This document shows positions 1 to 64,000 of a DNA stretch of 64,000 nucleotides, piece after piece. The first letter of the stretch is position 1. The number at the start of each line of letters is the position of its first letter. The notes below the pieces were generated by a model. It worked only from the letters and a program-made list of their open reading frames with translations, searched no databases and was not told the origin of the DNA. The position numbers and the translations under genes were made by a program. The DNA is from an uncultured Gammaproteobacteria bacterium (lineage in GTDB: Bacteria > Patescibacteriota > Patescibacteriia > Magasanikbacterales > UBA922). The stretch is from positions 546,709 to 610,708 of the forward strand of contig OZ246405.1 of the NCBI GenBank assembly GCA_965231005.1, given 5' to 3'.

Positions 1-230
1 AAACCGAACAAGGCACCAATGACTGGCATACCAACAAGTGCGCCAAACGCAAGAACAGTACCATAACTTAAGCCTGGGGTTGATGCAGCTGCTGACGAAA
101 TCCAACCAATGCTTACAAGCGTGTCTATGACAAGACCACCAAATGAATATATGATTCCGGCAAGCAGGCCAAGAAGTCCAAATACAATCGTTTGAAATTT
201 TGTGTAAGAGATTATATTAATTTTTTTCAT
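1..230 (-). CDS. Hypothetical small membrane protein, N-terminal part only (gene runs off the window start)
   Basis: The reverse complement from the ATG at 230..228 reads MKKINIISYTKFQTIVFGLLGLLAGIIYSFGGLVIDTLVSIGWISSAASTPGLSYGTVLAFGALVGMPVIGALFGF..., which is hydrophobic with glycine zipper-like GxxxG spacing. The frame is open to position 1. It is absent from the ORF track because it is truncated. Confidence 0.45.
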   Translation of the reverse strand, partial: MKKINIISYTKFQTIVFGLLGLLAGIIYSFGGLVIDTLVSIGWISSAAASTPGLSYGTVLAFGALVGMPVIGALFG

Positions 231-269
231 ATTTATTATTGTACTTCAACAAATAGACATTCGCAACTA

Positions 270-309
270 AGAGATATTAAAATAAAAACTCCACATGATG
301 TGGAGTTTT
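270..309 (-). terminator. Rho-independent terminator downstream of clpP (minus strand)
   Basis: The palindrome aaaactccacat/atgtggagtttt at 285..309 gives, on the minus strand, a hairpin followed by a T-rich run (reverse complement of gagatattaaaataaaaa). Confidence 0.5.
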
Positions 310-325
310 AGATTTGATTCTTTAT

Positions 326-925
326 TTATGAAATTACTTTGTCTACAAGTCCATAATCAACCGCTTCCTGCGCACTCATGAAATAATCTCTGTCAGCATC
401 TTTTTCAACTTTCTTTAAATTTTTTCCAGTATGTTTTGCAAGAAGTTCATTCAGCTGTTGTTTCATTTTTACAATACGTTCAGCATGAATTTGAATGTCA
501 CTTGCTTGTCCTTGTGTACCACCCATAACCTGATGAATCATTACTTCTGAATTTGGTAAACAAAATCGTTTTCCTTTTGCACCAGCAGTAAGGAGAACTG
601 CTCCCATACTTGCTGCCATACCAATACAAATTGTTGAAACATCTGGTTTAATGTATTGCATGGTGTCGTAGATTGCCATTCCTGCAGTAACAGATCCACC
701 AGGAGAGTTGATATACAATTTAATATCTTTGTCTGGATCTTGATTTTCAAGAAATAACATTTGAGCGATAACTGTATTTGCGACTACATCATTCACACCA
801 CTTCCTAGGAAAATAATTCTATCTTTTAATAGACGAGAATAAATATCATATGCTCGTTCACCATAAGATGTTTTTTCAATCACTGTTGGGATAAGGTGTT
901 GGTTTGTCATTGTTTGGGTAGTCAT
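326..925 (-). CDS. clpP: ATP-dependent Clp protease proteolytic subunit
   Basis: The full 199-aa ORF shows hallmark ClpP sequence: [44 protein letters not shown], the catalytic Ser context GMAASMGA, and MIHQ. Confidence 0.92.
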
Positions 926-985
926 ATATATTTTTCTTTAACTATTAGTGAGTATATCACGGCTCTTGTTTTCAATCTAGTTTTT

Positions 986-1053
986 TATTAGTTACTAGTT
1001 AATAGTTATTAGCTTTTGTAGGAAGTATTAGTAACTAATAACTAGTAGCTAAT
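986..1053. repeat. AT-rich inverted-repeat intergenic element (family member A)
   Basis: ttagttactagttaatagttattagc ... ttagtaactaataactagtagctaat. The arms are built from the mutually reverse-complementary words ttagttactag and ctagtaactaa. The same word family recurs at 44471..44527 and 62098..62189. Confidence 0.4.
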
Positions 1054-1064
1054 ATCTAATAATC

Positions 1065-2069
1065 TTATATTTCAACCTCTTGCAATGCAAGTTTATCAAT
1101 ATGCATTACAGCATCAAGAACACGTTCAACAGCATTGTGGATGGGCCCTTCTATAGTAAATCCAGCAGCTTTTTTGTGACCACCGCCACCAAGGTGCTTT
1201 GCATACTGAGCAACATTGGTATCATCTCTGGTAGTTCGAAAACTTCCTTTTACATTTCCGTCTTCGAGTTCTTTCAAAATAAGTCCAGCTCTTCCATCTT
1301 GCAGATTATTCATAAAGTTTGCAACCCCTTCTATTTCAGTTTCTTCCACACTATGTTTTTTAATGTCTTCCTGTGTTACATAGGTATGAACAATGTCGGT
1401 TTCTTTGTGATGAATAAGGCGAGAAAGAATTGCTCCCCAGAGTTGTAATCCTTTTACAGATTTATCTTTAAATGCTGATTGTTTAATTAATTTTAAATCA
1501 CCACCCTTTTCAATCAACTTGCTTGCAATAATAAGCGAGGCAATTGTGGTTCCACCATTTGTAAAATTATCTGTATCTGTTACAAGTCCTGTCAGGAGAC
1601 AAGTTGCAATGTCTTGATCAATTGTAATGTCATTGTAAACAAAAAATCTATAAATAATAGCAGTTGTTGAAGATTCTTTATCCATCACAATATTATAATC
1701 ACCAAAGTATTCGTTTGTTGCATGGTGATCAAAGTTAATAATAGTAGGTTTCTTAGTTAGTTTTTCAACATGTTGGTCTATTCCTGCATATCGCAAGTCT
1801 CCAGAATCAAACAGAATAAGTGTATCAATTTCACTATCATTCCATACAGATGCATCGTTTGAAACGCTCGCGCTGTGTGGCAGATAGGCTAGTTTTTTTG
1901 ATATATCTGTTGAACAGTACGCAGTATAATCTTTTCCAATTTTTTCCAAAAAGTGAATAAACGCAGCAACAGATCCCAAGGTGTCGCCATCTGGGTTCTG
2001 GTGGGGGACCAACATCATTTTGTTGGCTCCTAGAATATGTTTATAAATTTGTTTTGCTACGTGCTTCAT
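1065..2069 (-). CDS. DHH/DHHA1 phosphoesterase, NrnA-like bifunctional oligoribonuclease/pAp phosphatase
   Basis: The 334-aa ORF carries DHH-family motifs: HQNPDGDTLGS, NFDHH and the C-terminal DHHA1 GGGGH (HLGGGGHKKAAGF). Confidence 0.8.
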   Translation of the reverse strand: MKHVAKQIYKHILGANKMMLVPHQNPDGDTLGSVAAFIHFLEKIGKDYTAYCSTDISKKLAYLPHSASVSNDASVWNDSEIDTLILFDSGDLRYAGIDQHVEKLTKKPTIINFDHHATNEYFGDYNIVMDKESSTTAIIYRFFVYNDITIDQDIATCLLTGLVTDTDNFTNGGTTIASLIIASKLIEKGGDLKLIKQSAFKDKSVKGLQLWGAILSRLIHHKETDIVHTYVTQEDIKKHSVEETEIEGVANFMNNLQDGRAGLILKELEDGNVKGSFRTTRDDTNVAQYAKHLGGGGHKKAAGFTIEGPIHNAVERVLDAVMHIDKLALQEVEI

Positions 2070-2280
2070 AATAGTGTTTCCGGCAGAATTTAGCCGATGG
2101 ATGATTATATACTAGGGTCGTTGTGGTGTCAAGGGGATATATCCAAATAAAGAAATAAGAGAAAAAATAAAAAATAAATACATATAATCTGAAGTATTTT
2201 TATAAAGTACCTCTTTCTTTGTTGAAATTTCATTTTTCATATGATAAGCTCTTCGCACCATCTCAACCAGGAGTAGAATA

Positions 2281-3471
2281 GTGAGATATTCTCTGATGTT
2301 TTTGTTTATAGCTGTTCTCAGCATGAGCGGCTGTGTAAAGGTCACCCACCTGACAGAAAGGGGAGGAGGGGTTGGCTACAAAGTGAAGATCCAGGAGCCA
2401 ATGGTAACTCGGATCGATCCAGATCTGAGCGGCTGCAACATGGCATTTTTGCCGTTCGCATCACGGACCGGCGCAGTCAGCATCGATCTCGATCTCGCCT
2501 TTGCGAATCGCAAGCTCGACGTGATTGTCGGCTTTGTGAAAGGGCGTTCCAAAAAGTGCAAAGTTGTTTCGCCGAACAAGGCTCAACAACAACTGTCAAA
2601 GTCAGGACTCATTCAGCCGTACGCACAGGCACTACGCAATTACGCAACCAGTGGCATGATCGACGAGTCAGTCATCCGAAAAGTGGCAAACGCGCTCGGT
2701 GTTGACATGCTGATCCAGACCAAGCTGCTTCGATTCGACGCAGATATATCAACGAACCAGTTCCGCGCGGCCAGAGTTCGCTTTATCGCCTTTTCAAAGA
2801 AGACCGGTCGAGTTGCATATTCTGTTGAATCGAGCGGTGCTGCGAAAAAGTTTGATACGCGTTTTACACACAAGTCTGTGAAGCGTGATCATTCCTCAGC
2901 AGCCTTGTACACCATGATCGCAGGAGGGATTGGTGCTGTAGGTCTGCTCGTTACTCTTTTCGCCGACGACAATGATCTCACGCCAGTTGGTATTAGTATG
3001 ATGATACCAGCTGCTGGTATCCCGCTTGCTCGCAGGGACGGTGAGGTATTCAGGAAAGAGGAGGGAGATCACTACGATAAATCCTCCAGGGGAATGAGCG
3101 TACAGGCCGGGTTTTCCAAAGTACTCCACAAAGGACTTGTCCCAGTCTTGAAACTTGCTGGGCTTTACACCAGGCGTAGTGGTCAGAAGAATTCGACAAC
3201 ACAAGTCAAACCAATGAGTGTTGGAGAAAGGACTGGCTTGAACGATCCCTCTAGTGATCCAAAGTCGTTGACAGGATTGATGCCAATCTGCCAGCGACTC
3301 TGCAAAGCCTACGTCGGACTCGACTACAACACACAAGGAATTGCTGCAAGGCGGAAGGCGCTTCAATGCACCAAGCGCTGTGTTCAATACAAAGACAAGA
3401 GATATCGAGCATGCCTGCGTAATGCGGCTGTTCCTGGCGACGTCCACAGCTGTGAATCACTGCCGCGCTAG
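2281..3471 (+). CDS. Hypothetical lipoprotein with a Cys-rich C-terminus, encoded on a GC-rich segment
   Basis: A GTG start at 2281 lies 8 nt after an AGGAG. The lipobox-like signal is MRYSLMFLFIAVLSMSGC. The gene body is visibly much richer in G+C than the flanking AT-rich DNA. No recognisable catalytic motif was found. The C-terminus is CQRLCKAYVGLDYN...CTKRCVQYKDKRYRACL. Confidence 0.55.
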   Translation: MRYSLMFLFIAVLSMSGCVKVTHLTERGGGVGYKVKIQEPMVTRIDPDLSGCNMAFLPFASRTGAVSIDLDLAFANRKLDVIVGFVKGRSKKCKVVSPNKAQQQLSKSGLIQPYAQALRNYATSGMIDESVIRKVANALGVDMLIQTKLLRFDADISTNQFRAARVRFIAFSKKTGRVAYSVESSGAAKKFDTRFTHKSVKRDHSSAALYTMIAGGIGAVGLLVTLFADDNDLTPVGISMMIPAAGIPLARRDGEVFRKEEGDHYDKSSRGMSVQAGFSKVLHKGLVPVLKLAGLYTRRSGQKNSTTQVKPMSVGERTGLNDPSSDPKSLTGLMPICQRLCKAYVGLDYNTQGIAARRKALQCTKRCVQYKDKRYRACLRNAAVPGDVHSCESLPR

Positions 3472-3498
3472 TTCTTGGTTGGTAAGGGGGAATTACCA

Positions 3499-3538
3499 AA
3501 GGGCACACTGAGTTTCACAATTCAGCGTTGCCCTTTTT
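3499..3538 (+). terminator. Putative intrinsic terminator after the GC-rich lipoprotein gene
   Basis: The stem gggcacactga ... tcagcgttgccc is followed by ttttt at 3534..3538. Confidence 0.4.
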
Positions 3539-3852
3539 ACTTTTTAAAATATCAATGATATAGACTATTTTGACTTTTTTAGCAGGTAGTTGACAAAATT
3601 AAGAAAATCACCTAAGGTATAGGCACTTCGAGTTTATTCGTAGTTCCTTGTGAGAGAGATGAAAATTGCTCAACTTACGGAAATTATGAATACACCCTAA
3701 GTAATGCCTATGTCATATTGGAAAAAAAATATTGAACCAATAAAGCCGTTTATTTGCTATGCAATTAGATGGGGCAGTACTAAGTAAAAAATCCCTTTTT
3801 TGTAGGGATTTTATGTTTTCTTGATCACCCTTTCATTAGAATAAGGTTACCT

Positions 3853-6800
3853 ATGAGATTTTCACATGCTAGAAAATTTATTATTTTTCTTACAGTAGGG
3901 CTTCTTGCATTTACGCCTATTCTTTCTGTATATGCGCAAGAAGCTGCACTGCCACCAGTGGATCCATTGATCGATGATCCTGCATTAGGTATTGACGAGT
4001 TACATGATCCAGCGTTGATTCCTCCTCTTGCATTTGATGATCCTGCTTTAGCAGAGCCTCTTCTTCCAGACGATGGACTGTTTCCACCAGAACCATTTCC
4101 ATTTGATCTTGCGCCAGACGCAACCATACTCGATCCATATCAGTATGTTGATGATCCAGCACTATTTATTGATCCACTTGTTCCACCACTTCCACCAGCA
4201 GATCCACCACCAGGATTAGCAGATGATTATATTCCACCAGACTTCTATCCAGATGATCCTCTTGTTGTTCCTCCATCTGTTGGGGACGATTATCTTCCAC
4301 CAGATGATTATCCACTTGTTCCGCCAGACATTGGTGATGATTATATTCCAGTTGTTCCACCATCTCCACCAGACTTACCAGAAATTGAAGTTCCACAATA
4401 CGCTGAACTTATGCGTTCGTTGCGTGATTTTGGAAATGATGAACAAACACAAGATGGCGAATACATCGATCCATACATATTAGAAGAACAACTAAATCTT
4501 TTTATTGATAAAGAGCGTGAAGAATTAAGCGAATTAGGTATTCCATCTCACAAGGTTGATAGATATGTAGAATTTTTAGAAGAACAACGGAATGAAATAT
4601 TTCATATTGATGAACCATGGTATCAAGAAATCGGCGATTATATAGGAGAAATCACTGATCCATTGTTTGACTATTTTCGAGATGATGTTGAATTTTCTCC
4701 AATGGAAGAAGCAGAGGGCATTCGTATTCCAGAACATCCATCAACATTTTCTTTTAGTAATGACAAAATTATTGTTGAATCATTACAAGATCCAACTGTT
4801 GAAGCAAATTCAGTCGCAGAGTTAGCTACATCGCTCCGAGATCTTGTCAGTATACGTCCTGTTGTTGCAGAACAAATGCTTCCTGTATTGAAAGATGTTC
4901 GTGCTGATGGAGAGGTTATTATTAATACACAAATAAAAGAACTTGCACGGTCACTTGAACACAATCCAGTAAAGATTTTTAACTATGTGCGCAACAACAT
5001 AGACTTCGAACCATATTACGGAGCAAAAAAGGGGAGTGTTGGTTGTCTGCAAGAAGCATTGTGTAATGACAAAGATACAAGTTCACTACTCATTGCACTA
5101 TTGCGTGCGTCTGGCATTCCTGCCCGATACAGAAAGACAGTTGCAATTGTTCCTGTTGAAGATTTAAAAAATCTTTTGGGAGTAGATGAAACAAAAACAG
5201 TGTTTGCGGCTTTTTATGCAAATAAGGTACCAATTCATACGCTTAAATCAGAAAATAATGGAAAGGACTTAACAACAGCTGATTTTTCTAAGGAAACAGA
5301 TTTTGCACTCGAGTGGGTACATGTTCAAGCATATTATGACTATGATGAGCGTGGTGGAAATATCACGAATTATCTTACATTTGATAGTGCAAAGACAGAT
5401 AAAGATGTTCAAGCAGCATTAGCAAATGAAGTAAAGAAACAATGGATTTCAATAGATCCTGTTATAAAGTCATACAAACGAGATAAAAAAACGATTCTTC
5501 CTGATACAACAAATATTAATGTTGAAACATTTTGGTATGACTATTTGAAATACAATGGTGACCTTACACCAAATGAAAAGTATCTTGCAGATTTAAAAAC
5601 AAAAACAGGAAAAGATCCAAAACAATTTTTATCTACAAAGTCACTGATTAAAAAAGAATACGGTATTCTACCAATCACACTTCCATACAAGATTGGTGAG
5701 GGTGTTCTTGGTGATGGTACAATGATAAAGAAAGAAATTTTTTCTGCAATGCCAGATAAATTTAGAGACACAGTAGAAATATCTTTGCTGAAAGAAAAAG
5801 ATAATTCAGTTGTTCTATCAAAAAAGTTTTATGGAAATGAAATAAATAATGTTGAACTAGACTTGTTATATAAAGGAGCAACTGCAGCTGATAAAAAAAT
5901 TATTGAAAAATATGGTGGTCTTGCACGAACACCTGCTGCACTTGTAGATATAACACCGTACTTTCTTTCGAGTAGTGGCTCATATGAAGGATCAACAAAA
6001 GTAAAAATTGGTGATGCACTTATTCTCCGATTTACCTATTCATTAAAAGGAAAAGAGTTTACAAAAAACGAAAAATTTTCTACAGCAGGGAATGCAGAAG
6101 GTATTTATGTTTCACTTTCAAAAACACAGACCGATCCATCGCTTAACTCTGATTCACGAATCTTGCTGCGTGGAAATGTAGGACTTGCTAGAGAATATTT
6201 AAAGCGAATGGATGAATCTCAAGCACTCTTAGGAGGAGTATTTGGATATGACACTGATTTGTTCTTTTCTCGAGCAGTTGTTACACAAAATAGAATTCTT
6301 GGTGTAAAAAATAATATTCCAACAACATTTGATTTCAAAGGGCTTTCTATTGATGCACAAGCTTATATTAATGACTATTCAAATAGAGGTGATCATGAAT
6401 CGCATCGAAAAGATTTCCGACTTCTTTGGGGATTGCAAGCGTCAAACGAAGAAAGTAATCTTTTTACTGATGTTACAGGACTAGACGCAATTTCTTCAGT
6501 AGAGGGATTGCAATATGCTTACAAAAATCCAAATACATATAAGGTATATAAGATCACAAAGACAAATAAATCTGACATTGATAAACTTTCTCTTAGTGCA
6601 AATACGATTGCGAACATGAAAAAAGATGTTGATAATGGCAATACTATTATTACACCAGACAAGTTCGTTAAAAATGGTGTATGGAAAGGACTGTTCTATA
6701 TTTCTCTTAAACCAGATTGGACAGGGACATATGCAATTGGAGAGCAGAGTCAGCAGAATGGTGCATGGACAGTAGAAGAATTTCTTGACAGTAAGTATAA

Positions 6801-8484
6801 AGATGAAGATGGTTTAGATCGCAATGGATATATAAATAAATTTGATAATGAAACGTATTATTATGAGGATAATGCTGATACTGTAGCTGGGATTCAATGT
6901 CGTTTAGAAAATAAGGAAAAAAATACAATTAAAGCATTAGATGGGTGGAAGGATGCATATGGGTATCCTTGTAAGTATGATTCTCTTTCTTTTACGGGAA
7001 TACAACATTCATTTGCACTTGCATCAAATGGAGCATATTTTTATCGACCGAGTGTCTATTCGTATTGGGCTTCGCAAAGTGCAGTTACTTCAAAGATGCA
7101 AGGATATATTGACAATATGCCTTCTGTTGAAGATACCTATACGTTTCAATTTTCAGAGATCGCAGGGACATATATTTGGAGTATTTGCAAGAAGAAAGGA
7201 AAGAGAAATTGTGATAATAATGAGTATGCAACAATCTATTATTCGCCTGGTGCAGGAGGTCACAGTTCTGGAAAGGTAGTTCAACTGATGGGAGGATTTT
7301 TGGACAAAGCTGAAAACGATGGTCTTATTCCAAAGATTGGTTTTCCTATTACAGATGAAATACCTGTCGAGAACAAGACCTTTAAAACAAAGGGTGTATA
7401 CCAGTCATATGTAAATGGAAAACAATTTTATTACGTAAAGAGGGGTCATAATACATATTATTCATATGGAAAATTAACAAAGGTACATGATGACAAAGAT
7501 GGCGTGATAGGCTCACTTGGTTTTCCAGTAGATGATCCTAATATAAGAAATGGTCGTGCATACCAAGAATATCAGGGAGATATGGAGATTGGTTGGAATT
7601 TAGGTAATGGCTCAACAAAAGTTGAAGGATTTAAGAATTATCGTTGTGAATTGTATGGGAATGTTAAGGATCCTTTTCGATTGGGATTATATTTAGCTAT
7701 TGGAATATATGATACAGCAATACAAACTATAGCAGATATTATTGATTTGATTATTCTTGTTGAAAAATTAAGAAATCCTACTGCTGAGGATGTTAAAAAA
7801 GTAAAGGAATTTGTTGATGAAGTTCTAAAGCTAGATATTAAAAATGATATTATACCTTTCTTAAAGTCTGTTAGTGGTACAGCATACAAAAATCTTATAG
7901 ATGAATATGATACATCTTTGGGTGCGAATGGATGTTCTGCACGAACAAATTATATTGGTGGTCGACTTGCTGGTCATGTAATTCTTATATATTTTTCTGC
8001 ATCAAAACTTTCTGCACTTTCAAAAGTAAAAATTCTAAATAGAGCTGCTATTGCATTTAGTAAGTTAGATGAAGTCGCAAAGATTGGTAAATTTGGTAAG
8101 AAGTTTCGCTTTGTAAATGCTGATGATGCAAAGAAATGGAAGGAAATTATGAAGATTACTGATAGTAATGAAAAAGGGAAAAAGGCTCGAGATTTACTAG
8201 CTGATGTAGTGCCTCATACGAATATTGAAAGAAAAATTGAAGATAGAATTGTTGATATATATGATGCTAAAACAGGTTATGCACATGAAGTAAAAATGTG
8301 GAAGAATAAAGTGTCACATGATGGATTGGTAAAAGATCAAATTCAAAAAGATATTGATTTAATGAATAAGCGTGGTCCAGATGAATATCGGCCTATATGG
8401 CATTTCTTGGAAGGCGAACCTACTGAACCATTAAAGAAAATTATGGAGGAGAATGGTATCGAATATATACTTTATATTAACTAG
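3853..8484 (+). CDS. Giant secreted protein (1543 aa) with a transglutaminase-like cysteine-protease core and a C-terminal PD-(D/E)xK-like tail
   Basis: A signal peptide (MRFSHARKFIIFLTVGLLAFTPILSVYAQ) is followed by Asp/Pro-rich repeats (DDPAL, DDYIPP, DDYLPP). The transglutaminase-like signature is GSVGCLQEALCNDKDTSSLLIALLRASGIPARY followed by EWVHVQAYYDYD, giving a candidate Cys-His-Asp triad. The C-terminal approximately 120 aa contains RIVDIYDAKTGYAHEVKMWK, which fits a D...ExK nuclease pattern. Confidence 0.7.
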   Translation: MRFSHARKFIIFLTVGLLAFTPILSVYAQEAALPPVDPLIDDPALGIDELHDPALIPPLAFDDPALAEPLLPDDGLFPPEPFPFDLAPDATILDPYQYVDDPALFIDPLVPPLPPADPPPGLADDYIPPDFYPDDPLVVPPSVGDDYLPPDDYPLVPPDIGDDYIPVVPPSPPDLPEIEVPQYAELMRSLRDFGNDEQTQDGEYIDPYILEEQLNLFIDKEREELSELGIPSHKVDRYVEFLEEQRNEIFHIDEPWYQEIGDYIGEITDPLFDYFRDDVEFSPMEEAEGIRIPEHPSTFSFSNDKIIVESLQDPTVEANSVAELATSLRDLVSIRPVVAEQMLPVLKDVRADGEVIINTQIKELARSLEHNPVKIFNYVRNNIDFEPYYGAKKGSVGCLQEALCNDKDTSSLLIALLRASGIPARYRKTVAIVPVEDLKNLLGVDETKTVFAAFYANKVPIHTLKSENNGKDLTTADFSKETDFALEWVHVQAYYDYDERGGNITNYLTFDSAKTDKDVQAALANEVKKQWISIDPVIKSYKRDKKTILPDTTNINVETFWYDYLKYNGDLTPNEKYLADLKTKTGKDPKQFLSTKSLIKKEYGILPITLPYKIGEGVLGDGTMIKKEIFSAMPDKFRDTVEISLLKEKDNSVVLSKKFYGNEINNVELDLLYKGATAADKKIIEKYGGLARTPAALVDITPYFLSSSGSYEGSTKVKIGDALILRFTYSLKGKEFTKNEKFSTAGNAEGIYVSLSKTQTDPSLNSDSRILLRGNVGLAREYLKRMDESQALLGGVFGYDTDLFFSRAVVTQNRILGVKNNIPTTFDFKGLSIDAQAYINDYSNRGDHESHRKDFRLLWGLQASNEESNLFTDVTGLDAISSVEGLQYAYKNPNTYKVYKITKTNKSDIDKLSLSANTIANMKKDVDNGNTIITPDKFVKNGVWKGLFYISLKPDWTGTYAIGEQSQQNGAWTVEEFLDSKYKDEDGLDRNGYINKFDNETYYYEDNADTVAGIQCRLENKEKNTIKALDGWKDAYGYPCKYDSLSFTGIQHSFALASNGAYFYRPSVYSYWASQSAVTSKMQGYIDNMPSVEDTYTFQFSEIAGTYIWSICKKKGKRNCDNNEYATIYYSPGAGGHSSGKVVQLMGGFLDKAENDGLIPKIGFPITDEIPVENKTFKTKGVYQSYVNGKQFYYVKRGHNTYYSYGKLTKVHDDKDGVIGSLGFPVDDPNIRNGRAYQEYQGDMEIGWNLGNGSTKVEGFKNYRCELYGNVKDPFRLGLYLAIGIYDTAIQTIADIIDLIILVEKLRNPTAEDVKKVKEFVDEVLKLDIKNDIIPFLKSVSGTAYKNLIDEYDTSLGANGCSARTNYIGGRLAGHVILIYFSASKLSALSKVKILNRAAIAFSKLDEVAKIGKFGKKFRFVNADDAKKWKEIMKITDSNEKGKKARDLLADVVPHTNIERKIEDRIVDIYDAKTGYAHEVKMWKNKVSHDGLVKDQIQKDIDLMNKRGPDEYRPIWHFLEGEPTEPLKKIMEENGIEYILYIN

Positions 8485-8490
8485 AAATAT

Positions 8491-8937
8491 ATGGGAAGAT
8501 TAATTGACTACAATTTTGAAAAATATTCAGCAAAGGATATGGTTCAGTCAGTTGAAGAGTGGGGCTACAAGGCACATTTTAAGCCAGGTGTTTATGGAAA
8601 GCAGGAGGAGGGGTTTTGGGTTGAAGGTGTTCCAATGAATATAAGGTTGCCAGATATTGCTGATTTAGAGAAATTTGAAAAGGGGGGGGCAATGGTTCCT
8701 ACTATTCGTTGGGAAACCTACGATGACATGTATTATGTCCCAGATCATATGGAAAAAGGAAATCATGAAAGGAATAAAGAACTTCTTGCAGAACATGAAA
8801 AGCTATTCATGAAACTGAAAAGAAAGTTTGGCAAGAAAAGTGGAGAAAATCCAAAAAAGGTAAAAGACAAAGAATGGATTTTGGAGCTGCAGGGGAAAGG
8901 TGGTTTTAAAAGTAAGGTGAAGAAGTTATTTAGATAG
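8491..8937 (+). CDS. Hypothetical 148-aa protein, candidate immunity/partner protein of the upstream giant protein's C-terminal domain
   Basis: The gene starts 7 nt after the stop of the 1543-aa gene and has no signal peptide. It has a paralog immediately downstream. It contains a G8 homopolymer at 8682..8689. Confidence 0.55.
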   Translation: MGRLIDYNFEKYSAKDMVQSVEEWGYKAHFKPGVYGKQEEGFWVEGVPMNIRLPDIADLEKFEKGGAMVPTIRWETYDDMYYVPDHMEKGNHERNKELLAEHEKLFMKLKRKFGKKSGENPKKVKDKEWILELQGKGGFKSKVKKLFR

Positions 8938-8969
8938 AATATATTTTGTATATTGAATAACATAGATAT

Positions 8970-9421
8970 ATGAGCAAACAGTTTCACTATGATCATGGAA
9001 AATACTCAGCAAAAGATATTGTTAAAGCTGTAGAAGAGTGGGGGCATAGGATAAATTTTCAATCGTGCATTCCTGGAAAGAGAGAAGAGGGTTTTTTAGT
9101 TGAAGGTATTCCTATTTTAGTTAGACTCCCAAATGTAGATTATATTGAAAGGGTAATTCTTCCTAAGGGGGGGAAATGATAACGACTGTTAAATGGATGA
9201 CATATGATGACATGTACTATGTTCCAGATCATATGGAAAAAGGAAATCATGAAAGGAATAAAGAACTTCTTGCAGAACATGAAAAGCTATTTATGAAAAT
9301 GAAACGCAAGTTTAGAATGAAGAATCTTAAGCAGCCTAAACAGATAAAAGATAGGGAATGGATTTTGGAATTGCAAGGGAAAGGTGGTTTAAAAAGTAAG
9401 GTAAAAAAATTGTTTGGATAA
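8970..9421 (+). pseudogene. Frameshifted paralog of 8491..8937, either a phase-variable gene or a pseudogene
   Basis: ORFs 8970..9179 and 9176..9421 are together colinear with 8491..8937. Shared sequence includes YSAKD.V..VEEWG, GF.VEG.P and TYDDMYYVPDHMEKGNHERNKELLAEHEKLFMK. The frame breaks at a G7 tract (9167..9173). Inserting one more G gives ...LPKGGEMITTVKWMTYDDMYYVPDH, matching copy 1 (...FEKGGAMVPTIRWETYDDMYYVPDH). Confidence 0.6.
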
Positions 9422-9439
9422 ATAGGAATTGTAAGTTCT

Positions 9440-10099
9440 ATGAGTATTGAAATCACAACAACATTACAACGGATAGTAACTTTCTTTAAATTTTCTATAA
9501 AGAAAAAAGAAGAAGAGCTTGTGATTAGACAACGAAGAAATTTCGTACCAATAGTATTTTGGTTAATCTTCCTTTTGTTTATTTTTGCCGTAGGTTACTT
9601 GGATTATAAAGAGATGGGAGTTGAGGCATTTATTCCCAATGATGGGAAGAAAATTTTAGGTCTAATTGCTTTCATAGTAATTATATATATGATTACAAAA
9701 AGTAATATAGTAGAAACATTAAAAACGCGTGCGCTGGTATTTAAATATCCTGAAAAAGAAATTTGGTATGACGGTATGAAAATGCCAATAGACAGGGCAA
9801 ATCATTTTGGCTTGTATAAGGATGCAAGTGCAAGGCACTACTATTATAGTATTGTATTAGCCTATGACGAAGGAGATGAATATGATATAGGTTTAGATGA
9901 CATGATTTTTTTGCCGACAAGATTTACAAAACTTTTTCTTATTGATGTAGCCAATGAAGCGAATACATTTTTAACAAATAACAGCCATGTTATAGATAGG
10001 GAAATGGATGTATTAGAGAAAGTTATTATTGCTGTATACAGCGGAATAATGTTGTTCCTCCTTTATCTAATTTACATAGTGACGAGAGTTTTATTCTAA
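9440..10099 (+). CDS. Hypothetical integral membrane protein
   Basis: A 219-aa ORF with several hydrophobic helices (IVFWLIFLLFIFAVGYL, ILGLIAFIVIIYMI, VIIAVYSGIMLFLLYLIYIV). No recognised motif. Confidence 0.45.
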   Translation: MSIEITTTLQRIVTFFKFSIKKKEEELVIRQRRNFVPIVFWLIFLLFIFAVGYLDYKEMGVEAFIPNDGKKILGLIAFIVIIYMITKSNIVETLKTRALVFKYPEKEIWYDGMKMPIDRANHFGLYKDASARHYYYSIVLAYDEGDEYDIGLDDMIFLPTRFTKLFLIDVANEANTFLTNNSHVIDREMDVLEKVIIAVYSGIMLFLLYLIYIVTRVLF

Positions 10100-10108
10100 A
10101 TAAAAAAT

Positions 10109-10783
10109 ATGTGGTATAAAAAACTCACAACCATTCCGTTTGCAAATATAATACTTGTCTTAGTGTGTTCTTGTGTTGTAAGTTTTATATTTCTTGCATA
10201 CAGAATTTACTACACCGGAGCTTTAATGTATGGGTTTTTAATATGGAATTTATTTCTTGCTGGAATTCCATTCCTCCTTTCTCTTATTATATTTTATTTT
10301 TATCGCAGTCATCCAAAAAAAGTAGGGTTTTTTATCCTTGCATTTTTATGGCTTTTGTTTTTCCCAAACAGTCTTTATATTATTACAGATTTCATTCACC
10401 TGCGTCCTAGAAATGGAGTTCCGTTATGGTTTGATTTAGTTCTTATTCTTTCTTTTGCATGGGATGGACTCTTCCTAGGATTTATATCTTTACAAATCAT
10501 TCATGAAATTATTGCCAAAGCATGGAACAAAGTCGTTGGTTGGGTAACGGCGTTAAGTGTCTTGTTTTTGAGTAGTTTTGGCATATATCTTGGAAGATTT
10601 TTGCGTTGGAATAGCTGGGATGTATTAAGTGATCCCAATGAGTTGTTATATGATATTGTTGACCGGATTGTAAATCCATGGATTCATCCAAGAACTTATG
10701 GAGTTACGATTATGTTGTTTTTGTTTTTTTCAACGAGTTATGTACTGCTTGTTCAATTGGGTAAACAGAAAAATAGATTGTAA
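10109..10783 (+). CDS. Polytopic membrane protein, DUF1361-like
   Basis: A 224-aa ORF. The conserved-looking motif GIYLGRFLRWNSWDV recalls the DUF1361 family signature. It has multiple TM helices. Confidence 0.5.
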   Translation: MWYKKLTTIPFANIILVLVCSCVVSFIFLAYRIYYTGALMYGFLIWNLFLAGIPFLLSLIIFYFYRSHPKKVGFFILAFLWLLFFPNSLYIITDFIHLRPRNGVPLWFDLVLILSFAWDGLFLGFISLQIIHEIIAKAWNKVVGWVTALSVLFLSSFGIYLGRFLRWNSWDVLSDPNELLYDIVDRIVNPWIHPRTYGVTIMLFLFFSTSYVLLVQLGKQKNRL

Positions 10784-10792
10784 TGTGTTTAT

Positions 10793-11377
10793 ATGAAGAA
10801 ATTTTCTAAAAGCATAAAATTCTTAAAAGAAATAAGATGGTGGAAGAAACTGTTGGTTCTCCAAGCTATCATTTTTGTTCCTGTGGTTGGTATTATGTTG
10901 AGTAGAGAAGTTTGTACAAGTGCTTATTCTGAAATTTCTGGAGGCTGTCAAGAATATATTTCTTTGTTGAAAAAAGTACAAGTTAGCTACGAAAATCCTT
11001 ACATTGGTCACACATACCTTTTATTGACACTACTTGGGATTTTGTACATTTTTTTTCGTCTTCCCTATGCATTTGGTAAGTGGACAGAAAAGAAATTTGA
11101 TTCTTGGAATATATACAAAAAAATATTCACAGTAGAATTTTTTCTCTTAGCTTTTCTTTTATTTTTACTTGTTATGCTCTTTACTTTCGTCTATGAAGGC
11201 AGTAGCTGTCTTCTCGATAATTGTAATAATAAGGTTGCGTTGCTCGAGTTAATGTCATTTTGGATACCTGACACTATTGTTGAGACAGTGTCATCTTGGA
11301 TTTTTTGGGCAGTACTGGCAGTCCCTCACGGTGCGGCATTCTTGATTCAAAGAAGTAAAAAATTGTCTAAAAAGTAA
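10793..11377 (+). CDS. Hypothetical membrane protein
   Basis: A 194-aa ORF with 4 predicted hydrophobic helices. It is co-directional and tightly spaced with its neighbours. Confidence 0.45.
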   Translation: MKKFSKSIKFLKEIRWWKKLLVLQAIIFVPVVGIMLSREVCTSAYSEISGGCQEYISLLKKVQVSYENPYIGHTYLLLTLLGILYIFFRLPYAFGKWTEKKFDSWNIYKKIFTVEFFLLAFLLFLLVMLFTFVYEGSSCLLDNCNNKVALLELMSFWIPDTIVETVSSWIFWAVLAVPHGAAFLIQRSKKLSKK

Positions 11378-11394
11378 GGTTTTAATAACATAAT

Positions 11395-14300
11395 ATGAAA
11401 ACCAGCACATACAAAAAATTTCTTGCAAAGATACTGATTGTATCCATGCTTGTATTACAAGCAGTGCCTATGTCTTTTGTGTTTGCTGTAAGTAATACAA
11501 ATATTGAGCCTATTGCATTTGAAGAAAAACCAAAAGTAGAGATTCCTGCAGTTCCAGAAGAGCGAACACAGGTAGACTGGTCTGCAGTTAATTGGAATCA
11601 AGAAATTATTCTTCCACGAGATGAAGATGACTTTTATAACAGGATTGAAGAACTCACAGCACAGGGAAGAGAAGAAGAAATAGAAAGAATGGAACTTAAA
11701 AAGTATAAGATGAGTGACGACACAGTGCTGGACTATTATAATGTTCCGCTGAAAGTGCGAGATATTGTATATGAGTATCGCGAGCGTGTTGGTGCATTGT
11801 CATTTGTAGATCCACTGGAACTAAAAAAATACAACAAACATATTGGATCAATTATTAAAGATCTTGGCTTTGGTCCAGATGAAAGAATAGAAGAATCTTT
11901 GGATGAAACTGAATTTTCAGAGTATGAGATTGTAGAGCCAAACACAACAGGGAAGTACGAACAAATGAGAATAGATACTGTGCCTTTGGACAGTCAAGAA
12001 AAACCAACATTCACTGTAGAAAGTGTTTCGGGTCCTGCAAAGAATAATTTTTCTTTGGAAACAGTAACGTTAGAGGCATTGGCAGAGCGTGCTGCAAAGG
12101 AATTCAACGCAGTAGAGCCACAACGAAAAGAAATCAACGATGAAGGAAGTGACAACGATTCAGGAATACAGCCACTTCGAAAAGAAGTAATGAATATATT
12201 TCAGCGTATTAAACATGCACTTTTTGGTGTGGAAACTGCACATGCAGAACCAACAACACCGTTTATAAAATACTACGACGGTATAGAAGACTATCCTGTG
12301 GATTTTGGATTTTACTATCTTTCCAACGTGCAAAACCAAGACGGTAGTTTTGGCAGATTTAACAAGTACGAAATAACAGGAGCAATTGCACTCACTGCAT
12401 CATCTGCTGGCATGACCGATAACACTCAGTTTATCTCTGCAGTAAATTATTTAAAAAATACAACGCCAGTAAACAATAAAGAAAAGGCAATTAAGGCTCG
12501 GCTTATGGTTGGGCTTAAACAACCATACAAGCCACTGCTTGACGACGTCTTAAAAAGTCAAAACGAAGACGGTGGGTTTGGTATTGATCCTGGATACAGA
12601 AGTGACGTAGACACAACACTAGAAATGATTGCAGCGCTATATGCTGGAAATTATTCAATTGAAGATGGATTTCCAAAAGCAATTGCATTTGTAATGAACA
12701 ATGTAAAGGCAGACGGCACCATGCGCTACACAGTAGACGGTGCACCAAGTTTTTATCTTATGAACAAAACTGCACAGACATTGTATCCATTTAAGCACTT
12801 GTTTGTTGGAAGTAAAGGTGGTCCAAAAGTAAAAGTTCAGACAAAGACAGATCCAATTCTTGCATACTTGAATTCTGCGGTAGACAGTGAAGGAAATCTT
12901 ACTGGCTCAGATGATGTCATAGACATGGCAATGACTGCACGAACATTCTTGCTTTACCAAAAACATGCTGCAAAGCGTGATGCCTTGCGTAAGCAAGTGG
13001 TACGCAGACAGTATGCAAATGGAAGTTTTGGATCATCCTTATATGCAACATTTGAATCTATTCGCGCCCTTGAGCAGCCAGATCTTGTTCTTACTGCGCT
13101 TTCTCACACTGGCTCGCTCATAAATAAAGAAACAGCTACACTAAAATTAAGTATAAAGAACCGAGGTCAGCGTGCAATTACAAATGCAAAAATTTATACA
13201 TTTATTGACAATGTAAATGTTAATCATGTTTTAGATTTAGCTGCAAACAAAGTAGTTATTAAGCCTCAAAAAACAGTAACTCTTATTATTCCAATCACAA
13301 ATACAGTTGGGTTTATAGGAAACACAGATATCAAATTTTACGTCGAAGGAATAGACGAAGCACGATATGACAATAACTGGATAGAAAAGGATTTTGTCTT
13401 TACACCTGCAAAAGATGGAAAAGCTGCCATGCCCCTGTATTATGTTGCACATCCATACACATACAAAGACAATAGTGGAACATACAGGGCTGGACTTGCA
13501 GTTCTTCATAAACACAAAGATGATCCAAACCGAAATAATTATATTATGCGGTGGAGAAAGAAAGGTACGACCAAGTGGTTGGGCACTGGCCCATCCAAGA
13601 CGTCTGGTGGTGGTGCTCTATTTAAGATGAATCTTACCCCAGGAGAGGTATACGAGGTAACTGCAGGTGTTGTACATAAAAAAGATTTCTCTGCGACATA
13701 TTACACTGATCTCACAACAGTAGTTGCTACAAACGACAACAAAAAGTATGTTGGTGGTCTTGAAGGTGTTATTACTGTTCACAATAAACCAACCGAAGGA
13801 CTGGATGCATCAGGATACTCTTTTATCAGTGGAGGAAAAATGACAAGTGACAGAGACGGAAAAATTACGCATTCACGAGTTGGTAACGGTTCAAATATAG
13901 TGCGGGTACAGACAGAACAATACGATCCAATTTGGACACGCTTTATTGCACAACCAGGCAAAACAACAAAGAATGTCCGTGTATTTACAAAACTAAAAAA
14001 AGATACACAAAAACCTATCATTAAAGTATTTGAAATTCGAAACATGGGCAAACTTGGAGTCATAAATCAAAGAGAGGCAAATGTTTTTGTAGAAGGAGAA
14101 GACAATGTTGCGCTCAAAGAAGCAGAGTTTTATTACTGGAGTCCAAAAACAAAGGTCTGGAGTTTTCTTGGGAAAACAGCAATGGATAGCAATGGCATAC
14201 AGGCATCATTGAAGTGGTTTGTTCCTAAAGATGTTGTTGGTGAGGGGCATAAAGTAAAGGCTGTACTTATTGACTATCAAGGAAACAGATCAGATGCAAA

Positions 14301-17300
14301 AGAATTTGCATTTAAAGCTACAGACGGGACACTCCCAACAGGGACAGTAACTGTGCAGAATTTAAAAAATAATACATGGAGTATTGGAGACACGAAAAAA
14401 ATTACATGGAACATTGTTTCTCCAAACAAGCTTTTATCATTAAATGTGCGACTGTATTACGGAGACAATGGAATGAGAGTTATTAAGAGTAACTACAACG
14501 TGAACAACACGTCTGTTGACTACTTCATGCCAATTTCTTCGTCCTATGTTGGAGACAAGACATACATTCAACTGCAAGTATGTGATGTAAATTATAACTG
14601 TGCAGATATAAACTCTCCAATATTCAAAGTAGACGATAATACAGCTCCACCACTACCGCCATGGCAAAAACCAAAAGTATTTGAAGGTATTATTAGCAAG
14701 TACGGACAAGACCGTATTCTTGAACAGGTATTCCATAATCCAGATGGGTCGATTGAAATTATCTACAGAGAATTTATAGGTCAGTACCACGATTCAAAAG
14801 GACAGAATAGAAAAATTACATACAGAAAATATGCAAACGGTAGTTGGCAGACTCCTATCGTGTTAGCTGACTACTGGTACAAACAAGGAACGACTGCAAA
14901 AGTCCAGTATAGAAAATTTGACGTTGTTCGTGACAACAAGGGAGAAATTCACATGGTGTATGAACGTGTTGTAGGTGAATGGCCAACTTCGTCCGATGCC
15001 ACAGAGGTGTACTACATTCATATGGCAAAAGGGAAGAAAGTTGTTGAAAGGAATATTTCCAATAGTTCTATTGGATCAGGATCACCAGAGGTTGTCGTTT
15101 CAAGTACTGGTGTTGTATCTATTATTTGGAGAGAGGGGTATAGTGCTGCGAAAAAGGGTGGAAAAACACTCCTTTGGACAGTACAAGGAGATGGTGCAAA
15201 CTCATGGTCCAGCAGAAAAGCACTTACAGATGACATAACACCATTTGCATCCATAACACTTAACGGATCTGATCCTACGGTTATATACAAATCCAAAGAC
15301 CAATTTTTCATCCGAGAGAAAAAAGGAAGTTCTTGGAAAGCTGCTGTCCCAATTCACAATCCGTACATTGCAAAGAAAACACTCGATGCATTTGCAGAAG
15401 ACAAGGCCAAATTTGATAAGATTGTAAAACAAGATCCAAATGACGCCACACAGTATACATGGTTGCCGTCTATCAAAACATTGGATCAACTGACAAAAGT
15501 ACTTACAGACAATAACTTTACAAAAAAGAATCAAATTATTGATGCATGGAAAAAACAAGATTTCTCCAGCGGTATTTGGGGAGTAAAGTTGTTTGCGCAG
15601 GGAAATGGTTTGTATGATGCTATTTATCGTTTCCACAGCCCAGAGTCAAATTATAGGTATGACATACGTACGCTTCGAACAAAAGTAGACTCTAATTCTG
15701 GAACACATGACTTTAAGTATTATGAAAAAATTGTAGAGCGAGAAGGTAAAGATGATGTACGCAGCTTTGTTGCACTGCAGCGACCAAATGGCTCATACAA
15801 CATCTTTTATGTAAAGACAGAATATCAACCAAATGGTTCACAATTTAGACGTGCTCGTCATTTTGTATTAGACGGAAAGAATCCATATTTTGACAAACGC
15901 ACGTCAGCGATTCCAATGACCGTGACCGAACAGATACTAGCCGGAGTCCAACAAGGGGACAAGCTAATGATATTCTTTAGTGGATATATTTCTGGAGAAA
16001 AAACTGCAATATACAACACTGCAGACTACACAACGTTGATTGATTACAGAATTGATCCTATCTCTCCAAAAGATAAACAAACAAATGTAAATTCAGGTGG
16101 AACGTTTGAATGGAAGACAACAGGTGGAAGCATTGATACATATGATGTATTGTTGGGAACAAATAGAAGTGCATTGCAAAAGATAAAAACAGGATTGCAA
16201 ACTACAAAGCATGCAATGCCAACACTACAATCAAATACAACATATTATTGGCAAGTTGTTGGGCATAAAGGAAACAATCGAATTGATAGTTCTGTTTGGT
16301 CATTTGTAACTGGCAATCTTGCAACACCAGTTATGACAATTGAAGATGCAGGAAAGGCAATCCAAAGTGGTGCAACACATACCTTTGCTAAGCAATTGAT
16401 TAAAACGAAAAAGTCAGCAACAATGACCATTAAAAATGCTGGTGCAGGAAATCTTGTGCTGTCTGGAAATCCATTGGTAAGTATTGTTGGTAATGATGCA
16501 AAAGAGTTTGCAATAACAAAACAACCAGGTTCTTCTGTTGCAGCAAATGGTTCAACAAGTTTTGATGTTGCATTTGAGCCAACAACGCCTGGACAAAAAG
16601 TTGCACAACTAAAGATTACACATAACGATAAAAAAGTAACAAATCCATTTGTCATTAACTTGAAAGGAGAAGCAGTACCGTTCTTTGTAACACTTTCAGC
16701 AGATAAGAAGAGTGGAAAGAACCCTCTTGGTGTTGACTTTACTGGTTCTGTTTCTGGTGGAAGCATTCTTGCGCCGGTTGCAATTGATTTTTCAAAACAA
16801 ACTATTAAGTCATCTGGTGGAAGTGCAGATGCAACAGGCAAGATTACAATAAAGAATAATGGAAATGAAATTGATTTGACTGGAAGTACAAGTAAATTTA
16901 TTTCAATTCCATATAATGTGACAAAGAACACAATGCTTGAACTAGAATTTAAGTCTGCAAAAGTTAATAATAATCATGGAATTGGAGTCAAAACAAAACA
17001 GGGGACAGTATATTTCCAATTTGCTGGTTCTGATGTTGGAGAATCAAGTGACTTAAATTATTACGACTATGCAGGAAATGATTGGCAAACATATAAGATT
17101 CAGCTTGGTCAGTTTGTAACTGGTAGTACAGAAAAACTTACATTTGTAAGTGGAGCACTTAGTTCAAACAGTGCATTCAAAAATGTAAAAATATATGAAT
17201 CAAATGCACCAGCATATGTGTATAGCTGGGATTTTAATAATGATGGAAAAGCCGATGTTGTTGGAAAGGATCAGCAAAAACCATACCATACCTTTACTAA

Positions 17301-17385
17301 AGCTGGCACACATAAGGTTGTACTTAGTGTAAGTGATGGAACCTATGTTGTGAAAGAAGAGATTGAGATTGTTGTTTCGGGATAA
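11395..17385 (+). CDS. Giant secreted multidomain surface protein (1996 aa) with prenyltransferase/terpenoid-cyclase-like repeats and a C-terminal ASH-like + PKD module
   Basis: The leader is MKTSTYKKFLAKILIVSMLVLQAVPMSFVFA. Repeated D/NG(S/G)FG motifs (NVQNQDGSFG, SQNEDGGFGIDPGYRSDVDTTLEMIAALYAG, QYANGSFGSS) are typical of alpha/alpha-toroid repeats. The C-terminus contains TMTIKNAGAGNLVLSGNPLVSIVG...FDVAFEPTTPGQKVAQLKITHND (ASH/choice-of-anchor-like) and the PKD-like PAYVYSWDFNNDGKADVVGKDQ...GTHKVVLSVSDG. Confidence 0.75.
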   Translation: MKTSTYKKFLAKILIVSMLVLQAVPMSFVFAVSNTNIEPIAFEEKPKVEIPAVPEERTQVDWSAVNWNQEIILPRDEDDFYNRIEELTAQGREEEIERMELKKYKMSDDTVLDYYNVPLKVRDIVYEYRERVGALSFVDPLELKKYNKHIGSIIKDLGFGPDERIEESLDETEFSEYEIVEPNTTGKYEQMRIDTVPLDSQEKPTFTVESVSGPAKNNFSLETVTLEALAERAAKEFNAVEPQRKEINDEGSDNDSGIQPLRKEVMNIFQRIKHALFGVETAHAEPTTPFIKYYDGIEDYPVDFGFYYLSNVQNQDGSFGRFNKYEITGAIALTASSAGMTDNTQFISAVNYLKNTTPVNNKEKAIKARLMVGLKQPYKPLLDDVLKSQNEDGGFGIDPGYRSDVDTTLEMIAALYAGNYSIEDGFPKAIAFVMNNVKADGTMRYTVDGAPSFYLMNKTAQTLYPFKHLFVGSKGGPKVKVQTKTDPILAYLNSAVDSEGNLTGSDDVIDMAMTARTFLLYQKHAAKRDALRKQVVRRQYANGSFGSSLYATFESIRALEQPDLVLTALSHTGSLINKETATLKLSIKNRGQRAITNAKIYTFIDNVNVNHVLDLAANKVVIKPQKTVTLIIPITNTVGFIGNTDIKFYVEGIDEARYDNNWIEKDFVFTPAKDGKAAMPLYYVAHPYTYKDNSGTYRAGLAVLHKHKDDPNRNNYIMRWRKKGTTKWLGTGPSKTSGGGALFKMNLTPGEVYEVTAGVVHKKDFSATYYTDLTTVVATNDNKKYVGGLEGVITVHNKPTEGLDASGYSFISGGKMTSDRDGKITHSRVGNGSNIVRVQTEQYDPIWTRFIAQPGKTTKNVRVFTKLKKDTQKPIIKVFEIRNMGKLGVINQREANVFVEGEDNVALKEAEFYYWSPKTKVWSFLGKTAMDSNGIQASLKWFVPKDVVGEGHKVKAVLIDYQGNRSDAKEFAFKATDGTLPTGTVTVQNLKNNTWSIGDTKKITWNIVSPNKLLSLNVRLYYGDNGMRVIKSNYNVNNTSVDYFMPISSSYVGDKTYIQLQVCDVNYNCADINSPIFKVDDNTAPPLPPWQKPKVFEGIISKYGQDRILEQVFHNPDGSIEIIYREFIGQYHDSKGQNRKITYRKYANGSWQTPIVLADYWYKQGTTAKVQYRKFDVVRDNKGEIHMVYERVVGEWPTSSDATEVYYIHMAKGKKVVERNISNSSIGSGSPEVVVSSTGVVSIIWREGYSAAKKGGKTLLWTVQGDGANSWSSRKALTDDITPFASITLNGSDPTVIYKSKDQFFIREKKGSSWKAAVPIHNPYIAKKTLDAFAEDKAKFDKIVKQDPNDATQYTWLPSIKTLDQLTKVLTDNNFTKKNQIIDAWKKQDFSSGIWGVKLFAQGNGLYDAIYRFHSPESNYRYDIRTLRTKVDSNSGTHDFKYYEKIVEREGKDDVRSFVALQRPNGSYNIFYVKTEYQPNGSQFRRARHFVLDGKNPYFDKRTSAIPMTVTEQILAGVQQGDKLMIFFSGYISGEKTAIYNTADYTTLIDYRIDPISPKDKQTNVNSGGTFEWKTTGGSIDTYDVLLGTNRSALQKIKTGLQTTKHAMPTLQSNTTYYWQVVGHKGNNRIDSSVWSFVTGNLATPVMTIEDAGKAIQSGATHTFAKQLIKTKKSATMTIKNAGAGNLVLSGNPLVSIVGNDAKEFAITKQPGSSVAANGSTSFDVAFEPTTPGQKVAQLKITHNDKKVTNPFVINLKGEAVPFFVTLSADKKSGKNPLGVDFTGSVSGGSILAPVAIDFSKQTIKSSGGSADATGKITIKNNGNEIDLTGSTSKFISIPYNVTKNTMLELEFKSAKVNNNHGIGVKTKQGTVYFQFAGSDVGESSDLNYYDYAGNDWQTYKIQLGQFVTGSTEKLTFVSGALSSNSAFKNVKIYESNAPAYVYSWDFNNDGKADVVGKDQQKPYHTFTKAGTHKVVLSVSDGTYVVKEEIEIVVSG

Positions 17386-17502
17386 AAAAGAAATAACGAA
17401 ATAGTGAAATAAAGAAACAAGGGGCTTTGGACAAATGCCCCAAATTACTAAACATATGGACTTTTTAGTTTATCCCCTTATTTCCTAATTTCTTTATTCT
17501 TA

Positions 17503-17526
17503 GTTGAGCCCTTAGGGCTTTTTTTA
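17503..17526 (+). terminator. Putative intrinsic terminator after the 1996-aa gene
   Basis: The hairpin gagccc tta gggct is followed by tttttt. A second hairpin, ggggctttggacaaatgcccc, lies at 17421..17441. Confidence 0.4.
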
Positions 17527-17594
17527 ATTTAGCTTTATTTTTATTCTATATTGCCTGTGTTAGGTTCTCTTGGCGGGTACATCTACCATGGGAG

Positions 17595-17945
17595 GTGGAC
17601 ATGGTGTTTAGTGGCAATAATCAAAAGCCCAAGATTGGCATGCAGGTAGAAAAAGGGGAAGAAGGAAGAACAAGACTGTCAGACCGGATTGCAGTGATTG
17701 CAAAACACTGTGAGAAGTTCAAGATTGGTCTTTCTGCAATACCAATCCAAGATGCCCAGCAATACGCAGATACATACACGAACATGGTCATTATGTTCAA
17801 GACAGGATCTCTCGAAGAAGCCCAAGAGATGATTGGAACCGTCATCGGTCGGTTCGTCGAGGATTCCAAGAACGATAACCTTCTCGGTGAGAGAATCGAT
17901 CAATCCGAGAAACCACCTTATTACATTTACGTCGTTTTCAGTTAG
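17595..17945 (+). CDS. Small GC-rich paralog 1 (116 aa) of a GIY-YIG-clan (T5orf172-like) family
   Basis: RBS gggaggtgg. An alternative start is the ATG at 17601. It contains KFKIGLS...P....Y...Y.NMVIMFKT...E..I......KNDN...PPYYIYVV, which aligns with the two downstream paralogs. Confidence 0.6.
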   Translation: MDMVFSGNNQKPKIGMQVEKGEEGRTRLSDRIAVIAKHCEKFKIGLSAIPIQDAQQYADTYTNMVIMFKTGSLEEAQEMIGTVIGRFVEDSKNDNLLGERIDQSEKPPYYIYVVFS

Positions 17946-17969
17946 CACCCACAACGTCCTGGAGGGGAC

Positions 17970-18311
17970 ATGACAACACAAGAGAAGAAGATTGAGATAG
18001 ACCGACAAGAAGAAAAAGGCGAGCACGCTGAAGGGGAGTTGGTCGAACGCATCGGCCTTTTGGCGCTATTTTCCATACGATTCAAGATCGGCATCACCAA
18101 CGATCCAGACGAGCGTTCCAAGGCCTACAAAGACGATTACGATCGCATGGTCGTGCTCTTCCAAACAGACGATCTCGACAAGATTCGTCAGGTCGAGGAT
18201 GACATGATCGAGAAGTTCAAGGCAGAGAGCAAAAACCGAAACCAAATCGCTGGTGGTGGCGGAGACGCTGGTGATCCACCGTACTATCTGTACGTGGTCC
18301 AAAAGTTCTAG
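17970..18311 (+). CDS. Small GC-rich paralog 2 (113 aa), GIY-YIG-clan/T5orf172-like
   Basis: RBS ggagggg, 6 nt upstream. Contains RFKIGITNDPDERSKAY, RMVVLFQT, KNRN, GGGGDAGDPPYYLYVV. Confidence 0.65.
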   Translation: MTTQEKKIEIDRQEEKGEHAEGELVERIGLLALFSIRFKIGITNDPDERSKAYKDDYDRMVVLFQTDDLDKIRQVEDDMIEKFKAESKNRNQIAGGGGDAGDPPYYLYVVQKF

Positions 18312-18445
18312 TCGTGTAGGGCATTCTGCAAGGAGAAGAGGGCACAGCAGGCACTTGTCTGGTGTTGCCCTTTTTATTTTTTCTCTATTACTGATTTGCT
18401 ACCCTTTCCATTACAACCAAAACGCCTACAACCCAGGAGGGAATC

Positions 18446-18799
18446 ATGGCAAAGAAGGGGAAGCTCGTCATCAAGACGTTCACGATCGACATGGACGAGA
18501 GAACAGGCAAGGCAGGAAGGGAATCACTTCCTGTTCGAATTTCAGCGCTTGCAGGATATGCAAAGCGTTTCAAGATCGGGATTACCAATGATCCAGAGGG
18601 TCGTGCAAGTGAATACACCAGAAAGTACTCTCGCATGGTCGTCCTGTTCAAGACCAGCAGTCTTACGCGCATTCGCAACGTTGAGCGGCAGATGGTCGAT
18701 CGCTACATCGATCATCCCAAGAACGACAACAAGGTCGGTGGTGGCGGTGGTGACTACGGTGACTCGCCATACTTCTTGTACGTCGTTCTGAAGTACTAG
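18446..18799 (+). CDS. Small GC-rich paralog 3 (117 aa), GIY-YIG-clan/T5orf172-like
   Basis: RBS caggaggg. Contains RFKIGITNDPEGRASEY, RMVVLFKT, KNDN, GGGGGDYGDSPYFLYVV. A terminator-like T-run follows the gene. Confidence 0.65.
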   Translation: MAKKGKLVIKTFTIDMDERTGKAGRESLPVRISALAGYAKRFKIGITNDPEGRASEYTRKYSRMVVLFKTSSLTRIRNVERQMVDRYIDHPKNDNKVGGGGGDYGDSPYFLYVVLKY

Positions 18800-18870
18800 A
18801 AGTGTACGTCCTTACGGTCATAAGGAGAAGAGTCTCCGAGCGGTTCATTTCGCTTGGGGATTTTTTCTTT

Positions 18871-18903
18871 TTGACATTGACATATTTTCATTTTTGATAT
18901 AAA
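18871..18903 (+). promoter_or_regulatory. Candidate sigma70-like promoter upstream of the RHS gene
   Basis: Tandem ttgacattgaca with tataaa 15-21 nt downstream, in an AT-rich leader about 180 nt before the start at 19081. Confidence 0.3.
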
Positions 18904-19080
18904 GTACTTGTAATAAGGACATGTCTTAAGATGTTATTTTATGAAATACGCATATAGACAATTTTTGCCGATTCCGACTATTACAACAAATTTTTATCTT
19001 TTCTTGATGCGTTCAAGTATATAATCCCCGTAAGTAGGGGATTTTGTGTTTAAATATTCCATTATCATCAAAATATTTAT

Positions 19081-22000
19081 ATGAGAACATCGACATATTA
19101 CATAAAACAGGGAAGCATTATTATATTAGCTTTCTTAACAGCGTTTATGCCGACTGCGTCTGTGTTTGCACAGACCTATGATGCTCCGTTTGACGATCCA
19201 ATCATATACGAAGAACCACCATTGTCAGATGTGGATCCTTGGACTCCTCCAGCATTTCCAGATTATTATCCAGATCCTATTGATATTGATGATAACGGTT
19301 TTCCTCTTGGAGATGATCCATCCATCCTTTCAGCAAATACATTTGACCCAACAACAGATCCATTGTTTAAACCAATGCCAGAGAATGCATGGGGAACACC
19401 ACTCTCATATGAAGTTCCATTGTACGACTGGGCAAAACCAACAACATCCTATATTGAGAATGGTCTTGTTATAAGTCCTGCAGAAATTATTTCAGATTTT
19501 GATCCAAATGAAAGTGGTATTGCAGAAATGGATGAACCAATAGCACCACTTGATTCAGCAGAACCGACTGAATCTCCGCTAGATGATGAAGATTTTGAAG
19601 ATGGAGATCCAGATGTGGGTATTGATGATATAGTTGTTCTTCCAGAAGATGGCTCTATTGATTCATCTTCAGTTGGAAGTATACCTGCAGAAGAAGGTGA
19701 ACAAGAATCAAATGATGAAGAACAAGAACCAATAGATGAGTCTTTATATCAAGTACAAGATTCATATACAGATGTAGCAAAACTTCCAAACGGAAAAACA
19801 GTTGTCCGATTATACAAAGAACCAAGAATGGTTTATGAATCAGAAGATGGATTAAAAGTTCGACCATTAAGTTGGAGTTTATTTCATGAACAAGAAGAAT
19901 CAAAGCTTAGAGACAATGGATCTGACACTTATAGATATGAAATTCCTTCTGAACAAGAAAATATTGTGGTACGTCCAGGAACGCTTGAACGGGACTTTGG
20001 GCAGACAATTATTGAGCCAGAAGCAGCACGATTTGACCAATACAGAGATGGAAATGAAATGATTACTCGGTATAGCGGTGTATATCCTGGTGTTGATATT
20101 AGTTTTCATGACATAAAAGACTACAGACAGCGTGCAATTGTTATTAATGAACCGTTGGAAGGTCTAGATGATAGTGATAATGCTATTTTTTGGGAAACAT
20201 ATTCTCTCCCAGAAGAATCAAGAGTTTCTATTGGTGCAGAAGAGTATTTAGAAGACGGATATCATGAACTTCCTTCAGATATTGTAACAATAGAACAACC
20301 AAATGGAGATAAATTTGCTGTAACTGGTGCAATTATTTTTGATCAACGAACTGCTGACCCAGTGAGCATAGATATGAATCCAACTGTTGTTGATCAAATT
20401 GTTCATGTTGATAGAGGAGCAGGGGAATTACGAATTGGGTTAAAAGCACCAGGAACATATTTAAATGATCCTGAACGTGCATATCCAGTTATTATTGATC
20501 CGTACAATTATATTTGTAAAGACAATTCTTCTCAAAATATAAAATCTTGTTCAATTGAAGAGGTATATCTTCGATATAAGACAAGTAATAGTATAACGGC
20601 AAAACAATCGAATAAGTATTTACTTCTTGGCTATATATACAGTTATGTGAAGCCAACAGGCCCGTCTCATAGACAGCCAGTCATGCGGTTCATGAAAAAT
20701 GATAAAAATTTCTTTCCAAATTTAAAAAATTATGGAACCCTTGATAAGGCAAAATTATACATGAGACGTTCAGAAGTAAATGGTTCTGGAAGTTATACAG
20801 GAAAGATTCCAACTGTTGTGCGAAGAATTTATACTCCATCAACATGGCATCCAAATTGGGTAACATTTAACTATGTTGGTAACCACCTTCATACAATCAG
20901 TGATACAACAAATGTATTTGGAAATATGAAAGAGGGAGCTTCTGCAAGTTGGGATATTACAGCACTTGTTGGATTGTGGATGACAGGGACAACAAATAAT
21001 GGATTTCTCATCCAACCTACACCTGTTTGGAATAAAAATGGGAGTGTTCCAACCTGGCCGAAGAAAATTCTTTGGTTTAGATCTTCAAAACACCCGGATG
21101 ATTATGGACCATATATTCGATTTGACTTTACAGAAGCCAAAAAACCAAATCTCACAAAGCAGAGTGATAATCTTACTGGATGGTGGAAAATAGCAAATGG
21201 TGTTAGGTACTTCCGTCCAGGAGATAAAATGACTATTAAAGCAACAGTAAAGAATGAAGGCCCTGGCTCTGCTGGAAGTTCTTCATATGTAAAGTATTAC
21301 TTGCGTCCAGGTCATTCTTCTTCAAAACCACAAAATCAATACTATCTTAGTGGCAGTCAAGATTATGTACCTAATCTTTCACAGGGGAGCACCTCAAATG
21401 AATCATACACATATACCATCCCAAGCAATAAACCGAATGGTGATTATGGTATTTTTTATAGTATTGACGCAAATAATAATGTTAGTGAAAGTGATGAAAA
21501 TGATAATATATGGTTTTGGAACATTCGGATAGAAGCAGAGAAAAAAGTAAACTTAGTTATTACTGATCCAACAATTCAAAGTTCTGTTAAACCAGGGGAA
21601 TCTGTAAATGTTTCTGGGACAGTAAAGAATATTGGAACGTCACCTTCTGAAAAGACAAAGATGTGTCATTACATATCAAAGACTACAAGTAAAAATAATA
21701 TTGTTGTAGATTATCCAAAGATTGATCCTGGAACAGTAGAAAATACAAGTGCATTAAGTCCAGGAGGAAAAGATAAAGATTCTGAAACACTTAAAATACC
21801 AACCAATTTGGCTCCAGGAGGATATTATTTGTTGTTTGAGGCAGATTGTAAAAACAATCAAAAAGAAACAAATGAAAATGACAATATTGGGTGGAAATAT
21901 TTTACTGTTGCACAACCAACCAAACCAGATCTTTTTCTTAAAAACACAAGTCACAATTACACAACAAGAAAACAAGGTGAAGTACTTAGAGTGACTTCAT

Positions 22001-25000
22001 ATGTAGAAAATAAAGGAGATGCAAACGCTGGAACATTTAAAGTTGGATATTATCTTTCAACAGATACAAGTCTTGGTGGGGATACGCTCATAGGAGAGAG
22101 AGAATTTTCTTCAGGAGTTGCCGTTGGGAAAATTGAAAATAGATTTAAAGATCTTACTATTCCAGTGAATCAAACACCTGGCAATTATTATATTATTCAT
22201 GTTGCAGACTATAAGGGGCAAATTTCTGAGAAGAATGAAAATAATAATTCTGCATATCGTGCACTTACAATAAAATCGAAAGATGAGCCAACTAATCTTA
22301 TTGCAAAGTCAAACACTCTTTTGAACACAAGTAAGACTCATTTGGGTGGACAGACAGTGCAAATGCAGGCAACGATTGAGAATAAGGGAACGAACTCAGC
22401 GAATAATATTAAAGTAAAATTACAGCTTGAAAATACAAAAACAGGATCGTTTGTTGTTCTGAAAAATGTTTCTCCACCTGGGGTCACAATTTCGGGAAAT
22501 AGTACAAAGACGGTTACATACACGGGTCTTATAGAAAATACTTGTGATTTACCATTAGAAGGAACATACGCGGCACATATTACTGTTAATAGTAATCAAG
22601 CGATTGGAGAAATAACATACAAGGATAATATTGTAAAAACAAAAGCAGGCAACACAATAAAAGTAAAACGATACAATATTTGTACGCCAAAGAAGTTTGA
22701 CGAAGACAATGATGGATTTTATGACAGCGAAGAATTTTACATGGGTTCAGACCCAATGTCAAAAGAGAGCATTCCAATTCCAGCAAGCAATTTTGAAAAG
22801 GATTTCAGTCTTCCAGTTGACTATGCAGTAGACAATTTTGGTGGTGATCCAGTCAATCTTCGAACTGGTGCAATTGAATTTACACAAACAGATTACACAC
22901 TCGACGGTCGTGGTATTCCTATTAACATAAGCAGAACATATAACAGTAGACTTGCTCATGTTAGCAGTACCATAGGTACGGGTTGGAATCATTCGTATAA
23001 TTTATATGCGTTCCAAGATCCAAATACAAAGAAAACATTTGTAAATCTTGGTGGATCAAAAGCAATAGAATTTACTACAAGTGACGGTGGAAAAACATTT
23101 TCTGTAGAACGAGGGGAAACAGGGACATTGTATTCAGACAACGGAGTACTCACATATAAACTTCTCAATGGAACAAAATATCGATTCACAAAAAGTCTTT
23201 CAGAACGGCTCTTCCTTTTAACTGAGATTGTTGACACGTTTGGTAACACAACGAAATTGAACTATAAAGATATTCGAGGTCTTCAGGTGCTTGAATCAAT
23301 TGCAGATGCATCTGGAAGAAAGGTTACATTTAAACATGGTGAAATAACCGACGATATTGAATGGAATAAAATTGTTGCTATTGAAGACACTGTTGCAAAC
23401 ACAAATAAACGACATATTGCATATTCATATGATGACAAAGGAAGACTTACAGAGGTAAAAGAAACTCGTCGAACAGGGAACAAAACTGACTATGCTGTTC
23501 GAAAATTTGGCTATGATGACAAGAACAGAATGACAACGTACACAGATCCGCGTGGAAGTATCTTGTACAACACATATGATGGAAACAATAGAATTATTGA
23601 ACAGCATGAGCATAATCCACTTACAGAAAATCCTGGAGAAAAACATCTTATTTTCAAACTTTCATATACAGGAGCAAATGCACAAATTCCTGGTAGTACT
23701 GAATGTACAACCTTAACATCGTACAGAGATACAGAGGAAAAAGATCTTGTTGTTGATCAGTATTGTTTTGACAAACATGGAAACAAGATCGCTCACAAAG
23801 ATGGAGAAGGGAATATTGAAAAATGGAAATATCATGACAATGATTTAGTTGTTGCATACACTGACAAAAAGAATAGAGTAACATCATATAACTATGATGG
23901 ACTTAAGCGTTTGCAAACAACAATATTGCCAGATTCTGATAAATATCATACAGAAATTCATTATACATACGAAGACACATTTAATCGCGTGAAGCAGATG
24001 GAAGAAAAGGTGTATGATTTATCTAATAAATTATTAGGCACACGTATTACAAGTAATGTTATTGATTCAAAAACAGGTGCAGTTACTGAAAGTACTGATG
24101 TGCTCAAAAACAAAGAATCATTTACCTATGATCAGTATGGTAATGTTTTGACTCATATAAATAAAAACAAGAATAAAACAACATTTACATACGATGAAAA
24201 AGGCAATTACCTTACAAAGCAAAGTACACAATGGAAAAAACCACTGTCGTCTACAGTCAACACACATTCAGTCGCATATGAGTATGATGATCATGGCAAT
24301 CTTACAAAGAAGACATATGCAGATGGTAAGTCTGATACATACACATACGATTCTGCCGGAAATGCGTTGTCTCACACAGATAGGCAAAATGCAACATATT
24401 CATATTCGTATGATGTAGAAAATCATCGAATTTCTGAAAAGGATCCACTAGGGACAGCGACAACATTTACATATGACAAAGATCTTGAAGGCCGTCTAAT
24501 AAAAATAGAAACAACATCAGGAGGAAAAACTATTACAGAAACTACTGATTATGATTTATTGGGTAATGTGTTAAGAGAAACAGATGCACTTAGCAGAGCT
24601 ATTTCATATGAATATGACAAAGTAAACAGGCTTGTAAAAGAGCTGCGGCCATATCATACAAAGACATTTACATATGATGTGAGTGACAACCTTACAAAAG
24701 AAATAACTGACAAAGGACACAAAACTGAGTATGCCTATGATAAACATGACCAATTAATTGAAACAAAGGTCTATACAAGTCCAACAGCATTTGTTTTAGC
24801 AAAGTCTTCATATGACCACTTTGGACGAGAAGTTTCAGCAACAGATGGAAACAACAATTCAACAATATTTACATATGATCTTGCTGATCAATTACTGACA
24901 AAGGTTGATGCAGAAAAGCAAAAAACAAGCTACTTTTACGATGCAGAAGGAAATATTATTGGTGAGTTATCTCCACGCGCACAGGCTGACAAAGGGTTAA

Positions 25001-28000
25001 GAAACCCAAATGGTCACAGTATTACATATAAATACAATGAGTTAGGACTTCTTTCCCAGCGGATTGATGCTGATGGTAAAGCAACATCATTTATTCACAA
25101 TGCAGATGGAACAGTTGCTAAACAAATTGATAGACATAATGCAGATGGAACAGAACTTTCACGTAGTCAAACATTTACCTACGATGGTGAAGGAAGAATA
25201 TTAACGGCTGCTGACCCAAGTGGTGAAAAAGAAGTATATACATATGATGCTGTTGGGAATCTCAAAACAATCAAAGACAAAGGTAGTCGAACAACAACAA
25301 TGACATATGATGGTTTTGGCAGACTGACACAACAGAAAGATCCTTCTGGAGCAATTACAACATATACATATGATAATGTTGGAAATAGAAAGACAGTAAA
25401 ACTTCCTAGTGGGCAAATTACGAATTTTGAATATGATAAGGAAAACAGATTGGTAAAAACAACAGATCCATTAAAAGGAGCAAGCGTCTATACATACGAT
25501 GTCTTTGGTAATAGAACAAGTATTCAAGATCCACGTAAAAATAAGACCTCATTTACATATGATCTTGGTGGTCAATTGGTTGAAGAAGTTGATGCACAAG
25601 GAACAAAGATCATTTACACATATGATAAGAATGGAAATCGTCTAACACAAGATGTTGCAGGGAAGAAAACATCATATGTTTTTGACAAAGTAGACAGGGT
25701 TACAAAGGTTACACATCCTGGAAATGTTGTAGAAACATTTGCATATAATGCAGATGGACTTGTGCGTGAGCAAACAAATGGAAATAATGTTAAGACAGCA
25801 TACACATATGACAATCTTGGACGAACAGTAAAAAAACAATTTGCAGATAATTCTACATATACATTTGGATATGACCAATGGAGTAATGTAAAAAAGATTA
25901 CTGATGATGTTGGAACAATTGATTATACATATTCAAATAGAAATGAACAGTTAAGTGAAAAAAGAACGTTTAGTGATTTAAACAAGTCATTTACTGTTGC
26001 AAGGACATATACACCAAATGGATTGCTTAAAGATGTAACAGATGCAGCAGGGAAAAAGATTGATTATGTCTATGACAATCGTGCAGCACTAAAATCTGTT
26101 GCACACAAGAGTAAGATTTTAGCATTATACACATATTCAAGTAATGGAACACCAACAAAAGTTACGTATGGAAATGGTGTAACAAATAATATTGCATACG
26201 ATGAATTAGATCGTGTGGGTAGTTTTGCAATTAAAAATTCATCTGGAAATAATTTGTTTACCCATGCATATACTTACGATGGGGCAAATAACAGAACAAA
26301 AACAGTTGAAAATGGAACACGAACAATTGAATATACATATGATGGACTTGATCAATTAAAAACAGAAAAAATTACTGACAAAGGAAATGTATATTCATTT
26401 GGTTTTGATTATGATAAATGGGGAAATAGGAGCGCACTGACATCTCCACATCAAAAAGCTACATATGCATATACAAATGGAACAGATCGACTTGAAAAAA
26501 CTGCATACAATGATCGTCTTTCTGTAGCAACAACATATGATAAAAATGGAAATGTAGCAAAAGAATCATTTAGTAGACTTGGAAAAGATTTGCGAAGTGT
26601 AGATTATGTATGGAATGCAAAAAATCAATTGCAATCTATTTCATATACAGACAAGAGCAGACCATCATTCATGCCAGCGCTTGAAAAGAACTCAATGACC
26701 TTTGCATATGATTTTGCTGGCAATCGTGCAAAGAAAAAAGCAAATAATCAAACAACATACTACATCAACAATGGCGTACTTGTTCAAAATGAGATTAATG
26801 GCTCAGGCTTGGTCACACTTTCTTTGGTACAAGGACTTGATACTGTTGCACGAATCAATGCAGCAGGAACAATAGAATATATTCATCAAGATGCCCTTGG
26901 TTCTACTGTGTTGATTACAGACGCGAATGAAAAAGTTGTAGAAGAATATGAATACACACCATTTGGAGAAATAGCTGGACTTGGCAATGGTAATCATTCC
27001 TATCTGTTTACAGGGCAAGAATACGACATTGAATCTGACCTTCATTATTACAATGCACGATATTACAATCCACGAACTGGACGATTCTTGTCTAGAGATC
27101 CATTCATGGGTGTTGCAGGAAGCACATTATCGAGAAATGCATATATTTATGTAGAAAATAATCCACTGAAACATACTGATTCAACAGGACTTTGGTTTGG
27201 AATAGATGATTTGATTGCTGCAGGTGTTGGGGCTGTAGTAGGTGTTGCAGCACAAGCTGTATCAGATTTGGCAACAAGTGCAATAAATGGAAAACTTGAG
27301 TTTAGTAGTTGGCAGACCTATACTGGTGCTGCTGTAGGTGGAGCTGCAGCAGGAACTGCATTCCTATATACTGGACCAGTCGGTTCTGCCCTAGTCTATG
27401 GTGCTGTATCAAATGCAACAACACAGGGATTAAACATTGCGACTGGAGTTCAAGATAGTTTTGATACAAAGAGTTTTGTTACTGAGACAGTAGCAAGTGG
27501 TGTTCTTGGTGGTGTTGGTGGAAAAATACTTCCAAAAGTAGCTCCAAAGATATTGCCGAAGATTACGTCAAAAGTGCTTCCAAAGGTTACATCTAAAGTT
27601 AATACTGCTATCAATACAGTCCGATCTAAGTTAGTACCAAAGGCTACTAAATTTACACAAGATACACTAAAATCTTTGAAAAATACAAAGGTAAAAGGTG
27701 TCTATGATATTGTTCTAAAAAATGGAAAACACTATGTTGGTCAGTCAAAAAACATTGCAAATAGGTTGTTGCAGCATATAAAGAACAAAAAGTTTTCTCT
27801 AGATGATATTGCAAATATTAAGATAAAGGAAGTTGTTGGTGGTAAAACAGCTCGGGAAATAGTAGAGCAACGAATAATAAATTCTCTTGGTGGTATTAGA
27901 GGAGGCAATCTTCTAAATGTAGTAAATCCAATAGGAAAAGCAAGACAATACCTTATGAATCAAGCGCCAAAAATAGTTAGATCAGGCTGGTTCTCTAAGA

Positions 28001-28116
28001 TCTTTGGTGCAGGACCAAAGATAGGAGGAGCAGCGACTACGCAGCAGATACTAGGTGCAACAGGAGTTGGTATGGGAATTACTGGATTGAATTATGCATT
28101 TCAAGATAATAAATAA
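19081..28116 (+). CDS. RHS/YD-repeat polymorphic toxin (3011 aa) with CARDB-like repeats and a C-terminal GIY-YIG nuclease tip
   Basis: The leader is MRTSTYYIKQGSIIILAFLTAFMPTASVFA, followed by an Asp/Pro-rich region. Several CARDB-like modules end in E.NE.NN motifs. The RHS core N-terminus is RTGAIEFTQTDYTLDGRGIPINISRTYNS. There are dozens of YTYD..GN YD repeats. The RHS core end is YYNARYYNPRTGRFLSRDPFMGVAGSTLSRNAYIYVENNPLKHTDSTGLW. In the tip, KGVYDIVLKNGKHYVGQSKNIANRLLQH matches GIY-x10-YIG-x-R..H, with downstream E (AREIVEQ) and N (LLNVVN). Confidence 0.88.
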   Translation: MRTSTYYIKQGSIIILAFLTAFMPTASVFAQTYDAPFDDPIIYEEPPLSDVDPWTPPAFPDYYPDPIDIDDNGFPLGDDPSILSANTFDPTTDPLFKPMPENAWGTPLSYEVPLYDWAKPTTSYIENGLVISPAEIISDFDPNESGIAEMDEPIAPLDSAEPTESPLDDEDFEDGDPDVGIDDIVVLPEDGSIDSSSVGSIPAEEGEQESNDEEQEPIDESLYQVQDSYTDVAKLPNGKTVVRLYKEPRMVYESEDGLKVRPLSWSLFHEQEESKLRDNGSDTYRYEIPSEQENIVVRPGTLERDFGQTIIEPEAARFDQYRDGNEMITRYSGVYPGVDISFHDIKDYRQRAIVINEPLEGLDDSDNAIFWETYSLPEESRVSIGAEEYLEDGYHELPSDIVTIEQPNGDKFAVTGAIIFDQRTADPVSIDMNPTVVDQIVHVDRGAGELRIGLKAPGTYLNDPERAYPVIIDPYNYICKDNSSQNIKSCSIEEVYLRYKTSNSITAKQSNKYLLLGYIYSYVKPTGPSHRQPVMRFMKNDKNFFPNLKNYGTLDKAKLYMRRSEVNGSGSYTGKIPTVVRRIYTPSTWHPNWVTFNYVGNHLHTISDTTNVFGNMKEGASASWDITALVGLWMTGTTNNGFLIQPTPVWNKNGSVPTWPKKILWFRSSKHPDDYGPYIRFDFTEAKKPNLTKQSDNLTGWWKIANGVRYFRPGDKMTIKATVKNEGPGSAGSSSYVKYYLRPGHSSSKPQNQYYLSGSQDYVPNLSQGSTSNESYTYTIPSNKPNGDYGIFYSIDANNNVSESDENDNIWFWNIRIEAEKKVNLVITDPTIQSSVKPGESVNVSGTVKNIGTSPSEKTKMCHYISKTTSKNNIVVDYPKIDPGTVENTSALSPGGKDKDSETLKIPTNLAPGGYYLLFEADCKNNQKETNENDNIGWKYFTVAQPTKPDLFLKNTSHNYTTRKQGEVLRVTSYVENKGDANAGTFKVGYYLSTDTSLGGDTLIGEREFSSGVAVGKIENRFKDLTIPVNQTPGNYYIIHVADYKGQISEKNENNNSAYRALTIKSKDEPTNLIAKSNTLLNTSKTHLGGQTVQMQATIENKGTNSANNIKVKLQLENTKTGSFVVLKNVSPPGVTISGNSTKTVTYTGLIENTCDLPLEGTYAAHITVNSNQAIGEITYKDNIVKTKAGNTIKVKRYNICTPKKFDEDNDGFYDSEEFYMGSDPMSKESIPIPASNFEKDFSLPVDYAVDNFGGDPVNLRTGAIEFTQTDYTLDGRGIPINISRTYNSRLAHVSSTIGTGWNHSYNLYAFQDPNTKKTFVNLGGSKAIEFTTSDGGKTFSVERGETGTLYSDNGVLTYKLLNGTKYRFTKSLSERLFLLTEIVDTFGNTTKLNYKDIRGLQVLESIADASGRKVTFKHGEITDDIEWNKIVAIEDTVANTNKRHIAYSYDDKGRLTEVKETRRTGNKTDYAVRKFGYDDKNRMTTYTDPRGSILYNTYDGNNRIIEQHEHNPLTENPGEKHLIFKLSYTGANAQIPGSTECTTLTSYRDTEEKDLVVDQYCFDKHGNKIAHKDGEGNIEKWKYHDNDLVVAYTDKKNRVTSYNYDGLKRLQTTILPDSDKYHTEIHYTYEDTFNRVKQMEEKVYDLSNKLLGTRITSNVIDSKTGAVTESTDVLKNKESFTYDQYGNVLTHINKNKNKTTFTYDEKGNYLTKQSTQWKKPLSSTVNTHSVAYEYDDHGNLTKKTYADGKSDTYTYDSAGNALSHTDRQNATYSYSYDVENHRISEKDPLGTATTFTYDKDLEGRLIKIETTSGGKTITETTDYDLLGNVLRETDALSRAISYEYDKVNRLVKELRPYHTKTFTYDVSDNLTKEITDKGHKTEYAYDKHDQLIETKVYTSPTAFVLAKSSYDHFGREVSATDGNNNSTIFTYDLADQLLTKVDAEKQKTSYFYDAEGNIIGELSPRAQADKGLRNPNGHSITYKYNELGLLSQRIDADGKATSFIHNADGTVAKQIDRHNADGTELSRSQTFTYDGEGRILTAADPSGEKEVYTYDAVGNLKTIKDKGSRTTTMTYDGFGRLTQQKDPSGAITTYTYDNVGNRKTVKLPSGQITNFEYDKENRLVKTTDPLKGASVYTYDVFGNRTSIQDPRKNKTSFTYDLGGQLVEEVDAQGTKIIYTYDKNGNRLTQDVAGKKTSYVFDKVDRVTKVTHPGNVVETFAYNADGLVREQTNGNNVKTAYTYDNLGRTVKKQFADNSTYTFGYDQWSNVKKITDDVGTIDYTYSNRNEQLSEKRTFSDLNKSFTVARTYTPNGLLKDVTDAAGKKIDYVYDNRAALKSVAHKSKILALYTYSSNGTPTKVTYGNGVTNNIAYDELDRVGSFAIKNSSGNNLFTHAYTYDGANNRTKTVENGTRTIEYTYDGLDQLKTEKITDKGNVYSFGFDYDKWGNRSALTSPHQKATYAYTNGTDRLEKTAYNDRLSVATTYDKNGNVAKESFSRLGKDLRSVDYVWNAKNQLQSISYTDKSRPSFMPALEKNSMTFAYDFAGNRAKKKANNQTTYYINNGVLVQNEINGSGLVTLSLVQGLDTVARINAAGTIEYIHQDALGSTVLITDANEKVVEEYEYTPFGEIAGLGNGNHSYLFTGQEYDIESDLHYYNARYYNPRTGRFLSRDPFMGVAGSTLSRNAYIYVENNPLKHTDSTGLWFGIDDLIAAGVGAVVGVAAQAVSDLATSAINGKLEFSSWQTYTGAAVGGAAAGTAFLYTGPVGSALVYGAVSNATTQGLNIATGVQDSFDTKSFVTETVASGVLGGVGGKILPKVAPKILPKITSKVLPKVTSKVNTAINTVRSKLVPKATKFTQDTLKSLKNTKVKGVYDIVLKNGKHYVGQSKNIANRLLQHIKNKKFSLDDIANIKIKEVVGGKTAREIVEQRIINSLGGIRGGNLLNVVNPIGKARQYLMNQAPKIVRSGWFSKIFGAGPKIGGAATTQQILGATGVGMGITGLNYAFQDNK

Positions 28117-28118
28117 TT

Positions 28119-28982
28119 ATGTTTGGAAAGAAAAATTTTAAAGTTGAATTCTCACGTGTAGGAAGTACGGTTGTATTGCAAGGTTCTTGGGATGATAGTA
28201 TTGGAGAATATATTCGAAAGAAAAAAATAAAAGGATTATCTCTGAACCATACAGAAGGTTGGGATCAGGGAGACCTAGAATTTCTTAGAGAACTTCCAAA
28301 TTTAGAATCTATTCAAGTTATTGGACATGACATAAAAGGATATCTTCCATTACAACATTTAAGAAAATTAAAGGAAGTCATGTTAGACAACTATTACACT
28401 GATAATAAAATTGACTTTGATTGGTTTCCAAATGTTGAACGTGTAGAGATTGATTGGGGGAAAAAGATAAAGAATTTTTCAAATGCTGTTCATACAAAAT
28501 ATCTTTCGATTTATAGATTTAAAAGTGTTGACTTGAGTGAACTTTCTTCATTTTCAGAATTAGAAGAACTTGTGCTAAAAGTTTGTCCTGCAAAAAGCAT
28601 CAAAGGTATTTCTAATCTTAAAAAAATAAAAATATTATATCTAATGAGATTTACAAAATTGGAATCATTGGAAGGATTGGAAGGATTAGAGAACGTTGAA
28701 GATTTTGTTCTTGATACGTGTAAGAAAGTTATAAATATTGATCAAATATCTGGATTAAAAAATGTTAAAACAATGAGATTAGATAATTTAGGTGAGATTG
28801 AGTCATTGAAACCACTGCAAGGTTTAGATAATTTAGAAGAGTTATATTTTGCAGAAAGTACAAACATAAAAGATGGAGATTTGTCTGTATTGCTTACACT
28901 TCCGAGATTGAAGAAAGTCTTGTTTGTAGACCGAAAACACTATAGTCATTCTAATGATGAATTAGAAAAATTGTTAAAATGA
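28119..28982 (+). CDS. Leucine-rich-repeat protein, candidate immunity protein for the RHS GIY-YIG tip
   Basis: Its ATG lies 2 nt after the RHS stop. The 287-aa ORF has repeated LxxLxxLxxLxL units (LESLEGLEGLENVEDFVLDTCKKVINIDQISGLKNVKTMRLDNLGEIESLKPLQGLDNLEELYF). It has no signal peptide. Confidence 0.65.
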   Translation: MFGKKNFKVEFSRVGSTVVLQGSWDDSIGEYIRKKKIKGLSLNHTEGWDQGDLEFLRELPNLESIQVIGHDIKGYLPLQHLRKLKEVMLDNYYTDNKIDFDWFPNVERVEIDWGKKIKNFSNAVHTKYLSIYRFKSVDLSELSSFSELEELVLKVCPAKSIKGISNLKKIKILYLMRFTKLESLEGLEGLENVEDFVLDTCKKVINIDQISGLKNVKTMRLDNLGEIESLKPLQGLDNLEELYFAESTNIKDGDLSVLLTLPRLKKVLFVDRKHYSHSNDELEKLLK

Positions 28983-29004
28983 GTTTTTTGACAATAAATA
29001 ATGT

Positions 29005-29652
29005 ATGAAAGAGGTAGATGAGAAGACAAAAGAATTACTTACAGAGTATTTTGCAGAACTTCGAAAGGTTGGATATGATATTAAAGATACTTATTACTTT
29101 GTGAACAATGAAGATCCTTCACCTGAAGTTATCAAAATTATCTTGAAGTATATACCACTTATTGACAATTCTGTTTATAAAGAAGGTCTTATCAAGAGTA
29201 TTTCTGTAAAAGGAATTAAGGATGCAGTTCCCATATTGCTGAATGAATATCGTAAGAGTCATAATTCACAGACCATGTGGATTATAGGAAATGCACTCTG
29301 GGCGATTCAGGATAATGCAATTGCAGATGAGATCATTGAGCTTCTTGATTCTGAATTTGTTCTTGAAGATCAAGATGGTTCATTAGAAAATACCGATGAT
29401 ATAAAGCCTACGGTGGTGCGTGCAAAAGAAACACTGCTCTGGGCTCTTGGTGCAACAAAAGATAAAAAGGCAATTCCTATATTAAAGAAATATTTAACAG
29501 ATGAGCTATTGGCAGGTCATGCCCTGGAAGGACTTAAATATTTTAAAGATCCTCAATTGATACCTGATGTTAAATCTCTCCTTAAACATGAAAAAAAGTG
29601 GGTGAGGGATAAGGCAAAAAGATATATTAATCGTTTGGAAAAACTCAAGTAA
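29005..29652 (+). CDS. HEAT/ARM-like repeat protein (215 aa)
   Basis: Helical repeats with the PBS-lyase/HEAT flavour (AVPILLNEYRKSHNSQTMWIIGNALWAI, KAIPILKKYLTDELLAGHALEGLKYFKDPQLIPDVKSLLKHEKKWVRDKA). It sits between the RHS cassette and the next secreted protein. Confidence 0.5.
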   Translation: MKEVDEKTKELLTEYFAELRKVGYDIKDTYYFVNNEDPSPEVIKIILKYIPLIDNSVYKEGLIKSISVKGIKDAVPILLNEYRKSHNSQTMWIIGNALWAIQDNAIADEIIELLDSEFVLEDQDGSLENTDDIKPTVVRAKETLLWALGATKDKKAIPILKKYLTDELLAGHALEGLKYFKDPQLIPDVKSLLKHEKKWVRDKAKRYINRLEKLK

Positions 29653-29671
29653 ACGTATAATAATTTCATAT

Positions 29672-31801
29672 ATGAGAAAACCACTATATACAATTTTATT
29701 CATACTGCTTTTTGTAGCAACACCTGCAGCAGCACGTGAACAACATTTTTCTCCTGCTGTTGGAGATGCACTGTCGCAAAAAGGGTCTGAGCGCGCAATT
29801 GTTACAGAAGAAGGTGGGGTATCATTGCTCCATGCAGATGGAAGCCTTGCAAAAGGATTTCCAATTTTTGTGAAAGATCATGTTCCTGCATCTTCACCAC
29901 TTCTTGTTAATATGTCAGGCGATGCATATGACGAAGTTGTGTTTGTCTCAAGAAAAAATGACGGTTCTTACTGGTTTTCAGTGTATAGTGGTACAGGAAA
30001 GTTACTTGATTCCATATCTCTTGGAAATAAAGAAATATATTTTGATCCTGTAAAAGTAGCATTAAAAGGAAAAACAGCAAGCGATGTATTTGTCACAGAT
30101 GTTGCAGGAAATATTATACGGTTACACATGAATGATATTTTTCCTGAAAAAACACCACTTGTAAAAACACTTATCAAAAATGTAAAGTCACCAGCGGCGG
30201 TTGCCGTAAATACGAAAGGGGATGAGGTTATTGTGACATATCCTGAAAAAAATGCATTTGAAGTATATTCTCTCACAGGAAATACACTTGGGTTAAAAAA
30301 GAAATTGGATTTTGGCAGTCCTTTTCTATATCAAGTTGTCTATAACACCGAGAACACTGTTGTATATGGTGTAAACAGAAAAAAACAACTTGTTGCAGTT
30401 GATCTTGTTACTGGGAAAGTCGTTGCTGGCTTTCCAGTAAGTCTAGGAACAGAACCAATCGGAGCTCCTGTTCTAACAGAAATGAATGATGTTGAAAAAG
30501 GAAAAGAAATTGTTGTATCTATTTCAGATGGATCACAAAAAGTTATCTCTCAGACAGGAAAAGTTCTTGCTTCACCTTCTGACAAACTCCGTTTTGCAAA
30601 TCAAGGTGTTGCAGCTGCAGAAGTCGGTGGTGGATTCTTTACAGGTATCAGAGATTTTGCAATCAATATTTTCAAAAGTACAACACAAACACTTGTGTCA
30701 TTCTTTGGACGAATTAAAGCGCTTGTCATTGTTGTAAATCCAGATATTGAAATGACGTACAAAAATAACTCGCTTGGAAGTGGTGCATCAGTTACCTTTA
30801 ACAAGGTTACTGTTGGTGGTTCAGATACAAAGACATTTACAATCACAAATAAAGGAAATGATACCCTTAGTCTTACTGGTATTCCTGTTGTGAGTATTGT
30901 AGGACAAGATAAAGCTTCGTTTGCAGTATTAAAACAACCAAAAACAAGTCTTGAGCCTGGTGAGTCAGATACTATTCTTGTCCAGTTCAGCCCAGTAACA
31001 GGTGGATCAAAAGCAGCATCATTCAGGATTGAAAATAATGATAAAGATGAAAATCCATTTATTATCAAATTGGTTGGTCCGAGTGAATTATTCCAAGTAT
31101 CAATTTCTGCAACACCAAAAACTGGTAAAAGCCCACTTGGTGTAGAATTTAAAGGGTTTACAAGTGGCGGACTCATAAAGACACCACAAAAGACTGATTT
31201 TTCTAAGTACACGATCAAATCAAGTGGGGGAGATTCAGACACAAATGGAAAACACACAGTCAATGGTAAAGAATTACAATTATTCGGACAAACAAGTAAG
31301 TATCTTGATTATGCATATGACATTACAAAAGACACCATGCTTGAATTTAGCTTCAAGTCTACAAAGACAGACGCCCTTCATGGTGTAGGTGTTGCAACAG
31401 ACAAAGCAAATACATTGTTCCAACTTGCTGGAACAGATGCCTCTGAAACAAGTGACTTCTCATACTACGATTATGTTGGAACTGCATACACAACATATAA
31501 AGTTCAGTTAGGGCAATTCATGACTGGAGCAATGAAGAAACTTATCTTTACCAATGGAGCAACAACAGCAAGTGATAATACTATTAATAGCTTCTTCAAA
31601 GATGTTCAAATCTATGAAGGTTCTGCTCCAGCATATGTATACAGTTGGGACTTTGACAACGATGGGAAATTCGATGTGGTAGGAAAAGATCAGCAAGAAC
31701 CGTACTACACGTTCACAAAGGTTGGAAAGCATACAGTAAAATTGAGTGTAACTGATGGAAAGAATACTGTTGTAAAGACGATTGATGTTACGGTTCAATA
31801 A
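29672..31801 (+). CDS. Secreted protein (709 aa) sharing the ASH-like + beta-domain + PKD C-terminal module of the 1996-aa protein
   Basis: The signal peptide is MRKPLYTILFILLFVATPAAA. The C-terminal approximately 330 aa are colinear with the C-terminus of 11395..17385 (TFTITNKGNDTLSLTGIPVVSIVG.., TIKSSGGDSDTNGK, MLEFSFKS, YYDYVG, YKVQLGQFMTG, PAYVYSWDFDNDGKFDVVGKDQQEPYYTFTKVGKHTVKLSVTDG). Confidence 0.75.
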   Translation: MRKPLYTILFILLFVATPAAAREQHFSPAVGDALSQKGSERAIVTEEGGVSLLHADGSLAKGFPIFVKDHVPASSPLLVNMSGDAYDEVVFVSRKNDGSYWFSVYSGTGKLLDSISLGNKEIYFDPVKVALKGKTASDVFVTDVAGNIIRLHMNDIFPEKTPLVKTLIKNVKSPAAVAVNTKGDEVIVTYPEKNAFEVYSLTGNTLGLKKKLDFGSPFLYQVVYNTENTVVYGVNRKKQLVAVDLVTGKVVAGFPVSLGTEPIGAPVLTEMNDVEKGKEIVVSISDGSQKVISQTGKVLASPSDKLRFANQGVAAAEVGGGFFTGIRDFAINIFKSTTQTLVSFFGRIKALVIVVNPDIEMTYKNNSLGSGASVTFNKVTVGGSDTKTFTITNKGNDTLSLTGIPVVSIVGQDKASFAVLKQPKTSLEPGESDTILVQFSPVTGGSKAASFRIENNDKDENPFIIKLVGPSELFQVSISATPKTGKSPLGVEFKGFTSGGLIKTPQKTDFSKYTIKSSGGDSDTNGKHTVNGKELQLFGQTSKYLDYAYDITKDTMLEFSFKSTKTDALHGVGVATDKANTLFQLAGTDASETSDFSYYDYVGTAYTTYKVQLGQFMTGAMKKLIFTNGATTASDNTINSFFKDVQIYEGSAPAYVYSWDFDNDGKFDVVGKDQQEPYYTFTKVGKHTVKLSVTDGKNTVVKTIDVTVQ

Positions 31802-31919
31802 TTAACAATTAGCAATTAGCAATTAACAAGTCAACTAGGCTTGTTTTTTGCTAGTTTTAGTTCTTTTGTTGATGATATGATCCCAAAGAATTTGTTAATT
31901 GTTAGTTGTTAATTGTTAG
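31799..31919. repeat. AT-rich inverted-repeat intergenic element (family member C)
   Basis: The arms aattaacaattagcaattagcaattaacaa and ttgttaattgttagttgttaattgttag flank an approximately 60-nt spacer. The same arm word recurs at 62040..62062 and 62227..62250. Confidence 0.45.
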
Positions 31920-31957
31920 TTATGGTGATATAATTCTTCATATTGTAATCAAGGAAA

Positions 31958-34900
31958 ATGTACCTCAAATCAATAGAAATAAGCGGATTTAAATCCTTTG
32001 CTACAAAAACAGATCTTTCTTTTCCCGCATCTCATGACGGTCGTTTTAGTATTACAGCAATTGTTGGCCCAAATGGAAGTGGAAAATCAAATATTTCTGA
32101 TGCCATCCGTTGGGTTATGGGTGAGCAGAGCATGAAGCAACTCCGAGGAAAAAAAGGCTCAGATATTATTTTTAGTGGTTCAGATGCAAAAGGAAAAATG
32201 AGTGTGGCAAGTGTCTCACTTATTCTTGATAATTCAGATGGGCGTGCAGATATTGAATTTGATGAGCTTGTTCTTACAAGAAAATTATATCGTTCAGGGG
32301 AAAGTGAATACATTATAAATGGAAAACAAGTCCGACTTTTGGATGTCCATCTTTTGCTCGCAAAAGCACAATTTGGACAAGGGTCGTACAGTGTAATTGG
32401 TCAGGGAGTTATTGATCGTTTGCTATTACAAACAGCAGAGGAAAGAAAAGCATTTTTTGATGAAGCAGCAGGAATAAAGGAATTTCAGATTAAACGTCAT
32501 CAAGCAATGTTAAAGTTGCGACGTTCTCGAGAACACATGGAGCAGGCAGATTTGTTGCTCTCAGAAATTACTCCACGATTAAAAACACTTTCTCGACAAG
32601 TAAAAAAATTAGAAGAAAGACAGACTGTTGAACTGTCTCTTCGGGAAATGCAAGAACAGTACTATACAACGCTTTGGACACAGCAAAAAACACTTCTTGA
32701 TAGTTCACGACTTGAGCTTGGAAAAACAAATAAAGAATATAAGGCACTCGATGCTGAATTACTTACAGTGCAAGAAGAATTAGCAACACTTGCAAAAGAA
32801 GCGTCACGACAAGATTTATTTGTTGCACTACAGGACGCGTATCAAAAAATAGTTCAAAAGAAAAATATTCTCGAAAGAGATAGGGCAGTGCTGCAGGGTC
32901 GGTTGCAAACAGAATATGCTAAGGCAGGAAAACACAACGTAACATGGCTTGAAAACAAAATTGATGCACTCAAGCATCAGACAGACGATATTGAAAAAGA
33001 CGCAGAAAAAATGAAGACAACATATGATCGTCTGGAAAAGGAAGTACATGAATTGCGTGAGTCATTGTCCCAGTATCAAGTTGAACGGACTCAATTGCAA
33101 GGGACATTGACACGGCTGAAACAACAGCAGTTTGAAAAACGAAACGAGCAATCGTTGTGGCAACTTACAGGAAAGCGTGCTGTACAAGCAATTCTTAACC
33201 ATGCTGGACAGTTTGGGCAGGTTTCTGGTGCTGTTGCACAGTTAGGTTCAGTAAAAAAAGAATTTCAATTGGCACTCGATGTTGCTGCTGGAAATCATCT
33301 ATCATCTATTGTAGTAAAAGATGATAGAGTTGCTGAGCGTTGTATACAATATTTACGCGATCATCAGCTTGGATTTGCAACGTTTTTGCCTTTGAACAAG
33401 ATTCGTGCACGATACATGCCACAAGATATTGAAGAAATTTTAGGACAACAAGGCGTGCATGGGCTTGCTATTGATCTTGTAAATTTTGATGATCAATTTA
33501 CAGATATTTTTTCATATGTCCTTGGTGCAACAGTAGTTGTTGAGAATATTGAGGCAGCAAGAAATATAGGTATTGGAAGAGTGAGAATGGTTACAATTGA
33601 TGGTGACATTTTAGAAACTAGTGGAAGTATGAAGGGTGGTTTCCGAAAGAAAAGAAATTATGGGTTAAGTTTTTCACAAGATGCCCTTGTCGGTGATATA
33701 TCTGATCCAAAGGCACAAGGGGAAAAGATCGAAGAAATTCAGACAGAACTTGAAGAAATCCAAAAAAATTATGAAAAGATTGAAATTGAACTTCGAACTG
33801 CAGAAGCTGCACTTGAAGTAAGTAAAGAAAAACAAGTGTTGTTTGAAGGGCGAAAACAAGAGATTGTTGCAGAGCGATCATCACTCGAGCAAGAACTTTC
33901 GCTACACAGCATGAGTCCAAAAGATTATGACAGTGTGATGAAAGATGTAAATGTAAAAAAAGATGCTGTTGACAACGATATTGAAAAAATTGAAAAAGAA
34001 TTATTAGCAGCACAAAAAAAGATTGCAAAATTCAATGATGATGAAGAAAAGAAAAAGCAACGAGTATTTTCTCTTCAAGAACACATGCAAACCAAACAGA
34101 GAGAGTTAAATGCTGTTATGGATGAAAGAAACAAACAACAAGTTGTTATTGCGAAGCTTGAAACAAAACAAGAAGATCTTGAACATGAAGCCTATGTTGA
34201 ACTTCATGAATCATTGCCATCAATTGTAGAAAGGACAGAAATTGTTCTCGATATTGCTCAGTTGGAACAAACACAATTACAAATTCAAAAACTAAAATAT
34301 AAGTTGAGTCTTATTGGTGGTATTGATGATGAAGTTGTTGAAGAGCATCAAGAAACAAAAGAACGTCATGAATCGCTCAGTGAACAATTGACTGACTTAA
34401 CAAAAGCTATTGATGATTTGGAAATATTGATTGCAGAGTTAGATACTGTTATGAAAAAAAGACGTGCAAAAGCATTCAAGAAAATTCGAAAAGAATTTAC
34501 ACGGTATTTCAAATTATTATTTGAAGGTGGTAAGGCAGATCTTATCGAAGTGTATGGTGAAGAAAAAGATGAAGAGATTGAAGATGAAGAGCAGATGCAA
34601 GGCGAACATGCTACAGAAAAAGATTTTGCCTTAGTAGAAGAGACTGAAGAAAAAAAGAAAAAGAGAAAGAAAAAAGTGTTAAGAGGTATTGACATAATTG
34701 CTTCTCCACCAGGAAAGAAAATTGCAAATATTCAAGTCCTTTCTGGGGGAGAGAGAACAATGACTGCCATAGCATTGGTCTGTGCAATTCTCCATACAAA
34801 TCCATCTCCATTTGTTGTACTCGATGAGGTCGAGGCTGCACTGGACGAAGCAAATACTGTCCGTTTTACACAGATTATCAAAGAACTTGCAAAACAGTCA

Positions 34901-35014
34901 CAATTTATCCTTATTACCCATAATAGAGCCACAATGCACGCTGCAGACTCGCTATATGGCGTAACTATGGGCAACGATGGTATAAGTAAGCTTCTAAGCG
35001 TAAATATGGCCTAA
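31958..35014 (+). CDS. smc: Chromosome partition protein SMC
   Basis: Walker A is GPNGSGKSNISDAIRWVMGEQS. Long coiled coils are present. The hinge region is GQFGQVSGAVAQL...VVVENIEAA. The ABC signature is LSGGERTMTAIALVCAI followed by Walker B FVVLDEVEAALDEAN. Confidence 0.9.
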   Translation: MYLKSIEISGFKSFATKTDLSFPASHDGRFSITAIVGPNGSGKSNISDAIRWVMGEQSMKQLRGKKGSDIIFSGSDAKGKMSVASVSLILDNSDGRADIEFDELVLTRKLYRSGESEYIINGKQVRLLDVHLLLAKAQFGQGSYSVIGQGVIDRLLLQTAEERKAFFDEAAGIKEFQIKRHQAMLKLRRSREHMEQADLLLSEITPRLKTLSRQVKKLEERQTVELSLREMQEQYYTTLWTQQKTLLDSSRLELGKTNKEYKALDAELLTVQEELATLAKEASRQDLFVALQDAYQKIVQKKNILERDRAVLQGRLQTEYAKAGKHNVTWLENKIDALKHQTDDIEKDAEKMKTTYDRLEKEVHELRESLSQYQVERTQLQGTLTRLKQQQFEKRNEQSLWQLTGKRAVQAILNHAGQFGQVSGAVAQLGSVKKEFQLALDVAAGNHLSSIVVKDDRVAERCIQYLRDHQLGFATFLPLNKIRARYMPQDIEEILGQQGVHGLAIDLVNFDDQFTDIFSYVLGATVVVENIEAARNIGIGRVRMVTIDGDILETSGSMKGGFRKKRNYGLSFSQDALVGDISDPKAQGEKIEEIQTELEEIQKNYEKIEIELRTAEAALEVSKEKQVLFEGRKQEIVAERSSLEQELSLHSMSPKDYDSVMKDVNVKKDAVDNDIEKIEKELLAAQKKIAKFNDDEEKKKQRVFSLQEHMQTKQRELNAVMDERNKQQVVIAKLETKQEDLEHEAYVELHESLPSIVERTEIVLDIAQLEQTQLQIQKLKYKLSLIGGIDDEVVEEHQETKERHESLSEQLTDLTKAIDDLEILIAELDTVMKKRRAKAFKKIRKEFTRYFKLLFEGGKADLIEVYGEEKDEEIEDEEQMQGEHATEKDFALVEETEEKKKKRKKKVLRGIDIIASPPGKKIANIQVLSGGERTMTAIALVCAILHTNPSPFVVLDEVEAALDEANTVRFTQIIKELAKQSQFILITHNRATMHAADSLYGVTMGNDGISKLLSVNMA

Positions 35015-35024
35015 AAAAGGCGTA

Positions 35025-35053
35025 TTGACAATATTTCCTCTATCTGGTATCAT
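35025..35053 (+). promoter_or_regulatory. Sigma70-like promoter for rpsP
   Basis: ttgaca (35025..35030), a 17-nt spacer, then tatcat (35048..35053). Confidence 0.5.
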
Positions 35054-35110
35054 TTGCCTTGATAAATCGTCACATCGCTCTCAAACGATTCATTATCTAA
35101 AAACCTATTT

Positions 35111-35701
35111 ATGCTAAAAATTCGTCTCCAACGTATTGGACGAAAGAAACGACCATCATATCGTGTGATTGTTTCTGAACATACAAAAGACACACAAGCA
35201 GGAAGTCTTGAAATCCTTGGACATTATGATCCTTTGGCTGAGCCAAAGATTATGGAGTTCAAAGGTGATCGTATTCTTCACTGGATTTCAGTTGGTGCAC
35301 AACCTTCTGCAACAGTACAAAACCTCCTTATCAATGCAGGGATTATAAAGGGTGAAAAAGGAAAAGCTGTTACAATTACAAAGAAACGTGCAGCAAAGAT
35401 TGCAGAAAAGGCTGAAAATGAAAAAGCAAAAGCTGAAGAGGCTAAAAAGGCTCAAGAAGAAGCCGCAGCAGAAGCAGCAACTCCAGAGGTAGAAGAAGAA
35501 AAACCAGCTGAGGAACCTGTTAAAGAGGAAGAAGCTTCAAAAGAAGAGCAGTCTGCTCCAGAAGTTGAAGAAACAGCAGCTCCAGCAGAAGATCAACCAG
35601 AGGCTGAAAAAGAAGAAGAGCCTACTCCAGCAGCTGAAGAAAAGAAAGAAGAAGCAACAGAAGAAGCAGCTCCTAAAGAATCTGAAGAATCAAAAGAATA
35701 A
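35111..35701 (+). CDS. rpsP: 30S ribosomal protein S16 with a long Glu/Ala/Lys-rich C-terminal extension
   Basis: The N-terminal approximately 85 aa (MLKIRLQRIGRKKRPSYRVIVSEHTKDTQAGSLEILGHYDPL...) is canonical S16. A low-complexity EAK-rich tail follows. Confidence 0.85.
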   Translation: MLKIRLQRIGRKKRPSYRVIVSEHTKDTQAGSLEILGHYDPLAEPKIMEFKGDRILHWISVGAQPSATVQNLLINAGIIKGEKGKAVTITKKRAAKIAEKAENEKAKAEEAKKAQEEAAAEAATPEVEEEKPAEEPVKEEEASKEEQSAPEVEETAAPAEDQPEAEKEEEPTPAAEEKKEEATEEAAPKESEESKE

Positions 35702-35723
35702 ACAAAAATATTCCAATAAAAAA

Positions 35724-35756
35724 CTATCCCGATTTTATCGGGATAGTTTTTATTTT
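35724..35756. terminator. Bidirectional intrinsic terminator between convergent rpsP and the lipoprotein gene
   Basis: A perfect 10-bp stem ctatcccgat/atcgggatag with a 3-nt loop, flanked by an A-run upstream and tttttatttt downstream. Confidence 0.65.
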
Positions 35757-35767
35757 GTATGGGCTGG

Positions 35768-36424
35768 TTAGTTTTCTAACCGAATGTCTGTGATGGCAGT
35801 CTTTTCTTGAGTTGTGCCATCGTTCCAAGCAACATCAAATGTTCCGTCTGCATTTACTTTGCCAATTTTTCCTGGCCAGTAATTTCCACTTACACTCCAA
35901 ACTGCTTGGATTTTTGTTCCAACAGGAAGTTGTGCTTTTGTAGGAACTGGTCGTGCTGCAATTTCAGCATTTGGATCTACTTTTTCTGCTGGTTTTGTTT
36001 CAGCAGGTGCAGATGATCCTGCAGGACGTGGGTCTAATCGAAGACCATTTAATGTTACGTCGTATTCAACACCATCATAGTATTTGACTTTGTATGTTCC
36101 ATTTGTGATGCTAATAACTTCTGCGTCGTAGTATGGTGTTCCTGTCCATTTTGCAAGAACCTTTGTTCCTACTTTTACTTTTCCTTTGCTTGGTACAGCA
36201 TTCTTCACAAGTTGATTTGTGGAGACACATTTTTGGTCACCATCATCAAATTTTACATTAAAGCCTTTGTCACAGGTTTTATCAATTGAACCTGCATACC
36301 ATGTTTTTGATGTCCATTCTGCATAGACACTGTCGCCGACAGCAAATTTGTTTGCTGCACAGCCTCCACCTATAAGGAGGAGTGTTAGAAAGAGCCCTCC
36401 CAAAAGAGAACGGTTAAACCGCAT
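35768..36424 (-). CDS. Lipoprotein with three tandem Tudor/SH3-like beta repeats
   Basis: The lipobox signal is MRFNRSLLGGLFLTLLLIGGGCAA. The three repeats are GDSVYAEWTSKTWYAGSI...NVKFDDGD, GTKVLAKWTGTPYYDAEVISITNGTYKVKYYDGVEYDV and GTKIQAVWSVSGNYWPGKIGKVNADGTFDVAWNDGT. Confidence 0.55.
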   Translation of the reverse strand: MRFNRSLLGGLFLTLLLIGGGCAANKFAVGDSVYAEWTSKTWYAGSIDKTCDKGFNVKFDDGDQKCVSTNQLVKNAVPSKGKVKVGTKVLAKWTGTPYYDAEVISITNGTYKVKYYDGVEYDVTLNGLRLDPRPAGSSAPAETKPAEKVDPNAEIAARPVPTKAQLPVGTKIQAVWSVSGNYWPGKIGKVNADGTFDVAWNDGTTQEKTAITDIRLEN

Positions 36425-36523
36425 AGAGTTTTGGTTAAATAAATAATAAATTTGTAATAAGATTATATCATGAGGCCTTTTGGGTGTAAACCCTATTTTT
36501 CCCTCAAATCAGATTGGCCCATA

Positions 36524-36552
36524 TTGACAAAAACCAAAAAATATGCTATAGT
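36524..36552 (+). promoter_or_regulatory. Sigma70-like promoter for the KH-domain gene
   Basis: ttgaca (36524..36529), a 17-nt spacer, then tatagt (36547..36552). Confidence 0.5.
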
Positions 36553-36628
36553 TATCTATACAGAACTGCCCTTCGAAAGGGGGAGTCGACAGTTCAGAAT
36601 TTATTAAGAATACACAAGATATATACGT

Positions 36629-36961
36629 ATGGAAGCAGATCAACAGTTCCTAGAAACAGTTATCAAGGCTATTGTAGGGAAACCTGAAGCCGTAAAGACA
36701 GAACGTATTATTGACGAACGTGGTGTTCTATTGACATTGGATGTAGATCCAAGCGACATGGGATATGTTATCGGCCGTCAAGGACAGACTGCCCGCGCTG
36801 TTCGTACTTTGCTCAAAATTGTTGGTGCAAAGGAAAACGCACGTGTAAACTTGAAAATCAACGAACCAGAAGGTGGACGTGGTCCACGTACAAGCGCACC
36901 AGCTCCAGCAGCAGTGACAGATGACGTTGATACAAGTGCAGTAGATAATTTGACTATCTAA
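36629..36961 (+). CDS. KH-domain RNA-binding protein (KhpA/YlqC-like) with a C-terminal low-complexity tail
   Basis: The KH fold signature is VIGRQGQTARAVRTLL, preceded by ETVIKAIVGKPEAVKTERIIDERGVLLTLDVDPSDMGY. It sits in the conserved position downstream of rpsP. Confidence 0.6.
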   Translation: MEADQQFLETVIKAIVGKPEAVKTERIIDERGVLLTLDVDPSDMGYVIGRQGQTARAVRTLLKIVGAKENARVNLKINEPEGGRGPRTSAPAPAAVTDDVDTSAVDNLTI

Positions 36962-37089
36962 AAACACAACATTAAAAACTCTCCCTGGCAACAGGGTGAG
37001 TTTTGTTTTACCCAGGTTTGCTCTTGACTTTTTCCTAAGATTTCTATATTATGAGTGGCGTATTCCTATAATGTGATAATGATCAATAT

Positions 37090-37163
37090 GCGCGCATAGC
37101 TCAGTTGGTTAGAGCGCCACATTGACATTGTGGAGGTCTCTGGTTCAAATCCAGATGTGCGCA
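37090..37163 (+). tRNA. tRNA-Val (anticodon GAC)
   Basis: Cloverleaf read by eye. The acceptor stem is GCGCGCA/TGTGCGC (one G-U pair). The D arm is gctc-agttggtta-gagc. The anticodon stem ccaca/tgtgg carries loop ttGACat. The T arm is tctgg-ttcaaat-ccaga. The discriminator is A, and no CCA is encoded. Confidence 0.8.
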
Positions 37164-37370
37164 CATGACACATTGACTCAGTTTCCGCCAAAGGCGGACC
37201 AGCCTTTGGCTGGGGTTAGAGCGCCACATTGACATTGTGGAGGTCAGTGGTTCAAATCCAGATGTGCGCACATGACACATTGACTCAGTTTCCGCCAAAG
37301 GCGGACCAGCCTTTGGCTGGGGTTAGAGCGCCACATTGACATTGTGGAGGTCTCTGGTTCAAATCCACTA
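37107..37370. repeat. 107-bp tandem direct repeat (about 2.5 copies) composed of the 3' 57 nt of tRNA-Val plus a 50-nt spacer with two hairpins
   Basis: ggttagagcgccacattgacattgtggaggtc.c.ggttcaaatccagatgtgcgcacatgacacattgactcagtttccgccaaaggcggaccagcctttggctgg repeats with starts at 37107, 37214 and 37321. The third copy diverges after ggttcaaatcca. Copies 2 and 3 lack the 5' acceptor and D arm, so they are tRNA fragments. Confidence 0.75.
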
Positions 37371-37391
37371 GCGGTCACGAAATATATTAAA

Positions 37392-37465
37392 GGGCGATTA
37401 GCTCAGTTGGTTAGAGCGCTACACTGATAATGTAGAGGTCCCAGGTTCAAATCCTGGATCGCCCA
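37392..37465 (+). tRNA. tRNA-Ile (anticodon GAU)
   Basis: The acceptor stem is GGGCGAT/ATCGCCC. The D arm is gctc-agttggtta-gagc. The anticodon stem ctaca/tgtag carries loop ctGATaa. The T arm is ccagg-ttcaaat-cctgg. The discriminator is A. Confidence 0.85.
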
Positions 37466-37471
37466 CATAGG

Positions 37472-37499
37472 ATCCGTCAGACTGACGGGTCTTTTTTTT
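37472..37499 (+). terminator. Intrinsic terminator after the tRNA cluster
   Basis: The near-perfect palindrome gatccgtcag a ctgacgggtc is followed by tttttttt. Confidence 0.55.
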
Positions 37500-37637
37500 A
37501 TCTGCGACCTTGACAAAATAACCATTTTATGATAGTATCAACTGTCTCATCGTAACAAGAGATAAGTCTTACTGCCGTAGCTCCCTGGATATACCGCGCG
37601 ATTTTAACCCGCGTGCGGCGTACCAGGGAGGTACACA

Positions 37638-37835
37638 ATGGTCGGGAGACTACTCTATGTTTTGAGCGTCATAGCCTTCTTGCTCAGCGCTTTCGTTGCT
37701 GGATTGGATTTCATCGAGAAACAACCAGTTGGATTGAACGCGATCTACTTCTCAATTTCATCAGTCGTACTCGGCATCCACGCCCTATACCTGAATCATG
37801 CAGAGGAGCGTGAAGAGTCGACACGAGAAGGCTAA
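37638..37835 (+). CDS. Small membrane protein (65 aa) on a GC-rich island
   Basis: RBS gggagg, 7 nt upstream. A single TM helix (LLYVLSVIAFLLSAFVAGL) plus a second hydrophobic stretch. GC-rich codon usage unlike the flanks. Confidence 0.45.
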   Translation: MVGRLLYVLSVIAFLLSAFVAGLDFIEKQPVGLNAIYFSISSVVLGIHALYLNHAEEREESTREG

Positions 37836-38110
37836 GACATAGCCCGAACCTCGCACTAGCTGCGACGATGTTCCCCAAATCTCGGGAGCTACATCGCGCT
37901 TGCGGGATTCGGGAAACATTGAAAGAACATCTGATAGTAAGGTGTTTTTTTGATTTCCAACATTGACAAAACGAAAAAAATACTATTAGATACAACCATT
38001 GCCGACGGTCGGCAGTGTCCTTTTTACCTCCATGTGCTGAATGAATTGTCTGCTTGCAGAAAGGTCATTCCGCAGCGCTGCACGCCTTTATGGTCTGCAG
38101 GGAGTTTCTC

Positions 38111-39061
38111 ATGAATACTATCTCTCCAAAAGAGATCTTTGCACACCAACACATCCGTGGTGGATGGTTTTGGGTGCTTGTCATCCTCCTCGTCATCGCT
38201 GGGGCTGCCTGGCTTCACTGGGCCTACGTCCTCCCTGGCCTAAACAATCCCTTCGAGTATCCTGCGGCAATCATCTGGATCGAGTTCGCCCTGTTCTTCC
38301 TGTGGTATGCTTTTTCCAGAGTGAATCACACATTCCTCGATACGGTCTGGCCGTTCAAGTTCTTTGGCGACTACAATCGTCTGAACATTGTCGGTTACAG
38401 ACTGGTTCATTGCATGAGTGGTGATGGTGACTACAGTACCATCCTCGTCAGTAACGAGGACTGGAAAGAAAAGCAAAATAGGCGCTTGATTTTTCCAGAG
38501 CGTACACGTTTGGCACTGGTTGTGCCGCTCGGTGGATGGTTCAGCGGTGATGTTGAACTGTACGTGCACAAGGATGCTGTATATGAACTGTGCAAACCAT
38601 GGGTAGGAACGTTCCATTGTCCACATCCTGCGACTCGTGTGCTGCTGCACAAGTTCCATCTCAGTTTTCACAGCAGTGATATTCGGGGTGGAAGGGGTCT
38701 GTTTCCAAAGGTGACAACGCCAGTCGATATTCAAGATCTGCTCAAGCTCTTGAATCGTGAAGAGACCATGTCATCGATGCGAACTCTCATGGACAGGAAC
38801 CTGCTCGCGCTCTGCCGACATCTGGCAACGCTGCGCAAGCTGGATATCACAGAACCCCGGAGTCTTGCACTCAACGGCTGCATCGCAACAATGTGGCTGG
38901 CTGTTGGACAACTCGACAACAGGGATAAAATGGGTCGATCACCTGGCGCTGGTGCTATCAAGATCAACATTCTCAAAGAGCTTCGCGCTCTCGGTGAACT
39001 CAAGCCTGGAGAGCACGACAAGTTCATCCGTCTTCTGGAACAAGCTGACAAGGCTGCGTAA
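38111..39061 (+). CDS. Hypothetical membrane-anchored protein (about 316 aa) on a GC-rich island
   Basis: The ATG at 38111 follows ggag. The ORF track's 38054 start lacks an RBS. It has N-terminal TM helices (WFWVLVILLVIAGAAWL, AAIIWIEFALFFLWYAF) and a soluble C-terminal domain with no recognised motif. G+C is much higher than in neighbouring genes. Confidence 0.55.
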   Translation: MNTISPKEIFAHQHIRGGWFWVLVILLVIAGAAWLHWAYVLPGLNNPFEYPAAIIWIEFALFFLWYAFSRVNHTFLDTVWPFKFFGDYNRLNIVGYRLVHCMSGDGDYSTILVSNEDWKEKQNRRLIFPERTRLALVVPLGGWFSGDVELYVHKDAVYELCKPWVGTFHCPHPATRVLLHKFHLSFHSSDIRGGRGLFPKVTTPVDIQDLLKLLNREETMSSMRTLMDRNLLALCRHLATLRKLDITEPRSLALNGCIATMWLAVGQLDNRDKMGRSPGAGAIKINILKELRALGELKPGEHDKFIRLLEQADKAA

Positions 39062-39191
39062 AAACAAAAACACCAAGGAGAACAAACTCCGATCCAAACA
39101 AATGTGTGCCCTTTGGGTTTCGCTGCTGCAAGGTTCGGAGGGTTACAAAAGAACACCAGATTATGGTGTTTTTTTGATCCATTTTTACATA

Positions 39192-39220
39192 TTGACAAGA
39201 CACAACTTTTTCGCTATACT
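39192..39220 (+). promoter_or_regulatory. Sigma70-like promoter for lepB
   Basis: ttgaca (39192..39197), a 17-nt spacer, then tatact (39215..39220). Confidence 0.5.
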
Positions 39221-39293
39221 CACCACCATTAGTTTGAAGTGCATACCTATTTGGTGTATACTACAATTGATATTTCTCAGGTATCCTGTTTTT

Positions 39294-39911
39294 ATGTCAG
39301 AAAAAAAATTCAACACAAAAGTACATAAAGATGAACATATTCATCTCGAAGAAATAAATGCGTACGGAAAGATCGCACTGTTTTTTCTTGAATTAATAAA
39401 AATAGCACTTATTGCGGGTGTTACTATTGGACTTGTCAGATACTTTTTGTTTAAACCATTCTATGTAAAAGGACAGTCAATGGAACCAAATTATTTTGCT
39501 AGTGAATATCTTATTGTTGATGAAATTACATACCGCTTTCGTGAACCAGAACGTGGAGAAGTAATCGTATTTAAATCACCAGTTGTTCAAAAAGAATTTT
39601 ATCTCAAACGCATTATTGCATTGCCAGGAGAACGAGTAAAAGTTGAAGATGCAAAGGTTATTGTGTATAACGAGGAGTATCCTCAGGGAGTGCTTGTTGA
39701 AGAACAATACATTACAGAACAAACTCCAGGAAAAATAACTGTTACACTTGGACCAGATGAGTATTTTGTTATGGGTGACAATAGAGACGCAAGTTTTGAT
39801 TCGCGTCGATTTGGTGCGATTAGCAGAGAACATATTGTAGGAAAAACATGGCTCCGTGGGTGGCCAATTAAAAGAATTTCAACATTTAAATCTCCAGTCT
39901 ATAATTTATAA
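39294..39911 (+). CDS. lepB: Signal peptidase I
   Basis: ATG at 39294. The TM anchor is followed by GQSMEPNY (catalytic Ser box), KRIIALPGE (Lys box) and GDNRDASFDSRRFG. The track's 384-aa ORF (38757..39911) is an artefactual upstream extension through the GC-rich island. Confidence 0.85.
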   Translation: MSEKKFNTKVHKDEHIHLEEINAYGKIALFFLELIKIALIAGVTIGLVRYFLFKPFYVKGQSMEPNYFASEYLIVDEITYRFREPERGEVIVFKSPVVQKEFYLKRIIALPGERVKVEDAKVIVYNEEYPQGVLVEEQYITEQTPGKITVTLGPDEYFVMGDNRDASFDSRRFGAISREHIVGKTWLRGWPIKRISTFKSPVYNL

Positions 39912-40003
39912 AAAAGGCGGTGAAAGCCGTAAATGCTCTAAAGGCTGTAAAAGCAGCCTTTAAGGCCTTTATGGCATTTAAAGCCTTTTAAGCCTTTTTA
40001 TTT

Positions 40004-41416
40004 ATGCCAAAGAAAAAAGAAACAAAAAAAGTAGCAAAGAAAAGTTCTGCAAAGAAAGCAACAAAAAAGCCAGCAGCAAAGAAGACAAAAGCAGAGGCTG
40101 CTTCATCAGCGCCAAAAAGAACAAAGAAAACACCACAGCTTGTACGTGGGATGAAAGATATTCTTCCACCAGAATCAGCAATGTGGCAAAAACTCTATCG
40201 CACAGCAGAAGATATTTCTGAGGCATATAATTTTGGATATTTTCAAACACCTATATTAGAGGAAGCCTCATTATTTTCCCGCACTCTTGGAAGAAGTAGC
40301 GATGTAGTTAGCAAGGAAATGTATGTTTTTGAAGATAAAGATGGATCAAAGTTAGCTCTTCGTCCTGAACTTACTGCAGCAACAGCTCGTTCATATATTA
40401 CTCAGGGAATGTTAGATCGTTCACAGCCAGTAAAGTTGTGGTATTATGGTCCAATGTTCCGACATGATAGACCACAAGCAGGTCGATACAGACAATTTCA
40501 TCAATTTGGATGTGAAACGCTTGGTGTCCGAGATGCAGCAGTTGACGCTGAGTTGATTGTTGTGGCATATAACTTCCTTCGTGATCTTGGTATTGAATCA
40601 AATGTTTTTGTAAATAGTATTGGAACCCCAGCCGATAGAGAACGATATATTGTAGAGTTGGTTGGGTACCTAAGAAGTAAACGAAGCTATCTTTCAGATG
40701 AGTCAAAAAAACGGATTACAAAAAATCCATTGCGAATACTTGATTCAAAAGATGAAAATGATCAAATTGTCATTGAAGATGCACCACAAATTATTGATTG
40801 GCTAAGCGATGATTCAAAAAATCATTTCATGAAGGTATTAGAATATCTTGATGAAGCAGATGTGCCATATGTGTTGAAACCAACATTAGTTCGTGGGTTG
40901 GATTATTACACAGATACTGTTTTTGAACTGTTTGCAACAGACGAAAAAATAAAGACCAAACTTGCCCTTGGTGGGGGAGGAAGATACGATTTACTTGTTG
41001 AACAACTTGGTGGTCAGCCAACAGCAGGATCTGGTTTTTCAATCGGGCTTGAACGAGTACTTCTTGCATTGGAAGAAAAAAATAGAAGAACAGAAGACGA
41101 GCCAGAAGAGGACGCCCTTCCAACTGGACCAAGTCTTTATTTTGCACATCTTGGTGAACAAGCAAGAAAAAGGGGATTGGGAATTATTGAGTCACTCAGA
41201 AGAGAAGGAGTTACGTTGCGACATAATTTTGGAAAGTCTTCACTCAAAAGTCAGCTTGAATTAGCAGATAAATTTAAGGCAACGCATGCTGTTATTCTTG
41301 GTCAGAAAGAATTGCAAGATAATACAATTATTATTCGAGACATGTCTTCTGGTATTCAAGAAATTATTGATCAAAAGAAATTGAAAAAGGAAATTGAGAA
41401 GATTTTAGGTAAATAA
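40004..41416 (+). CDS. hisS: Histidine--tRNA ligase with a Lys/Ala-rich N-terminal extension
   Basis: HisRS motifs are present: LRPELTAATAR, WYYGPMFRHDRPQAGRYRQFHQFGCE and GGGGRYD. The first approximately 45 aa (MPKKKETKKVAKKSSAKKATKKPAAKK...) are a histone-H1-like basic tail. Confidence 0.85.
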   Translation: MPKKKETKKVAKKSSAKKATKKPAAKKTKAEAASSAPKRTKKTPQLVRGMKDILPPESAMWQKLYRTAEDISEAYNFGYFQTPILEEASLFSRTLGRSSDVVSKEMYVFEDKDGSKLALRPELTAATARSYITQGMLDRSQPVKLWYYGPMFRHDRPQAGRYRQFHQFGCETLGVRDAAVDAELIVVAYNFLRDLGIESNVFVNSIGTPADRERYIVELVGYLRSKRSYLSDESKKRITKNPLRILDSKDENDQIVIEDAPQIIDWLSDDSKNHFMKVLEYLDEADVPYVLKPTLVRGLDYYTDTVFELFATDEKIKTKLALGGGGRYDLLVEQLGGQPTAGSGFSIGLERVLLALEEKNRRTEDEPEEDALPTGPSLYFAHLGEQARKRGLGIIESLRREGVTLRHNFGKSSLKSQLELADKFKATHAVILGQKELQDNTIIIRDMSSGIQEIIDQKKLKKEIEKILGK

Positions 41417-41445
41417 TTCCTTAAGAACTGGCATATTAGGCTAAC

Positions 41446-41474
41446 TTGACATATTTCTGTCTATTTGCTATACT
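41446..41474 (+). promoter_or_regulatory. Sigma70-like promoter for rpsU
   Basis: ttgaca (41446..41451), a 17-nt spacer, then tatact (41469..41474). The RBS aggaggtga precedes the ATG at 41518. Confidence 0.5.
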
Positions 41475-41517
41475 TGTCCAGTATTAATTATTATTTTCAC
41501 CAGGAGGTGAATATATT

Positions 41518-41763
41518 ATGTCAGAAAGCAAAAGAAAAAAGAATGAGTCATTTGAGGCATTTATGCGCAGAACAAAGCGTAGTTGGCAAAAATCTGGAAA
41601 GATACTCCAAGCAAAGAAAATCAAATTTTTTGCAAAAAAGCCAAGTAAGAATGTTGTACGAAAATCTGCAGTGAAAAAGTCAAAAATGATTTCAAAAACA
41701 AATTATCTTCGAAAAATCGGAAAACTTCCTGTCGAGGAAACATTTGGTTCTCGTCGACGCTAA
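41518..41763 (+). CDS. rpsU: 30S ribosomal protein S21
   Basis: An 81-aa basic protein. ESFEAFMRRTKRSWQKSGKILQAKKIKFFAKKPS...RRR matches the S21 pattern. Confidence 0.75.
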   Translation: MSESKRKKNESFEAFMRRTKRSWQKSGKILQAKKIKFFAKKPSKNVVRKSAVKKSKMISKTNYLRKIGKLPVEETFGSRRR

Positions 41764-41818
41764 GCACAAGAAAAGATCCATTGGATCTTTTTTGTGTATT
41801 TGTTACTAATTATCACAT

Positions 41819-42262
41819 ATGTCATTAAAAGAAACACTATTGCAAGATCAAATTCAAGCAATGAAAAATAAGGAATCTGATCGATTAACAACGCTGCGGA
41901 TGGTTCTTGCAGCAATAAAAAATACAGAAATAGATTCAAAAGAAGAATTAGATGATGAAAAAATTCAAGGAATTATTGCAACACAAGTAAAACAATTAAA
42001 GGATGCATTGAAAGATTTTGAAACAGGGGGACGCTCTGATCTTATTGAAAAAACCAAAACAGAAATTTCATTGCTCGAAACATACCTTCCCGAGCAGATG
42101 TCAGACGAAGAATTGAAGACAATTGTCTCTGAAACACTTAGCCAAGTTGGTGCATCTTCGCCAGCAGATTTGGGAAAAGTTATGGGTGCAGTTATGGGAA
42201 AAGTAAAGGGAAAAGCAGACGGAAATAGAGTTCGAAGCATTGCAATGGAACTGCTCAATTAG
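41819..42262 (+). CDS. GatB/YqeY-domain protein
   Basis: A 147-aa ORF. It reads as a YqeY-family protein (LRMVLAAIKNTEIDSK..., ETYLPEQMSDEEL, DLGKVMGAVMGKVKGKADGNRV). This is the typical rpsU neighbour. Confidence 0.75.
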   Translation: MSLKETLLQDQIQAMKNKESDRLTTLRMVLAAIKNTEIDSKEELDDEKIQGIIATQVKQLKDALKDFETGGRSDLIEKTKTEISLLETYLPEQMSDEELKTIVSETLSQVGASSPADLGKVMGAVMGKVKGKADGNRVRSIAMELLN

Positions 42263-42283
42263 TATTTTTTTACATTCATTATG

Positions 42284-42311
42284 AAACGTCCTTGATTGGA
42301 CGTTTTTTTAT
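42284..42311 (+). terminator. Intrinsic terminator after the yqeY-like gene
   Basis: aaacgtcc ttgatt ggacgttt followed by ttttt. Confidence 0.55.
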
Positions 42312-42379
42312 TAACAACTCTATCGTTTTCTCTAGGTTTTTATGGTATACTGTATATACAAAATCAATAATCGTGTGCA

Positions 42380-44473
42380 ATGAAAAACGCAACACGTTTT
42401 TTCAATAACTTAAAGTATTTGAGCAGACCAAATGCATGGTTGATTGTTTTTGTTTTTATATTTTTTACCCTCTTTTCTTTTGTATTATTTAGTTCTCCAG
42501 AAACAGCGCTTGCACAACAAACAGATACATTTGGAATAGAACAGGTTGATGATTCTGTTGCATTGGGAAGTCAAGATATTCGAATAACGATTGCAAAGAT
42601 TATCCGAACGTTTCTTGGTTTTCTAGCAATTATTGCTGTAAGTCTTGTGCTGTATGCTGGATTTACTATTATGACAGCAGGAGGAAACGAAGAAAAGGTT
42701 ACTGAAGGAAAAAAGATTTTAATAAATGCAGGAATAGGTTTGGCGATTATCATGTCGTCGTTTGCTATTACACAGTTTGTATTAAACAAGTTGGCAGCTG
42801 CAACAGGAATTCGTACTGGACAAGAAGAAGGAGCACTTGTCGAGCCTGGATCTCCTGATTTTCAGAGTTATGCAGCTAGTGGATCTCTTGGATCTATTAT
42901 CAAAGATCATTATCCAGATAGAGATCAAATTGAAGTGTTTAGAAATACAAAAATTGCAGTCACATTTAGAGAGGCAATTGATCCAAGTAGTTTTGTAGAC
43001 AATAAAAATAAAACTTGCTGGAACACAGGAAAAGGTGACGTGGCTGTTTCGTGTGATGACAAAAATACAGAAGATTATTTTGGAGACTGTGTCGGGGATA
43101 ATTGTGATGTGTTAAAAACAGATGTTATTGAAATATACCAAAAAGAAGATAAAGGAAAAACAAAAGTAAAAGCTGCTGTATCATTGCAATATACTGATAA
43201 AAAAGAAGTATTTGGATTTGTGTTAGATCCAATTGATCCAGATCTATTAGGAAATGAAAAAGAAAATACATGGTATGTTGTGGACATAAATAATACACTC
43301 AAGAAATTACAAAAAGATCAAAAAGGAAATGCCATTGGAGTGTTTGACAATGAACTGTACTCTCATTATGAATGGGAATTCCAAACAAATGTAAATGCAG
43401 ATTTTGCACCTCCTGTTGTAAGTATGGTATATCCACCGGCTAATGCAACAATTGCAAGAAATGATGTAATTCAAATTCATTTTAGTGAACCTATTGATCC
43501 TTCTGTTGGGCAAGGGGTCTTAAAAGATGGTGGAGCATTTAAACATATTATTTTCAATAACAAAAAAATTTCCGGAGAATGGAAGATTGTAAATGGATAT
43601 AAAACAATAGAATTTGTTCCAAGCCAAGAATGTGGAGAAAATAGTTGTGGAGATAAATTATATTGTCTGCCTGTGATTTGTCCAGCAGGAAAGGCATGTG
43701 ACAAAGCTCCATATGAAGTATTGGCAAGAACAGCTGAGTTAAAAGATCCAAACAAAAAAGATATTTTTGATGCAAAAGCATTTTCAGGACTTATGGATAT
43801 GGCAGGAAATGCACTCGATGGTAATAAAGACAAAAAGGCTGATAATAAGCCTGCAGTAAAAAATGTTTATGAAATCGATGCATCAGAAAAGAAGGCTGAT
43901 AATTTCTCATGGAATTTTACTGTTGCAGACGAAATAGATCTTACTGCTCCATACATCACAAAAGTGACTCCAGCACTTGATGGACAAAGTATTCCAAAAC
44001 AAGCACCACTTACTATCACATTTAGTCGACCAATGATATTTGATTCGTTATATGGAGGAGTAAACATTAAGGAAACACCAAAAGCAAGTGGTGATGTAGA
44101 TAAACTTTGGTTTGTCCCAAGAGCAGAATTAACAGCAAAAGGGGAGACAAAAGTTACATTTAAACATCGTGACTTTGGTCCAAATGGACAAGATTTATTC
44201 TACTATGTGTCTATTAGTAGTGATGCAAGAAGTGGACAGAATTGTTTATATCCTGGACGTGGCCCATTTGGTTCAAAAAAAGGTGATACAGCTTCTTGCA
44301 CATACGAAGAAGATAAAAATGGAAAAGTGACAAAAAATCAGGGTTGTATTTCTGTTGATTTTGCAGCAAAAACTGACACTGGTTGTGCGCTTACAGACGG
44401 AAAGCAAGGAGAAGAAAAACAAGAAAATATAACAAAGTGTGCAGAATTATTAGATTCAAAGATTCCAAAATAG
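42380..44473 (+). CDS. Large surface protein (697 aa) with an N-terminal VirB2/TrbC-like two-helix pilin module and Cys-containing Ig/beta-rich extracellular region
   Basis: The signal/TM is followed by TDTFGIEQVDDSVALGSQDIRITIAKIIRTFLGFLAIIAVSLVLYAGFTIMTAGGNEEKVTEGKKILINAGIGLAIIMSSFAITQFVLNKL. This is two hydrophobic helices around a short polar loop. It is about 60 percent identical to the N-terminus of the next gene. Confidence 0.65.
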   Translation: MKNATRFFNNLKYLSRPNAWLIVFVFIFFTLFSFVLFSSPETALAQQTDTFGIEQVDDSVALGSQDIRITIAKIIRTFLGFLAIIAVSLVLYAGFTIMTAGGNEEKVTEGKKILINAGIGLAIIMSSFAITQFVLNKLAAATGIRTGQEEGALVEPGSPDFQSYAASGSLGSIIKDHYPDRDQIEVFRNTKIAVTFREAIDPSSFVDNKNKTCWNTGKGDVAVSCDDKNTEDYFGDCVGDNCDVLKTDVIEIYQKEDKGKTKVKAAVSLQYTDKKEVFGFVLDPIDPDLLGNEKENTWYVVDINNTLKKLQKDQKGNAIGVFDNELYSHYEWEFQTNVNADFAPPVVSMVYPPANATIARNDVIQIHFSEPIDPSVGQGVLKDGGAFKHIIFNNKKISGEWKIVNGYKTIEFVPSQECGENSCGDKLYCLPVICPAGKACDKAPYEVLARTAELKDPNKKDIFDAKAFSGLMDMAGNALDGNKDKKADNKPAVKNVYEIDASEKKADNFSWNFTVADEIDLTAPYITKVTPALDGQSIPKQAPLTITFSRPMIFDSLYGGVNIKETPKASGDVDKLWFVPRAELTAKGETKVTFKHRDFGPNGQDLFYYVSISSDARSGQNCLYPGRGPFGSKKGDTASCTYEEDKNGKVTKNQGCISVDFAAKTDTGCALTDGKQGEEKQENITKCAELLDSKIPK

Positions 44474-44527
44474 TTACTAGCTATTAGTTACTAGTTATTA
44501 GCTATTAGCTAGTAACTAATAACTAGT
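44471..44527. repeat. AT-rich inverted-repeat intergenic element (family member B)
   Basis: tagttactagctattagttactagttattagctattagctagtaactaataactagtg is built from ttagttactag and its reverse complement ctagtaactaa. Confidence 0.4.
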
Positions 44528-44539
44528 GAACAAATCTCC

Positions 44540-47500
44540 ATGAGATATTGGAATACAATTACATTTAAGCAAAAAGTAATCACCGCTTTGATGATGGCTT
44601 TTGTTTTGGTTTCTTTCATGCCAATATCTGTATTTGCGGTTGGGGCAGGAGAAAGTTGTCAAAATGCTGTTTGTGATAGTGGGTTAGCATGTAATGATGA
44701 CAAGGTCTGTGTTGCCACAGATACCTTTGGTATACAATCAGTTGATGGAGAAGTATCACTTGGAAAAGAAGATATTAGAATAACCATTACAAAAATAATT
44801 AGTACTGCGCTTGGACTACTCGGTATTATGGCTGTTGGAATCGTGCTCTACGGTGGTTTTAAATGGATGACAGCAGGAGGTAATGAGGAACAAGTATTAG
44901 ATGCCAAAAGATTGCTTATCAATGGTTTGATCGGTTTAGTCATTATTATGTCTGCATGGGCAATTGCTCGTTTTGTTTTGGCAAAGCTTTCAGATGCGAC
45001 TGGTTCGGGATCTGTTCCATGTATTGGAGAAGATTGTAAAAAGGACGAAGAACAAATTAAAGTAGTTATTCCTACTGGTGGTGACGAGTGTGCAGCTGAA
45101 AATGAATTATTTGTTTTACAAAGTATTACACCAAATCAAGATGAAACTGGGATGAATAATATTGTAATGCGTGCAATATTTAGCAAGGATGTTCAAACAC
45201 CACTCGAAGACATATTTGTTATTGAGCAAGACAAAAATCTTAAAAACAAAAATTCATTTACATATAAATATGCAGACGATGCAGGTCAGCGAATTGTTGA
45301 AGCAGTATATAAGGGAGATACGTCTTGTGCAGCTGGAGGAAAGGACTGTTTACCAGAAGGAAAAACATATACAGTAAAGGTTCACAAAAATGTAAAAGGT
45401 CCAGGCGGTGAAGCACTCCAAAATGAAAAGTTAAAAGTTACTTGTCCAGATACAAAAATAGACACACTTGTAAAAGATGGTGCAACATTCAAAGTAGACA
45501 AAAAAGCAACCGATGCACAAGATCCTTCTATCAAAGTTCAGATCTTAGATCAAAGTGGTGTTGTTGTGGCAAGTTTAGGTCAAAAAGAACCAAAAGTTGA
45601 AGCAGGAAAAACATATGATGTTCTTATTACTGCTTTTGATGACAGTGGCATGGGATATATACGTACGATACTCACAGACCATGCATCAAAGAAAATTCTT
45701 GATAAATGGTCTGGACCTTCCAGTGAATCTGACAAGGTCTTCCAAAAAACCTATTCCTTTACTGTTGGTGCTGCTGTTGAAAAAGGTGCTGCCATGAATA
45801 TTGAAGTTGAAGCATTTGATATTGATCATAAAAAAGAAGAAAAGCAGTTAACACTTTCTGTTGTAAATGATAAAAGTGGGGGAGAGGGATCTTATTGTAA
45901 AAAAATCCTAGATTGTAAGCTTGGCCTCAAGTGTGTAGCCAATGTTTGTTCGGCTTCTCCATATATTACAAACATGGACCCAGACAATGGTGCGCCAGGA
46001 AATTGGATCACGATTGCTGGACAACATTTTGGAGAGAAGCCAGGAAAAATTCAATTTTCATTTGATAAAAATAAAAATGGACAGATCGATGGAGCAGACG
46101 AATGGAAAGACGCAAAAATTGTGGCATGTAATGATAAAAAACCAATGTGGACTGATAACTTTGTCATTGTGGAAGTTCCTTCTGACAAAGATATTGGTTT
46201 AGAAGCATTTGTAAAGGTTATTACTGAAAGTGGGGAAGAAGATACAAGTGGAGATGATTTTGGTCCGCTTGCAGCACCATTTGAAAAAGGAGATGGTGTT
46301 CCAAATGGTGTCTTTAAAAGGAATAGTACAAAACGACCAGGATTGTGTCAGGTTGTGGCAAAAAAAGATCTTGCAACACAAGCAAAACCAGAAGAATCAA
46401 TTCATACATTGGGTTCAGGGTTTGGGCCAAAAGAGCAAGCTGGAAAGATTCTTTTTGGAGGAAAAGCATTTGACGGTCTTCACTGGAACGAGGTGAATGT
46501 TGAAATTCCTGTTCCTACAAATCTTAATCCAGCTACTGTTGATGTAAGAGTTCAAGCAAAAAATGGTGAAAAAAGTAATGGAGTATTATTTACTGTTCTT
46601 CCTGGAGATGCAGACCTTGAGCTTCCAATTATTGACAACATAGATCCTGCAACATCTACAGTGAATAGCTTTGTCACTATTACTGGAAGGAATTTTGGTG
46701 ATAGTGGAAAAATATTTCTCACACTGGAAAAAGGTGGTGTGTGTCCTGGCGGTGGATGTATGGAGATAAAAACACCAGCCGTTTGTGGTAACACATGGAG
46801 TGATAAACAAGTTGTAGCAGAAATTCCTAATGTACAAACAATCAACTTTACTAAACCGTACTATGTTGTTATTCAAAATGGAAAAACAAAAAAGAGTAGC
46901 AATGGACAACAGTCACTCAGAGTTATAAAAGGAGATCCAATACCTGGACTTTGTTCTATAACACCAAACAAAGGTCCTGCACCACTTCCTGCAGGGGTTG
47001 ACCTTGTATTAAAAGGAAATAATTTTGATAAACCAACAGTATATTTTTATAAAAAAGGTGCAGATATTAAAAAGGTTTCAGAGTGGTTTAAACAAGCAGT
47101 AGATAAACTAAAAAGTGCTTCGAAAACAGAGATCGTCACACTTTTACCATTAGAAAAAACAGGTAAATCTATGCCAACCGGACCAATTCGTGTTGGTGTA
47201 GGGTCAAAACTCAGTAACAGTGTGAATTATGAAGTTGTGGATTGTACAGTAGATGCATCTGGCAAACCAGGCGAGGAATATCGATGTTGTAGCGCAGAAG
47301 GGCCAGATAAAGGATTGTGGAAACATACAAAGAATGTATGTTCAGGAGAAGTCAGAGATGCAGGATATGTATGGAGATTTACAACAGGAAAGTTTCCAGA
47401 AATTCCATATGTTGTTGAACAAACAACCTGTACTCCTGAAAAAGATGCAAATGGAAAATTAAAAGATGTAAAAGAACTTTCTTCTCCAAGTCCATGGAAA

Positions 47501-50500
47501 GAACAAACTGGTGGTAATGCAGCATGTCTGAACACACGTATTGCAACACGGTTTACAACAAACATGGATCTTTCAACATTAACAAAAGATACGTTTGTAT
47601 TGTATGAATGTGGGACAAAAGAAGAGGATTGTAATGACACAGAGAAAAAGAAAAAAGTTGACTGGAAAATTGATTCAAATACGAAGAAAGAAAAAATCGA
47701 TGTAACCAATACATCAATTCTTGGGACACCAAAAGAACTTAAACCAACAACATGGTATCGAGTAGAATTGTCTAATAAGATTCAATCAAATAATACTGTT
47801 AAAGTTGCAGGCGAAAATCAAGTAGAAAAAATTCCACTCGGAAACACTGCTGGATGTGGCAATGGAACAGCATACTGTTTTACATTTAAAACAGGTTCTG
47901 CGTCGTGTGCAATAACAGGAGCATATATCAATCCAGCAGAACATATTACTCGAACACTTGGTGTTGTACAACATCCAGGGTATCCAATTGATGACAATAT
48001 TGAAAAACCAAAATATCCGCTCAACTACATATTAACAGGAACAACAGATAATTCTTGTGTACCTATTGATGTAGATGGCCTTGGATGGAAATGGACAGGA
48101 CAAAAAGGTGTAGCAGAAGTAACAGAAGGATTTAAAGATACACGAGCAACAGTAAAAGCACTTCAGCATAGTGAAAAAGCAGTGACAATTTCTTCATCAT
48201 TGAAAAAGAACGCAGCAAAAAATATTGAAAAGGATATTACTGCAAAATCTCTCCTTCACATTGATTTACTTGAGCCAGAGGTTATATTCAATGAACCAGA
48301 GTGTCTTGGATCATGTGTGAATCCACAAATACGTGCAGTGTTCAATCGTCATATGGATAAGAGTACCTATGCAAAAGGATTCAAGATGTACACATGTACC
48401 GATGCGAGCTGTGAAAAAAGACAAGTCTTAAAAGACGCAAAGGTAGATGAAATTGCTTCAACGGCAACGGTTATTGATATTGCTCTCAATAATGCGCTTG
48501 CAACAAGTACGTACTATCAGGTTGTTCTTGATAAAAATATTCGCGCGCTTAGTGGTTCTTCTAAGATTGTTGGAAAAGAATTAAAAGAAAAGAATTGGGT
48601 ATTTAAGACACAAGATGATCCAACACCATGTACTGTGTCGTACATGACACTCGATCCAAAAGATCATGTTGCAACACAAGTTGGTGAAAAAACAATATTT
48701 ACAGTAAATCCATATAGTAGTTCAAACAAATGTAGTGCTGTTGGACAGCCACTCGACAGATGGAAATTTGATTATGAATGGAAAACAGGAGATGTAGATG
48801 TTGCAACAGTATCACACTTTAAAAATACACCACTGTCAGCATTGAACCAGTCATGTTCAACAAGCTGTCTTCCAAGAGGAAGCGATATCTTACGAACAGG
48901 AACCGACAATCAAAAAATTGTTTGTGGAGATGGAGTAGTAAGTAAAGGAGAGGATTGTGACATTGGCATTCAAGGAGAAATTGTTGGACAGTCTTGTACA
49001 ATAAACTGTTTGCGTCCTGGAAATAATAATATTGATAAAGCAAACACGTGTGGTGATAAAAATATTGATAAACAATTTGGTGAAGAATGTGATCCAGGAA
49101 AAGATAAAGAAGGAAATGTTATAACAGATGATCCTGCATGTACGTCACTTTGTCAGCACAGAGGGTCAACACCATTTGATGGGTCAGCAAAAGCAAATTG
49201 TGGTGATGGAATTACTGACAAGGCAAAAGGTGAAGAATGTGATCCAGGAAGTGATAAAAATAAAAAAGTAAAAACAGATGATCCGTTCTGCACATCTAGC
49301 TGTCTCAAACGAGGAACAGATCTTGCTGCAGCATGGTGTGATGTTCAAAAGAATAAACCAGCTGAGTGTAAGGCAGCAAAAAGTGTTTGTGGTAATCTTC
49401 CAAATAGTGTTCTTGAATTAGATGAAGAATGTGAAATTGAATTTGATCCTGCTGATAAAAAATGGGGTCTGAGAATTCGCGGTGTTCCCGGGTTGTACCA
49501 AAAACATGAGACAAAGAAATTAGCACAATTATACTGTTCAAACAATTGTCGTTTGATCAATCTTTGTGAATTGCAAAATAAATTACCAAATAACGTTCCA
49601 AATGATTTAAATGGATGGTGGTGTCAGGCAGGACAAGAAGGATGTACAGATTCTTGTAAGATTGCAGGGGCATCTCCTGAATATTCAGAGCCATCAATCT
49701 GCGGTGATGCAGTAAAAGGAACTGGGGAATATGGTGCCTGTGAATTAGAAAAGGCAGACGTCAATCCAAATGACGGTCCTGCACAAGTTGTTACAGCAGT
49801 TGGAAAGAAAAAAACACAGGGAAATGCACAAAAAACATTTATTCAAGCAACACTTTCATCAAACAAAAATATTATTGCAAAGGCAGATTATGCATTGCAA
49901 TGTGGATTTACAGAATATGTCGAAGTGAGTGTTGGAAAGAAATTTAATGATTGTCCAAACGGAACAGATGGAGTATCATCGTCTGATTCTTGTTGTTATC
50001 CACGACCAAAGCGTTCTCTTGTATATCCAAAAGACGGATCAGGATTGACAGACCAAAATAATATTTGTCGAAACACGTCTATTCATGTGGAATACGATAA
50101 GGAAATAAGTCTTGAAAGTGTAAAGAAAAATGCAATGTTATTGCGTGGATACAAAGCACCATATGCATGTGACAATACAAAGGGAGAAAAAGATGTAAGC
50201 AAAGAAGTTGGAACATACCTTGCGTATGATACATCAAATGAACCTTCTGGATGGTTTGAAAAGATTTGGTTTAGCATTAAAAAATTCCTTGTATCTGTAT
50301 TTAAAGTTGATTCACTTGCAATTAACTTCAATGTCACAACATATATCAAGGATGTAGAAAAGATTTCTGTATGGTGTGAAATTGGCGGTGGTCTAAAACC
50401 ATCTGTCGATGTTCAAAAAGACGCACAAGGGAAAGTAGTAAAAAGTACAGTGCATTTATCACTAACAAATGTTCTTGGTGCAGATTCTGTGTATGCTGTA

Positions 50501-53500
50501 ATGCTTAAGAGTGGTCCAGATGGTGTACAAGATACAAATGGTGTGAGCATTGCAAATCCAGACGTGTTATTGCTGCGAGATGATATGTGGGCGTTTAAAA
50601 CAGGAAAAGATATTTGTAAATTAGAAAAAGTTGATGTACAACCAAATCTCTATTTGTTTAATAAGCCAGAAACATCTCATAATTTCCAGGCGGTTGCGTA
50701 TGGAAAAAATAATGTTCTTCTTACCCCAACACCTGCATACAAGTGGGATTGGGATTGGCAACCAAAGGAAAATCCTGTATTTGATATTCCAGCAAAAGGT
50801 TCTGCAACATCGACTTCAGGAGTGACCATTGCTTCAAAAAATGTGCAGGGAACACTTGCTGCATTTGCAACTGCACGGGTTACTGCAGACGTAAGTGCAA
50901 ACAACAATCAAGTTGGTAAGATTTTCTCTGGTATTTCAGAACTTACATCACAATTTTGTGAAACACCATGGCCAGCATATCAAAAAGATGGAACATGGAA
51001 ACCATACAATGATGCGAAATTTAATTTTAGCTTTAAGTACTGTTCAGATGCTGGAAAAACTGGTGTCACAACAGACGATCTTCCATTTTTGAAAAAAGTT
51101 GTCCCAGATTCAAAACGTTGTTCAGTTACTGGTGCATTTTGTAAGGTAGACAGTGATTGTGAAATTGCGCCTGCATATCCAACAGATACATATACATTGA
51201 TTCAAACTCCAAGTGGAGGTTATGACTTCAAAGAATTAAAAGACGTCGGTGCACTCTGCTTTGGTCGAGTAAAACCAAAACAATATATTGCATGTAAAAC
51301 AGCACTAGACTGTCCTGCAGATTATCCAGTTTGTGGTTGGAGTGACAATGGATGTGTAAAATATAACGTCCCTCCTAAGCCAATTCCTGCACCAAATAAT
51401 AATGCATGTACAACAAAAGAATATCCAGATGCATTTAAGTCAAGCACATTTATTGATCATGCAAAAGTAAAACAAACATGTGAAGGAAAAGAACCTGTGT
51501 TTGATAAAAAAGATTCACTAACACAGCCAATCGAAAAGTTATTGTTTTTTGATGAACATGGGAAAAACAGTGATGCTATTGGTGTACAGATTTTTGATAA
51601 CAATGGTACAACTGGTGATGGAAACAAACGACTCACAGCACTTCAGTGGTATACGAAACGTTTCCCAGATGCGCCTGCTCCACAAAAAGTATCTTCAGGA
51701 AACTATGACGCAGTCACAGACGGAAATAATTATTATATAAATGCTTTGAACATTGTAAAAAATCCACAAAGTGGAACAAAAGTATTTAGCAACATTTATG
51801 TATTTAGTATTAGTGAAGGTGCACAAGAAAATACAAAAAAAGTGTTTGAAGAAGTGTTACAATCACTTACCTTTAATACAAACTTAACTGACTATGGATA
51901 TTGTATTGATAGTGCAATTGATCCTGCAAAAGTTGACTTTACAGAAGAAGTAACAGAAGGAAAGAAATATGCATATAGCAAAGTAACATGTTCTACTGAC
52001 TTTGATTGTGCAGATAAATCTGGAAAGCCACTCAAAGGAACAAATGGTATTTGTTCAAATGCAAAGACCAAATTCTTGCGCGATTGGCAGCGTCTTGGTC
52101 ATATTAAAGATGCACAAACAAAAATAAAAGCATATCAAGATAAAATAGAAAATAAGACATTCCCAGAGTTAAAAGGTGGTTCGTTTATTCCAGGGTATTC
52201 CACATCAAAATGGTCATCATGGGGAACGCTTAGCAGTATTGTTGGGGGATTGAATACAGACCCGATTAATCAATGGACACAGTGTGATGGTGCTGATCCT
52301 CAGACATGTTGGAATTCTGGACAGTCACAATATTTATGTCCATTGAAGTCAAGTGTGTATGAGTATATTTACAAACCGCCAACACCAGATGGAAAAGTTG
52401 CATCTACAGGAGAATACACTATTCATGTCCCTCTTGAATACTTCCAAGACAAATCACAACTTTGGGTAGAATTTGGAAAAGACTTTATTCTTAGTGATGC
52501 GTCTCTTGGCATTACACAATTTTGTACACCATCAACAACATATAGTCCGTTTAGTGGAAGTTGTGGAGACGGTGTTGTTCAACCAACTGAACAATGTGAT
52601 CCTGTAGGCGGGACAAAAATAGTCGATTCAAGTTTATGTAAGGATCTCAAACAAGGAGACAGCTGTGTTGCTACATGTACAAATCAATGTACATGGGAGT
52701 ACAAACCAGAATTTTTCTCACTGTGTAATGAAAAACTAACTGGACAACAAATTTGTTGTGGAAACGGTATTGTTCAGGGAAATGAATCATGTGATGATGG
52801 CCCACTCAATGGAACATATGGTCATTGTAATGTGTATTGTAAAGCACCAAGTCCACAGTACTGTGGAAATAACAAACGTGATTACATAGACGCAAATAAA
52901 AATAATAAGTACGATCCAGGTGAAAACAATCAAGGTGAAACATATCTTGAGTTGTGTGATCCTTCAGCAGGCGACTGGGATTTATACAATATAGATGAAA
53001 AGAAATCATGTAGTCCAACATGTCAGGGACCAGGGTTGTTCTGTGGTGATGAAATTGTTTCAAATGGAGAGCAGTGTGATGATGGAAATAACATAAGCAA
53101 AGATGGATGTAGTAGCACGTGTAAAAAAGAAAACATTGCCTGCATGAAAAAATTGCCGCAGTACTTATACAATTCAGTAAATGGAAATACAAAGATTCTC
53201 ATTACTCGAATTGATAAGAAAGCGTACGAAGAACAAGTAAAGAATTTTGCAGAAAAGAAATTTAAAGTAGATGCAAAATTTGTACCCGGCACAACACATA
53301 TTGATGAATGTTTTGAAATGACTGGAGATGCGATTTGTTCTGCAGCCACAGGAGATAAATGTTTGTCAGTCCAAGGAGATGGAAAGCAAAAATTTGAAAA
53401 TTATGATTGTAACAAAGTTATTAATAAAAAGTTTGCTCCAAACATTGAAAATCCTAAAGACATTCGGTTTATTGTGACGTGTAAAGGTGAATACAGTGGA

Positions 53501-55642
53501 GACGTTCTAGATGATCAGAAAAAAGTAGAAGTTGGTTGTGGAAACTTGAAAGTTGAAAATTCAGAAACAACTCCAGGTACAGACTTAGAAGAAGTTTGTG
53601 ATGAAGGAACAAAGAATGGAATCAAATGTACACCAGGATATGGAGAGGCTTGTACCTACTGTGCAGCAGATTGTAAAAAAGTCCTTACTGTTGATCCTGT
53701 TGCATACTGTGGAAATCAAGCTATTGATGTAAACCATGGAGAAAAATGTGAATTTGAAGGCACAGTAGATAAACAAACAACAGTATATAAAACAAATATT
53801 GGAAAACCAGGAAATAGAGAAGAAATCGCTTGTGACGATGCTGGAAGGTATGAATGTCTAAAACAATGTACAGTACTATCAAAACAATGTGTTACTTGTG
53901 GTTTGGTTAAAAAGAAGACAGAGGCGCGTGTGGCACTTATCAATCCAATGAAGCAAGATTTTTCAACAAATGATGTTCCTGGACTTCCTGCAACTATTGC
54001 ACTCGTAAGAAAGGACTCTCCAAATACAAAAGAAGATTACGAATTGCTGAAATGGAGAGTAATGTCTGCGTCAAAAGATAAAAAGGACGAATTTAAACTC
54101 AATACGAGTTTTACATTTGTTGCTCCATTTGAAAAAGATAAAATTGGAACAATAGAAACATCATTACTTTGTGACAAAGATGCAAATGGAAATGGGGGAT
54201 ATGGTGTTGTGTTAGGCGGTGGCATTGGAGGAAAAACAGGAATCTATGACAACAAAGGACTTTCAGAAAAACTAAAGGCAGGGGCTGTTGATTTCTTTGA
54301 ATATCCTGTGAGTGGTGAACTTGGATTTGTAAAGCATGAATATGTTTATTCTCCTCCAGTTCCAGAAAACGTATTCCGTGTAGTTGTAAAATGGACTGAC
54401 AAGGAAAATAAAAAAGGATTGAAGTTCCAAGGAAATGTTCAAAATCCATGGGTGAATTCTGGAAAAGTTGTTAATTATCTTTCTTCATTTAATAAAGATG
54501 ATAAATTAAGTTATATCTGTTCAACTGGTAGAGATTTTGCCAAGGATTGTCCAGACAGACATCGAAATAAAGTATATATCCATCCATATGTAAATGGAGA
54601 GACGATTTTCACACAATCATTTACTATTGATGCAAGTCAATCAGTTGGTTCATACCGTTTCTTCGTTGATAGCTTAACTGGTCCTATAGGATTGAACACA
54701 AATACAGAATTGACTGTTGAGGTCTATGAACACAGAAAAGGGCAGGATGACGAATATTCAATATTAAAGCCTGCAAAAGTGTTTTCTCTTGCCGCTGCTG
54801 CTGATACAAGTAGTAACAAACTGGCAAAATACTGGCATGTATTCAACATTGTAAATGATGGAAAATCATATCAAGTGGAGTCAGTACAAGATGAACAAGG
54901 TGCTGTACAACCAAATGGGTCAATTGAAACAAATTTTGATACATTAAAGAAAAATACAATCGCAGATTCTCCAGATGCGCCTCCAGGGTATTCACTTCTT
55001 TCATTTTCAGAAAAAAAAGCAAAGAACTTTTTTGTAGAAGAAAATCCACCAGCAACGTTTAATCCAAAAGGGATAATGTCAGCATTTCGAACAAATGCAA
55101 AATGGTATAAAAAAGGTGATGACGGATTTATTTTTGATTCACATATTGCAAAAGAAAATTCTGTTTTGCAAACTACTGATTGTGGGTCTGTAGCAGATTG
55201 TACAAAAGTTGTTGATGGTAAGAATAATTATCGAGGGATAAATTCTGGGAAAAAGAATAATAAGGGAGCAACCTTGCGACTAGTAGGAAATGCTACAGAA
55301 ATGGAGGAAAGCAAAATATATCAATATGTTGTTGACTACAGTCCACAGCAAAAAAAGCAAAATGGAGAGTATGATTTTCCATTCTTAAAGGATTTTATAA
55401 CAAAAAATCCTACGTTTAGTATGGACGTTCGGATCGGTGTTGCAGATCAGAAAGACAAAAATAAATTTGTTATGAGTAATGTTGTTGGTCGATTAAACAA
55501 AAAGGATTTGAATAAGATTTCAACAACAGCCAAAAAGTGGTATGTCTACAAAGCTGTACGAATTGGAAAGAATATTTTTATAGATGTTATAGACAAATAT
55601 ATGCTTGGTGGAGCTAAGCCACCATATGCTCAATATGAATAA
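44540..55642 (+). CDS. Giant surface protein (3700 aa) with a VirB2/TrbC-like N-terminal module and many Myxococcus-type cysteine-rich repeats
   Basis: The N-terminus is TDTFGIQSVDGEVSLGKEDIRITITKIISTALGLLGIMAVGIVLYGGFKWMTAGGNEEQVLDAKRLLINGLIGLVIIMSAWAIARFVLAKL. At least 8 repeats follow the pattern CGDG(I/V)....E.CD.G........C (CGDGVVSKGEDCDIG, CGDKNIDKQFGEECDPG, CGDGITDKAKGEECDPG, CGDGVVQPTEQCDP, CGNGIVQGNESCDDGPLNG, CGDEIVSNGEQCDDGNNISKDGCSSTCK, CGNQAIDVNHGEKCEFEG). This is a single uninterrupted 11.1-kb ORF. Confidence 0.8.
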   Translation: MRYWNTITFKQKVITALMMAFVLVSFMPISVFAVGAGESCQNAVCDSGLACNDDKVCVATDTFGIQSVDGEVSLGKEDIRITITKIISTALGLLGIMAVGIVLYGGFKWMTAGGNEEQVLDAKRLLINGLIGLVIIMSAWAIARFVLAKLSDATGSGSVPCIGEDCKKDEEQIKVVIPTGGDECAAENELFVLQSITPNQDETGMNNIVMRAIFSKDVQTPLEDIFVIEQDKNLKNKNSFTYKYADDAGQRIVEAVYKGDTSCAAGGKDCLPEGKTYTVKVHKNVKGPGGEALQNEKLKVTCPDTKIDTLVKDGATFKVDKKATDAQDPSIKVQILDQSGVVVASLGQKEPKVEAGKTYDVLITAFDDSGMGYIRTILTDHASKKILDKWSGPSSESDKVFQKTYSFTVGAAVEKGAAMNIEVEAFDIDHKKEEKQLTLSVVNDKSGGEGSYCKKILDCKLGLKCVANVCSASPYITNMDPDNGAPGNWITIAGQHFGEKPGKIQFSFDKNKNGQIDGADEWKDAKIVACNDKKPMWTDNFVIVEVPSDKDIGLEAFVKVITESGEEDTSGDDFGPLAAPFEKGDGVPNGVFKRNSTKRPGLCQVVAKKDLATQAKPEESIHTLGSGFGPKEQAGKILFGGKAFDGLHWNEVNVEIPVPTNLNPATVDVRVQAKNGEKSNGVLFTVLPGDADLELPIIDNIDPATSTVNSFVTITGRNFGDSGKIFLTLEKGGVCPGGGCMEIKTPAVCGNTWSDKQVVAEIPNVQTINFTKPYYVVIQNGKTKKSSNGQQSLRVIKGDPIPGLCSITPNKGPAPLPAGVDLVLKGNNFDKPTVYFYKKGADIKKVSEWFKQAVDKLKSASKTEIVTLLPLEKTGKSMPTGPIRVGVGSKLSNSVNYEVVDCTVDASGKPGEEYRCCSAEGPDKGLWKHTKNVCSGEVRDAGYVWRFTTGKFPEIPYVVEQTTCTPEKDANGKLKDVKELSSPSPWKEQTGGNAACLNTRIATRFTTNMDLSTLTKDTFVLYECGTKEEDCNDTEKKKKVDWKIDSNTKKEKIDVTNTSILGTPKELKPTTWYRVELSNKIQSNNTVKVAGENQVEKIPLGNTAGCGNGTAYCFTFKTGSASCAITGAYINPAEHITRTLGVVQHPGYPIDDNIEKPKYPLNYILTGTTDNSCVPIDVDGLGWKWTGQKGVAEVTEGFKDTRATVKALQHSEKAVTISSSLKKNAAKNIEKDITAKSLLHIDLLEPEVIFNEPECLGSCVNPQIRAVFNRHMDKSTYAKGFKMYTCTDASCEKRQVLKDAKVDEIASTATVIDIALNNALATSTYYQVVLDKNIRALSGSSKIVGKELKEKNWVFKTQDDPTPCTVSYMTLDPKDHVATQVGEKTIFTVNPYSSSNKCSAVGQPLDRWKFDYEWKTGDVDVATVSHFKNTPLSALNQSCSTSCLPRGSDILRTGTDNQKIVCGDGVVSKGEDCDIGIQGEIVGQSCTINCLRPGNNNIDKANTCGDKNIDKQFGEECDPGKDKEGNVITDDPACTSLCQHRGSTPFDGSAKANCGDGITDKAKGEECDPGSDKNKKVKTDDPFCTSSCLKRGTDLAAAWCDVQKNKPAECKAAKSVCGNLPNSVLELDEECEIEFDPADKKWGLRIRGVPGLYQKHETKKLAQLYCSNNCRLINLCELQNKLPNNVPNDLNGWWCQAGQEGCTDSCKIAGASPEYSEPSICGDAVKGTGEYGACELEKADVNPNDGPAQVVTAVGKKKTQGNAQKTFIQATLSSNKNIIAKADYALQCGFTEYVEVSVGKKFNDCPNGTDGVSSSDSCCYPRPKRSLVYPKDGSGLTDQNNICRNTSIHVEYDKEISLESVKKNAMLLRGYKAPYACDNTKGEKDVSKEVGTYLAYDTSNEPSGWFEKIWFSIKKFLVSVFKVDSLAINFNVTTYIKDVEKISVWCEIGGGLKPSVDVQKDAQGKVVKSTVHLSLTNVLGADSVYAVMLKSGPDGVQDTNGVSIANPDVLLLRDDMWAFKTGKDICKLEKVDVQPNLYLFNKPETSHNFQAVAYGKNNVLLTPTPAYKWDWDWQPKENPVFDIPAKGSATSTSGVTIASKNVQGTLAAFATARVTADVSANNNQVGKIFSGISELTSQFCETPWPAYQKDGTWKPYNDAKFNFSFKYCSDAGKTGVTTDDLPFLKKVVPDSKRCSVTGAFCKVDSDCEIAPAYPTDTYTLIQTPSGGYDFKELKDVGALCFGRVKPKQYIACKTALDCPADYPVCGWSDNGCVKYNVPPKPIPAPNNNACTTKEYPDAFKSSTFIDHAKVKQTCEGKEPVFDKKDSLTQPIEKLLFFDEHGKNSDAIGVQIFDNNGTTGDGNKRLTALQWYTKRFPDAPAPQKVSSGNYDAVTDGNNYYINALNIVKNPQSGTKVFSNIYVFSISEGAQENTKKVFEEVLQSLTFNTNLTDYGYCIDSAIDPAKVDFTEEVTEGKKYAYSKVTCSTDFDCADKSGKPLKGTNGICSNAKTKFLRDWQRLGHIKDAQTKIKAYQDKIENKTFPELKGGSFIPGYSTSKWSSWGTLSSIVGGLNTDPINQWTQCDGADPQTCWNSGQSQYLCPLKSSVYEYIYKPPTPDGKVASTGEYTIHVPLEYFQDKSQLWVEFGKDFILSDASLGITQFCTPSTTYSPFSGSCGDGVVQPTEQCDPVGGTKIVDSSLCKDLKQGDSCVATCTNQCTWEYKPEFFSLCNEKLTGQQICCGNGIVQGNESCDDGPLNGTYGHCNVYCKAPSPQYCGNNKRDYIDANKNNKYDPGENNQGETYLELCDPSAGDWDLYNIDEKKSCSPTCQGPGLFCGDEIVSNGEQCDDGNNISKDGCSSTCKKENIACMKKLPQYLYNSVNGNTKILITRIDKKAYEEQVKNFAEKKFKVDAKFVPGTTHIDECFEMTGDAICSAATGDKCLSVQGDGKQKFENYDCNKVINKKFAPNIENPKDIRFIVTCKGEYSGDVLDDQKKVEVGCGNLKVENSETTPGTDLEEVCDEGTKNGIKCTPGYGEACTYCAADCKKVLTVDPVAYCGNQAIDVNHGEKCEFEGTVDKQTTVYKTNIGKPGNREEIACDDAGRYECLKQCTVLSKQCVTCGLVKKKTEARVALINPMKQDFSTNDVPGLPATIALVRKDSPNTKEDYELLKWRVMSASKDKKDEFKLNTSFTFVAPFEKDKIGTIETSLLCDKDANGNGGYGVVLGGGIGGKTGIYDNKGLSEKLKAGAVDFFEYPVSGELGFVKHEYVYSPPVPENVFRVVVKWTDKENKKGLKFQGNVQNPWVNSGKVVNYLSSFNKDDKLSYICSTGRDFAKDCPDRHRNKVYIHPYVNGETIFTQSFTIDASQSVGSYRFFVDSLTGPIGLNTNTELTVEVYEHRKGQDDEYSILKPAKVFSLAAAADTSSNKLAKYWHVFNIVNDGKSYQVESVQDEQGAVQPNGSIETNFDTLKKNTIADSPDAPPGYSLLSFSEKKAKNFFVEENPPATFNPKGIMSAFRTNAKWYKKGDDGFIFDSHIAKENSVLQTTDCGSVADCTKVVDGKNNYRGINSGKKNNKGATLRLVGNATEMEESKIYQYVVDYSPQQKKQNGEYDFPFLKDFITKNPTFSMDVRIGVADQKDKNKFVMSNVVGRLNKKDLNKISTTAKKWYVYKAVRIGKNIFIDVIDKYMLGGAKPPYAQYE

Positions 55643-55645
55643 TAT

Positions 55646-56038
55646 ATGACAAATAGTAAAAAAATATTAATTGCAATTTTATTTATCATCATTATTGGAG
55701 TTATTGCGTATGTATTTACGAGTATGCGTTCAAACAAACAAGATGATAAAAATGTTCTACAAAATTTAGAAGAAAGTGTAGAGGATGAATTTCAAATTTT
55801 TGTAAAACCACCAACAATAGAAAACGATGATGATGCAGATGGTATTTCAAACGATGATGAAAAAAAGAGTGGAACAAGTAATACAGAATTTGATACAGAT
55901 GGAGATGGAATAAGTGATTTTGATGAAATTAATACATGGAAAACAGATCCAACAAAAAATGATACAGACGGAGACGGTTTTGCAGATGGTTTTGAAATTA
56001 TTGGTGGATACAATCCATTAGGAGAAGGACAATTATAA
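55646..56038 (+). CDS. Membrane-anchored protein with thrombospondin type-3-like Ca-binding repeats
   Basis: The TM helix is ILIAILFIIIIGVIAYVF. Repeats include DDDADGISNDDE, DTDGDGISDFDE and DTDGDGFADGFE, ending GGYNPLG. Confidence 0.55.
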   Translation: MTNSKKILIAILFIIIIGVIAYVFTSMRSNKQDDKNVLQNLEESVEDEFQIFVKPPTIENDDDADGISNDDEKKSGTSNTEFDTDGDGISDFDEINTWKTDPTKNDTDGDGFADGFEIIGGYNPLGEGQL

Positions 56039-56074
56039 TAGATATTAGATAATAAATATTAGATATTATTCAGT

Positions 56075-56938
56075 ATGTTTGACGATCATAAACCAACAAC
56101 ACCAGCAGCGGGTGGTTCTGCTCCGTCTAATCTTCCTCTTGGTGAGGCAGAGGATATGTTTTCAGGAGTTGATGCTGCACCTCCTCCACCTCCTCCTGCA
56201 TCACCAAATCCTCCTGAAGCTTCAGAAGCACCACCTGTGCAGCAAACAGTGCCTGAGACTGCATTGGGTGCTGGTGTTCTTAAACCAAAAACAGAGCAGC
56301 CCCTAGAACCAGAACCAAAGGCTATTCCAGCTCCAGTACAACCAGCAGCGCCATCCATTCCACTTGCACCTCAACCTGGAGCAGATCAGTCGCAGCCATT
56401 GCCAGAGACATATGATATAAAAGAGCCTACAACCAGTCGCGGAATTATTATGATTATTATTATTTTGGTCGTTATTGTTATTCTTGGTGGTGGTGGATGG
56501 TTTATATATGCAAATATTATAAAATCAAATGATACAAGTGATTTTGGAAATGTTCCGTCGACACAAAATCCTCCAGCTGAACAGCCTGGATTGATTTCTG
56601 ACACAGCATTGGATTCAAATGATTCAAATTCAACAGGAGAGCTCACAAACAAAGTTATTGATGACAATTTGTTATTTGGTAAACCAGTAGATCAAGACAA
56701 TGATGAATTAGATGATCTTCGTGAAGGACAAATTGGTACAAATCCAATTCATTGGGATACAGATGGTGATGGGTTAAGTGATGGAGAAGAAGTTATTATT
56801 TGGAAAACTGATCCGCTGAGTCCTGACACAGATAAAGATGGGTATGATGATGGTGCAGAAGTAAAAGCTGGATATAGTCCAACAGGGCCAGGACGTCTAT
56901 TTGAGCCACCAACCGCAACAAGTACCGTTACACAGTAA
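56075..56938 (+). CDS. Pro-rich membrane protein with TSP3-like repeats
   Basis: A Pro/Ala-rich N-terminus is followed by the TM helix IIMIIIILVVIVILGGGGWFIY. Repeats DTDGDGLSDGEE and DTDKDGYDDGAE end with AGYSPTGPG. Confidence 0.55.
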   Translation: MFDDHKPTTPAAGGSAPSNLPLGEAEDMFSGVDAAPPPPPPASPNPPEASEAPPVQQTVPETALGAGVLKPKTEQPLEPEPKAIPAPVQPAAPSIPLAPQPGADQSQPLPETYDIKEPTTSRGIIMIIIILVVIVILGGGGWFIYANIIKSNDTSDFGNVPSTQNPPAEQPGLISDTALDSNDSNSTGELTNKVIDDNLLFGKPVDQDNDELDDLREGQIGTNPIHWDTDGDGLSDGEEVIIWKTDPLSPDTDKDGYDDGAEVKAGYSPTGPGRLFEPPTATSTVTQ

Positions 56939-57166
56939 AAGAACCTTGTTGATTTTAGATGCGATAAAATAATTATTTCAAAGTATGAATACTTATTATC
57001 TACTATTTAATATCTATTATTTATTAGCATCTTAGATTAGTCTAATAATTGTTTTAGGTTCTATTATTTGAAATTTTTATGGCAGCTAACAATATAGCAA
57101 TGCAGCAATATAACAATATAATCCGAATTCTATATATTAGATAATATATATTAGATATTATTTTTT

Positions 57167-58441
57167 ATGTTTGGAAAGAAAAAAAAGAATAAAGAAAAAA
57201 AAGACTCTGCAGCATCGCAATACGATGTCAAAGCCATGCCAGATATTTTTTATGGTGGAAAAAATCCTACAATCTATGAAGAGCAAGCGCCTGCTTCAAA
57301 GAAGACAACATCGAAAAATAAAAAAAATATTCCAGAAAAAAAGATTGCTCCTGTCCCAAAGAAACCCATTTCGCCTCCTGTTCCGTCTCCAACTGGCGTG
57401 CACGTAGATAAGAAAAAAGGAAAAATTAATATTCCAAAAGGTGCAAAGCCAATGCCAAAAAGAAAGCCAGGTTTATTTGGCAATAAGCTGTTTGTGATTG
57501 GTGGAATCATAGTTATTGTTCTTGCACTGGGTGGCATTACGTGGTTCTATCTTGGTCAGCGAGTTGAACCTGATACAACTCCACCTCCACCAACGTTACC
57601 AGTTCCAGAATCTTCAGATACAGCTGCTGACTCGACCGATACATTGGAAGATGAAGATGATACTCCTCTTGAAGCATCTGAGGATACAGATGAAGAAAAT
57701 ACAGATTCTTCACAGGCTCTTGGTATACAGTTTCCACGAATTATATTATCTGACAGTGCTGACATAGATGCAGACCAGTTGACTGATCTTGAAGAAGAAT
57801 TGTTTAAAACAGATAGTGGTGTTTGGGATACAGATAAAGACGGTTATTTTGATGGTCAAGAGGTCGCGAATCTATATAATCCAACTGGCTTTGCACCAGT
57901 AAAAATCATTGATTCTGGATTGGTCAGTGAATATATAAATCCAACATGGGGATACAGAATATATTATCCAGTGAGTTGGGTTATTGGGGAGGTAGACGCA
58001 AATGCAAGTCAAGTACTTATTAGTGATATTACTGGTGATTATGTGGAAGTACTTGTGAAACAAAAGCAGGCGACGGAGACCTTTTCTGACTGGTTTGCAC
58101 GTGAAGCAAGTGATCAATTTATTACAGATATCCAAGAAAAAGAGAATAGATTTAAGCAATCTGTCTGGAAAAGAAAAGATGGTATGGTTGGATTTATTGT
58201 TGATAATACGGCTGTATATGTGATAATCTATCATCCAGATGAAACAGATCAAGTCGGCTTCCGTCATGTTATGGAAATGATGTTGCAAAGTTTCCGCCTT
58301 GGTAGTGGAAATATTGTGCTACCAGATCAGCCTGTACTGCCAAAGCCACCAGCTTTCGGATCAGACACGACAACAGCAACATCGAGTGACCTGGGAACAG
58401 CTACATCAACAACACTAACGACAACAACAGAAAACGAATAG
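57167..58441 (+). CDS. Lys-rich/Pro-rich membrane protein with a TSP3-like repeat and a C-terminal globular domain
   Basis: A KKKNKEKK N-terminus is followed by the TM helix LFVIGGIIVIVLALGGITWFYL. An acidic/Pro region follows, then VWDTDKDGYFDGQEVANLYNPTG and a C-terminal domain of about 180 aa. Confidence 0.55.
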   Translation: MFGKKKKNKEKKDSAASQYDVKAMPDIFYGGKNPTIYEEQAPASKKTTSKNKKNIPEKKIAPVPKKPISPPVPSPTGVHVDKKKGKINIPKGAKPMPKRKPGLFGNKLFVIGGIIVIVLALGGITWFYLGQRVEPDTTPPPPTLPVPESSDTAADSTDTLEDEDDTPLEASEDTDEENTDSSQALGIQFPRIILSDSADIDADQLTDLEEELFKTDSGVWDTDKDGYFDGQEVANLYNPTGFAPVKIIDSGLVSEYINPTWGYRIYYPVSWVIGEVDANASQVLISDITGDYVEVLVKQKQATETFSDWFAREASDQFITDIQEKENRFKQSVWKRKDGMVGFIVDNTAVYVIIYHPDETDQVGFRHVMEMMLQSFRLGSGNIVLPDQPVLPKPPAFGSDTTTATSSDLGTATSTTLTTTTENE

Positions 58442-58443
58442 AT

Positions 58444-58899
58444 ATGGAGTGTAGTATCTACCAAACAATAAAACGTCCGGGTGTGTCACAAAGGCGGATT
58501 AAACAGATCGTTTTTTTTGTTCTTGAAAAGTTGAAAAAAAATCAAGCAGCAGTGAGTGTCCATCTCATTGGTGACAAAAAAATGAAACGAATGAATAGTG
58601 ATTACAGGGGAAAAGATAAAGTAACAGACGTACTTTCATTTGTCCTACATGATGACTCATATGATTATGGATTTAGTATAAAAAATGAAGCAATTGACTA
58701 TGGAGATATTTTTATTTGCATTCCACAAATAAAGCGTCAGGCGATTGAATATGACGTTTCATTTCAAGAGGAACTGACACGGATGTTGGTTCATGGTGTG
58801 TTACATTTATTTGGCTATGATCATGTCCGTCCACGAGATGCAAAAAAAATGATGCCATTACAAGAAAAGATGGTTTCACAATTGAAAAAGAAAAAATAA
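58444..58899 (+). CDS. ybeY: rRNA maturation endoribonuclease YbeY
   Basis: The metal-binding motif is MLVHGVLHLFGYDH. Confidence 0.85.
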   Translation: MECSIYQTIKRPGVSQRRIKQIVFFVLEKLKKNQAAVSVHLIGDKKMKRMNSDYRGKDKVTDVLSFVLHDDSYDYGFSIKNEAIDYGDIFICIPQIKRQAIEYDVSFQEELTRMLVHGVLHLFGYDHVRPRDAKKMMPLQEKMVSQLKKKK

Positions 58900-58900
58900 T

Positions 58901-59260
58901 ATGAATAATTTTTTTAACAGTCTACGATACGCATGGAGAGGGGTACAATATGTGTTCAAGCATGAACAAAATTTTCGTCTTCAGCTTGTAGCTGCAGCGA
59001 TTGTTATTATTCTTATATTTGTATTTGAGTTACGAAGGAGTGAGATTTTAGTTTTACTTCTCTTGATTCTGTCTGTGCTCATGCTCGAGCTATTAAATAG
59101 TGCACTTGAAAAATTTGTTGATATATTGAAACCACGTTTGCTTAAACAGGTTCAAGTTGTAAAGGATATGATGGCAGCCATGGTTCTTCTTACAGCAATC
59201 GGTGCAGTCATCATTGGGACAATTATTTTTTGGCCCCATGTTGTTGAGTTACTCTTCTAG
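58901..59260 (+). CDS. dgkA: Diacylglycerol/undecaprenol kinase
   Basis: A 119-aa three-helix membrane protein with the DgkA signature ELLNSALE. Confidence 0.75.
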   Translation: MNNFFNSLRYAWRGVQYVFKHEQNFRLQLVAAAIVIILIFVFELRRSEILVLLLLILSVLMLELLNSALEKFVDILKPRLLKQVQVVKDMMAAMVLLTAIGAVIIGTIIFWPHVVELLF

Positions 59261-59301
59261 GAGTGATATTATTAGATTAGGATTTATTCAACCCCTTATA
59301 T

Positions 59302-60573
59302 ATGCGTTCAGTTGTGAATAGAAAAAATCAATCGATTCTTATTACAGGTATTGATATTGGATCTACGTCTATTAGGATTGCTGTTGGGCAATATGTACCA
59401 AAAAAAGAACAAGATCCAGATCTTCATATATTGGGAATGGTTGAGGTTCCTTCAGAAGGTGTGCAAAAAGGAGCTATTACAAGCATAGAAGAGACAGTGT
59501 CATCACTTTCAAATGCACTTGAACAGGTAGAGCGGCTTACTGGTGTCATGGTTGAACATGCATGGGTTGGTATTTCTGGTACACATATTCTTTCACAAAA
59601 AAATAAAGGAGTTGTTGCTGTTGCTAAGTCAGATGGTGAAATTTCACAAGAAGATGTTGATAGAGTTGTTGAGGCATCAAAGACCGTTTCCATTCCGCTA
59701 AATTATGAAATTCTTCATGTTATTCCTCATTCATTTGGCGTTGACGGCCAAATAGGAATAAAAGATCCAGTGGGGATGACTGGTATTCGTCTCGAGGTAG
59801 ATGCACAGATAATTTTTGGTTTAACACAGCATATTAAACATATAACAAAAGCAGTGTATAGAACTGGAATAGATATTGATGATCTTGTTCTTTCTATTCT
59901 TGCTGCAGGAGATGTTGTTACAACACAACGGCAAAAAGAACTTGGCGTTGCAGTTGTAAATATTGGTGGTTCTACAACAAGTATTGTCATATACGAAGAA
60001 GGAGATGTTAGTCATTCAGCAGTATTGCCTATTGGTGCAGATTATATTACAAGTGATGTTGCTATTGGTCTGAGAACATCAATTGATGTTGCAGAAAGAG
60101 TCAAAGTCGAATATGGACATTGTGTTGCAAAGAGTATCCCAAAAAGAGAAAGAATAAATTTATCAAGTCTTGGTTCTCCAGATGATGAAGAAATTTCTTT
60201 GCACTATGTTGCACAAATTATACAGGCACGGGTAAGTGAATTGATGCAAAAAATACAATATGAATTACGTGTAGTAGACAGAGATGGCAGACTCCCAGCT
60301 GGTATTGTGTTTACAGGTGGTGGTGCAAAAATTAATGGACTAATTGATCTTGCAAAAGATGAATTATCATTGCCTGCATCACTTGGCTATCCAATGTACA
60401 TGAGTGGGGGACAAGGAAAAGTTCATGACATTTCATTTAGTTCAGTATTAGGATTGGTAAAGTGGGGATCTTCAATTTACAATGGAAGTAGAACAAAATC
60501 ACCATCTCGGTTTACAAGTGCAGGAAAAGTACTAAAGAGCATGCAAGATGTCTGGAAGTCACTTATTCCATAA
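59302..60573 (+). CDS. ftsA: Cell division protein FtsA
   Basis: An actin-fold ATPase: GIDIGSTSIRIAVG, VNIGGSTTSIVIYE and FTGGGAKINGLIDLAKDELSLP. It lies immediately upstream of ftsZ. Confidence 0.85.
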   Translation: MRSVVNRKNQSILITGIDIGSTSIRIAVGQYVPKKEQDPDLHILGMVEVPSEGVQKGAITSIEETVSSLSNALEQVERLTGVMVEHAWVGISGTHILSQKNKGVVAVAKSDGEISQEDVDRVVEASKTVSIPLNYEILHVIPHSFGVDGQIGIKDPVGMTGIRLEVDAQIIFGLTQHIKHITKAVYRTGIDIDDLVLSILAAGDVVTTQRQKELGVAVVNIGGSTTSIVIYEEGDVSHSAVLPIGADYITSDVAIGLRTSIDVAERVKVEYGHCVAKSIPKRERINLSSLGSPDDEEISLHYVAQIIQARVSELMQKIQYELRVVDRDGRLPAGIVFTGGGAKINGLIDLAKDELSLPASLGYPMYMSGGQGKVHDISFSSVLGLVKWGSSIYNGSRTKSPSRFTSAGKVLKSMQDVWKSLIP

Positions 60574-60620
60574 GGACTATTGTGCACACAGCTTATTAAC
60601 ATAAGTAAAAATATAGCTTC

Positions 60621-60649
60621 TTGACAGTCAAAAGTGAAACGCGTAAACT
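60621..60649 (+). promoter_or_regulatory. Sigma70-like promoter upstream of ftsZ
   Basis: ttgaca (60621..60626), a 17-nt spacer, then taaact (60644..60649). Confidence 0.4.
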
Positions 60650-60721
60650 ACAGGATACAAAGAGTATCTTTTTTGTTTTTGAATACATTTGTTGTTCAAA
60701 AAGTAATTTTCTTGATAACGT

Positions 60722-61981
60722 ATGCCTCAAGTAAAACCAGACATAGAAACATTTGCAAAAATTAAGGTCATTGGAGCTGGTGGCTCAGGTGGTTCTGCAG
60801 TTGATCGTATGGTAAGCACTGGAATAAAAGGTGTTGATTTTATTGCAATGAATACAGATGTCCAAGCACTTCATCACAATAGTGCACCACTAAAACTCCA
60901 TATTGGAAAAACAGTGACACGTGGACTTGGTGCGGGGATGAATCCAGAATTAGGAAAGAGAAGTGCAGAAGAAGCACAAAATGAAATAAGAGAAGCACTC
61001 AAAGGAACTGACATGGTATTTATTACTTGTGGACTTGGCGGTGGTACAGGATCTGGTGCTGGCCCTGTTATTGCAGAGATTGCTCGTGAAGTTGGTGCAT
61101 TGACTGTTGCAGTGGTAACAAAACCATTTTCATTTGAAGGACCACAACGTGCAAAGATTGCAGACGCAGCACACAATGAAATGGCACGACATGTTGACAC
61201 CATTATTACCATTCCAAACGATCGTGTACTTCAAATTATCGACAAAAAAACATCGCTCTTAGATGCATTTAAAATTGTAGATGAAGTATTGCACCAAGGT
61301 GTTCGTGGTATTTCAGAATTAATTACTGTTTCTGGTTTGATCAATGTGGACTTTGCAGATGTCAAAACAATTATGCAAGATACTGGTTCTGCACTCATGG
61401 GTATTGGTACTGGAAGCGGTGATAATCGAGCTGTTGATGCTGCTCATCAGGCAATCTCAAGTCCACTCTTAGAACTTTCTATCGATGGTGCGCGTGGTAT
61501 TCTCTTTACTGTGGCTGGTGGTTCGTCACTGTCTATGCAAGAAGTTTCAGAAGCAGCAAAAATTATTACAAGTTCAGCAGACGATGATTCCAAAGTTATC
61601 TTTGGTGCAGTCATCGATGAATCACTCGGAGAAGATGTTCGTATCACTGTTATTGCAACAGGGTTTGACGATCGTAACTCATTGTCAGTGTCACAGCCTT
61701 CAGTTGAATCAACACAGAGTTTTTCAAATGCACGTCCAGCATTTTCCTCATCAAATTTATTTTCAAGAAAGAAAAAAGCAACACAGCCAGTCGATGAGGT
61801 AGAAGATGTATTGGAAGAAGAGGAAGAGCCAGTGACAACTCCAAGTTTTGCAAGTAAGCCTGTTAGTTGTGGAAGAACATTAGATCAACAGCAAATGCCA
61901 ATAAATTCACCTGCCAAGTCTGACACTAATGCAGAAGATTTAGAAATACCTACATTTATCAGAAGAAAGATGGGCTTATAG
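60722..61981 (+). CDS. ftsZ: Cell division protein FtsZ
   Basis: GAGGSGGSAVDRMV, NTDVQAL and the tubulin signature GGGTGSGAGPVIAEIA. The C-terminal conserved peptide is DLEIPTFIRRK. Confidence 0.92.
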   Translation: MPQVKPDIETFAKIKVIGAGGSGGSAVDRMVSTGIKGVDFIAMNTDVQALHHNSAPLKLHIGKTVTRGLGAGMNPELGKRSAEEAQNEIREALKGTDMVFITCGLGGGTGSGAGPVIAEIAREVGALTVAVVTKPFSFEGPQRAKIADAAHNEMARHVDTIITIPNDRVLQIIDKKTSLLDAFKIVDEVLHQGVRGISELITVSGLINVDFADVKTIMQDTGSALMGIGTGSGDNRAVDAAHQAISSPLLELSIDGARGILFTVAGGSSLSMQEVSEAAKIITSSADDDSKVIFGAVIDESLGEDVRITVIATGFDDRNSLSVSQPSVESTQSFSNARPAFSSSNLFSRKKKATQPVDEVEDVLEEEEEPVTTPSFASKPVSCGRTLDQQQMPINSPAKSDTNAEDLEIPTFIRRKMGL

Positions 61982-62039
61982 CTATCACCATAGATAATAT
62001 TTCATAGCCCCGTATAGGGGTTTTTGAAACGGATAAAAC

Positions 62040-62250
62040 AATTAACAACTAGCAATTAACAAACTAGTATAGAAAGATTTTTTAAGTTGAGAATTGTATT
62101 ACTAGTTATTAGTTACTAGCTAATAGACAATATAAGAAATATTTATACCTAGTCATCTAATAACTAGTAACTAGTAGCTAATAACTAATGCCTTTCTACC
62201 AAAACCACTCTATACTAAGTTAGTAATTGCTAATTGTTAATTGCTTGTTG
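62040..62250. repeat. Nested AT-rich inverted-repeat intergenic element (family member D)
   Basis: The outer arms are aattaacaactagcaattaacaa (62040..62062) and ttgctaattgttaattgcttgtt (about 62227..62250). The inner arms are attactagttattagttactagctaatag (62098..62126) and ctaataactagtaactagtagctaataactaat (62157..62189). Confidence 0.45.
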
Positions 62251-62294
62251 TTATGGTAAAATACGCATATTAAAGATATTATTTTCGGTATAGT

Positions 62295-62759
62295 ATGTAT
62301 TGCCCAGTTTGTAATTCAAAAGAAACAAAAGTCGTAGATTCTCGTGTGACACAAGATGGTGTTGCTGTTCGTCGGAGAAGAGAATGTGTGAAATGTGCAT
62401 ATAGATTTTCCACTGTTGAAGAAATGGAATTGCTCGATATTACTGTTGTAAAACGTGATGGAAGACGAGAAGCATATTCCCGATCAAAAATTGTTGCTGG
62501 AATTAAACAATCACTTATTAAACGTGCATATACTCAGGAAAAGTTTGATAGGCTTGTTCACAATGTAGAGAGAGATATTCAAAAGAAAAGAAAGCGAGAA
62601 GTAAAAAGTGAAACAATTGGAGAAATTCTTATGAAGCATTTAAAACGTTTTGATAAAGTAGCCTTTATTCGTTTTGCCTCTATCTACCGTGCATTTGCAG
62701 ATGTTGATACGTTTGAAACTGAAATCAAGTCACTCAGACGGCGAAATCTAAAAGGATAA
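62295..62759 (+). CDS. nrdR: Transcriptional repressor NrdR
   Basis: An N-terminal zinc ribbon (MYCPVCNSKETKVVDSR...RRRECVKCAYRFST) is followed by an ATP-cone. Confidence 0.85.
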   Translation: MYCPVCNSKETKVVDSRVTQDGVAVRRRRECVKCAYRFSTVEEMELLDITVVKRDGRREAYSRSKIVAGIKQSLIKRAYTQEKFDRLVHNVERDIQKKRKREVKSETIGEILMKHLKRFDKVAFIRFASIYRAFADVDTFETEIKSLRRRNLKG

Positions 62760-62787
62760 TATATTTTCAAATTTTATAACATGAGAA

Positions 62788-63117
62788 ATGCATATGTCAG
62801 AAAAAATTCATGAAGAGGAATTATCCTCTCCTACATCAAACGATGACTTAAAAGAATTGACGACAAAGAATATCCAGTGGACAATGGCCGTGTACGAACA
62901 GAATAAAAAAATAAAAAGGCGTCTGACCATGATGGTTTTTCTCAGCTATTTTAAAATTGCAATTATTCTTATTCCACTCATCCTTGGAATTATTTTCCTT
63001 CCGCCACTTGTTACTGACTTTACAAATCAAATTCAGGATTTTATTAGTGGTGGTTTTCTCGGTTCAGCAAGTAACTCTGGAATAGATATTAATCAGATTC
63101 TCAAATCAATACAGTAA
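62788..63117 (+). CDS. Hypothetical small membrane protein
   Basis: A 109-aa ORF with a central TM segment ([28 protein letters not shown]). It is positioned between nrdR and pyk. Confidence 0.4.
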
Positions 63118-63118
63118 T

Positions 63119-64000
63119 ATGCAAAAAAGGACAAAAATTGTTTGCACATTAGGACCTGCATCAGAGTCTATAGATGATATTACAAAAATGGTTGCAGCCG
63201 GCATGAATGTAGCTCGGCTTAATTTTTCTCATGGGACACATGAAAATCATGAGATGATAATCAATAATATTCGTGAGGTTGAAAAGCAAACAGGGGTCCC
63301 TATTACTATTTTGCAAGATGTACAAGGTCCAAAAATTCGAGTTGGTAAACTTCCAGAAGAGGGTATTGAATTAAAAGAGTCAGAAGAAGTGATTTTTGAC
63401 ACATCTATTGATGTTTATTCAGATGGGTCTATCCCAGTTGATTATAATGAGCTTCATGAACATGTAAAACCTGAAGAGAGAATTTTATTAAATGATGGAA
63501 AATCAGAAGTAGAAATTAAACAGGTCGAAGGAAGTAAAATTCATGGTGTTGTGACCGTAGGTGGAGTTATCACATCTCACAAAGGAATGAATGTACCAGA
63601 TTCAACATTAGATATGCGCATTCTAACAGACAAGGACAAAGAAGATGTTAAATTTGGTGTTGCAAAAGGTGTAGACTTAATTGCATTGTCATTTGTCATG
63701 CGACCAGATGATATTATTCATTTGCGTGAACATATTGTTACATGCGAAAAAGAGTTGGGAATTGAGTCTGAACACCCGATTGGTATTATTGCTAAGATTG
63801 AACGGATTGAGGCAGTTGAACAAATTAATCAGATTGTAGATGTTGCAGATGGAATTATGGTTGCTCGTGGAGATTTAGGAATTGAAATTCCTGCTGAGCA
63901 AGTTCCTGTGGTTCAGAAGAAACTTATTACTGCTGCTCTTAGGGCGGCGAAACCTGCTATTGTTGCAACACAGATGCTCGACTCAATGCAAGAAAATCCA
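63119..64000 (+). CDS. pyk: Pyruvate kinase, N-terminal about 294 aa (runs off the window end)
   Basis: [28 protein letters not shown], the K+ site [11 protein letters not shown] and [12 protein letters not shown]. Confidence 0.85.

Follow-up and report, generated by a model that had tools for sequence, protein, structure and literature searches.

A predicted nuclease-tipped polymorphic toxin followed by a duplicated candidate immunity gene with one copy frameshifted in a poly-G tract

In the window (the whole 64-kb stretch of DNA analysed here), a gene encoding a 1543-aa protein is followed by two small paralogous genes, the second of which is broken at a run of seven G residues. This arrangement raises the question of what the giant protein and its small neighbours do together, and whether the break is a reversible switch, a plain mutation or an artefact. 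The original prediction proposed a nuclease toxin tail, immunity or partner genes and slipped-strand phase variation; its description of the 1543-aa ORF, of copy 1, of the split in copy 2 and of the positions of the G8 and G7 tracts proved accurate in every detail. The explanation we favour, with a probability of roughly 0.6, is that the locus encodes a nuclease-tipped, exported polymorphic toxin with immunity genes, and that a slippage frameshift has struck a redundant immunity paralogue.

The giant protein and its C-terminal tip

The features of the giant gene are as follows.

3853..8484, + strand: predicted exported polymorphic toxin of 1543 aa (ORF list and translation)
8125..8481, + strand: candidate C-terminal toxin tip, aa 1425-1543 (the last 119 aa), predicted PD-(D/E)xK fold related to Tox-REase-7
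8254-8256, + strand: predicted catalytic D1468, invariant across aligned tails
8287-8289, + strand: predicted catalytic E1479, invariant across aligned tails
8293-8295, + strand: predicted catalytic K1481, invariant across aligned tails

By inspection, the protein opens with a Sec-type signal peptide (aa 1-28, MRFSHARKFIIFLTVGLLAFTPILSVYA/QE), after which come Pro/Asp-rich repeats, a transglutaminase-like core (Pfam Transglut_core at aa 369-427, E 1.3e-7), a conserved body, LGFP-like repeats, a helical pre-toxin segment and the predicted nuclease tip. Searched directly by sequence, the tail of the window protein had no significant match in Pfam or the PDB, and a word-index homologue search returned one match; the fold assignment needed the profile of its relatives and an AF2 model. 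The profile search found 42 relatives, each with the domain at its extreme C-terminus. In 27/27 aligned tails R1465, D1468, E1479 and K1481, which belong to the RIVD...HEVK motif at residues 1465-1481, are invariant, and Q1496 is also conserved. The AF2 model of the tail (pLDDT 96.1, pTM 0.88) has the topology a-a-bbb-a-b-a-b (H-H-E-E-E-H-E-H-E), in which the alpha-beta-beta-beta-alpha-beta core of the fold is present, and its top ten Foldseek matches in the PDB are all PD-(D/E)xK nucleases (EndoMS, NucS, CdiA-CT, SfsA, AF1548 and Card1). The best of them is EndoMS 5gke_A (E 5e-4, TMq 0.61), followed by 2vld and by CdiA-CT 4g6u_A and 4zqu_A. The model, its similarity to EndoMS/NucS and CdiA-CT, the invariant D...ExK residues and relatives that reach the Tox-REase-7 threshold together strongly support the predicted PD-(D/E)xK nuclease fold for the last 119 aa, as was originally proposed.

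Tox-REase-7 (Pfam PF15649) is a toxin domain with a restriction-endonuclease fold that belongs to polymorphic toxin systems and has the signature GxxxE, IxD, ExK and Q (Zhang et al., 2012, PMC3482391). The window tail is like it in forming a C-terminal tip, in belonging to a family whose motif order is GxxxE / (I/V)xD / ExK / Q, in occurring on RHS and Sec-exported proteins and in having a small candidate immunity gene next downstream. However, the window tail does not match Tox-REase-7 even at E <= 10 (gathering threshold 25 bits), whereas its relatives P0019, P0005 and P0025 score 27 bits (above the cut-off of 25), 19.8 bits and 17.3 bits, respectively. As the window tail has no match of its own, its link to Tox-REase-7 is transitive and runs through the profile match (E 2e-13). 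The IVD, EVK and Q1496 elements of the signature are present, but the first motif reads G1442-K-K-A-R1446 followed by D1447, so that the Glu found in most relatives is absent. We infer that the tail is an active and toxic nuclease, although the replacement of this helix-1 Glu by Arg-Asp means that activity is not guaranteed.

The tip is not confined to one type of protein. It also ends a 2216-aa SpvB/FG-GAP/RHS protein (P0039), an RHS-core fragment (P0036) and a BACON protein with a PT-TG pre-toxin domain (P0012, PT-TG E 4e-13), and it occurs in a stand-alone module of 287 aa (P0006). Conversely, a JGI metagenome scan with an alignment of the giant body yielded 42 homologues of that body, 29 of which have complete 3' ends and could be compared at their tips. 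In seven of these 29 loci the nuclease tail is kept to the end, while in the other 22 homology stops either at aa 1228-1289 (15 loci) or at aa 1397-1438 (7 loci). Six of the alternative C-termini were scanned against Pfam and two proved to be EndoU_bacteria domains (33 and 38 bits). Exchange of the tip among homologous bodies is thus shown, and such a pairing of one conserved body with various tips (REase-7-like, EndoU and others) is typical of polymorphic toxins. Accounting for this pattern, the 1543-aa protein would be a Sec-exported surface or secreted scaffold with an exchangeable tip of ~120 residues. The relatives of these giant proteins come largely from groundwater small-cell fractions.

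Two characterised systems offer parallels. WapA/WapI of Bacillus subtilis is a Sec-dependent, wall-associated polymorphic toxin with its immunity gene immediately downstream. As in that system, a signal peptide would export a very large, predicted surface protein from a host that lacks an outer membrane, the predicted nuclease tip is C-terminal and exchangeable, and the putative immunity gene follows directly. The window locus differs in having a transglutaminase-like/LGFP body where WapA has YD/RHS repeats, a predicted PD-(D/E)xK fold where WapA has a tRNase tip, and probably a small-genome, Patescibacteria-like host. The CdiA-CT/CdiI complexes (PDB 4g6u and 4zqu) match the tail model with E-values of 2.5e-3 and 4e-3 and a probability of 0.99-1.00, and resemble the proposed module in that a small cognate protein neutralises the nuclease tip. 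Unlike the window protein, they depend on type V secretion in proteobacteria; identity to the tail is 12-16% and the immunity proteins are unrelated in sequence.

The small downstream gene as a candidate immunity gene

The small genes and their tracts lie immediately beyond the giant gene.

8491..8937, + strand: copy 1, small partner gene of 148 aa, intact and without a signal peptide (translation)
8682..8689, + strand: G8 tract of copy 1, in frame (AAG GGG GGG G, encoding K-G-G)
8740..8807, + strand: 68 nt of copy 1 that recur letter for letter in copy 2 (9224..9291), with the G tracts outside this block (sequence comparison)
8970..9179, + strand: copy 2 N-terminal fragment of 69 aa (HMM positions 1-68, E 1.3e-20)
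9167..9173, + strand: G7 tract of copy 2, one G below the in-frame length
9176..9421, + strand: copy 2 C-terminal fragment of 81 aa (HMM positions 68-148, E 1.2e-29)

Copy 1 starts 6 nt past the stop codon of the giant gene. Neither copy encodes a protein with a Pfam family or a significant PDB sequence match, and the AF2 model of copy 1 has a confidence too low to be of use (pLDDT 41.8). A word-index homologue search with copy 1 matched only copy 1 itself, and with the family profile it gave three matches; the small-protein and tail alignments found nothing among the GTDB species genomes, nor did the small-protein alignment in the JGI metagenome scan. The product is none of ImmHEAT, Imm23 and Imm54, the immunity proteins listed for Tox-REase-7.

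What points to the role of the small gene is its linkage. It lies directly downstream of the tail in all 14 distinct tail-bearing loci, at gaps of 4-106 nt, and it is present even behind the tail of P0012 despite the unrelated body of that protein, whereas it occurs in none of 19 loci in which another tip sits on the giant body. Since it tracks the tail and is missing with other tips, the suggestion that the small ORFs are immunity or partner genes holds, and the gene is strongly supported as the predicted cognate immunity or inhibitor gene of the nuclease tail. Judged from gene linkage alone, the copy 1 protein may neutralise the tail by binding, as a cytoplasmic protein that would presumably bind the nuclease and shield the producer and its kin. 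We consider that tail and small gene very probably form a toxin-immunity module.

The same biochemistry could serve another role, with the tail as a surface nuclease for scavenging nucleotides and the small protein inhibiting it inside the cell, in the manner of barstar and barnase. Patescibacteria-like organisms depend on external nucleotides, and the host, apparently of small genome (1.23-Mb contig), is predicted to be Patescibacteria-like; its signal peptide points to Sec export for the giant protein, and nothing like a dedicated delivery machinery was found in the neighbourhood. However, the exchange of tips (REase, EndoU and others) among orthologous bodies, like the presence of this tip on RHS and PT-TG proteins too, is the hallmark of conflict systems rather than of nutrition, and the window contains a second giant protein with a GIY-YIG nuclease at its end, followed by LRR and HEAT proteins. 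We therefore regard scavenging as unlikely.

Duplication of the small gene and the split second copy

Two separate copies of the small gene were seen in this genome only among the loci surveyed. The N-terminal fragment of copy 2 ends at a TGA two codons past the G7 tract, and the C-terminal fragment starts at a native in-frame Met codon that overlaps this stop as ATGA. As originally noted, adding one G to copy 2 gives a protein colinear with copy 1; it is 150 aa long and about 64-65% identical, although identity is uneven (48% for the N-terminal and 79% for the C-terminal fragment). Between the copies dS is 1.7-2.1 in the flanks and 0.54 in the middle segment, and the 68-nt identical block, set in otherwise diverged genes, is probably a recent gene-conversion tract. 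Such a pattern would be expected after an old duplication of the small gene in this lineage, with later divergence of the N-terminal halves and partial homogenisation of the C-terminal halves by gene conversion. A promoter or terminator lying between the two copies was rejected, the scans there being at background level. Apart from the frameshift copy 2 is intact, with a dN/dS of about 0.17 overall and purifying selection on both halves, which argues that it was functional for a long time.

It is possible to ask whether copy 2 is expressed even now, either because its translationally coupled pieces (ATGA overlap) reassemble or because the ribosome or the RNA polymerase slips by -1 on G GGG GGG and so makes the full-length ...PKGGEMITT... 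product; a -1 slip on the tract would regain the exact frame. The break falls within the variable middle of the family, short homologues of 105-123 aa lack HMM positions ~55-100, the downstream ORF begins at a native in-frame Met overlapping the stop, and in L010 a natural fusion of two small-gene copies makes a single protein of 324 aa, indicating that the family tolerates rearranged architectures. However, no stimulatory RNA structure lies 3' of the tract (z = 0.18), for which reason programmed -1 frameshifting was rejected, and the G run is unlikely to act as an internal Shine-Dalgarno site, given that SD motifs are missing from all 24 gene starts of the window. Nor does a split homologue of the small gene occur anywhere else among related loci. 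Continued expression of copy 2 accordingly seems very unlikely.

The G tracts and the meaning of the frameshift

A trivial explanation would be that the true copy 2 has G8 and an intact gene, homopolymers being classic sites of assembly or sequencing error. The tract lengths G8 and G7 are, however, the same in the window and in two ENA assemblies from separate runs (ERR2281800 and ERR2281801), MEGAHIT-style (k127) assemblies that are identical to the window over 18.9 kb and 9.8 kb, and this agreement makes an assembly error unlikely. The adjacent G8 of copy 1 was moreover assembled in frame, and no further frameshift came to notice in the window ORFs that were examined. An error, which had been offered as the alternative to phase variation, is very unlikely. 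A literature search found no paper naming PRJEB17505.

A further reading is true phase variation, in which the G tract is a selected switch whose length reversibly sets the second immunity gene, orphan or non-cognate, to on (G8) or off (G7, G9) and would so give the population a mixed immunity repertoire. Several features resemble the poly-G contingency loci of Campylobacter, Neisseria and Haemophilus, namely a G run within coding sequence, a frameshift exactly there and an ORF that is otherwise intact, and a Gn tract in essC of the group B Streptococcus T7SS is a further homopolymer-driven contingency locus (PMC9900821). In copy 2 a single G restores the frame, which is full-length with G8 or G5 and truncated with G6, G7 or G9, and the copy has no other lesion and a low dN/dS. 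The two tracts are the sole G or C runs of at least six in the 64 kb. Both paralogues have also kept AAG-GGG-GGG though flanking synonymous sites are near saturation (dS about 1.7), and GGG makes up 10.8% of Gly codons and GGGGGG one of 94 Gly-Gly pairs; the chance of such retention is roughly 0.004-0.04 as a post hoc estimate. That both copies keep these rare codons is a hint of selection on the tract, something not predicted by pure decay.

Other observations run against a selected switch. Known poly-G contingency loci have documented tract-length variation among isolates or reads, whereas in the window and the two assemblies, a very small sample of assembled sequences, no variation was seen, and none of seven products of alternative tract lengths was present among 15 billion proteins. 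The tract is also absent from the small gene in all 13 related loci. Copy 1 is presumed to be the essential cognate immunity gene, in which such a tract would be a liability. G7 matches, with 3 observed against 1.2 +/- 1.3 in dinucleotide shuffles and 14/100 shuffles reaching 3, are within the expectation from composition, and over-representation of such runs was rejected. Finally, the argument that the same codon position in both copies favours phase variation over decay fails, because duplication passes the tract to both paralogues and by itself accounts for the shared position.

In the explanation we prefer, the ancestral small gene would have held K-G-G coded as a G8 run, and the run in copy 2 would have lost one G by slipped-strand mispairing, leaving ORFs of 69 and 81 aa. 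We infer a slippage origin of the frameshift; the split copy 2 would then be the dominant genotype of the sampled population, and its frameshift would in principle be reversible. That the G7 state is a fixed, non-adaptive slippage mutation is a tentative view to which we give a little less than even odds, while true phase variation, with G7 as the OFF state of a selected switch, is doubtful. Doubtful to a greater degree is the more specific proposal that the poly-G is a contingency switch on an orphan immunity gene of this small-genome, probably Patescibacteria-like bacterium, varying stochastically which competitor toxin alleles are tolerated; here the tract kept in the cognate copy could supply a template from which slippage or gene conversion drives the switching. 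To our knowledge phase-variable immunity has not been described for any polymorphic toxin system, and the papers searched contained no earlier example of a phase-variable immunity gene.

In summary, our results define giant Sec-exported transglutaminase-like/LGFP proteins as a family of polymorphic-toxin scaffolds with exchangeable, predicted nuclease tips, accompanied by a previously undescribed candidate immunity family that lacks a Pfam model and, in the surveyed loci, is linked to the toxin tip without exception. If the tract does switch, immunity repertoires would join the traits that bacteria phase-vary. If the host is a Patescibacteria-like epibiont, such loci would be a candidate means of attacking hosts or competitors without dedicated secretion machines, a subject on which little has been published.

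The predicted nuclease tail and its partner gene

A giant gene is followed on the same strand by two paralogous small genes, and the second of these is split. The features of the locus, in window positions, are listed here.

3853-8484, + strand: giant ORF, 1543 aa (ORF list, translation)
8491..8937, + strand: copy 1 of the small gene, 148 aa, intact, beginning six bases past the giant's stop codon
8682..8689, + strand: G8 tract in copy 1, in the frame AAG GGG GGG G, encoding K-G-G
8970..9179, + strand: N-terminal piece of copy 2, 69 aa, starting thirty-two bases after copy 1
9167..9173, + strand: G7 tract in copy 2, site of the split
9176..9421, + strand: C-terminal piece of copy 2, 81 aa, its start overlapping the upstream stop as ATGA

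By inspection of the translation, the giant protein has a predicted Sec signal peptide at its N-terminus and apparently keeps the Cys, His and Asp of its transglutaminase-like core, a Pfam match at aa 369-427. Its tail, the last 119 residues (aa 1425-1543), gave no match in a direct search against Pfam and PDB sequences. When 1.84 billion representative proteins were scanned in full with HMMER, 42 relatives of the tail were recovered, several of which are short fragments; in the full-length relatives listed, the match reaches the C-terminus to within a few residues, or falls 16 residues short of it in one case. R1465, D1468, E1479 and K1481 (RIVD ... HEVK) are invariant in an alignment of 27 tails, and the family motif (G-x-x-x-E, (I/V)-x-D, E-x-K and Q) is the same as the published signature of Tox-REase-7 (PMC3482391). 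The Pfam Tox-REase-7 model is matched by 5 of the 27 tails in a lenient scan (E <= 1), with the best score obtained for the tail of an orthologous giant, P0019 (27 bits; cut-off 25), and 19.8 bits for the relative P0005. The window tail departs from the signature in helix 1: in place of the GxxxE glutamate it has Arg-Asp (G1442-K-K-A-R-D), a variant also seen in the relative P0016. An AlphaFold2 model built from the tail alignment (pLDDT 96.1, pTM 0.88) has the topology alpha-alpha-beta-beta-beta-alpha-beta-alpha-beta, and the top Foldseek matches in the PDB are PD-(D/E)xK nucleases only: EndoMS (5gke_A; E 5e-4, TMq 0.61), NucS (2vld), the CdiA-CT toxins 4g6u_A and 4zqu_A, SfsA, AF1548 and Card1. 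The original prediction of a PD-(D/E)xK pattern is borne out by this fold, by its structural matches and by the invariant D ... ExK in the 27 tails. As modeled, the tail is a predicted nuclease domain with a PD-(D/E)xK fold, of the kind seen in polymorphic toxins.

The small protein belongs to no Pfam family. When its family HMM was run against six-frame translations of all loci retrieved, a member was found directly downstream of every tail-bearing gene (14 distinct loci), at a gap of 4-28 nt, or 106 nt in the P0019 locus (L010). The gene also follows the tail in L011, where the body of the large protein is unrelated, and was detected in none of 19 loci with the same body and another C-terminal tip (not de-duplicated, each with 1 kb or more of sequence available downstream). 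Because it tracks the tail in 14 loci and is missing from the 19 other-tip loci, the small gene is a candidate cognate immunity or inhibitor gene and in its distribution behaves as one, in keeping with the partner role proposed for it at the outset. AlphaFold2 gave a pLDDT of 42 for copy 1. Across the family, the N-terminal module and the helical C-terminal module are conserved and the segment between them varies; HMM positions ~55-100 are missing from the short homologues (105-123 aa), which places the K-G-G site (position ~66) within this variable segment. Two family domains are fused in tandem into one 324-aa protein in L010 (6582..7556), from which it may be that the immunity protein acts as a pair. 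The giant toxin gene of the same locus contains an in-frame G9 run (5369..5377).

The frameshift and the history of the two copies

As first noticed, copy 2 is broken at its G7 tract, and the addition of one G restores a 150-aa protein that is colinear with copy 1 at ~64-65% identity (48% for the N-terminal fragment and 79% for the C-terminal fragment). The locus was assembled independently from runs ERR2281800 and ERR2281801 (PRJEB17505); both run contigs align to the window at 100% identity, across 18.9 kb and 9.8 kb, G8 and G7 included, and gene calls on them likewise give pieces of 69 and 81 aa. The G7 frameshift is therefore genuine and not an assembly artefact. The homopolymer sequencing error once put forward as an alternative is made very unlikely by the presence of G7 in the window and in both separate-run assemblies.

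Apart from the G8 and G7 tracts, the 64 kb contains no G or C run of six or more. G7 matches number 3 in the window vs 1.2 +/- 1.3 in dinucleotide shuffles, 14 of 100 of which reached at least 3; about one such match is expected from composition. GGG accounts for a rare 10.8% of Gly codons here, and GGGGGG encodes one of 94 Gly-Gly pairs, the one in copy 1; by a post hoc estimate, the chance that AAG-GGG-GGG would be kept in both copies is roughly 0.004-0.04.

Between copy 1 and repaired copy 2, dN is 0.21 and dS is 1.23, with a dS of 1.68 in the N-half and 2.15 in the C-terminal third and dN/dS of 0.08-0.2, values which argue for an old duplication and for past purifying selection on both halves of copy 2. 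A 68-nt block that is identical between the copies (8740..8807 and 9224..9291), with the tracts lying outside it, indicates probable recent gene conversion. Among the loci compared, both the presence of two separate copies and the frameshift in one of them are confined to the window.

Fixed lesion or switch

The reading that we favor, at a probability of roughly 45%, is a fixed slippage mutation in copy 2. The G8 run is the most mutable site in the small gene, and a frameshift there would thus be the first lesion to expect in a redundant paralogue, even if switching were not selected for. It was originally proposed that the tract undergoes slipped-strand phase variation; a selected switch of this kind we consider unlikely. 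The structural prerequisites for phase variation are present; however, its defining trait, variation in length, was not seen, since the window carries G8 and G7 and both separate-run assemblies do too. The small genes of all relative loci compared are devoid of a G or C run. Seven products of other tract lengths (from copy 2 with G5, G6, G8 or G9, from copy 1 with G7 or G9, plus a C-terminal fragment of copy 1) were absent from 15 billion proteins, among which the three observed products were all present. The shared position of the tract, which had been taken as a sign of phase variation rather than decay, does not discriminate between the two, because duplication itself produces it.

Copy 2 could also still be expressed, either as split pieces or by frameshifting. 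This is quite improbable: no RNA structure was found past the tract (z = 0.18), promoter and terminator scans were at background level, and Shine-Dalgarno motifs appear unused in this genome segment (0 of 24 gene starts examined in window 1..64000, with A/T-rich upstream sequence).

Toxin architecture and its surroundings

The tail is also found at the end of several unrelated proteins.

P0039: 2216-aa SpvB/FG-GAP/RHS protein
P0036: RHS-core fragment
P0012: BACON protein that also has a PT-TG pre-toxin domain (E 4e-13)
P0017: subtilisin-plus-body protein
P0006 (L014 2593..3917): stand-alone 287-aa ORF with a pre-toxin helical segment and the nuclease tail only

In L014 the immunity gene comes after P0006, an arrangement that resembles an orphan toxin-immunity cassette.

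A metagenome scan with the conserved body segment returned 42 loci, 29 of them with a complete 3' end, and these relatives of the giant body come largely from 0.1-0.2 um groundwater fractions. Together with the 1.23-Mb length of the contig and the lack of Shine-Dalgarno motifs, this origin makes a small-genome, Patescibacteria-like host probable. The window tail is kept in 7 of the 29; homology to the giant stops just short of it, at aa 1397-1438, in another 7, and at aa 1228-1289 in 15. Alternative tips include bacterial EndoU nucleases in L034 and L020 (33.4 and 37.8 bits; cut-off 25.3) and a NAGPA-like domain in L017. A recurrent tip with a '...PHPILS...AG...N.SGH' motif was observed on the body homologues of L026, L033, L040, L035 and L037. 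Judged from these sequence comparisons, the giant has the architecture of a polymorphic toxin.

The window has a strong positive GC skew, with almost all genes on the + strand, and contains a second toxin-like locus (19081..29652). There, a 3011-aa ORF (19081..28116), which encodes a GIY-YIG nuclease domain close to the C-terminal end (about nt 27694-27882; Pfam 26.5 bits, cut-off 22.6), is followed after 2 nt by an LRR protein (28119..28982) and then by one with HEAT repeats (29005..29652); Zhang et al. 2012 name both HEAT and LRR proteins among immunity proteins. Elsewhere, a 218-aa protein (35768..36424, - strand) has two Tudor/Agenet-like domains (Tudor_3, E 1.6e-12; Tudor_5, E 2e-11), which is unusual in a bacterium. 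A second tRNA-Val(GAC) called by ARAGORN (37308..37378, 71 nt, anticodon at position 31) falls below the gathering threshold of the Rfam tRNA model and may be degenerate or false. Two segments, 17400..19080 and 37500..39400, have a G+C of 0.42-0.44 vs about 0.35, hold only overlapping fragmentary ORFs and match no Rfam family; a weak MUG113/GIY-YIG-like match comes from one of the ORFs (17970..18311).

In summary, it is well supported that the locus is of the polymorphic-toxin kind and that its toxin tail and partner or immunity genes are real, with a scaffold and an immunity family that are undescribed.

What the first reader, a model, noticed from the sequence alone, without database searches (positions are those of the whole stretch)
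27190..29652. RHS polymorphic toxin with GIY-YIG nuclease tip, translationally coupled LRR protein and a following HEAT-repeat protein
The RHS core ends with the canonical ...YYNPRTGRFLSRDPFMG...NPLKHTDSTGLW. A Gly/Ala-rich hydrophobic linker follows (AAGVGAVVGVAAQAV..., possibly a membrane-insertion or translocation segment). The tip carries GVYDIVLKNGKHYVGQSKNIANRLLQH, a textbook GIY-x(10)-YVG-x(8)-R-x(2)-QH nuclease signature. Immunity genes of RHS/CDI systems normally follow the toxin directly. Here the next gene starts 2 nt after the stop and encodes a signal-less leucine-rich-repeat protein, and after it comes a HEAT/ARM-like repeat protein. LRR and HEAT scaffolds are not the usual immunity folds, so this may be an unusual immunity solution or a pair of alternative immunity proteins.
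Basis: partly seen in the sequence, partly recalled or inferred. Interest (0 to 1): 0.65.

Follow-up and report, generated by a model that had tools for sequence, protein, structure and literature searches.

The report
RHS nuclease toxin with LRR immunity
A giant secreted RHS protein of a probable CPR/Patescibacteria bacterium ends in a GIY-YIG nuclease warhead whose antidote is almost certainly the leucine-rich-repeat protein encoded 2 nt downstream, while the next gene, a HEAT-repeat protein, belongs to an immunity family that elsewhere guards against a different nuclease toxin.

Summary
ORF 19081-28116 is a 3011-aa Sec-signal RHS/YD protein. After its RHS core come a glycine-zipper module, a K/P-rich linker, a ~95-aa GIY-YIG domain with its catalytic residues intact, and a Gly-rich tail. 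A 287-aa cytoplasmic LRR protein starts 2 nt after the stop, and a 215-aa HEAT protein follows.

Comparative genomics separates the two downstream genes. The LRR belongs to a sharply defined family. It sits directly after this same GIY-YIG tip family in 58 of 77 metagenome tip loci and 25 of 48 genome LRR loci, across at least 7 phyla. It usually overlaps the tip or lies within 10 nt of it, and it co-diverges with the tip. It is the cognate immunity protein.

The HEAT gene was absent from all 79 tip-centred loci and follows the LRR only in syntenic CPR loci. Its distant relatives sit directly after Tox-REase-7 toxins in three independent loci, which is the published Imm-HEAT pairing. It is best read as an orphan immunity gene, not a second antidote to the GIY-YIG tip.

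Both scaffolds were already catalogued as rare immunity folds. The GIY-YIG/LRR pairing itself is not in that catalogue. Verdict: a new member of a known kind, of moderate interest.

The parts
19081..28116 (+). RHS/YD-repeat polymorphic toxin gene (3011 aa). It has an N-terminal Sec-type signal peptide (aa 1-30, ...SVFA/QT), CARDB domains, DUF6531, an RHS repeat shell, an RHS-associated core and a C-terminal tip.
   Evidence: RHS_repeat 322 bits, CARDB 130 bits, DUF6531 49 bits, YD_repeat_2x 242 bits. No PAAR, VgrG or LXG domain was reported. The signal peptide is read from the sequence.
22843..23010 (+). DUF6531 domain (aa 1255-1310), which precedes the RHS shell.
   Evidence: PF20148, 49.2 bits (cut-off 24.1).
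26953..27192 (+). RHS-associated core domain (aa 2625-2704) ending in ...NPLKHTDSTGLW. This is the predicted autoproteolytic boundary between shell and tip.
   Evidence: TIGR03696, 77.2 bits (cut-off 32.5). The motif is read. It reads DSTGL rather than the usual DPxGL.
27196..27525 (+). Glycine-zipper pre-toxin module (aa 2706-~2815). It is predicted as three long helices and is shared with RHS proteins that carry other C-termini. It is the proposed membrane-translocation module.
   Evidence: 17 homologues (P0004-P0020), mostly right after an RHS-core end (e.g. GLWFGIDD), with differing C-termini; pLDDT 82-92, helices 3-31, 39-83 and 91-126; (G/A/S)xxx(G/A/S) runs. No Pfam family matches; one search gives only sub-threshold Gly-zipper hits in homologues.
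27526..27675 (+). Basic K/P-rich repeat linker (KILPKVAPKILPKITSKVLPKVTSKV...), pI 10.9.
   Evidence: It has low pLDDT in the model.
27670..27963 (+). GIY-YIG (URI-fold) nuclease domain, the toxin. Predicted catalytic residues are Y2875, Y2885, G2887, R2895, H2899, E2929 and N2946/N2949.
   Evidence: PF01541, 28.3 bits. TIGR01453, 28.5 bits (below its cut-off); these residues are invariant or nearly invariant in 21-29 homologous tips; the best PDB sequence match is the I-TevI catalytic domain 1mk0, E 0.03; beta-beta-alpha-beta-alpha order, pLDDT 72-79; pI 10.4.
27964..28113 (+). Gly-rich C-terminal tail ending ...FQDNK. It is present only in the CPR versions of the tip and its function is unknown.
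   Evidence: 69 of 73 tips end 13 aa or less after the nuclease domain. Tails of 33-50 aa occur only in the window, L011 and L049. It is disordered in the model.
28119..28982 (+). Cognate immunity protein: a 287-aa cytoplasmic LRR solenoid of about 10-11 repeats of ~22 aa. The family signature is ESTNIxDGDLSxL...R(K/R)HYxH.
   Evidence: pLDDT 94.4, pTM 0.91; internalin A, Roco LRR and SDS22, E about 1e-10; genomic association, coupling and co-divergence with the tip.
29005..29652 (+). HEAT-repeat protein (215 aa) of the Imm-HEAT family. It is probably an orphan immunity gene, since the family's cognate toxin elsewhere is Tox-REase-7.
28105..28121 (+). Junction GATAATAAATAATTATG (the last codons D-N-K, the stop, then the LRR start). 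It is conserved at the DNA level in the CPR loci. A near copy, GACAATAAATAATGTATG, precedes the HEAT start at 28990-29007.
   Evidence: AATAAATAAT occurs 5 times in the window against 0.67 expected.

Best explanation
This is a Sec-exported, WapA-like RHS polymorphic toxin system in a small low-GC genome, probably Patescibacteria/CPR.

Proposed mechanism. The 3011-aa protein is exported through its signal peptide. It is presumably displayed or bound through its CARDB/Ig-like N-terminal region. Its RHS shell encloses the C-terminal tip, which is released at the ...DSTGLW boundary. The tip is modular. A three-helix glycine-zipper module is inferred to carry the cargo across the target membrane, as shown for the Tde1 glycine zipper. 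After a basic linker comes a ~95-aa GIY-YIG nuclease, inferred to be a DNase, that kills the recipient.

The producer protects itself with the LRR protein. It is translated by coupling from a start 2 nt after the toxin stop. It is inferred to clamp the basic nuclease domain in its concave face. In principle this resembles ribonuclease inhibitor on RNase A, although the LRR here is of a different class.

The following HEAT-repeat gene is an Imm-HEAT family member with no cognate toxin present. It is most likely an orphan immunity gene, kept either to resist neighbours' Tox-REase-7-type toxins or as a relic of a displaced tip cassette.

What is shown: the domain identities, the conserved catalytic residues, and the genomic association statistics. 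What is inferred: export route, cleavage, translocation, nuclease substrate, and physical binding.
For: Architecture.

Tip family: the ~90-aa domain has invariant G-Y...Y-G...R...E-Q...N...N. Its best PDB relative is I-TevI. The predicted strand/helix order is that of GIY-YIG.

LRR as cognate immunity:
- LRR homologues follow RHS proteins with the same tip in unrelated lineages. Examples are L006, L009 (Terriglobales, also a 2-nt gap), L011 and L046 (Xenorhabdus).
- In the tip-centred scan, 58 of 77 evaluable loci have the LRR gene next.
- In the LRR-centred scan, 25 of 48 loci have the tip directly upstream. The rest are standalone or sit in polyimmunity-like contexts, as orphan immunity genes do.
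- 58 of 73 non-redundant pairs overlap or are 10 nt or less apart.
- The immunity class tracks tip similarity: the nearest tip has the same class in 87 of 92 cases. Tip and LRR distances correlate (r 0.66, Mantel 0 of 2000). The LRR evolves faster (median 35% identity against 55% for the tip).
- The tip also occurs as orphan cassettes and behind PT-HINT domains, so it is a mobile toxin module.
- The LRR has no signal peptide and gives a confident solenoid model.

HEAT as Imm-HEAT:
- Family members directly follow Tox-REase-7 in L027 (59.5 bits), L144 (an RHS tip, 55.5 bits, 2-nt gap) and L015 (71.8 bits).
- This matches the Imm-HEAT/Tox-REase-7 row of Zhang 2012.
- The L011 orthologue is fused to an Imm33-like immunity domain.
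- There is no Tox-REase-7 in the window.
- There is no HEAT gene in 79 tip loci.

Glycine zipper precedent: PMC10240207.
Against: Nothing here is biochemical. There is no nuclease assay, no binding data and no multimer model.

The GIY-YIG assignment rests on modest scores: 22.4 bits in the whole protein, 28.3 on the isolated domain, and E 0.03 to I-TevI covering only the N-terminal half. The Foldseek search with the whole 306-aa tip model gave no significant match. The GIY part of that model has only pLDDT 72-79.

The LRR is near neutral (pI 6.6), not the acidic DNA-mimic type.

For HEAT, the window protein is only 26-33% identical to the Tox-REase-7-linked members. It is the best-conserved gene of the locus between CPR genomes: 52% identity against 34-40% for RHS, tip and LRR. 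The three CPR loci that have HEAT are also the only ones whose tips carry the extra Gly-rich tail. A CPR-specific functional link to this toxin is therefore not excluded.

The taxonomic assignment to CPR is indirect. It rests on T4SS_pilin proteins, a 1.23-Mb contig, and synteny with a Patescibacteria MAG.
Confidence: 0.75

Rival explanations
1. Dual immunity. Both LRR and HEAT bind the same GIY-YIG tip, at the active site and at an exosite, or they act as redundant alternatives.
For: The order tip-LRR-HEAT is kept in three deeply diverged CPR loci: the window, L011/L044 and L049. HEAT is the most conserved gene there. A dual-immunity nuclease system has been demonstrated (Tde5/Tdi5a/Tdi5b, PMC13392607). 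In L027 a tip is followed by both an LRR and a DUF5076 protein.
Against: 0 of 79 tip-centred loci carry a HEAT family gene, and most GIY-LRR pairs in other phyla lack it. The three CPR loci are syntenic through the flanking genes, so they amount to one evolutionary observation. HEAT relatives pair with Tox-REase-7 three times.
Confidence: 0.1
2. Compartment-specific protection. HEAT neutralises a second, membrane-active toxicity of the tip (the glycine-zipper module or the CPR-specific Gly-rich tail), while LRR blocks the nuclease.
For: Glycine-zipper segments can themselves permeabilise membranes (PMC10240207; the EsxX abstract). The long Gly-rich tail and the HEAT gene co-occur in the same three loci.
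Against: RHS proteins with the same glycine-zipper module (P0004-P0020) gave no sign of HEAT partners, although their neighbourhoods were not examined. HEAT is a soluble cytoplasmic repeat protein. The co-occurrence is confounded by synteny. The L004 RHS also ends in ...DNK but has no HEAT gene.
Confidence: 0.06
3. HEAT is an ordinary cellular gene, not an immunity gene at all, that merely lies next to the RHS operon in this lineage.
For: A 59%-identical homologue sits among ribosomal and FtsZ genes on an archaeal-type contig with no toxin nearby (L013). The exhaustive search finds a very large family of ~200-aa HEAT proteins. HEAT_2 proteins have many roles.
Against: The L011 orthologue is fused to an Imm33-like domain. 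Five of the seven contexts examined are toxin loci. There are three direct Tox-REase-7 adjacencies.
Confidence: 0.15
4. The LRR protein is an accessory factor (chaperone, adaptor or receptor-binding partner) for the RHS protein rather than an inhibitor.
For: LRRs are generic binding scaffolds. SDS22 and internalins are the nearest folds.
Against: The LRR tracks the tip, not the delivery scaffold. It occurs with RHS, PT-HINT and orphan cassettes. It has no signal peptide. It occurs as standalone copies and beside a SUKH-like gene. It is replaced by small DUF5076-like or RraB-like proteins in sister tips. All of this is immunity-gene behaviour.
Confidence: 0.05

Closest known systems
Tox-URI1 (URI/GIY-YIG fold) tips of RHS and HINT polymorphic toxins (Zhang et al. 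2012, PMC3482391)
   Same: The nuclease fold is the same, as is the motif series Y, YxG, R, basic-x-E, N. The tip sits at the C-terminus of RHS proteins and behind PT-HINT domains, and the immunity gene lies directly downstream.
   Different: The immunity partners listed for Tox-URI1 are Imm14, Imm26, Imm44 and Imm51. Here the partners are an LRR family (76 of 94 non-redundant tips), DUF5076-like proteins and RraB-like proteins. No Tox-URI1 HMM was available to test formal membership. Tox-URI2 (PF15653) gave no match.
Imm-LRR immunity proteins (Zhang et al. 2012); LRR immunity predicted in Stenotrophomonas Rhs loci (bioRxiv 10.64898/2026.07.13.738213)
   Same: A cytoplasmic LRR protein is encoded next to a polymorphic toxin. 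It is also found as orphan copies and in polyimmunity contexts.
   Different: The 2012 catalogue lists LRR only 'next to T5SS toxins'. Here the partner is defined (a GIY-YIG tip), mostly on RHS proteins, in at least 7 phyla. No experimentally characterised LRR immunity protein was found in the searchable literature.
Imm-HEAT / Tox-REase-7 pair (Zhang et al. 2012)
   Same: The window HEAT protein is a detectable homologue of HEAT proteins that directly follow Tox-REase-7 (L027, L144, L015).
   Different: There is no Tox-REase-7 in the 64-kb window. Identity to those members is only 26-33%. In CPR loci the gene sits after a GIY-YIG/LRR pair.
WapA of Bacillus subtilis (Sec-dependent YD/RHS contact-dependent toxin; from my own knowledge)
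   Same: It has a signal peptide plus an RHS shell and a C-terminal nuclease tip with an adjacent immunity gene. No T6SS parts are present (PAAR, VgrG).
   Different: WapA tips are tRNases with small immunity proteins. WapA has cell-wall binding repeats, whereas this protein has CARDB domains and a glycine-zipper pre-toxin module.
Ribonuclease inhibitor bound to RNase A/angiogenin (from my own knowledge)
   Same: The principle is the same: an LRR horseshoe neutralising a small basic nuclease.
   Different: This is an analogy only. RI has 28-29-residue repeats, whereas this family has ~22-residue repeats and is nearest to internalin, SDS22 and Roco LRRs. Binding has not been shown.
Tde1 glycine-zipper translocation motif (PMC10240207)
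   Same: GxxxG-rich helices precede a DNase cargo. In Tde1 they are required for entry into the prey cytoplasm.
   Different: Tde1 is a T6SS cargo with a short N-terminal motif. Here a ~110-aa three-helix module lies between the RHS core and the nuclease. No homology was shown.

Membership tests
RHS/YD polymorphic toxin | Multiple YD/RHS repeats forming the shell | tested here: met
   PF05593, 322 bits in 15 stretches. TIGR01643, 242 bits in 21 stretches.
RHS/YD polymorphic toxin | RHS-associated core domain ending in the PxxxxDPxGL-type cleavage motif, followed by a variable tip | tested here: met
   TIGR03696, 77.2 bits (cut-off 32.5) at aa 2625-2704. The motif reads NPLKHTDSTGLW, with S in place of the usual P. 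Cleavage itself cannot be tested here.
RHS/YD polymorphic toxin | Cognate immunity gene immediately downstream of the tip | tested here: met
   There is a 2-nt gap to the LRR gene. The same gene pair recurs in 76 non-redundant loci. Neutralisation has not been tested.
T6SS-delivered Rhs effector | PAAR/prePAAR or VgrG-linked N-terminus | tested here: not met
   There is no PAAR or VgrG hit. The protein has a Sec-type signal peptide and CARDB domains instead.
GIY-YIG nuclease superfamily | Match to the family profile above the curated threshold | tested here: met
   PF01541 scores 28.3 bits on the isolated domain and 26.4 on the tip (cut-off 22.6). It scores 22.4 in the full protein, just below.
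GIY-YIG nuclease superfamily | Catalytic set: GIY Tyr, YIG Tyr/Gly, Arg, (His), Glu, Asn | tested here: met
   The set is Y2875, Y2885, G2887, R2895, H2899, E2929 and N2946/N2949. These are invariant or at least 90% conserved in 21-29 tips. The N-terminal half aligns to I-TevI residues 2-34. The Glu and Asn equivalence is inferred from position.
GIY-YIG nuclease superfamily | Three-stranded sheet with flanking helices (beta-beta-alpha-beta-alpha fold) | tested here: inconclusive
GIY-YIG nuclease superfamily | Nuclease activity | not testable with these tools
   This needs a toxicity assay and an in-vitro DNase/RNase assay.
Tox-URI2 (PF15653) | Profile match | tested here: not met
   No hit at E up to 10.
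Tox-URI1 (Zhang 2012) | Motifs Y, YxG, R, [RK]xxE, N; RHS/HINT context; immunity Imm14/26/44/51 | tested here: inconclusive
   The motifs are present, except that the spacing is R-x3-E. The RHS and HINT contexts are met. The listed immunity families were not seen. No Tox-URI1 HMM is in the libraries.
Imm-LRR (LRR-type immunity protein) | LRR solenoid, cytoplasmic, encoded adjacent to a toxin tip; also found as orphans | tested here: met
   The model has pLDDT 94.4 and hits internalin, SDS22 and Roco. There is no signal peptide.
Imm-LRR (LRR-type immunity protein) | Binds and neutralises the cognate toxin | not testable with these tools
   Only monomer prediction was available. Co-divergence (r 0.66) is supportive but is also expected for any linked genes.
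Imm-HEAT (immunity to Tox-REase-7) | HEAT-repeat protein homologous to those encoded after Tox-REase-7 | tested here: met
   HEAT_2, 38.2 bits. A family HMM links the window protein with the L027, L043, L015 and P0079 proteins.
Imm-HEAT (immunity to Tox-REase-7) | Cognate Tox-REase-7 toxin directly upstream | tested here: not met
   There is none in the window; the upstream gene is the LRR. The feature is met in the homologous loci L027, L144 and L015. The gene is therefore filed as an orphan member.
Ribonuclease-inhibitor-type LRR | 28-29-residue RI-class repeats | tested here: not met
   The beta-strands recur every ~22 residues. The top structural matches are internalin, SDS22 and Roco, not RI.

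The most novel reading that the evidence does not exclude
In the CPR lineage the toxin may have acquired a second layer. The CPR-specific Gly-rich C-terminal tail and the strongly conserved HEAT protein co-occur in the same three loci. HEAT could be a recruited Imm-HEAT that now binds this tip at an exosite, or binds its membrane-active Gly-rich modules. That would give a two-immunity system for a single RHS toxin in an ultra-small episymbiont genome. Separately, the LRR family would be the first defined bacterial LRR-type nuclease inhibitor. About 76 natural toxin/inhibitor pairs across at least 7 phyla are available for specificity studies.
Probability: 0.12. Interest if true: 0.6.

Novelty: new member of a known kind. 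Interest (0 to 1): 0.38.

Why it matters
The locus is a standard RHS toxin/immunity module, but the work defines two things that were not explicit in the literature I could search.

First, one sharply delimited LRR family (signature ESTNIxDGDLSxL...RKHYxH) is the predominant immunity partner of one GIY-YIG/URI tip family. DUF5076-like and RraB-like proteins are the alternatives. This gives an experimentally tractable bacterial counterpart to the ribonuclease-inhibitor principle, with many co-diverged natural pairs.

Second, a streamlined, probably CPR genome keeps an orphan Imm-HEAT gene behind its own toxin/immunity pair. This bears on how episymbionts with ~1-Mb genomes invest in interbacterial conflict.

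No experimentally characterised LRR immunity protein was found in the searchable library.

Tried and rejected
- phmmer of the nuclease domain against PDB sequences found nothing. A profile of 21 tips found only weak I-TevI and UvrC matches.
- The same profile search gave sub-threshold similarity of the tip's C-terminal half to the colicin E7/pyocin S2 HNH region (E 0.09-0.2). I treat this as chance, because the HNH histidines are absent.
Narrower alignments worked, so the scans are biased toward members that carry ESTNIxDGD or GGKTAREI.
- A Pfam scan of HEAT-family members with extra length showed no informative fusions.
- Pfam, NCBIfam and homologue scans gave no curated family for the glycine-zipper module.
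- I considered whether the LRR family pairs with toxins other than the GIY tip. Upstream ORFs in the 23 tip-less LRR loci were read by eye only and looked like housekeeping or immunity-like genes, not toxins.
- I considered an acidic DNA-mimic mechanism for the LRR. Its pI of 6.6 gives no support.
- An Rfam scan of the GC-rich island upstream of the RHS gene found nothing credible.


Full report
**1. What is in the sequence**

The window is low-GC (about 36%) and almost entirely coded on the + strand. ORF 19081-28116 encodes 3011 aa.
- It starts with a Sec-type signal peptide (MRTSTYYIKQGSIIILAFLTAFMPTASVFA/QT).
- It carries CARDB domains, DUF6531 (aa 1255-1310) and a long run of RHS/YD repeats (PF05593, 322 bits; TIGR01643, 242 bits).
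- It carries the RHS-associated core domain (TIGR03696, 77 bits, aa 2625-2704).
- The core ends ...YYNPRTGRFLSRDPFMG...NPLKHTDSTGLW at aa 2705.
- No PAAR, VgrG or LXG element is present.

The stop (28114-28116) is followed after 2 nt by the ATG of a 287-aa ORF (28119-28982). Twenty-two nt later comes a 215-aa ORF (29005-29652). After that lie a secreted Ig/PKD protein and SMC.

There are trivial corrections to the motif spacings (x9 and x7, not x10 and x8).

The host is probably a Patescibacteria/CPR bacterium. Giant proteins with PF18895 T4SS_pilin N-termini lie nearby. The identical LRR protein lies on a 1.23-Mb contig. The nearest syntenic locus is from a 'Patescibacteria group bacterium' MAG (L044). 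This assignment is inferred, not proven.

**2. Anatomy of the tip (aa 2706-3011)**

It has four parts.

(i) aa 2706-~2815 is not a mere linker. Seventeen database proteins (P0004-P0020) match this stretch, in most cases directly after an RHS-core end such as GLWFGIDD, and then continue into different C-termini. AlphaFold models it confidently (pLDDT 82-92) as three long helices rich in small-xxx-small motifs. No curated family matches it. By analogy with the Tde1 glycine zipper, which is required for delivering a DNase across the prey membrane (PMC10240207), I infer a translocation role.

(ii) A basic K/P-rich repeat linker follows.

(iii) aa 2864-2961 is the GIY-YIG domain.
- PF01541 scores 28.3 bits on the isolated domain (cut-off 22.6).
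- In alignments of 21-29 homologous tips the residues G2873, Y2875, Y2885, G2887, R2895, E2929, Q2930, N2946 and N2949 are invariant or nearly so. H2899 is at least 90% conserved.
- A profile of the family finds the I-TevI catalytic domain as the best PDB sequence (E 0.03, N-terminal half only).
- The model has the beta-beta-alpha-beta-alpha order expected of the fold.
- The domain is strongly basic (pI 10.4).
- Fold-level confirmation failed for technical reasons. The assignment therefore rests on sequence evidence.

(iv) The last part is a ~50-aa Gly-rich tail. It is disordered in the model and present only in the CPR versions.

**3. The LRR gene is the cognate immunity gene**

The protein has no signal peptide. 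It models as a 10-11-repeat solenoid with caps (pLDDT 94.4, pTM 0.91). It is nearest to internalin A, Roco LRR and SDS22.

It belongs to a well-delimited family of 280-320-aa proteins with a characteristic C-terminal signature (ESTNIxDGDLSxL...R(K/R)HYxHxREDF).

Neighbourhoods of individual homologues showed RHS proteins ending in the same GIY-YIG domain. Examples:
- L006.
- L009 from a Terriglobales MAG, again with a 2-nt gap.
- L011 from a groundwater Patescibacterium.

Two systematic scans followed.

LRR-centred scan, over one genome per GTDB species:
- It returned 48 loci from Planctomycetota, Acidobacteriota, Verrucomicrobiota, Bacteroidota, Proteobacteria (for example Xenorhabdus innexi and Sphingomonas), Armatimonadota, Poribacteria and Patescibacteria.
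- 25 loci have the tip directly upstream.
- In the remaining 23 loci the upstream ORFs, read by eye only, looked like housekeeping genes or, in L020, a SUKH-like gene downstream of an RHS core. That is the behaviour of orphan immunity genes.

Tip-centred scan, over metagenome contigs:
- It returned 79 loci.
- Of the 77 with room for a downstream gene, 58 have the LRR family gene next.

Across 73 non-redundant pairs, 58 overlap (ATGA or TAATG types) or are 10 nt or less apart.

The 19 exceptions are informative. The next gene there is a ~90-aa DUF5076-like protein (11 loci) or a ~120-aa RraB-like protein (6 loci, plus the orphan cassette in L043). These were assigned by Pfam on one member each and by similarity for the rest.

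Among 94 non-redundant tips the classes are 76 LRR, 9 DUF5076-like, 7 RraB-like and 2 unknown.
- The nearest-neighbour tip has the same class in 87 of 92 cases.
- Tip and LRR pairwise identities correlate (r 0.66; Mantel 0 of 2000).
- The LRR diverges faster (median 35% identity against 55% for the tip).

The tip also occurs in orphan cassettes and behind PT-HINT domains. It therefore travels as a toxin/immunity module independent of the carrier.

All of this is what a cognate immunity protein looks like. Physical neutralisation remains an inference.

**4. The HEAT gene is a different matter**

The word-indexed search found only seven relatives. An exhaustive HMMER search shows a large family of ~200-aa single-domain proteins.

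The order RHS-tip-LRR-HEAT is found in three CPR loci: the window, L011/L044 and L049. These loci are syntenic through the next gene as well. Identities between the window and L011 are RHS core 40%, tip 38%, LRR 34%, HEAT 52% and the downstream secreted protein 30%. They therefore count as one evolutionary observation.

None of the 79 tip-centred loci contains a HEAT family gene, even with an improved family HMM.

HEAT family members directly follow Tox-REase-7 toxins in three independent places:
- an orphan cassette in L027 (PF15649, 59.5 bits);
- an RHS tip in L144, with a 2-nt gap (55.5 bits);
- an ORF in an eCIS locus, L015 (71.8 bits).

That is exactly the 'HEAT repeats - Tox-REase-7' row of the polymorphic-toxin catalogue (PMC3482391).

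Further context:
- In L043 a member sits at the end of an array of orphan toxin/immunity cassettes.
- In L011 the orthologue is fused to an Imm33-like immunity domain.
- The window has no Tox-REase-7 anywhere in its 64 kb.

The best reading is an orphan Imm-HEAT gene. It is kept either to resist other cells' toxins or as the relic of a displaced tip. I put about 0.55 on that sub-claim.

Three facts keep a CPR-specific link to this toxin alive (about 0.15 in total):
- HEAT is the most conserved gene of the locus.
- It co-occurs with the CPR-only Gly-rich tail.
- Dual immunity to one nuclease has a precedent (PMC13392607).

**5. Comparison with what is known**

RHS toxins with URI/GIY-YIG tips (Tox-URI1 and Tox-URI2), and LRR and HEAT immunity proteins, were all catalogued in 2012. 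A 2026 preprint predicts an LRR immunity protein in Stenotrophomonas Rhs loci. The kind is therefore known.

The following is not in that catalogue or in the literature I could search. This particular LRR family is the main partner of this GIY-YIG tip family. It has two alternative small partners, and it is spread over at least seven phyla. No LRR immunity protein appears to have been characterised experimentally.

The system works like WapA (Sec-exported RHS) combined with a ribonuclease-inhibitor-like principle. It is not a member of the RI repeat class: its repeats are ~22 residues, not 28-29.

**6. Verdict**

- Observation: confirmed.
- Interpretation: partly supported. LRR immunity holds. 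'LRR and HEAT as paired or alternative immunity for this tip' does not.
- Novelty: a new member of a known kind, with an uncatalogued but widespread toxin/immunity pairing.
- Interest: 0.38.
- Confidence in the core explanation: 0.75.

Noticed in passing
window 17595-18799 (+): Three tandem paralogous small ORFs lie just upstream of the RHS gene: 17595-17945, 17970-18311 and 18446-18799 (113-117 aa). They share ...FKIG(I/L)(T/S)..DP..R...Y......MV.LF.T..L.....E......SKN.N...GGGG..PPYY.YVV. They sit in a GC-rich island (0.47 against ~0.35). Two give sub-threshold hits to MUG113/T5orf172, families I recall as GIY-YIG relatives (19-20 bits against cut-offs of 20-22). Any relation to the toxin locus is unknown.
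   Followed up: partly
window 28105-28121 and 28990-29007; L011 5933-5951; L049 527-544; L004 428-445: The DNA string GATAATAAATAA(T) forms the last codons (D-N-K-stop) of the RHS gene in four CPR loci whose proteins are only 34-40% identical. A near copy, GACAATAAATAATGTATG, precedes the HEAT start in the window. AATAAATAAT occurs 5 times in the window against 0.67 expected. It could be a coupling or re-initiation signal or a cassette-recombination junction. This was not resolved.
   Followed up: partly
L027 4441-5907: In a Planctomycetia MAG the GIY-YIG tip cassette is followed by both an LRR family gene and a DUF5076 gene. These are two of the three alternative immunity families, side by side. 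They are followed by a Tox-REase-7/HEAT orphan pair. This is a natural candidate for dual or stacked immunity.
   Followed up: partly
L013 6515-7453 (also L014): The closest HEAT homologue outside the CPR loci (59% identity) lies on a contig with archaeal-type genes (ribosomal S27e and S24e, Spt4, Rpb7, FtsZ). It appears split into two ORFs. This may reflect gene sharing between CPR bacteria and DPANN-like archaea, or a mis-binned contig.
   Followed up: no
window 42380-55642 (+): Two adjacent proteins (697 aa and 3700 aa) both start with a PF18895 T4SS_pilin domain, followed by Big_5/TIG Ig-like domains. With the 1543-aa transglutaminase-like and 1996-aa CARDB/PKD proteins upstream, a large share of the window encodes giant surface proteins.
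   Followed up: no
window 37308-37378 (+): ARAGORN calls a third tRNA (71 nt, Val-GAC) between tRNA-Val at 37090 and tRNA-Ile at 37392. Rfam did not report it at its gathering score. It may be a degenerate duplicate.
   Followed up: no
L004/L005 1-701 (P0023 locus): A CPR-like RHS protein also ends ...FYDNK, but no GIY-YIG domain is visible in its last 146 aa. It is followed by an 81-aa two-TM protein and only then by the LRR family gene. The LRR may be an orphan behind a membrane-toxin/TM-immunity pair.
   Followed up: partly
window 27835-27945 (tip aa ~2919-2955): The C-terminal half of the tip profile shows sub-threshold similarity (E 0.09-0.2) to the HNH-motif region of colicin E7 and pyocin S2 DNases (GG...N pattern). 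The HNH histidines are absent, so I judged this to be chance.
   Followed up: partly

Follow-up and report, generated by a model that had tools for sequence, protein, structure and literature searches.

Hairpin-interrupted tRNA-Val pseudo-copies between intact tRNA genes in a Candidatus Magasanikbacteria chromosome

Described systems closest to the array

Among the known origins of tRNA gene fragments, mobile-element integration is the most frequent (bioRxiv 10.1101/2022.07.05.498093). The array described here lies inside a tRNA operon on a chromosome of Candidatus Magasanikbacteria (CPR), and was studied in a 64-kb window, the whole stretch of DNA analyzed, to which all coordinates refer. Like the attL/attR tRNA duplications made by integrase-type systems, it comprises an intact tRNA followed by a dead copy with a displaced resident 3' end, and it has an empty site in relatives and an exchange point in the T arm. 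In contrast to those duplications, the array has no integrase and no kilobase-scale element, its copies are full length with a 30-nt insertion, the 5' half of its intact gene is not the resident one, and the order of its hybrid T arms is unfit for tandem integration.

SegB is a free-standing GIY-YIG homing endonuclease encoded in the tRNA gene cluster of phages T4/T6. This enzyme recognizes a conserved T-loop motif and cuts tRNA genes near their 3' ends, and repair of the cut co-converts neighboring tRNA alleles (PMC2330249). SegB also drives recombination-dependent segmental amplification that gives unstable tandems (PMC13096335). The array resembles this system in its two exchange points within the T-loop block, its replaced allele and its apparently variable copy number, as well as in the GIY-YIG ORFs found inside the equivalent arrays of relatives. 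However, it is located in a bacterial chromosome rather than a phage, and the window is without a GIY-YIG gene. Moreover, the relatives' proteins, of 86 to 100 aa, were compared with SegB at the level of the Pfam domain, and cleavage by them is putative.

The tyrT locus of Escherichia coli, associated with the work of Egan and Landy in 1978 and of Rossi et al. in 1981, reportedly carries a 178-bp unit about three times 3' of tRNA-Tyr, each unit including the 3'-terminal 19 nt of that gene (rtT RNA, RF00391). Both loci have tandem units 3' of an intact tRNA that re-copy its 3' sequence, are co-transcribed and are subject to unequal recombination. The units in the window differ from those of tyrT: each is an entire pseudo-tRNA derived from a second allele and interrupted by a hairpin, and the small ORF is absent. 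The RtT model (RF00391) gives no match here, either at the gathering threshold or at E-values up to 5.

REP, BIME and REPIN sequences are short palindromic extragenic elements that occur in many copies per genome and are associated with the RAYT (IS200/IS605-like) transposase. Similarly, the 30-nt unit inserted in the array is a pair of short, GC-rich palindromes that can lie in either orientation between co-directional genes, and its hairpin stems are conserved or compensated, with free loops. However, it occupies only one duplicated site in the 64-kb window, and no RAYT-type transposase occurs among the window ORFs scanned. Also unlike REP-type elements, the module markedly prefers loops of tRNA-derived fragments in CPR chromosomes, and target duplications are not a regular feature of it (1 of 10 sites).

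Archaeal disrupted tRNA genes, which contain introns at non-canonical D- and T-loop positions, share with the array a short structured insert placed exactly within a tRNA loop. However, the acceptor, D and T stems of the copies in the window are broken, and therefore removal of the insert would yield no tRNA. The host is also a bacterium, and no bulge-helix-bulge motif is evident. An archaeal-type intron was rejected because the stems of the interrupted copies are broken.

Layout of the tRNA-Val array

An earlier note on this DNA, made from the sequence alone, described a 107-nt tandem repeat starting at 37107, 37214 and 37321 that re-copies part of tRNA-Val. Tandem Repeats Finder reports one such array at 37107-37367 (period 107, 2.4 copies, 97% matches, 0 indels, score 508), and a repeat search gave the same three starts, with identities of 100, 98 and 65% over 107 nt. 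Copies 1 and 2 differ solely at unit positions 33-34, where TC becomes AG, and the units share an identical stretch of 79 nt. Copy 3 does diverge within the T arm, as the note had stated, from unit position 48 on, which is within the T-stem 3' strand.

The composition of the unit is not the one proposed earlier, namely a 57-nt 3' half of the tRNA plus a 50-nt spacer carrying two GC hairpins. The hairpins are present, but the supposed spacer is tRNA 5' sequence plus an insertion. The tRNA homology extends 5' of the unit start given in the note, with CTCAGTT directly 5' of the 30-nt hairpin block, and taking out this block and a 3-nt spacer leaves collinear copies of exact tRNA length. Each 107-nt unit consists of a 74-nt full-length copy of tRNA-Val, the 3-nt spacer and a 30-nt double GC hairpin in the D loop, and contains no ORF. 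The 30-nt segment occurs twice in the window, whereas shuffled sequences give an expectation of 0.00.

The order of the array is tRNA-Val, psiVal-1, psiVal-2 and tRNA-Ile, all on the forward strand, with one promoter before and one terminator after. A sigma-70-like promoter (TTGACT-17-TATTAT) lies at 37024-37052, and the promoter-proximal TATATTATGAGTGGCGTATTC is common to the window and relative L093. The intact tRNA-Val(GAC) at 37090-37163 is called by ARAGORN as 37090-37164, scores 71.6 bits with Rfam and has 4 of 4 stems fully paired; it is an allele that we term A-type, with acceptor GCGCGCA/TGTGCGC and T stem TCTGG/CCAGA. The two pseudo-copies follow head to tail, 3 nt apart. Within psiVal-1 (37167-37270), a 5' part, GACACATTGACTCAGTT, is followed by the D-loop insertion, the core, a T-stem 5' strand of a second allele (B-type) and an A-type 3' end. 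Its double hairpin (TCCGCCAAAGGCGGA plus CCAGCCTTTGGCTGG, 37184-37213, unstranded) lies between D-loop positions 17 and 18. The second pseudo-copy, psiVal-2 (37274-37377), has the same 5' part and insertion (37291-37320, unstranded) as psiVal-1, with an A-type T-stem 5' strand and a B-type 3' end. An intact tRNA-Ile(GAT) at 37392-37465 (ARAGORN, 37392-37466; Rfam, 78.1 bits) and an intrinsic terminator at 37469-37500, formed by an 11-bp stem and then a T run, complete the transcription unit.

The view that the second and third copies are not foldable tRNAs is borne out. With the Rfam tRNA model RF00005, psiVal-1 and psiVal-2 score 22 and 25 bits, both below the gathering threshold of 29 bits, and neither has all four stems paired. 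The acceptor is paired at 1 of 7 positions in psiVal-1 and 4 of 7 in psiVal-2. In both, the T stem is 3/5 and the D stem 3/4 paired, and the anticodon arm is intact (5/5). These features suggest a putative loss of tRNA function. The pseudo-copies are most likely thrown away in processing after co-transcription with both tRNAs. Such copies can be miscalled as tRNA genes: besides the two intact genes, ARAGORN calls a weak 71-nt "tRNA-Val" at 37308-37378 that is a pseudo-copy. No Rfam family matches the repeat, the hairpins or the GC-rich segment above threshold. Insertion of a reverse-transcribed tRNA was rejected because the copies end in CAT rather than CCA.

A Pfam scan of the 20 mid-sized ORFs of the window revealed no integrase, recombinase or transposase, in agreement with the note's remark that no integrase is visible. 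The GC-rich segment that the note places about 150 nt past tRNA-Ile is a separate lineage-specific insertion with two orphan ORFs and no tRNA-Ile repeat at its far end. These ORFs have no Pfam or PHROG match, and only themselves were found among 5.8 billion proteins.

Two tRNA-Val alleles and the origin of the array

The intact A-type gene is identical at 75 of 75 positions to the sole tRNA-Val of relative L086. In relatives L093 and L088-91, in which the order KH, tRNA-Val, tRNA-Ile is syntenic, the B-type allele is the single intact tRNA-Val directly before tRNA-Ile, so these loci represent empty sites; the comparison is at genus or family level only (SMC proteins are about 65% identical), and ancestral states were assigned by parsimony. 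The B-type allele is also present at the same locus in L084. Its sequence, GACCGCT...AGTGG TTCAAAT CCACT AGCGGTC A, was deduced from the window alone and afterwards found in the relatives.

Both B-type pieces of the pseudo-copies are short. The first is the AG at 37246-37247 in psiVal-1, a relic of the T-stem 5' strand AGTGG that is complementary to the CCACT of psiVal-2 and is found unchanged in the intact B-type tRNA-Val of both L093 and L088. The second is CTAGCGGTCA at 37368-37377 in psiVal-2, the displaced 3' end of the resident gene (T-stem end, acceptor 3' strand and discriminator), which together with the C at 37378 is 11/11 identical to L093 and L088-91. Thus AG plus CTAGCGGTCAC match the single intact genes of these relatives. 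None of 13 diagnostic B positions has changed in this orphan remnant, which argues for a recent event. Overall, psiVal-2 matches the B-type gene of L093 at 68 of 75 positions; over their first 17 nt the pseudo-copies agree with the B type at only 12 positions, whereas the other 58 nt match perfectly. The 5' portion may have another origin. A GACC at the end of hairpin 1 was considered as a B-type 5' relic and rejected, as the true 5' part lies upstream of the insertion. Also rejected was an abrupt left boundary 24 nt before the start of the intact tRNA-Val, as the promoter-distal leader varies among all relatives.

The pseudo-copies are mosaics of the A and B alleles. The T arms of the second and third copies are hybrids of reciprocal type (AGTGG..CCAGA in one and TCTGG..CCACT in the other), which is the pattern that an exchange within the T loop would give. 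Both switch points are located inside a 13-bp block, TGGTTCAAATCCA, comprising the T loop and 3 bp on each side. Under ordinary recombination this is not a strikingly unlikely outcome: the chance of both falling there is roughly 0.08 if exchanges are placed randomly in the 47-bp shared core, and their position is a weak pointer to a T-loop-directed break.

The resident B-type tRNA-Val, which was once a few bases 5' of tRNA-Ile, is left only as hairpin-interrupted full-length pseudo-copies, and the A-type allele directly upstream is the only functional tRNA-Val of the array. The array is probably a relic of recent replacement of the resident tRNA-Val through an allele swap, insertion of the hairpin and then unequal recombination or duplication. 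In a first step, the A-type gene would have recombined in on donor DNA with a hairpin-bearing pseudo-copy. Alternately, it might have been joined to a resident gene that the hairpin had already interrupted. Either route would produce the A gene followed by a pseudo-copy with a B-type T arm and a B-type 3' end. The T-arm order (P-P')(B-P')(P-B') could then have arisen through one unequal exchange within the T-loop block together with a short conversion, or through a single exchange between two allelic forms. A comparison of relatives L011 and L012 shows the same combination of a replaced allele and a retained fragment for tRNA-Pro. Viral and JGI metagenome contigs yielded no donor that combines the A-type gene with its 50-nt "trailer", and we therefore infer the direction and route of the A-type transfer. 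The viral contigs were scanned for exact patterns of the trailer and of the A-type 3' end, with no match, and the sole match among JGI metagenomes (L092) was rejected as an unrelated tRNA-Val(CAC) locus.

Over 8.3 kb, two further assemblies of the same organism (L001 and L002) share 99.95% identity with the window but are shorter by exactly one 107-nt unit: psiVal-2 is present and psiVal-1 is absent. Pseudo-copy number therefore probably varies in the population, and another round of unequal crossing-over, within the identical 79 nt, could have dropped one unit to give the one-pseudo-copy allele. These contigs could also reflect assembly collapse. The AG of psiVal-1 occurs in one assembly only.

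It is possible, though we consider it unlikely, that the units are retained as working RNAs, for example as processing, insulating or stabilizing modules or as decoys for tRNA-binding factors, which would be compatible with the origin proposed above. The units are within a transcription unit, the anticodon arm is intact in both pseudo-copies, and folding prediction recovers the hairpins (z -2.2; z -5.0 for the operon as a whole). In addition, relatives L011 and L012 have a hairpin-interrupted T-arm fragment that is nearly unchanged between them, whereas the flanking spacer has diverged. Copies of the module in viral contigs occur just 5' of ribosome-binding sites. However, the apparent variation in copy number, the relatives that live without the units, the broken tRNA-defining stems and the failure to match any Rfam family all argue against such a function, and DNA-level processes can also preserve palindromes.

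Ancient tandem paralogues are an improbable source of the array. An ancestor would have had an A-type and then a B-type tRNA-Val(GAC), of which relatives lost one, and here the hairpin would have inactivated B before a partial duplication. Such a history accommodates the presence of both alleles at one locus across relatives (A in L086; B in L093, L088-91 and L084) and the head-to-tail arrangement of full-length pseudo-copies with the intact gene. However, no intact A and B pair is present in any of the loci examined, precise gene loss would have had to occur independently no fewer than four or five times, and the B-type diagnostic positions are undecayed, unlike those of an old pseudogene.

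The earlier note attributed the repeats to serial site-specific integration/excision at a tRNA att site. On this reading, a tyrosine integrase would have repeatedly inserted an element with a tRNA-Val 3' segment, which later decayed or was excised and left tandem att scars. Several observations are in keeping with this proposal: the orphan 3' end is of resident type and distal to the intact gene, as in attR, the reciprocal hybrid T arms fit strand exchange in the T loop, and relatives L093 and L088-91 have empty sites. However, element cargo is absent: each unit comprises just a full-length pseudo-tRNA and the 30-nt hairpin module, and the part taken for a spacer is itself tRNA 5' sequence with an insertion. 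Nor is there an integrase or recombinase among the 20 ORFs scanned. Furthermore, an att crossover would keep the resident 5' half, whereas the intact gene has the A-type 5' acceptor strand GCGCGCA and not the resident GACCGCT. Finally, the T-arm order seen is (P-P'),(B-P'),(P-B'), whereas (B-P'),(P-P'),(P-B') is predicted. Serial integration is only partly supported and is decidedly improbable as the cause of the array.

An assembly artefact, as spurious expansion or collapse of the repeat, is very improbable. Independent short-read assemblies do disagree on copy number, and tandem repeats are prone to error. However, the intact A gene and a hairpin-bearing pseudo-copy with the B-type tail are present in three assemblies (the window, L001 and L002), and contigs made with k=127 contain TC-106 nt-TC, which is absent from the three-unit allele. 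The AG also cannot be assembler-made; it is 14 nt from the diagnostic 3' end and is therefore within single reads. Plain slippage duplication of one tRNA-Val in situ, followed by random decay and involving neither a second allele nor foreign DNA, might explain tandem and almost identical repeats, but is effectively refuted by the AG and 11-nt tail, which are mutually complementary and exactly reproduce the functional allele of relatives, and by the membership of the 30-nt insert in an external family.

The double hairpin and GIY-YIG genes beyond the window

The 30-nt double hairpin belongs to a widespread family, with members in L026, L064, L011/L012 and uncultivated viral contigs. In four other CPR lineages, these members occupy loops of tRNA-derived fragments; in the viral contigs, they are intergenic. 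Of 26 viral sites, 15 show complementarity in the three unconstrained outer pairs (P ~5e-21), with five pair types. The target-site duplication expected of a transposon or MITE insertion is not borne out: a perfect flanking direct repeat is present at 1 of 10 viral sites, and none is present at the D-loop site of the window. In viral contigs, the module has no obligate link to GIY-YIG genes or tRNAs. It has no match in cultured phage genomes or plasmids, and plasmid matches span the tRNA core only.

Partial tRNA copies are found in approximately one third of tRNA-bearing relatives, a count that discounts redundant assemblies and self-matching ARAGORN calls under 72 nt. Similar arrays in L014, L020 and L029 contain GIY-YIG ORFs (Pfam PF01541, E-values of 1e-12 to 6e-15), whose 86- to 100-aa proteins comprise the catalytic domain only. 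In tblastn searches of the window with these three proteins, nothing was found below an E-value of 0.8, and no GIY-YIG gene was found in the hairpin-carrying viral contigs. Because relatives carry such genes in equivalent arrays and SegB provides a precedent, a small GIY-YIG-type nuclease targeting tRNA genes might have made the initiating break, a step that is more weakly inferred than the three recombination steps set out above.

A more speculative reading, which we offer tentatively and consider less probable than not as a whole, is that the array is an ORF-less member of an undescribed class of tiny selfish CPR elements that target tRNA-gene loops. These elements would enter at the D, anticodon or T loop and bring or restore a working tRNA allele, so that the host survives and the resident gene is left as hairpin-capped fragments. 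They might exist in two forms, one with a stand-alone GIY-YIG gene expressed from the tRNA transcript, and the other consisting of bare double hairpins moved in trans. The 30-nt double hairpin of uncultivated phage contigs could be their vehicle or recognition structure.

In the literature searched, we found no description of hairpin-interrupted tRNA fragments beside intact tRNAs in several CPR lineages, some enclosing small GIY-YIG genes, nor of a conserved 30-nt double hairpin common to CPR chromosomes and uncultivated viral contigs. The tRNA sets of CPR bacteria are minimal and mostly single-copy, and therefore breaking and rebuilding a tRNA gene hits an essential function. The locus is a clean, datable tRNA allele swap in which the loser is still readable beside the winner. 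If both patterns result from one mechanism, they would be a chromosomal counterpart of the SegB-type homing and amplification of tRNA clusters in phages.

The tRNA array and its surroundings

The array spans positions 37107-37367 and comprises 2.4 copies of a unit with a period of 107 nucleotides (97% matches, 0 indels), as found by Tandem Repeats Finder. A repeat search of the window places the copy starts at 37107, 37214 and 37321, which confirms the tandem repeat described in the earlier note. The only difference between copies 1 and 2 is a change of TC to AG at unit positions 33-34. From unit position 48 on, inside the T arm, copy 3 is divergent, as had been noted. Each unit was thought to join a 57-nucleotide 3' part of the tRNA to a 50-nucleotide spacer with two small GC hairpins. 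The hairpins are present, but the spacer also holds the 5' part of the tRNA. It consists, in order, of CAT, GACACATTGACTCAGTT, a 30-nucleotide block and GGTTAGAGC, and CTCAGTT is D-stem and D-loop sequence that normally lies directly 5' of GGTTAGAGC. With the 3-nucleotide spacer and the 30-nucleotide block taken out, the copies have exactly tRNA length and are collinear with tRNA-Val, so the unit is a 74-nucleotide full-length copy plus 3 and 30 nucleotides.

The resulting order is an intact tRNA-Val (37090-37163), CAT, a first pseudo-copy termed psiVal-1 (37167-37270), CAT again, a second termed psiVal-2 (37274-37377), a 14-nucleotide gap and an intact tRNA-Ile (37392-37465). The 30-nucleotide block (37184-37213 and 37291-37320) is inserted between D-loop positions 17 and 18 and comprises two abutting hairpins, TCCGCC-AAA-GGCGGA and CCAGCC-TTT-GGCTGG. 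The pseudo-copies are not working tRNAs: they score 22 and 25 bits with Rfam, below the 29-bit threshold, whereas the intact tRNA-Val and tRNA-Ile score 71.6 and 78.1 bits. Pairing is reduced to 1/7 and 4/7 in the acceptor stem, 3/5 in the T stem and 3/4 in the D stem, and the anticodon arm is unbroken. ARAGORN calls tRNA-Val(GAC) at 37090-37164 and tRNA-Ile(GAT) at 37392-37466, but it also makes a weak tRNA-Val call in one pseudo-copy (37308-37378).

A promoter-like site (37024-37052) at the 5' edge and a terminator (37469-37493 plus a T run) at the 3' edge bracket the whole array, which is therefore one transcription unit. The tRNA 3' end and spacer form a perfect 12-nucleotide palindrome, ATGTGCGCACAT, at 37155-37166 and 37262-37273. 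In the predicted fold of the operon transcript these copies would pair mutually and perturb the tRNA-Val cloverleaf.

The window is core chromosome of Candidatus Magasanikbacteria (CPR), part of a 1.23-Mb contig. Genes for SMC, S16, a Tudor-like protein and a KH protein precede the tRNAs, and those for LepB, HisS, S21 and YqeY follow; ClpP, YbeY, FtsA, FtsZ and NrdR are encoded farther away.

A GC-rich segment (37500-39180; about 51% versus 35%) separates tRNA-Ile from lepB. It includes two ORFs, of 65 (37638-37835, membrane-like) and 316 (38111-39061) amino acids, and each ORF has a separate TTGACA promoter and terminator. Pfam and PHROG give no hit for the 316-residue protein, whose sole homologue among 5.8 billion proteins is itself. 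In relatives L088-L091 and the P0003 contig, lepB directly follows the tRNAs, and the relative L086 carries another insertion at the same spot (asnB, glycosyltransferase, UDPG dehydrogenase). Three similar terminator-promoter junctions (GGTnTTTTTTT..ATTGACAA; 37469-37540, 37925-38000 and 39146-39222) bound the two cassettes, whereas L088 shows the one ancestral junction, a pattern suggesting that the cassettes were inserted at the terminator-promoter joint, duplicating it. The 5' leader of the 65-residue ORF includes a long hairpin, CTCCCTGG...CCAGGGAG (37577-37640), which, if formed, would sequester the GGGAGG ribosome-binding site, and a 14-nucleotide inverted repeat lies on either side of the ORF (37879-37892); this arrangement is reminiscent of type I toxin-like small membrane protein genes.

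Two tRNA-Val alleles and mosaic T arms

The pseudo-copies retain parts of a second tRNA-Val allele. The AGTGG of copy 2 and the CCACT of copy 3 are exactly complementary, and the tail AGCGGTC is unable to pair with the 5' strand of the intact gene, GCGCGCA. From the window alone, these features predicted an allele GACCGCT...AGTGG TTCAAAT CCACT AGCGGTC A, here termed B-type, the intact gene being A-type.

Syntenic loci of relatives, obtained via the KH protein, confirmed the prediction. L088-L091 each have a single intact B-type gene of exactly the predicted sequence, 4 nucleotides 5' of tRNA-Ile. L093 likewise carries the B-type gene. Its core is identical to that in the window, as are the promoter-proximal sequence and the beginning of tRNA-Ile, within which the contig ends; the spacer is AT-rich. 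The loci of L088-L091 and L093 are the empty sites whose comparison had been proposed. At the end of its contig, L084 has a 5' half of the B-type. L086 has no repeat and a single intact A-type gene, which matches the functional tRNA-Val of the window at 75/75 positions. In the window, the dead copies retain B-type pieces: AG at 37246-37247 and CTAGCGGTCA at 37368-37377. The B-type is found in at least three lineages and the A-type in one other; the relatives are of genus or family level only (SMC about 65% identical), which leaves the ancestral state to parsimony. None of the 13 diagnostic B positions has decayed, and this points to a recent event.

With P and P' denoting the 5' and 3' T-stem strands of the A-type, and B and B' those of the B-type, the T arms are P-P' in the intact gene, B-P' in psiVal-1 and P-B' in psiVal-2. 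The earlier note attributed the array to serial site-specific integration and excision at a tRNA att site. The topology partly agrees: the resident 3' end is found on the distal orphan, relatives have empty sites, and the two hybrid T arms are reciprocal to each other. The mechanism is not supported. Tandem integration should give B-P', P-P', P-B', which is not the observed order, and the 5' strand of the intact gene is also non-resident. No integrase, recombinase or transposase is encoded among the 20 mid-sized window ORFs scanned, in agreement with the earlier note as to integrases, and there is no element DNA; known tRNA gene fragments derive from kilobase-scale elements or CRISPR spacers (10.1101/2022.07.05.498093).

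Both A/B switch points fall within a 13-bp block, TGGTTCAAATCCA. If the starting form were an A gene followed by a pseudo-copy with B-B', unequal exchange in this block plus a short conversion could give the observed order, as could one exchange with a P-B' form. Later, crossover in the 79-nucleotide identical stretch of the pseudo-copies would remove a unit. Two independent k=127 assemblies, L001 and L002, are 99.95% identical to the window across 8.3 kb and have exactly one unit fewer, retaining P-P' and then P-B'. Both contain TC-106 nt-TC, which the three-unit allele lacks, so a real copy-number polymorphism is more likely than assembly collapse.

Hairpin-interrupted tRNAs and GIY-YIG ORFs

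Abutting non-terminator double hairpins are very rare in the CPR sequence searched (about 650 kb). Apart from the D-loop sites of psiVal-1 and psiVal-2, they occur as T-loop insertions at the same position in the CPR sequences L026 and L064 (GGTTC^...^GA(A/G)TCC), as T-loop insertions in L011 and L012, with a first hairpin identical to that in the window, and once more in L026 in plain intergenic sequence.

A degenerate pattern matches 26 sites in uncultivated viral contigs (IMG/VR, L099-L124). Hairpin 2 has three outer pairs that were left free by the pattern; they are perfectly complementary in 15 of the 26 (chance 1/64 per site; P about 5e-21), with five pair types that include the window's CCA/TGG. 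In these contigs the module is conserved between cistrons as TCCGCC-N3-GGCGGA / (T/C)CAGCC-N3-GGCTG(A/G) (for example, L101 11619-11648, L103 2398-2427 and L110 4944-4973). The contigs are mostly low-GC and sometimes carry two copies. Within the low-GC contigs that were examined, most copies of the module occupy a short gap between genes of the same direction. They lie in either orientation, often immediately 5' of a ribosome-binding site, with no tRNA or GIY-YIG gene nearby. A flanking direct repeat is found at only 1 of 10 viral sites. The module has no match in cultured phage genomes or Rfam.

Once redundant assemblies are set aside, together with hits that consist only of a short ARAGORN call matched to itself, about one third of the relatives' tRNA-bearing loci have partial copies of the adjoining tRNA. 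In the loci looked at closely, GC hairpins split one loop of the partial copy or take its place. In L094 (1691-2330), and likewise L095, tandem arrays flank tRNA-Ile: upstream, 2.1 copies of a 93-nucleotide unit (tRNA 1-13, a 32-nucleotide hairpin, tRNA 14-25, leader) and, downstream, 2.2 copies of an 86-nucleotide unit (hairpin-split T arm and 3' end). L011 and L012 have different intact tRNA-Pro alleles and a common hairpin-split T-arm fragment whose 3' acceptor is of the L011 type, which repeats the window's pattern of an allele replaced and a fragment kept.

There are also other hairpin types. A longer one, beside partial tRNAs in L094 (CCCCGTAAACGGATACTTCGTATCCGTCACGGGG) and L098 (CCACGTAAACAAACTTCGTTTGTCACGTGG), has the same outer stem, AA/C internal loop and TTCG loop in both, and a compensated inner stem. 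A third, CCCGCCCGAACGAC...GTCGGGCGGG, lies in the D-arm region of a tRNA-like copy beside tRNA-Ile in L023 (4440-4520) and in an unrelated JGI contig, L092 (reverse strand, 1357-1429), where ARAGORN calls an odd second tRNA-Val(CAC) 31 nucleotides past the normal one. L008 (7700-7930) has a partial tRNA-Ile 5' of the intact gene, with an insertion of about 120 nucleotides in the anticodon loop.

Three relatives carry GIY-YIG ORFs (Pfam PF01541, E 1e-12 to 6e-15) within such arrangements. In L020 (648-1326), tRNA-Ile is followed by two 302-nucleotide units, each a GIY-YIG ORF and a hairpin-modified 3' part beginning in the D loop; in L014 (4541-5304), two units (5' part, hairpin, ORF) precede an intact tRNA-Ile; and in L029 (4566-4968), tRNA-Val, the ORF and a hairpin-modified 3' part follow each other. 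These stand-alone ORFs (86-100 amino acids) start 3-5 nucleotides past a tRNA 3' end, have no promoter or Shine-Dalgarno sequence, and are each flanked, before or after, by a hairpin-modified partial tRNA copy, often as a tandem pair. The final codons of the L020 ORF overlap a D-loop-like GTGGTTAGAGC, and hairpin CTCGCCTAGGCGAG is common to L014 and L020.

Probable replacement of the resident allele

The repeat is a real feature whose anatomy has now been defined exactly. In the best explanation of the array, the resident tRNA-Val allele was recently replaced. Phage SegB, a GIY-YIG homing endonuclease, recognizes a T-loop motif, cuts the 3' parts of tRNA genes and co-converts the tRNA region (PMC2330249), and it drives unstable, recombination-dependent segmental amplification (PMC13096335). 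Only this precedent and the relatives suggest that a tRNA-targeting GIY-YIG-type nuclease may have started the process; tblastn detects no GIY-YIG protein in the window. The losing B allele would persist as hairpin-interrupted pseudo-copies, which unequal recombination would have duplicated, and such recombination is probably still reshaping the array.
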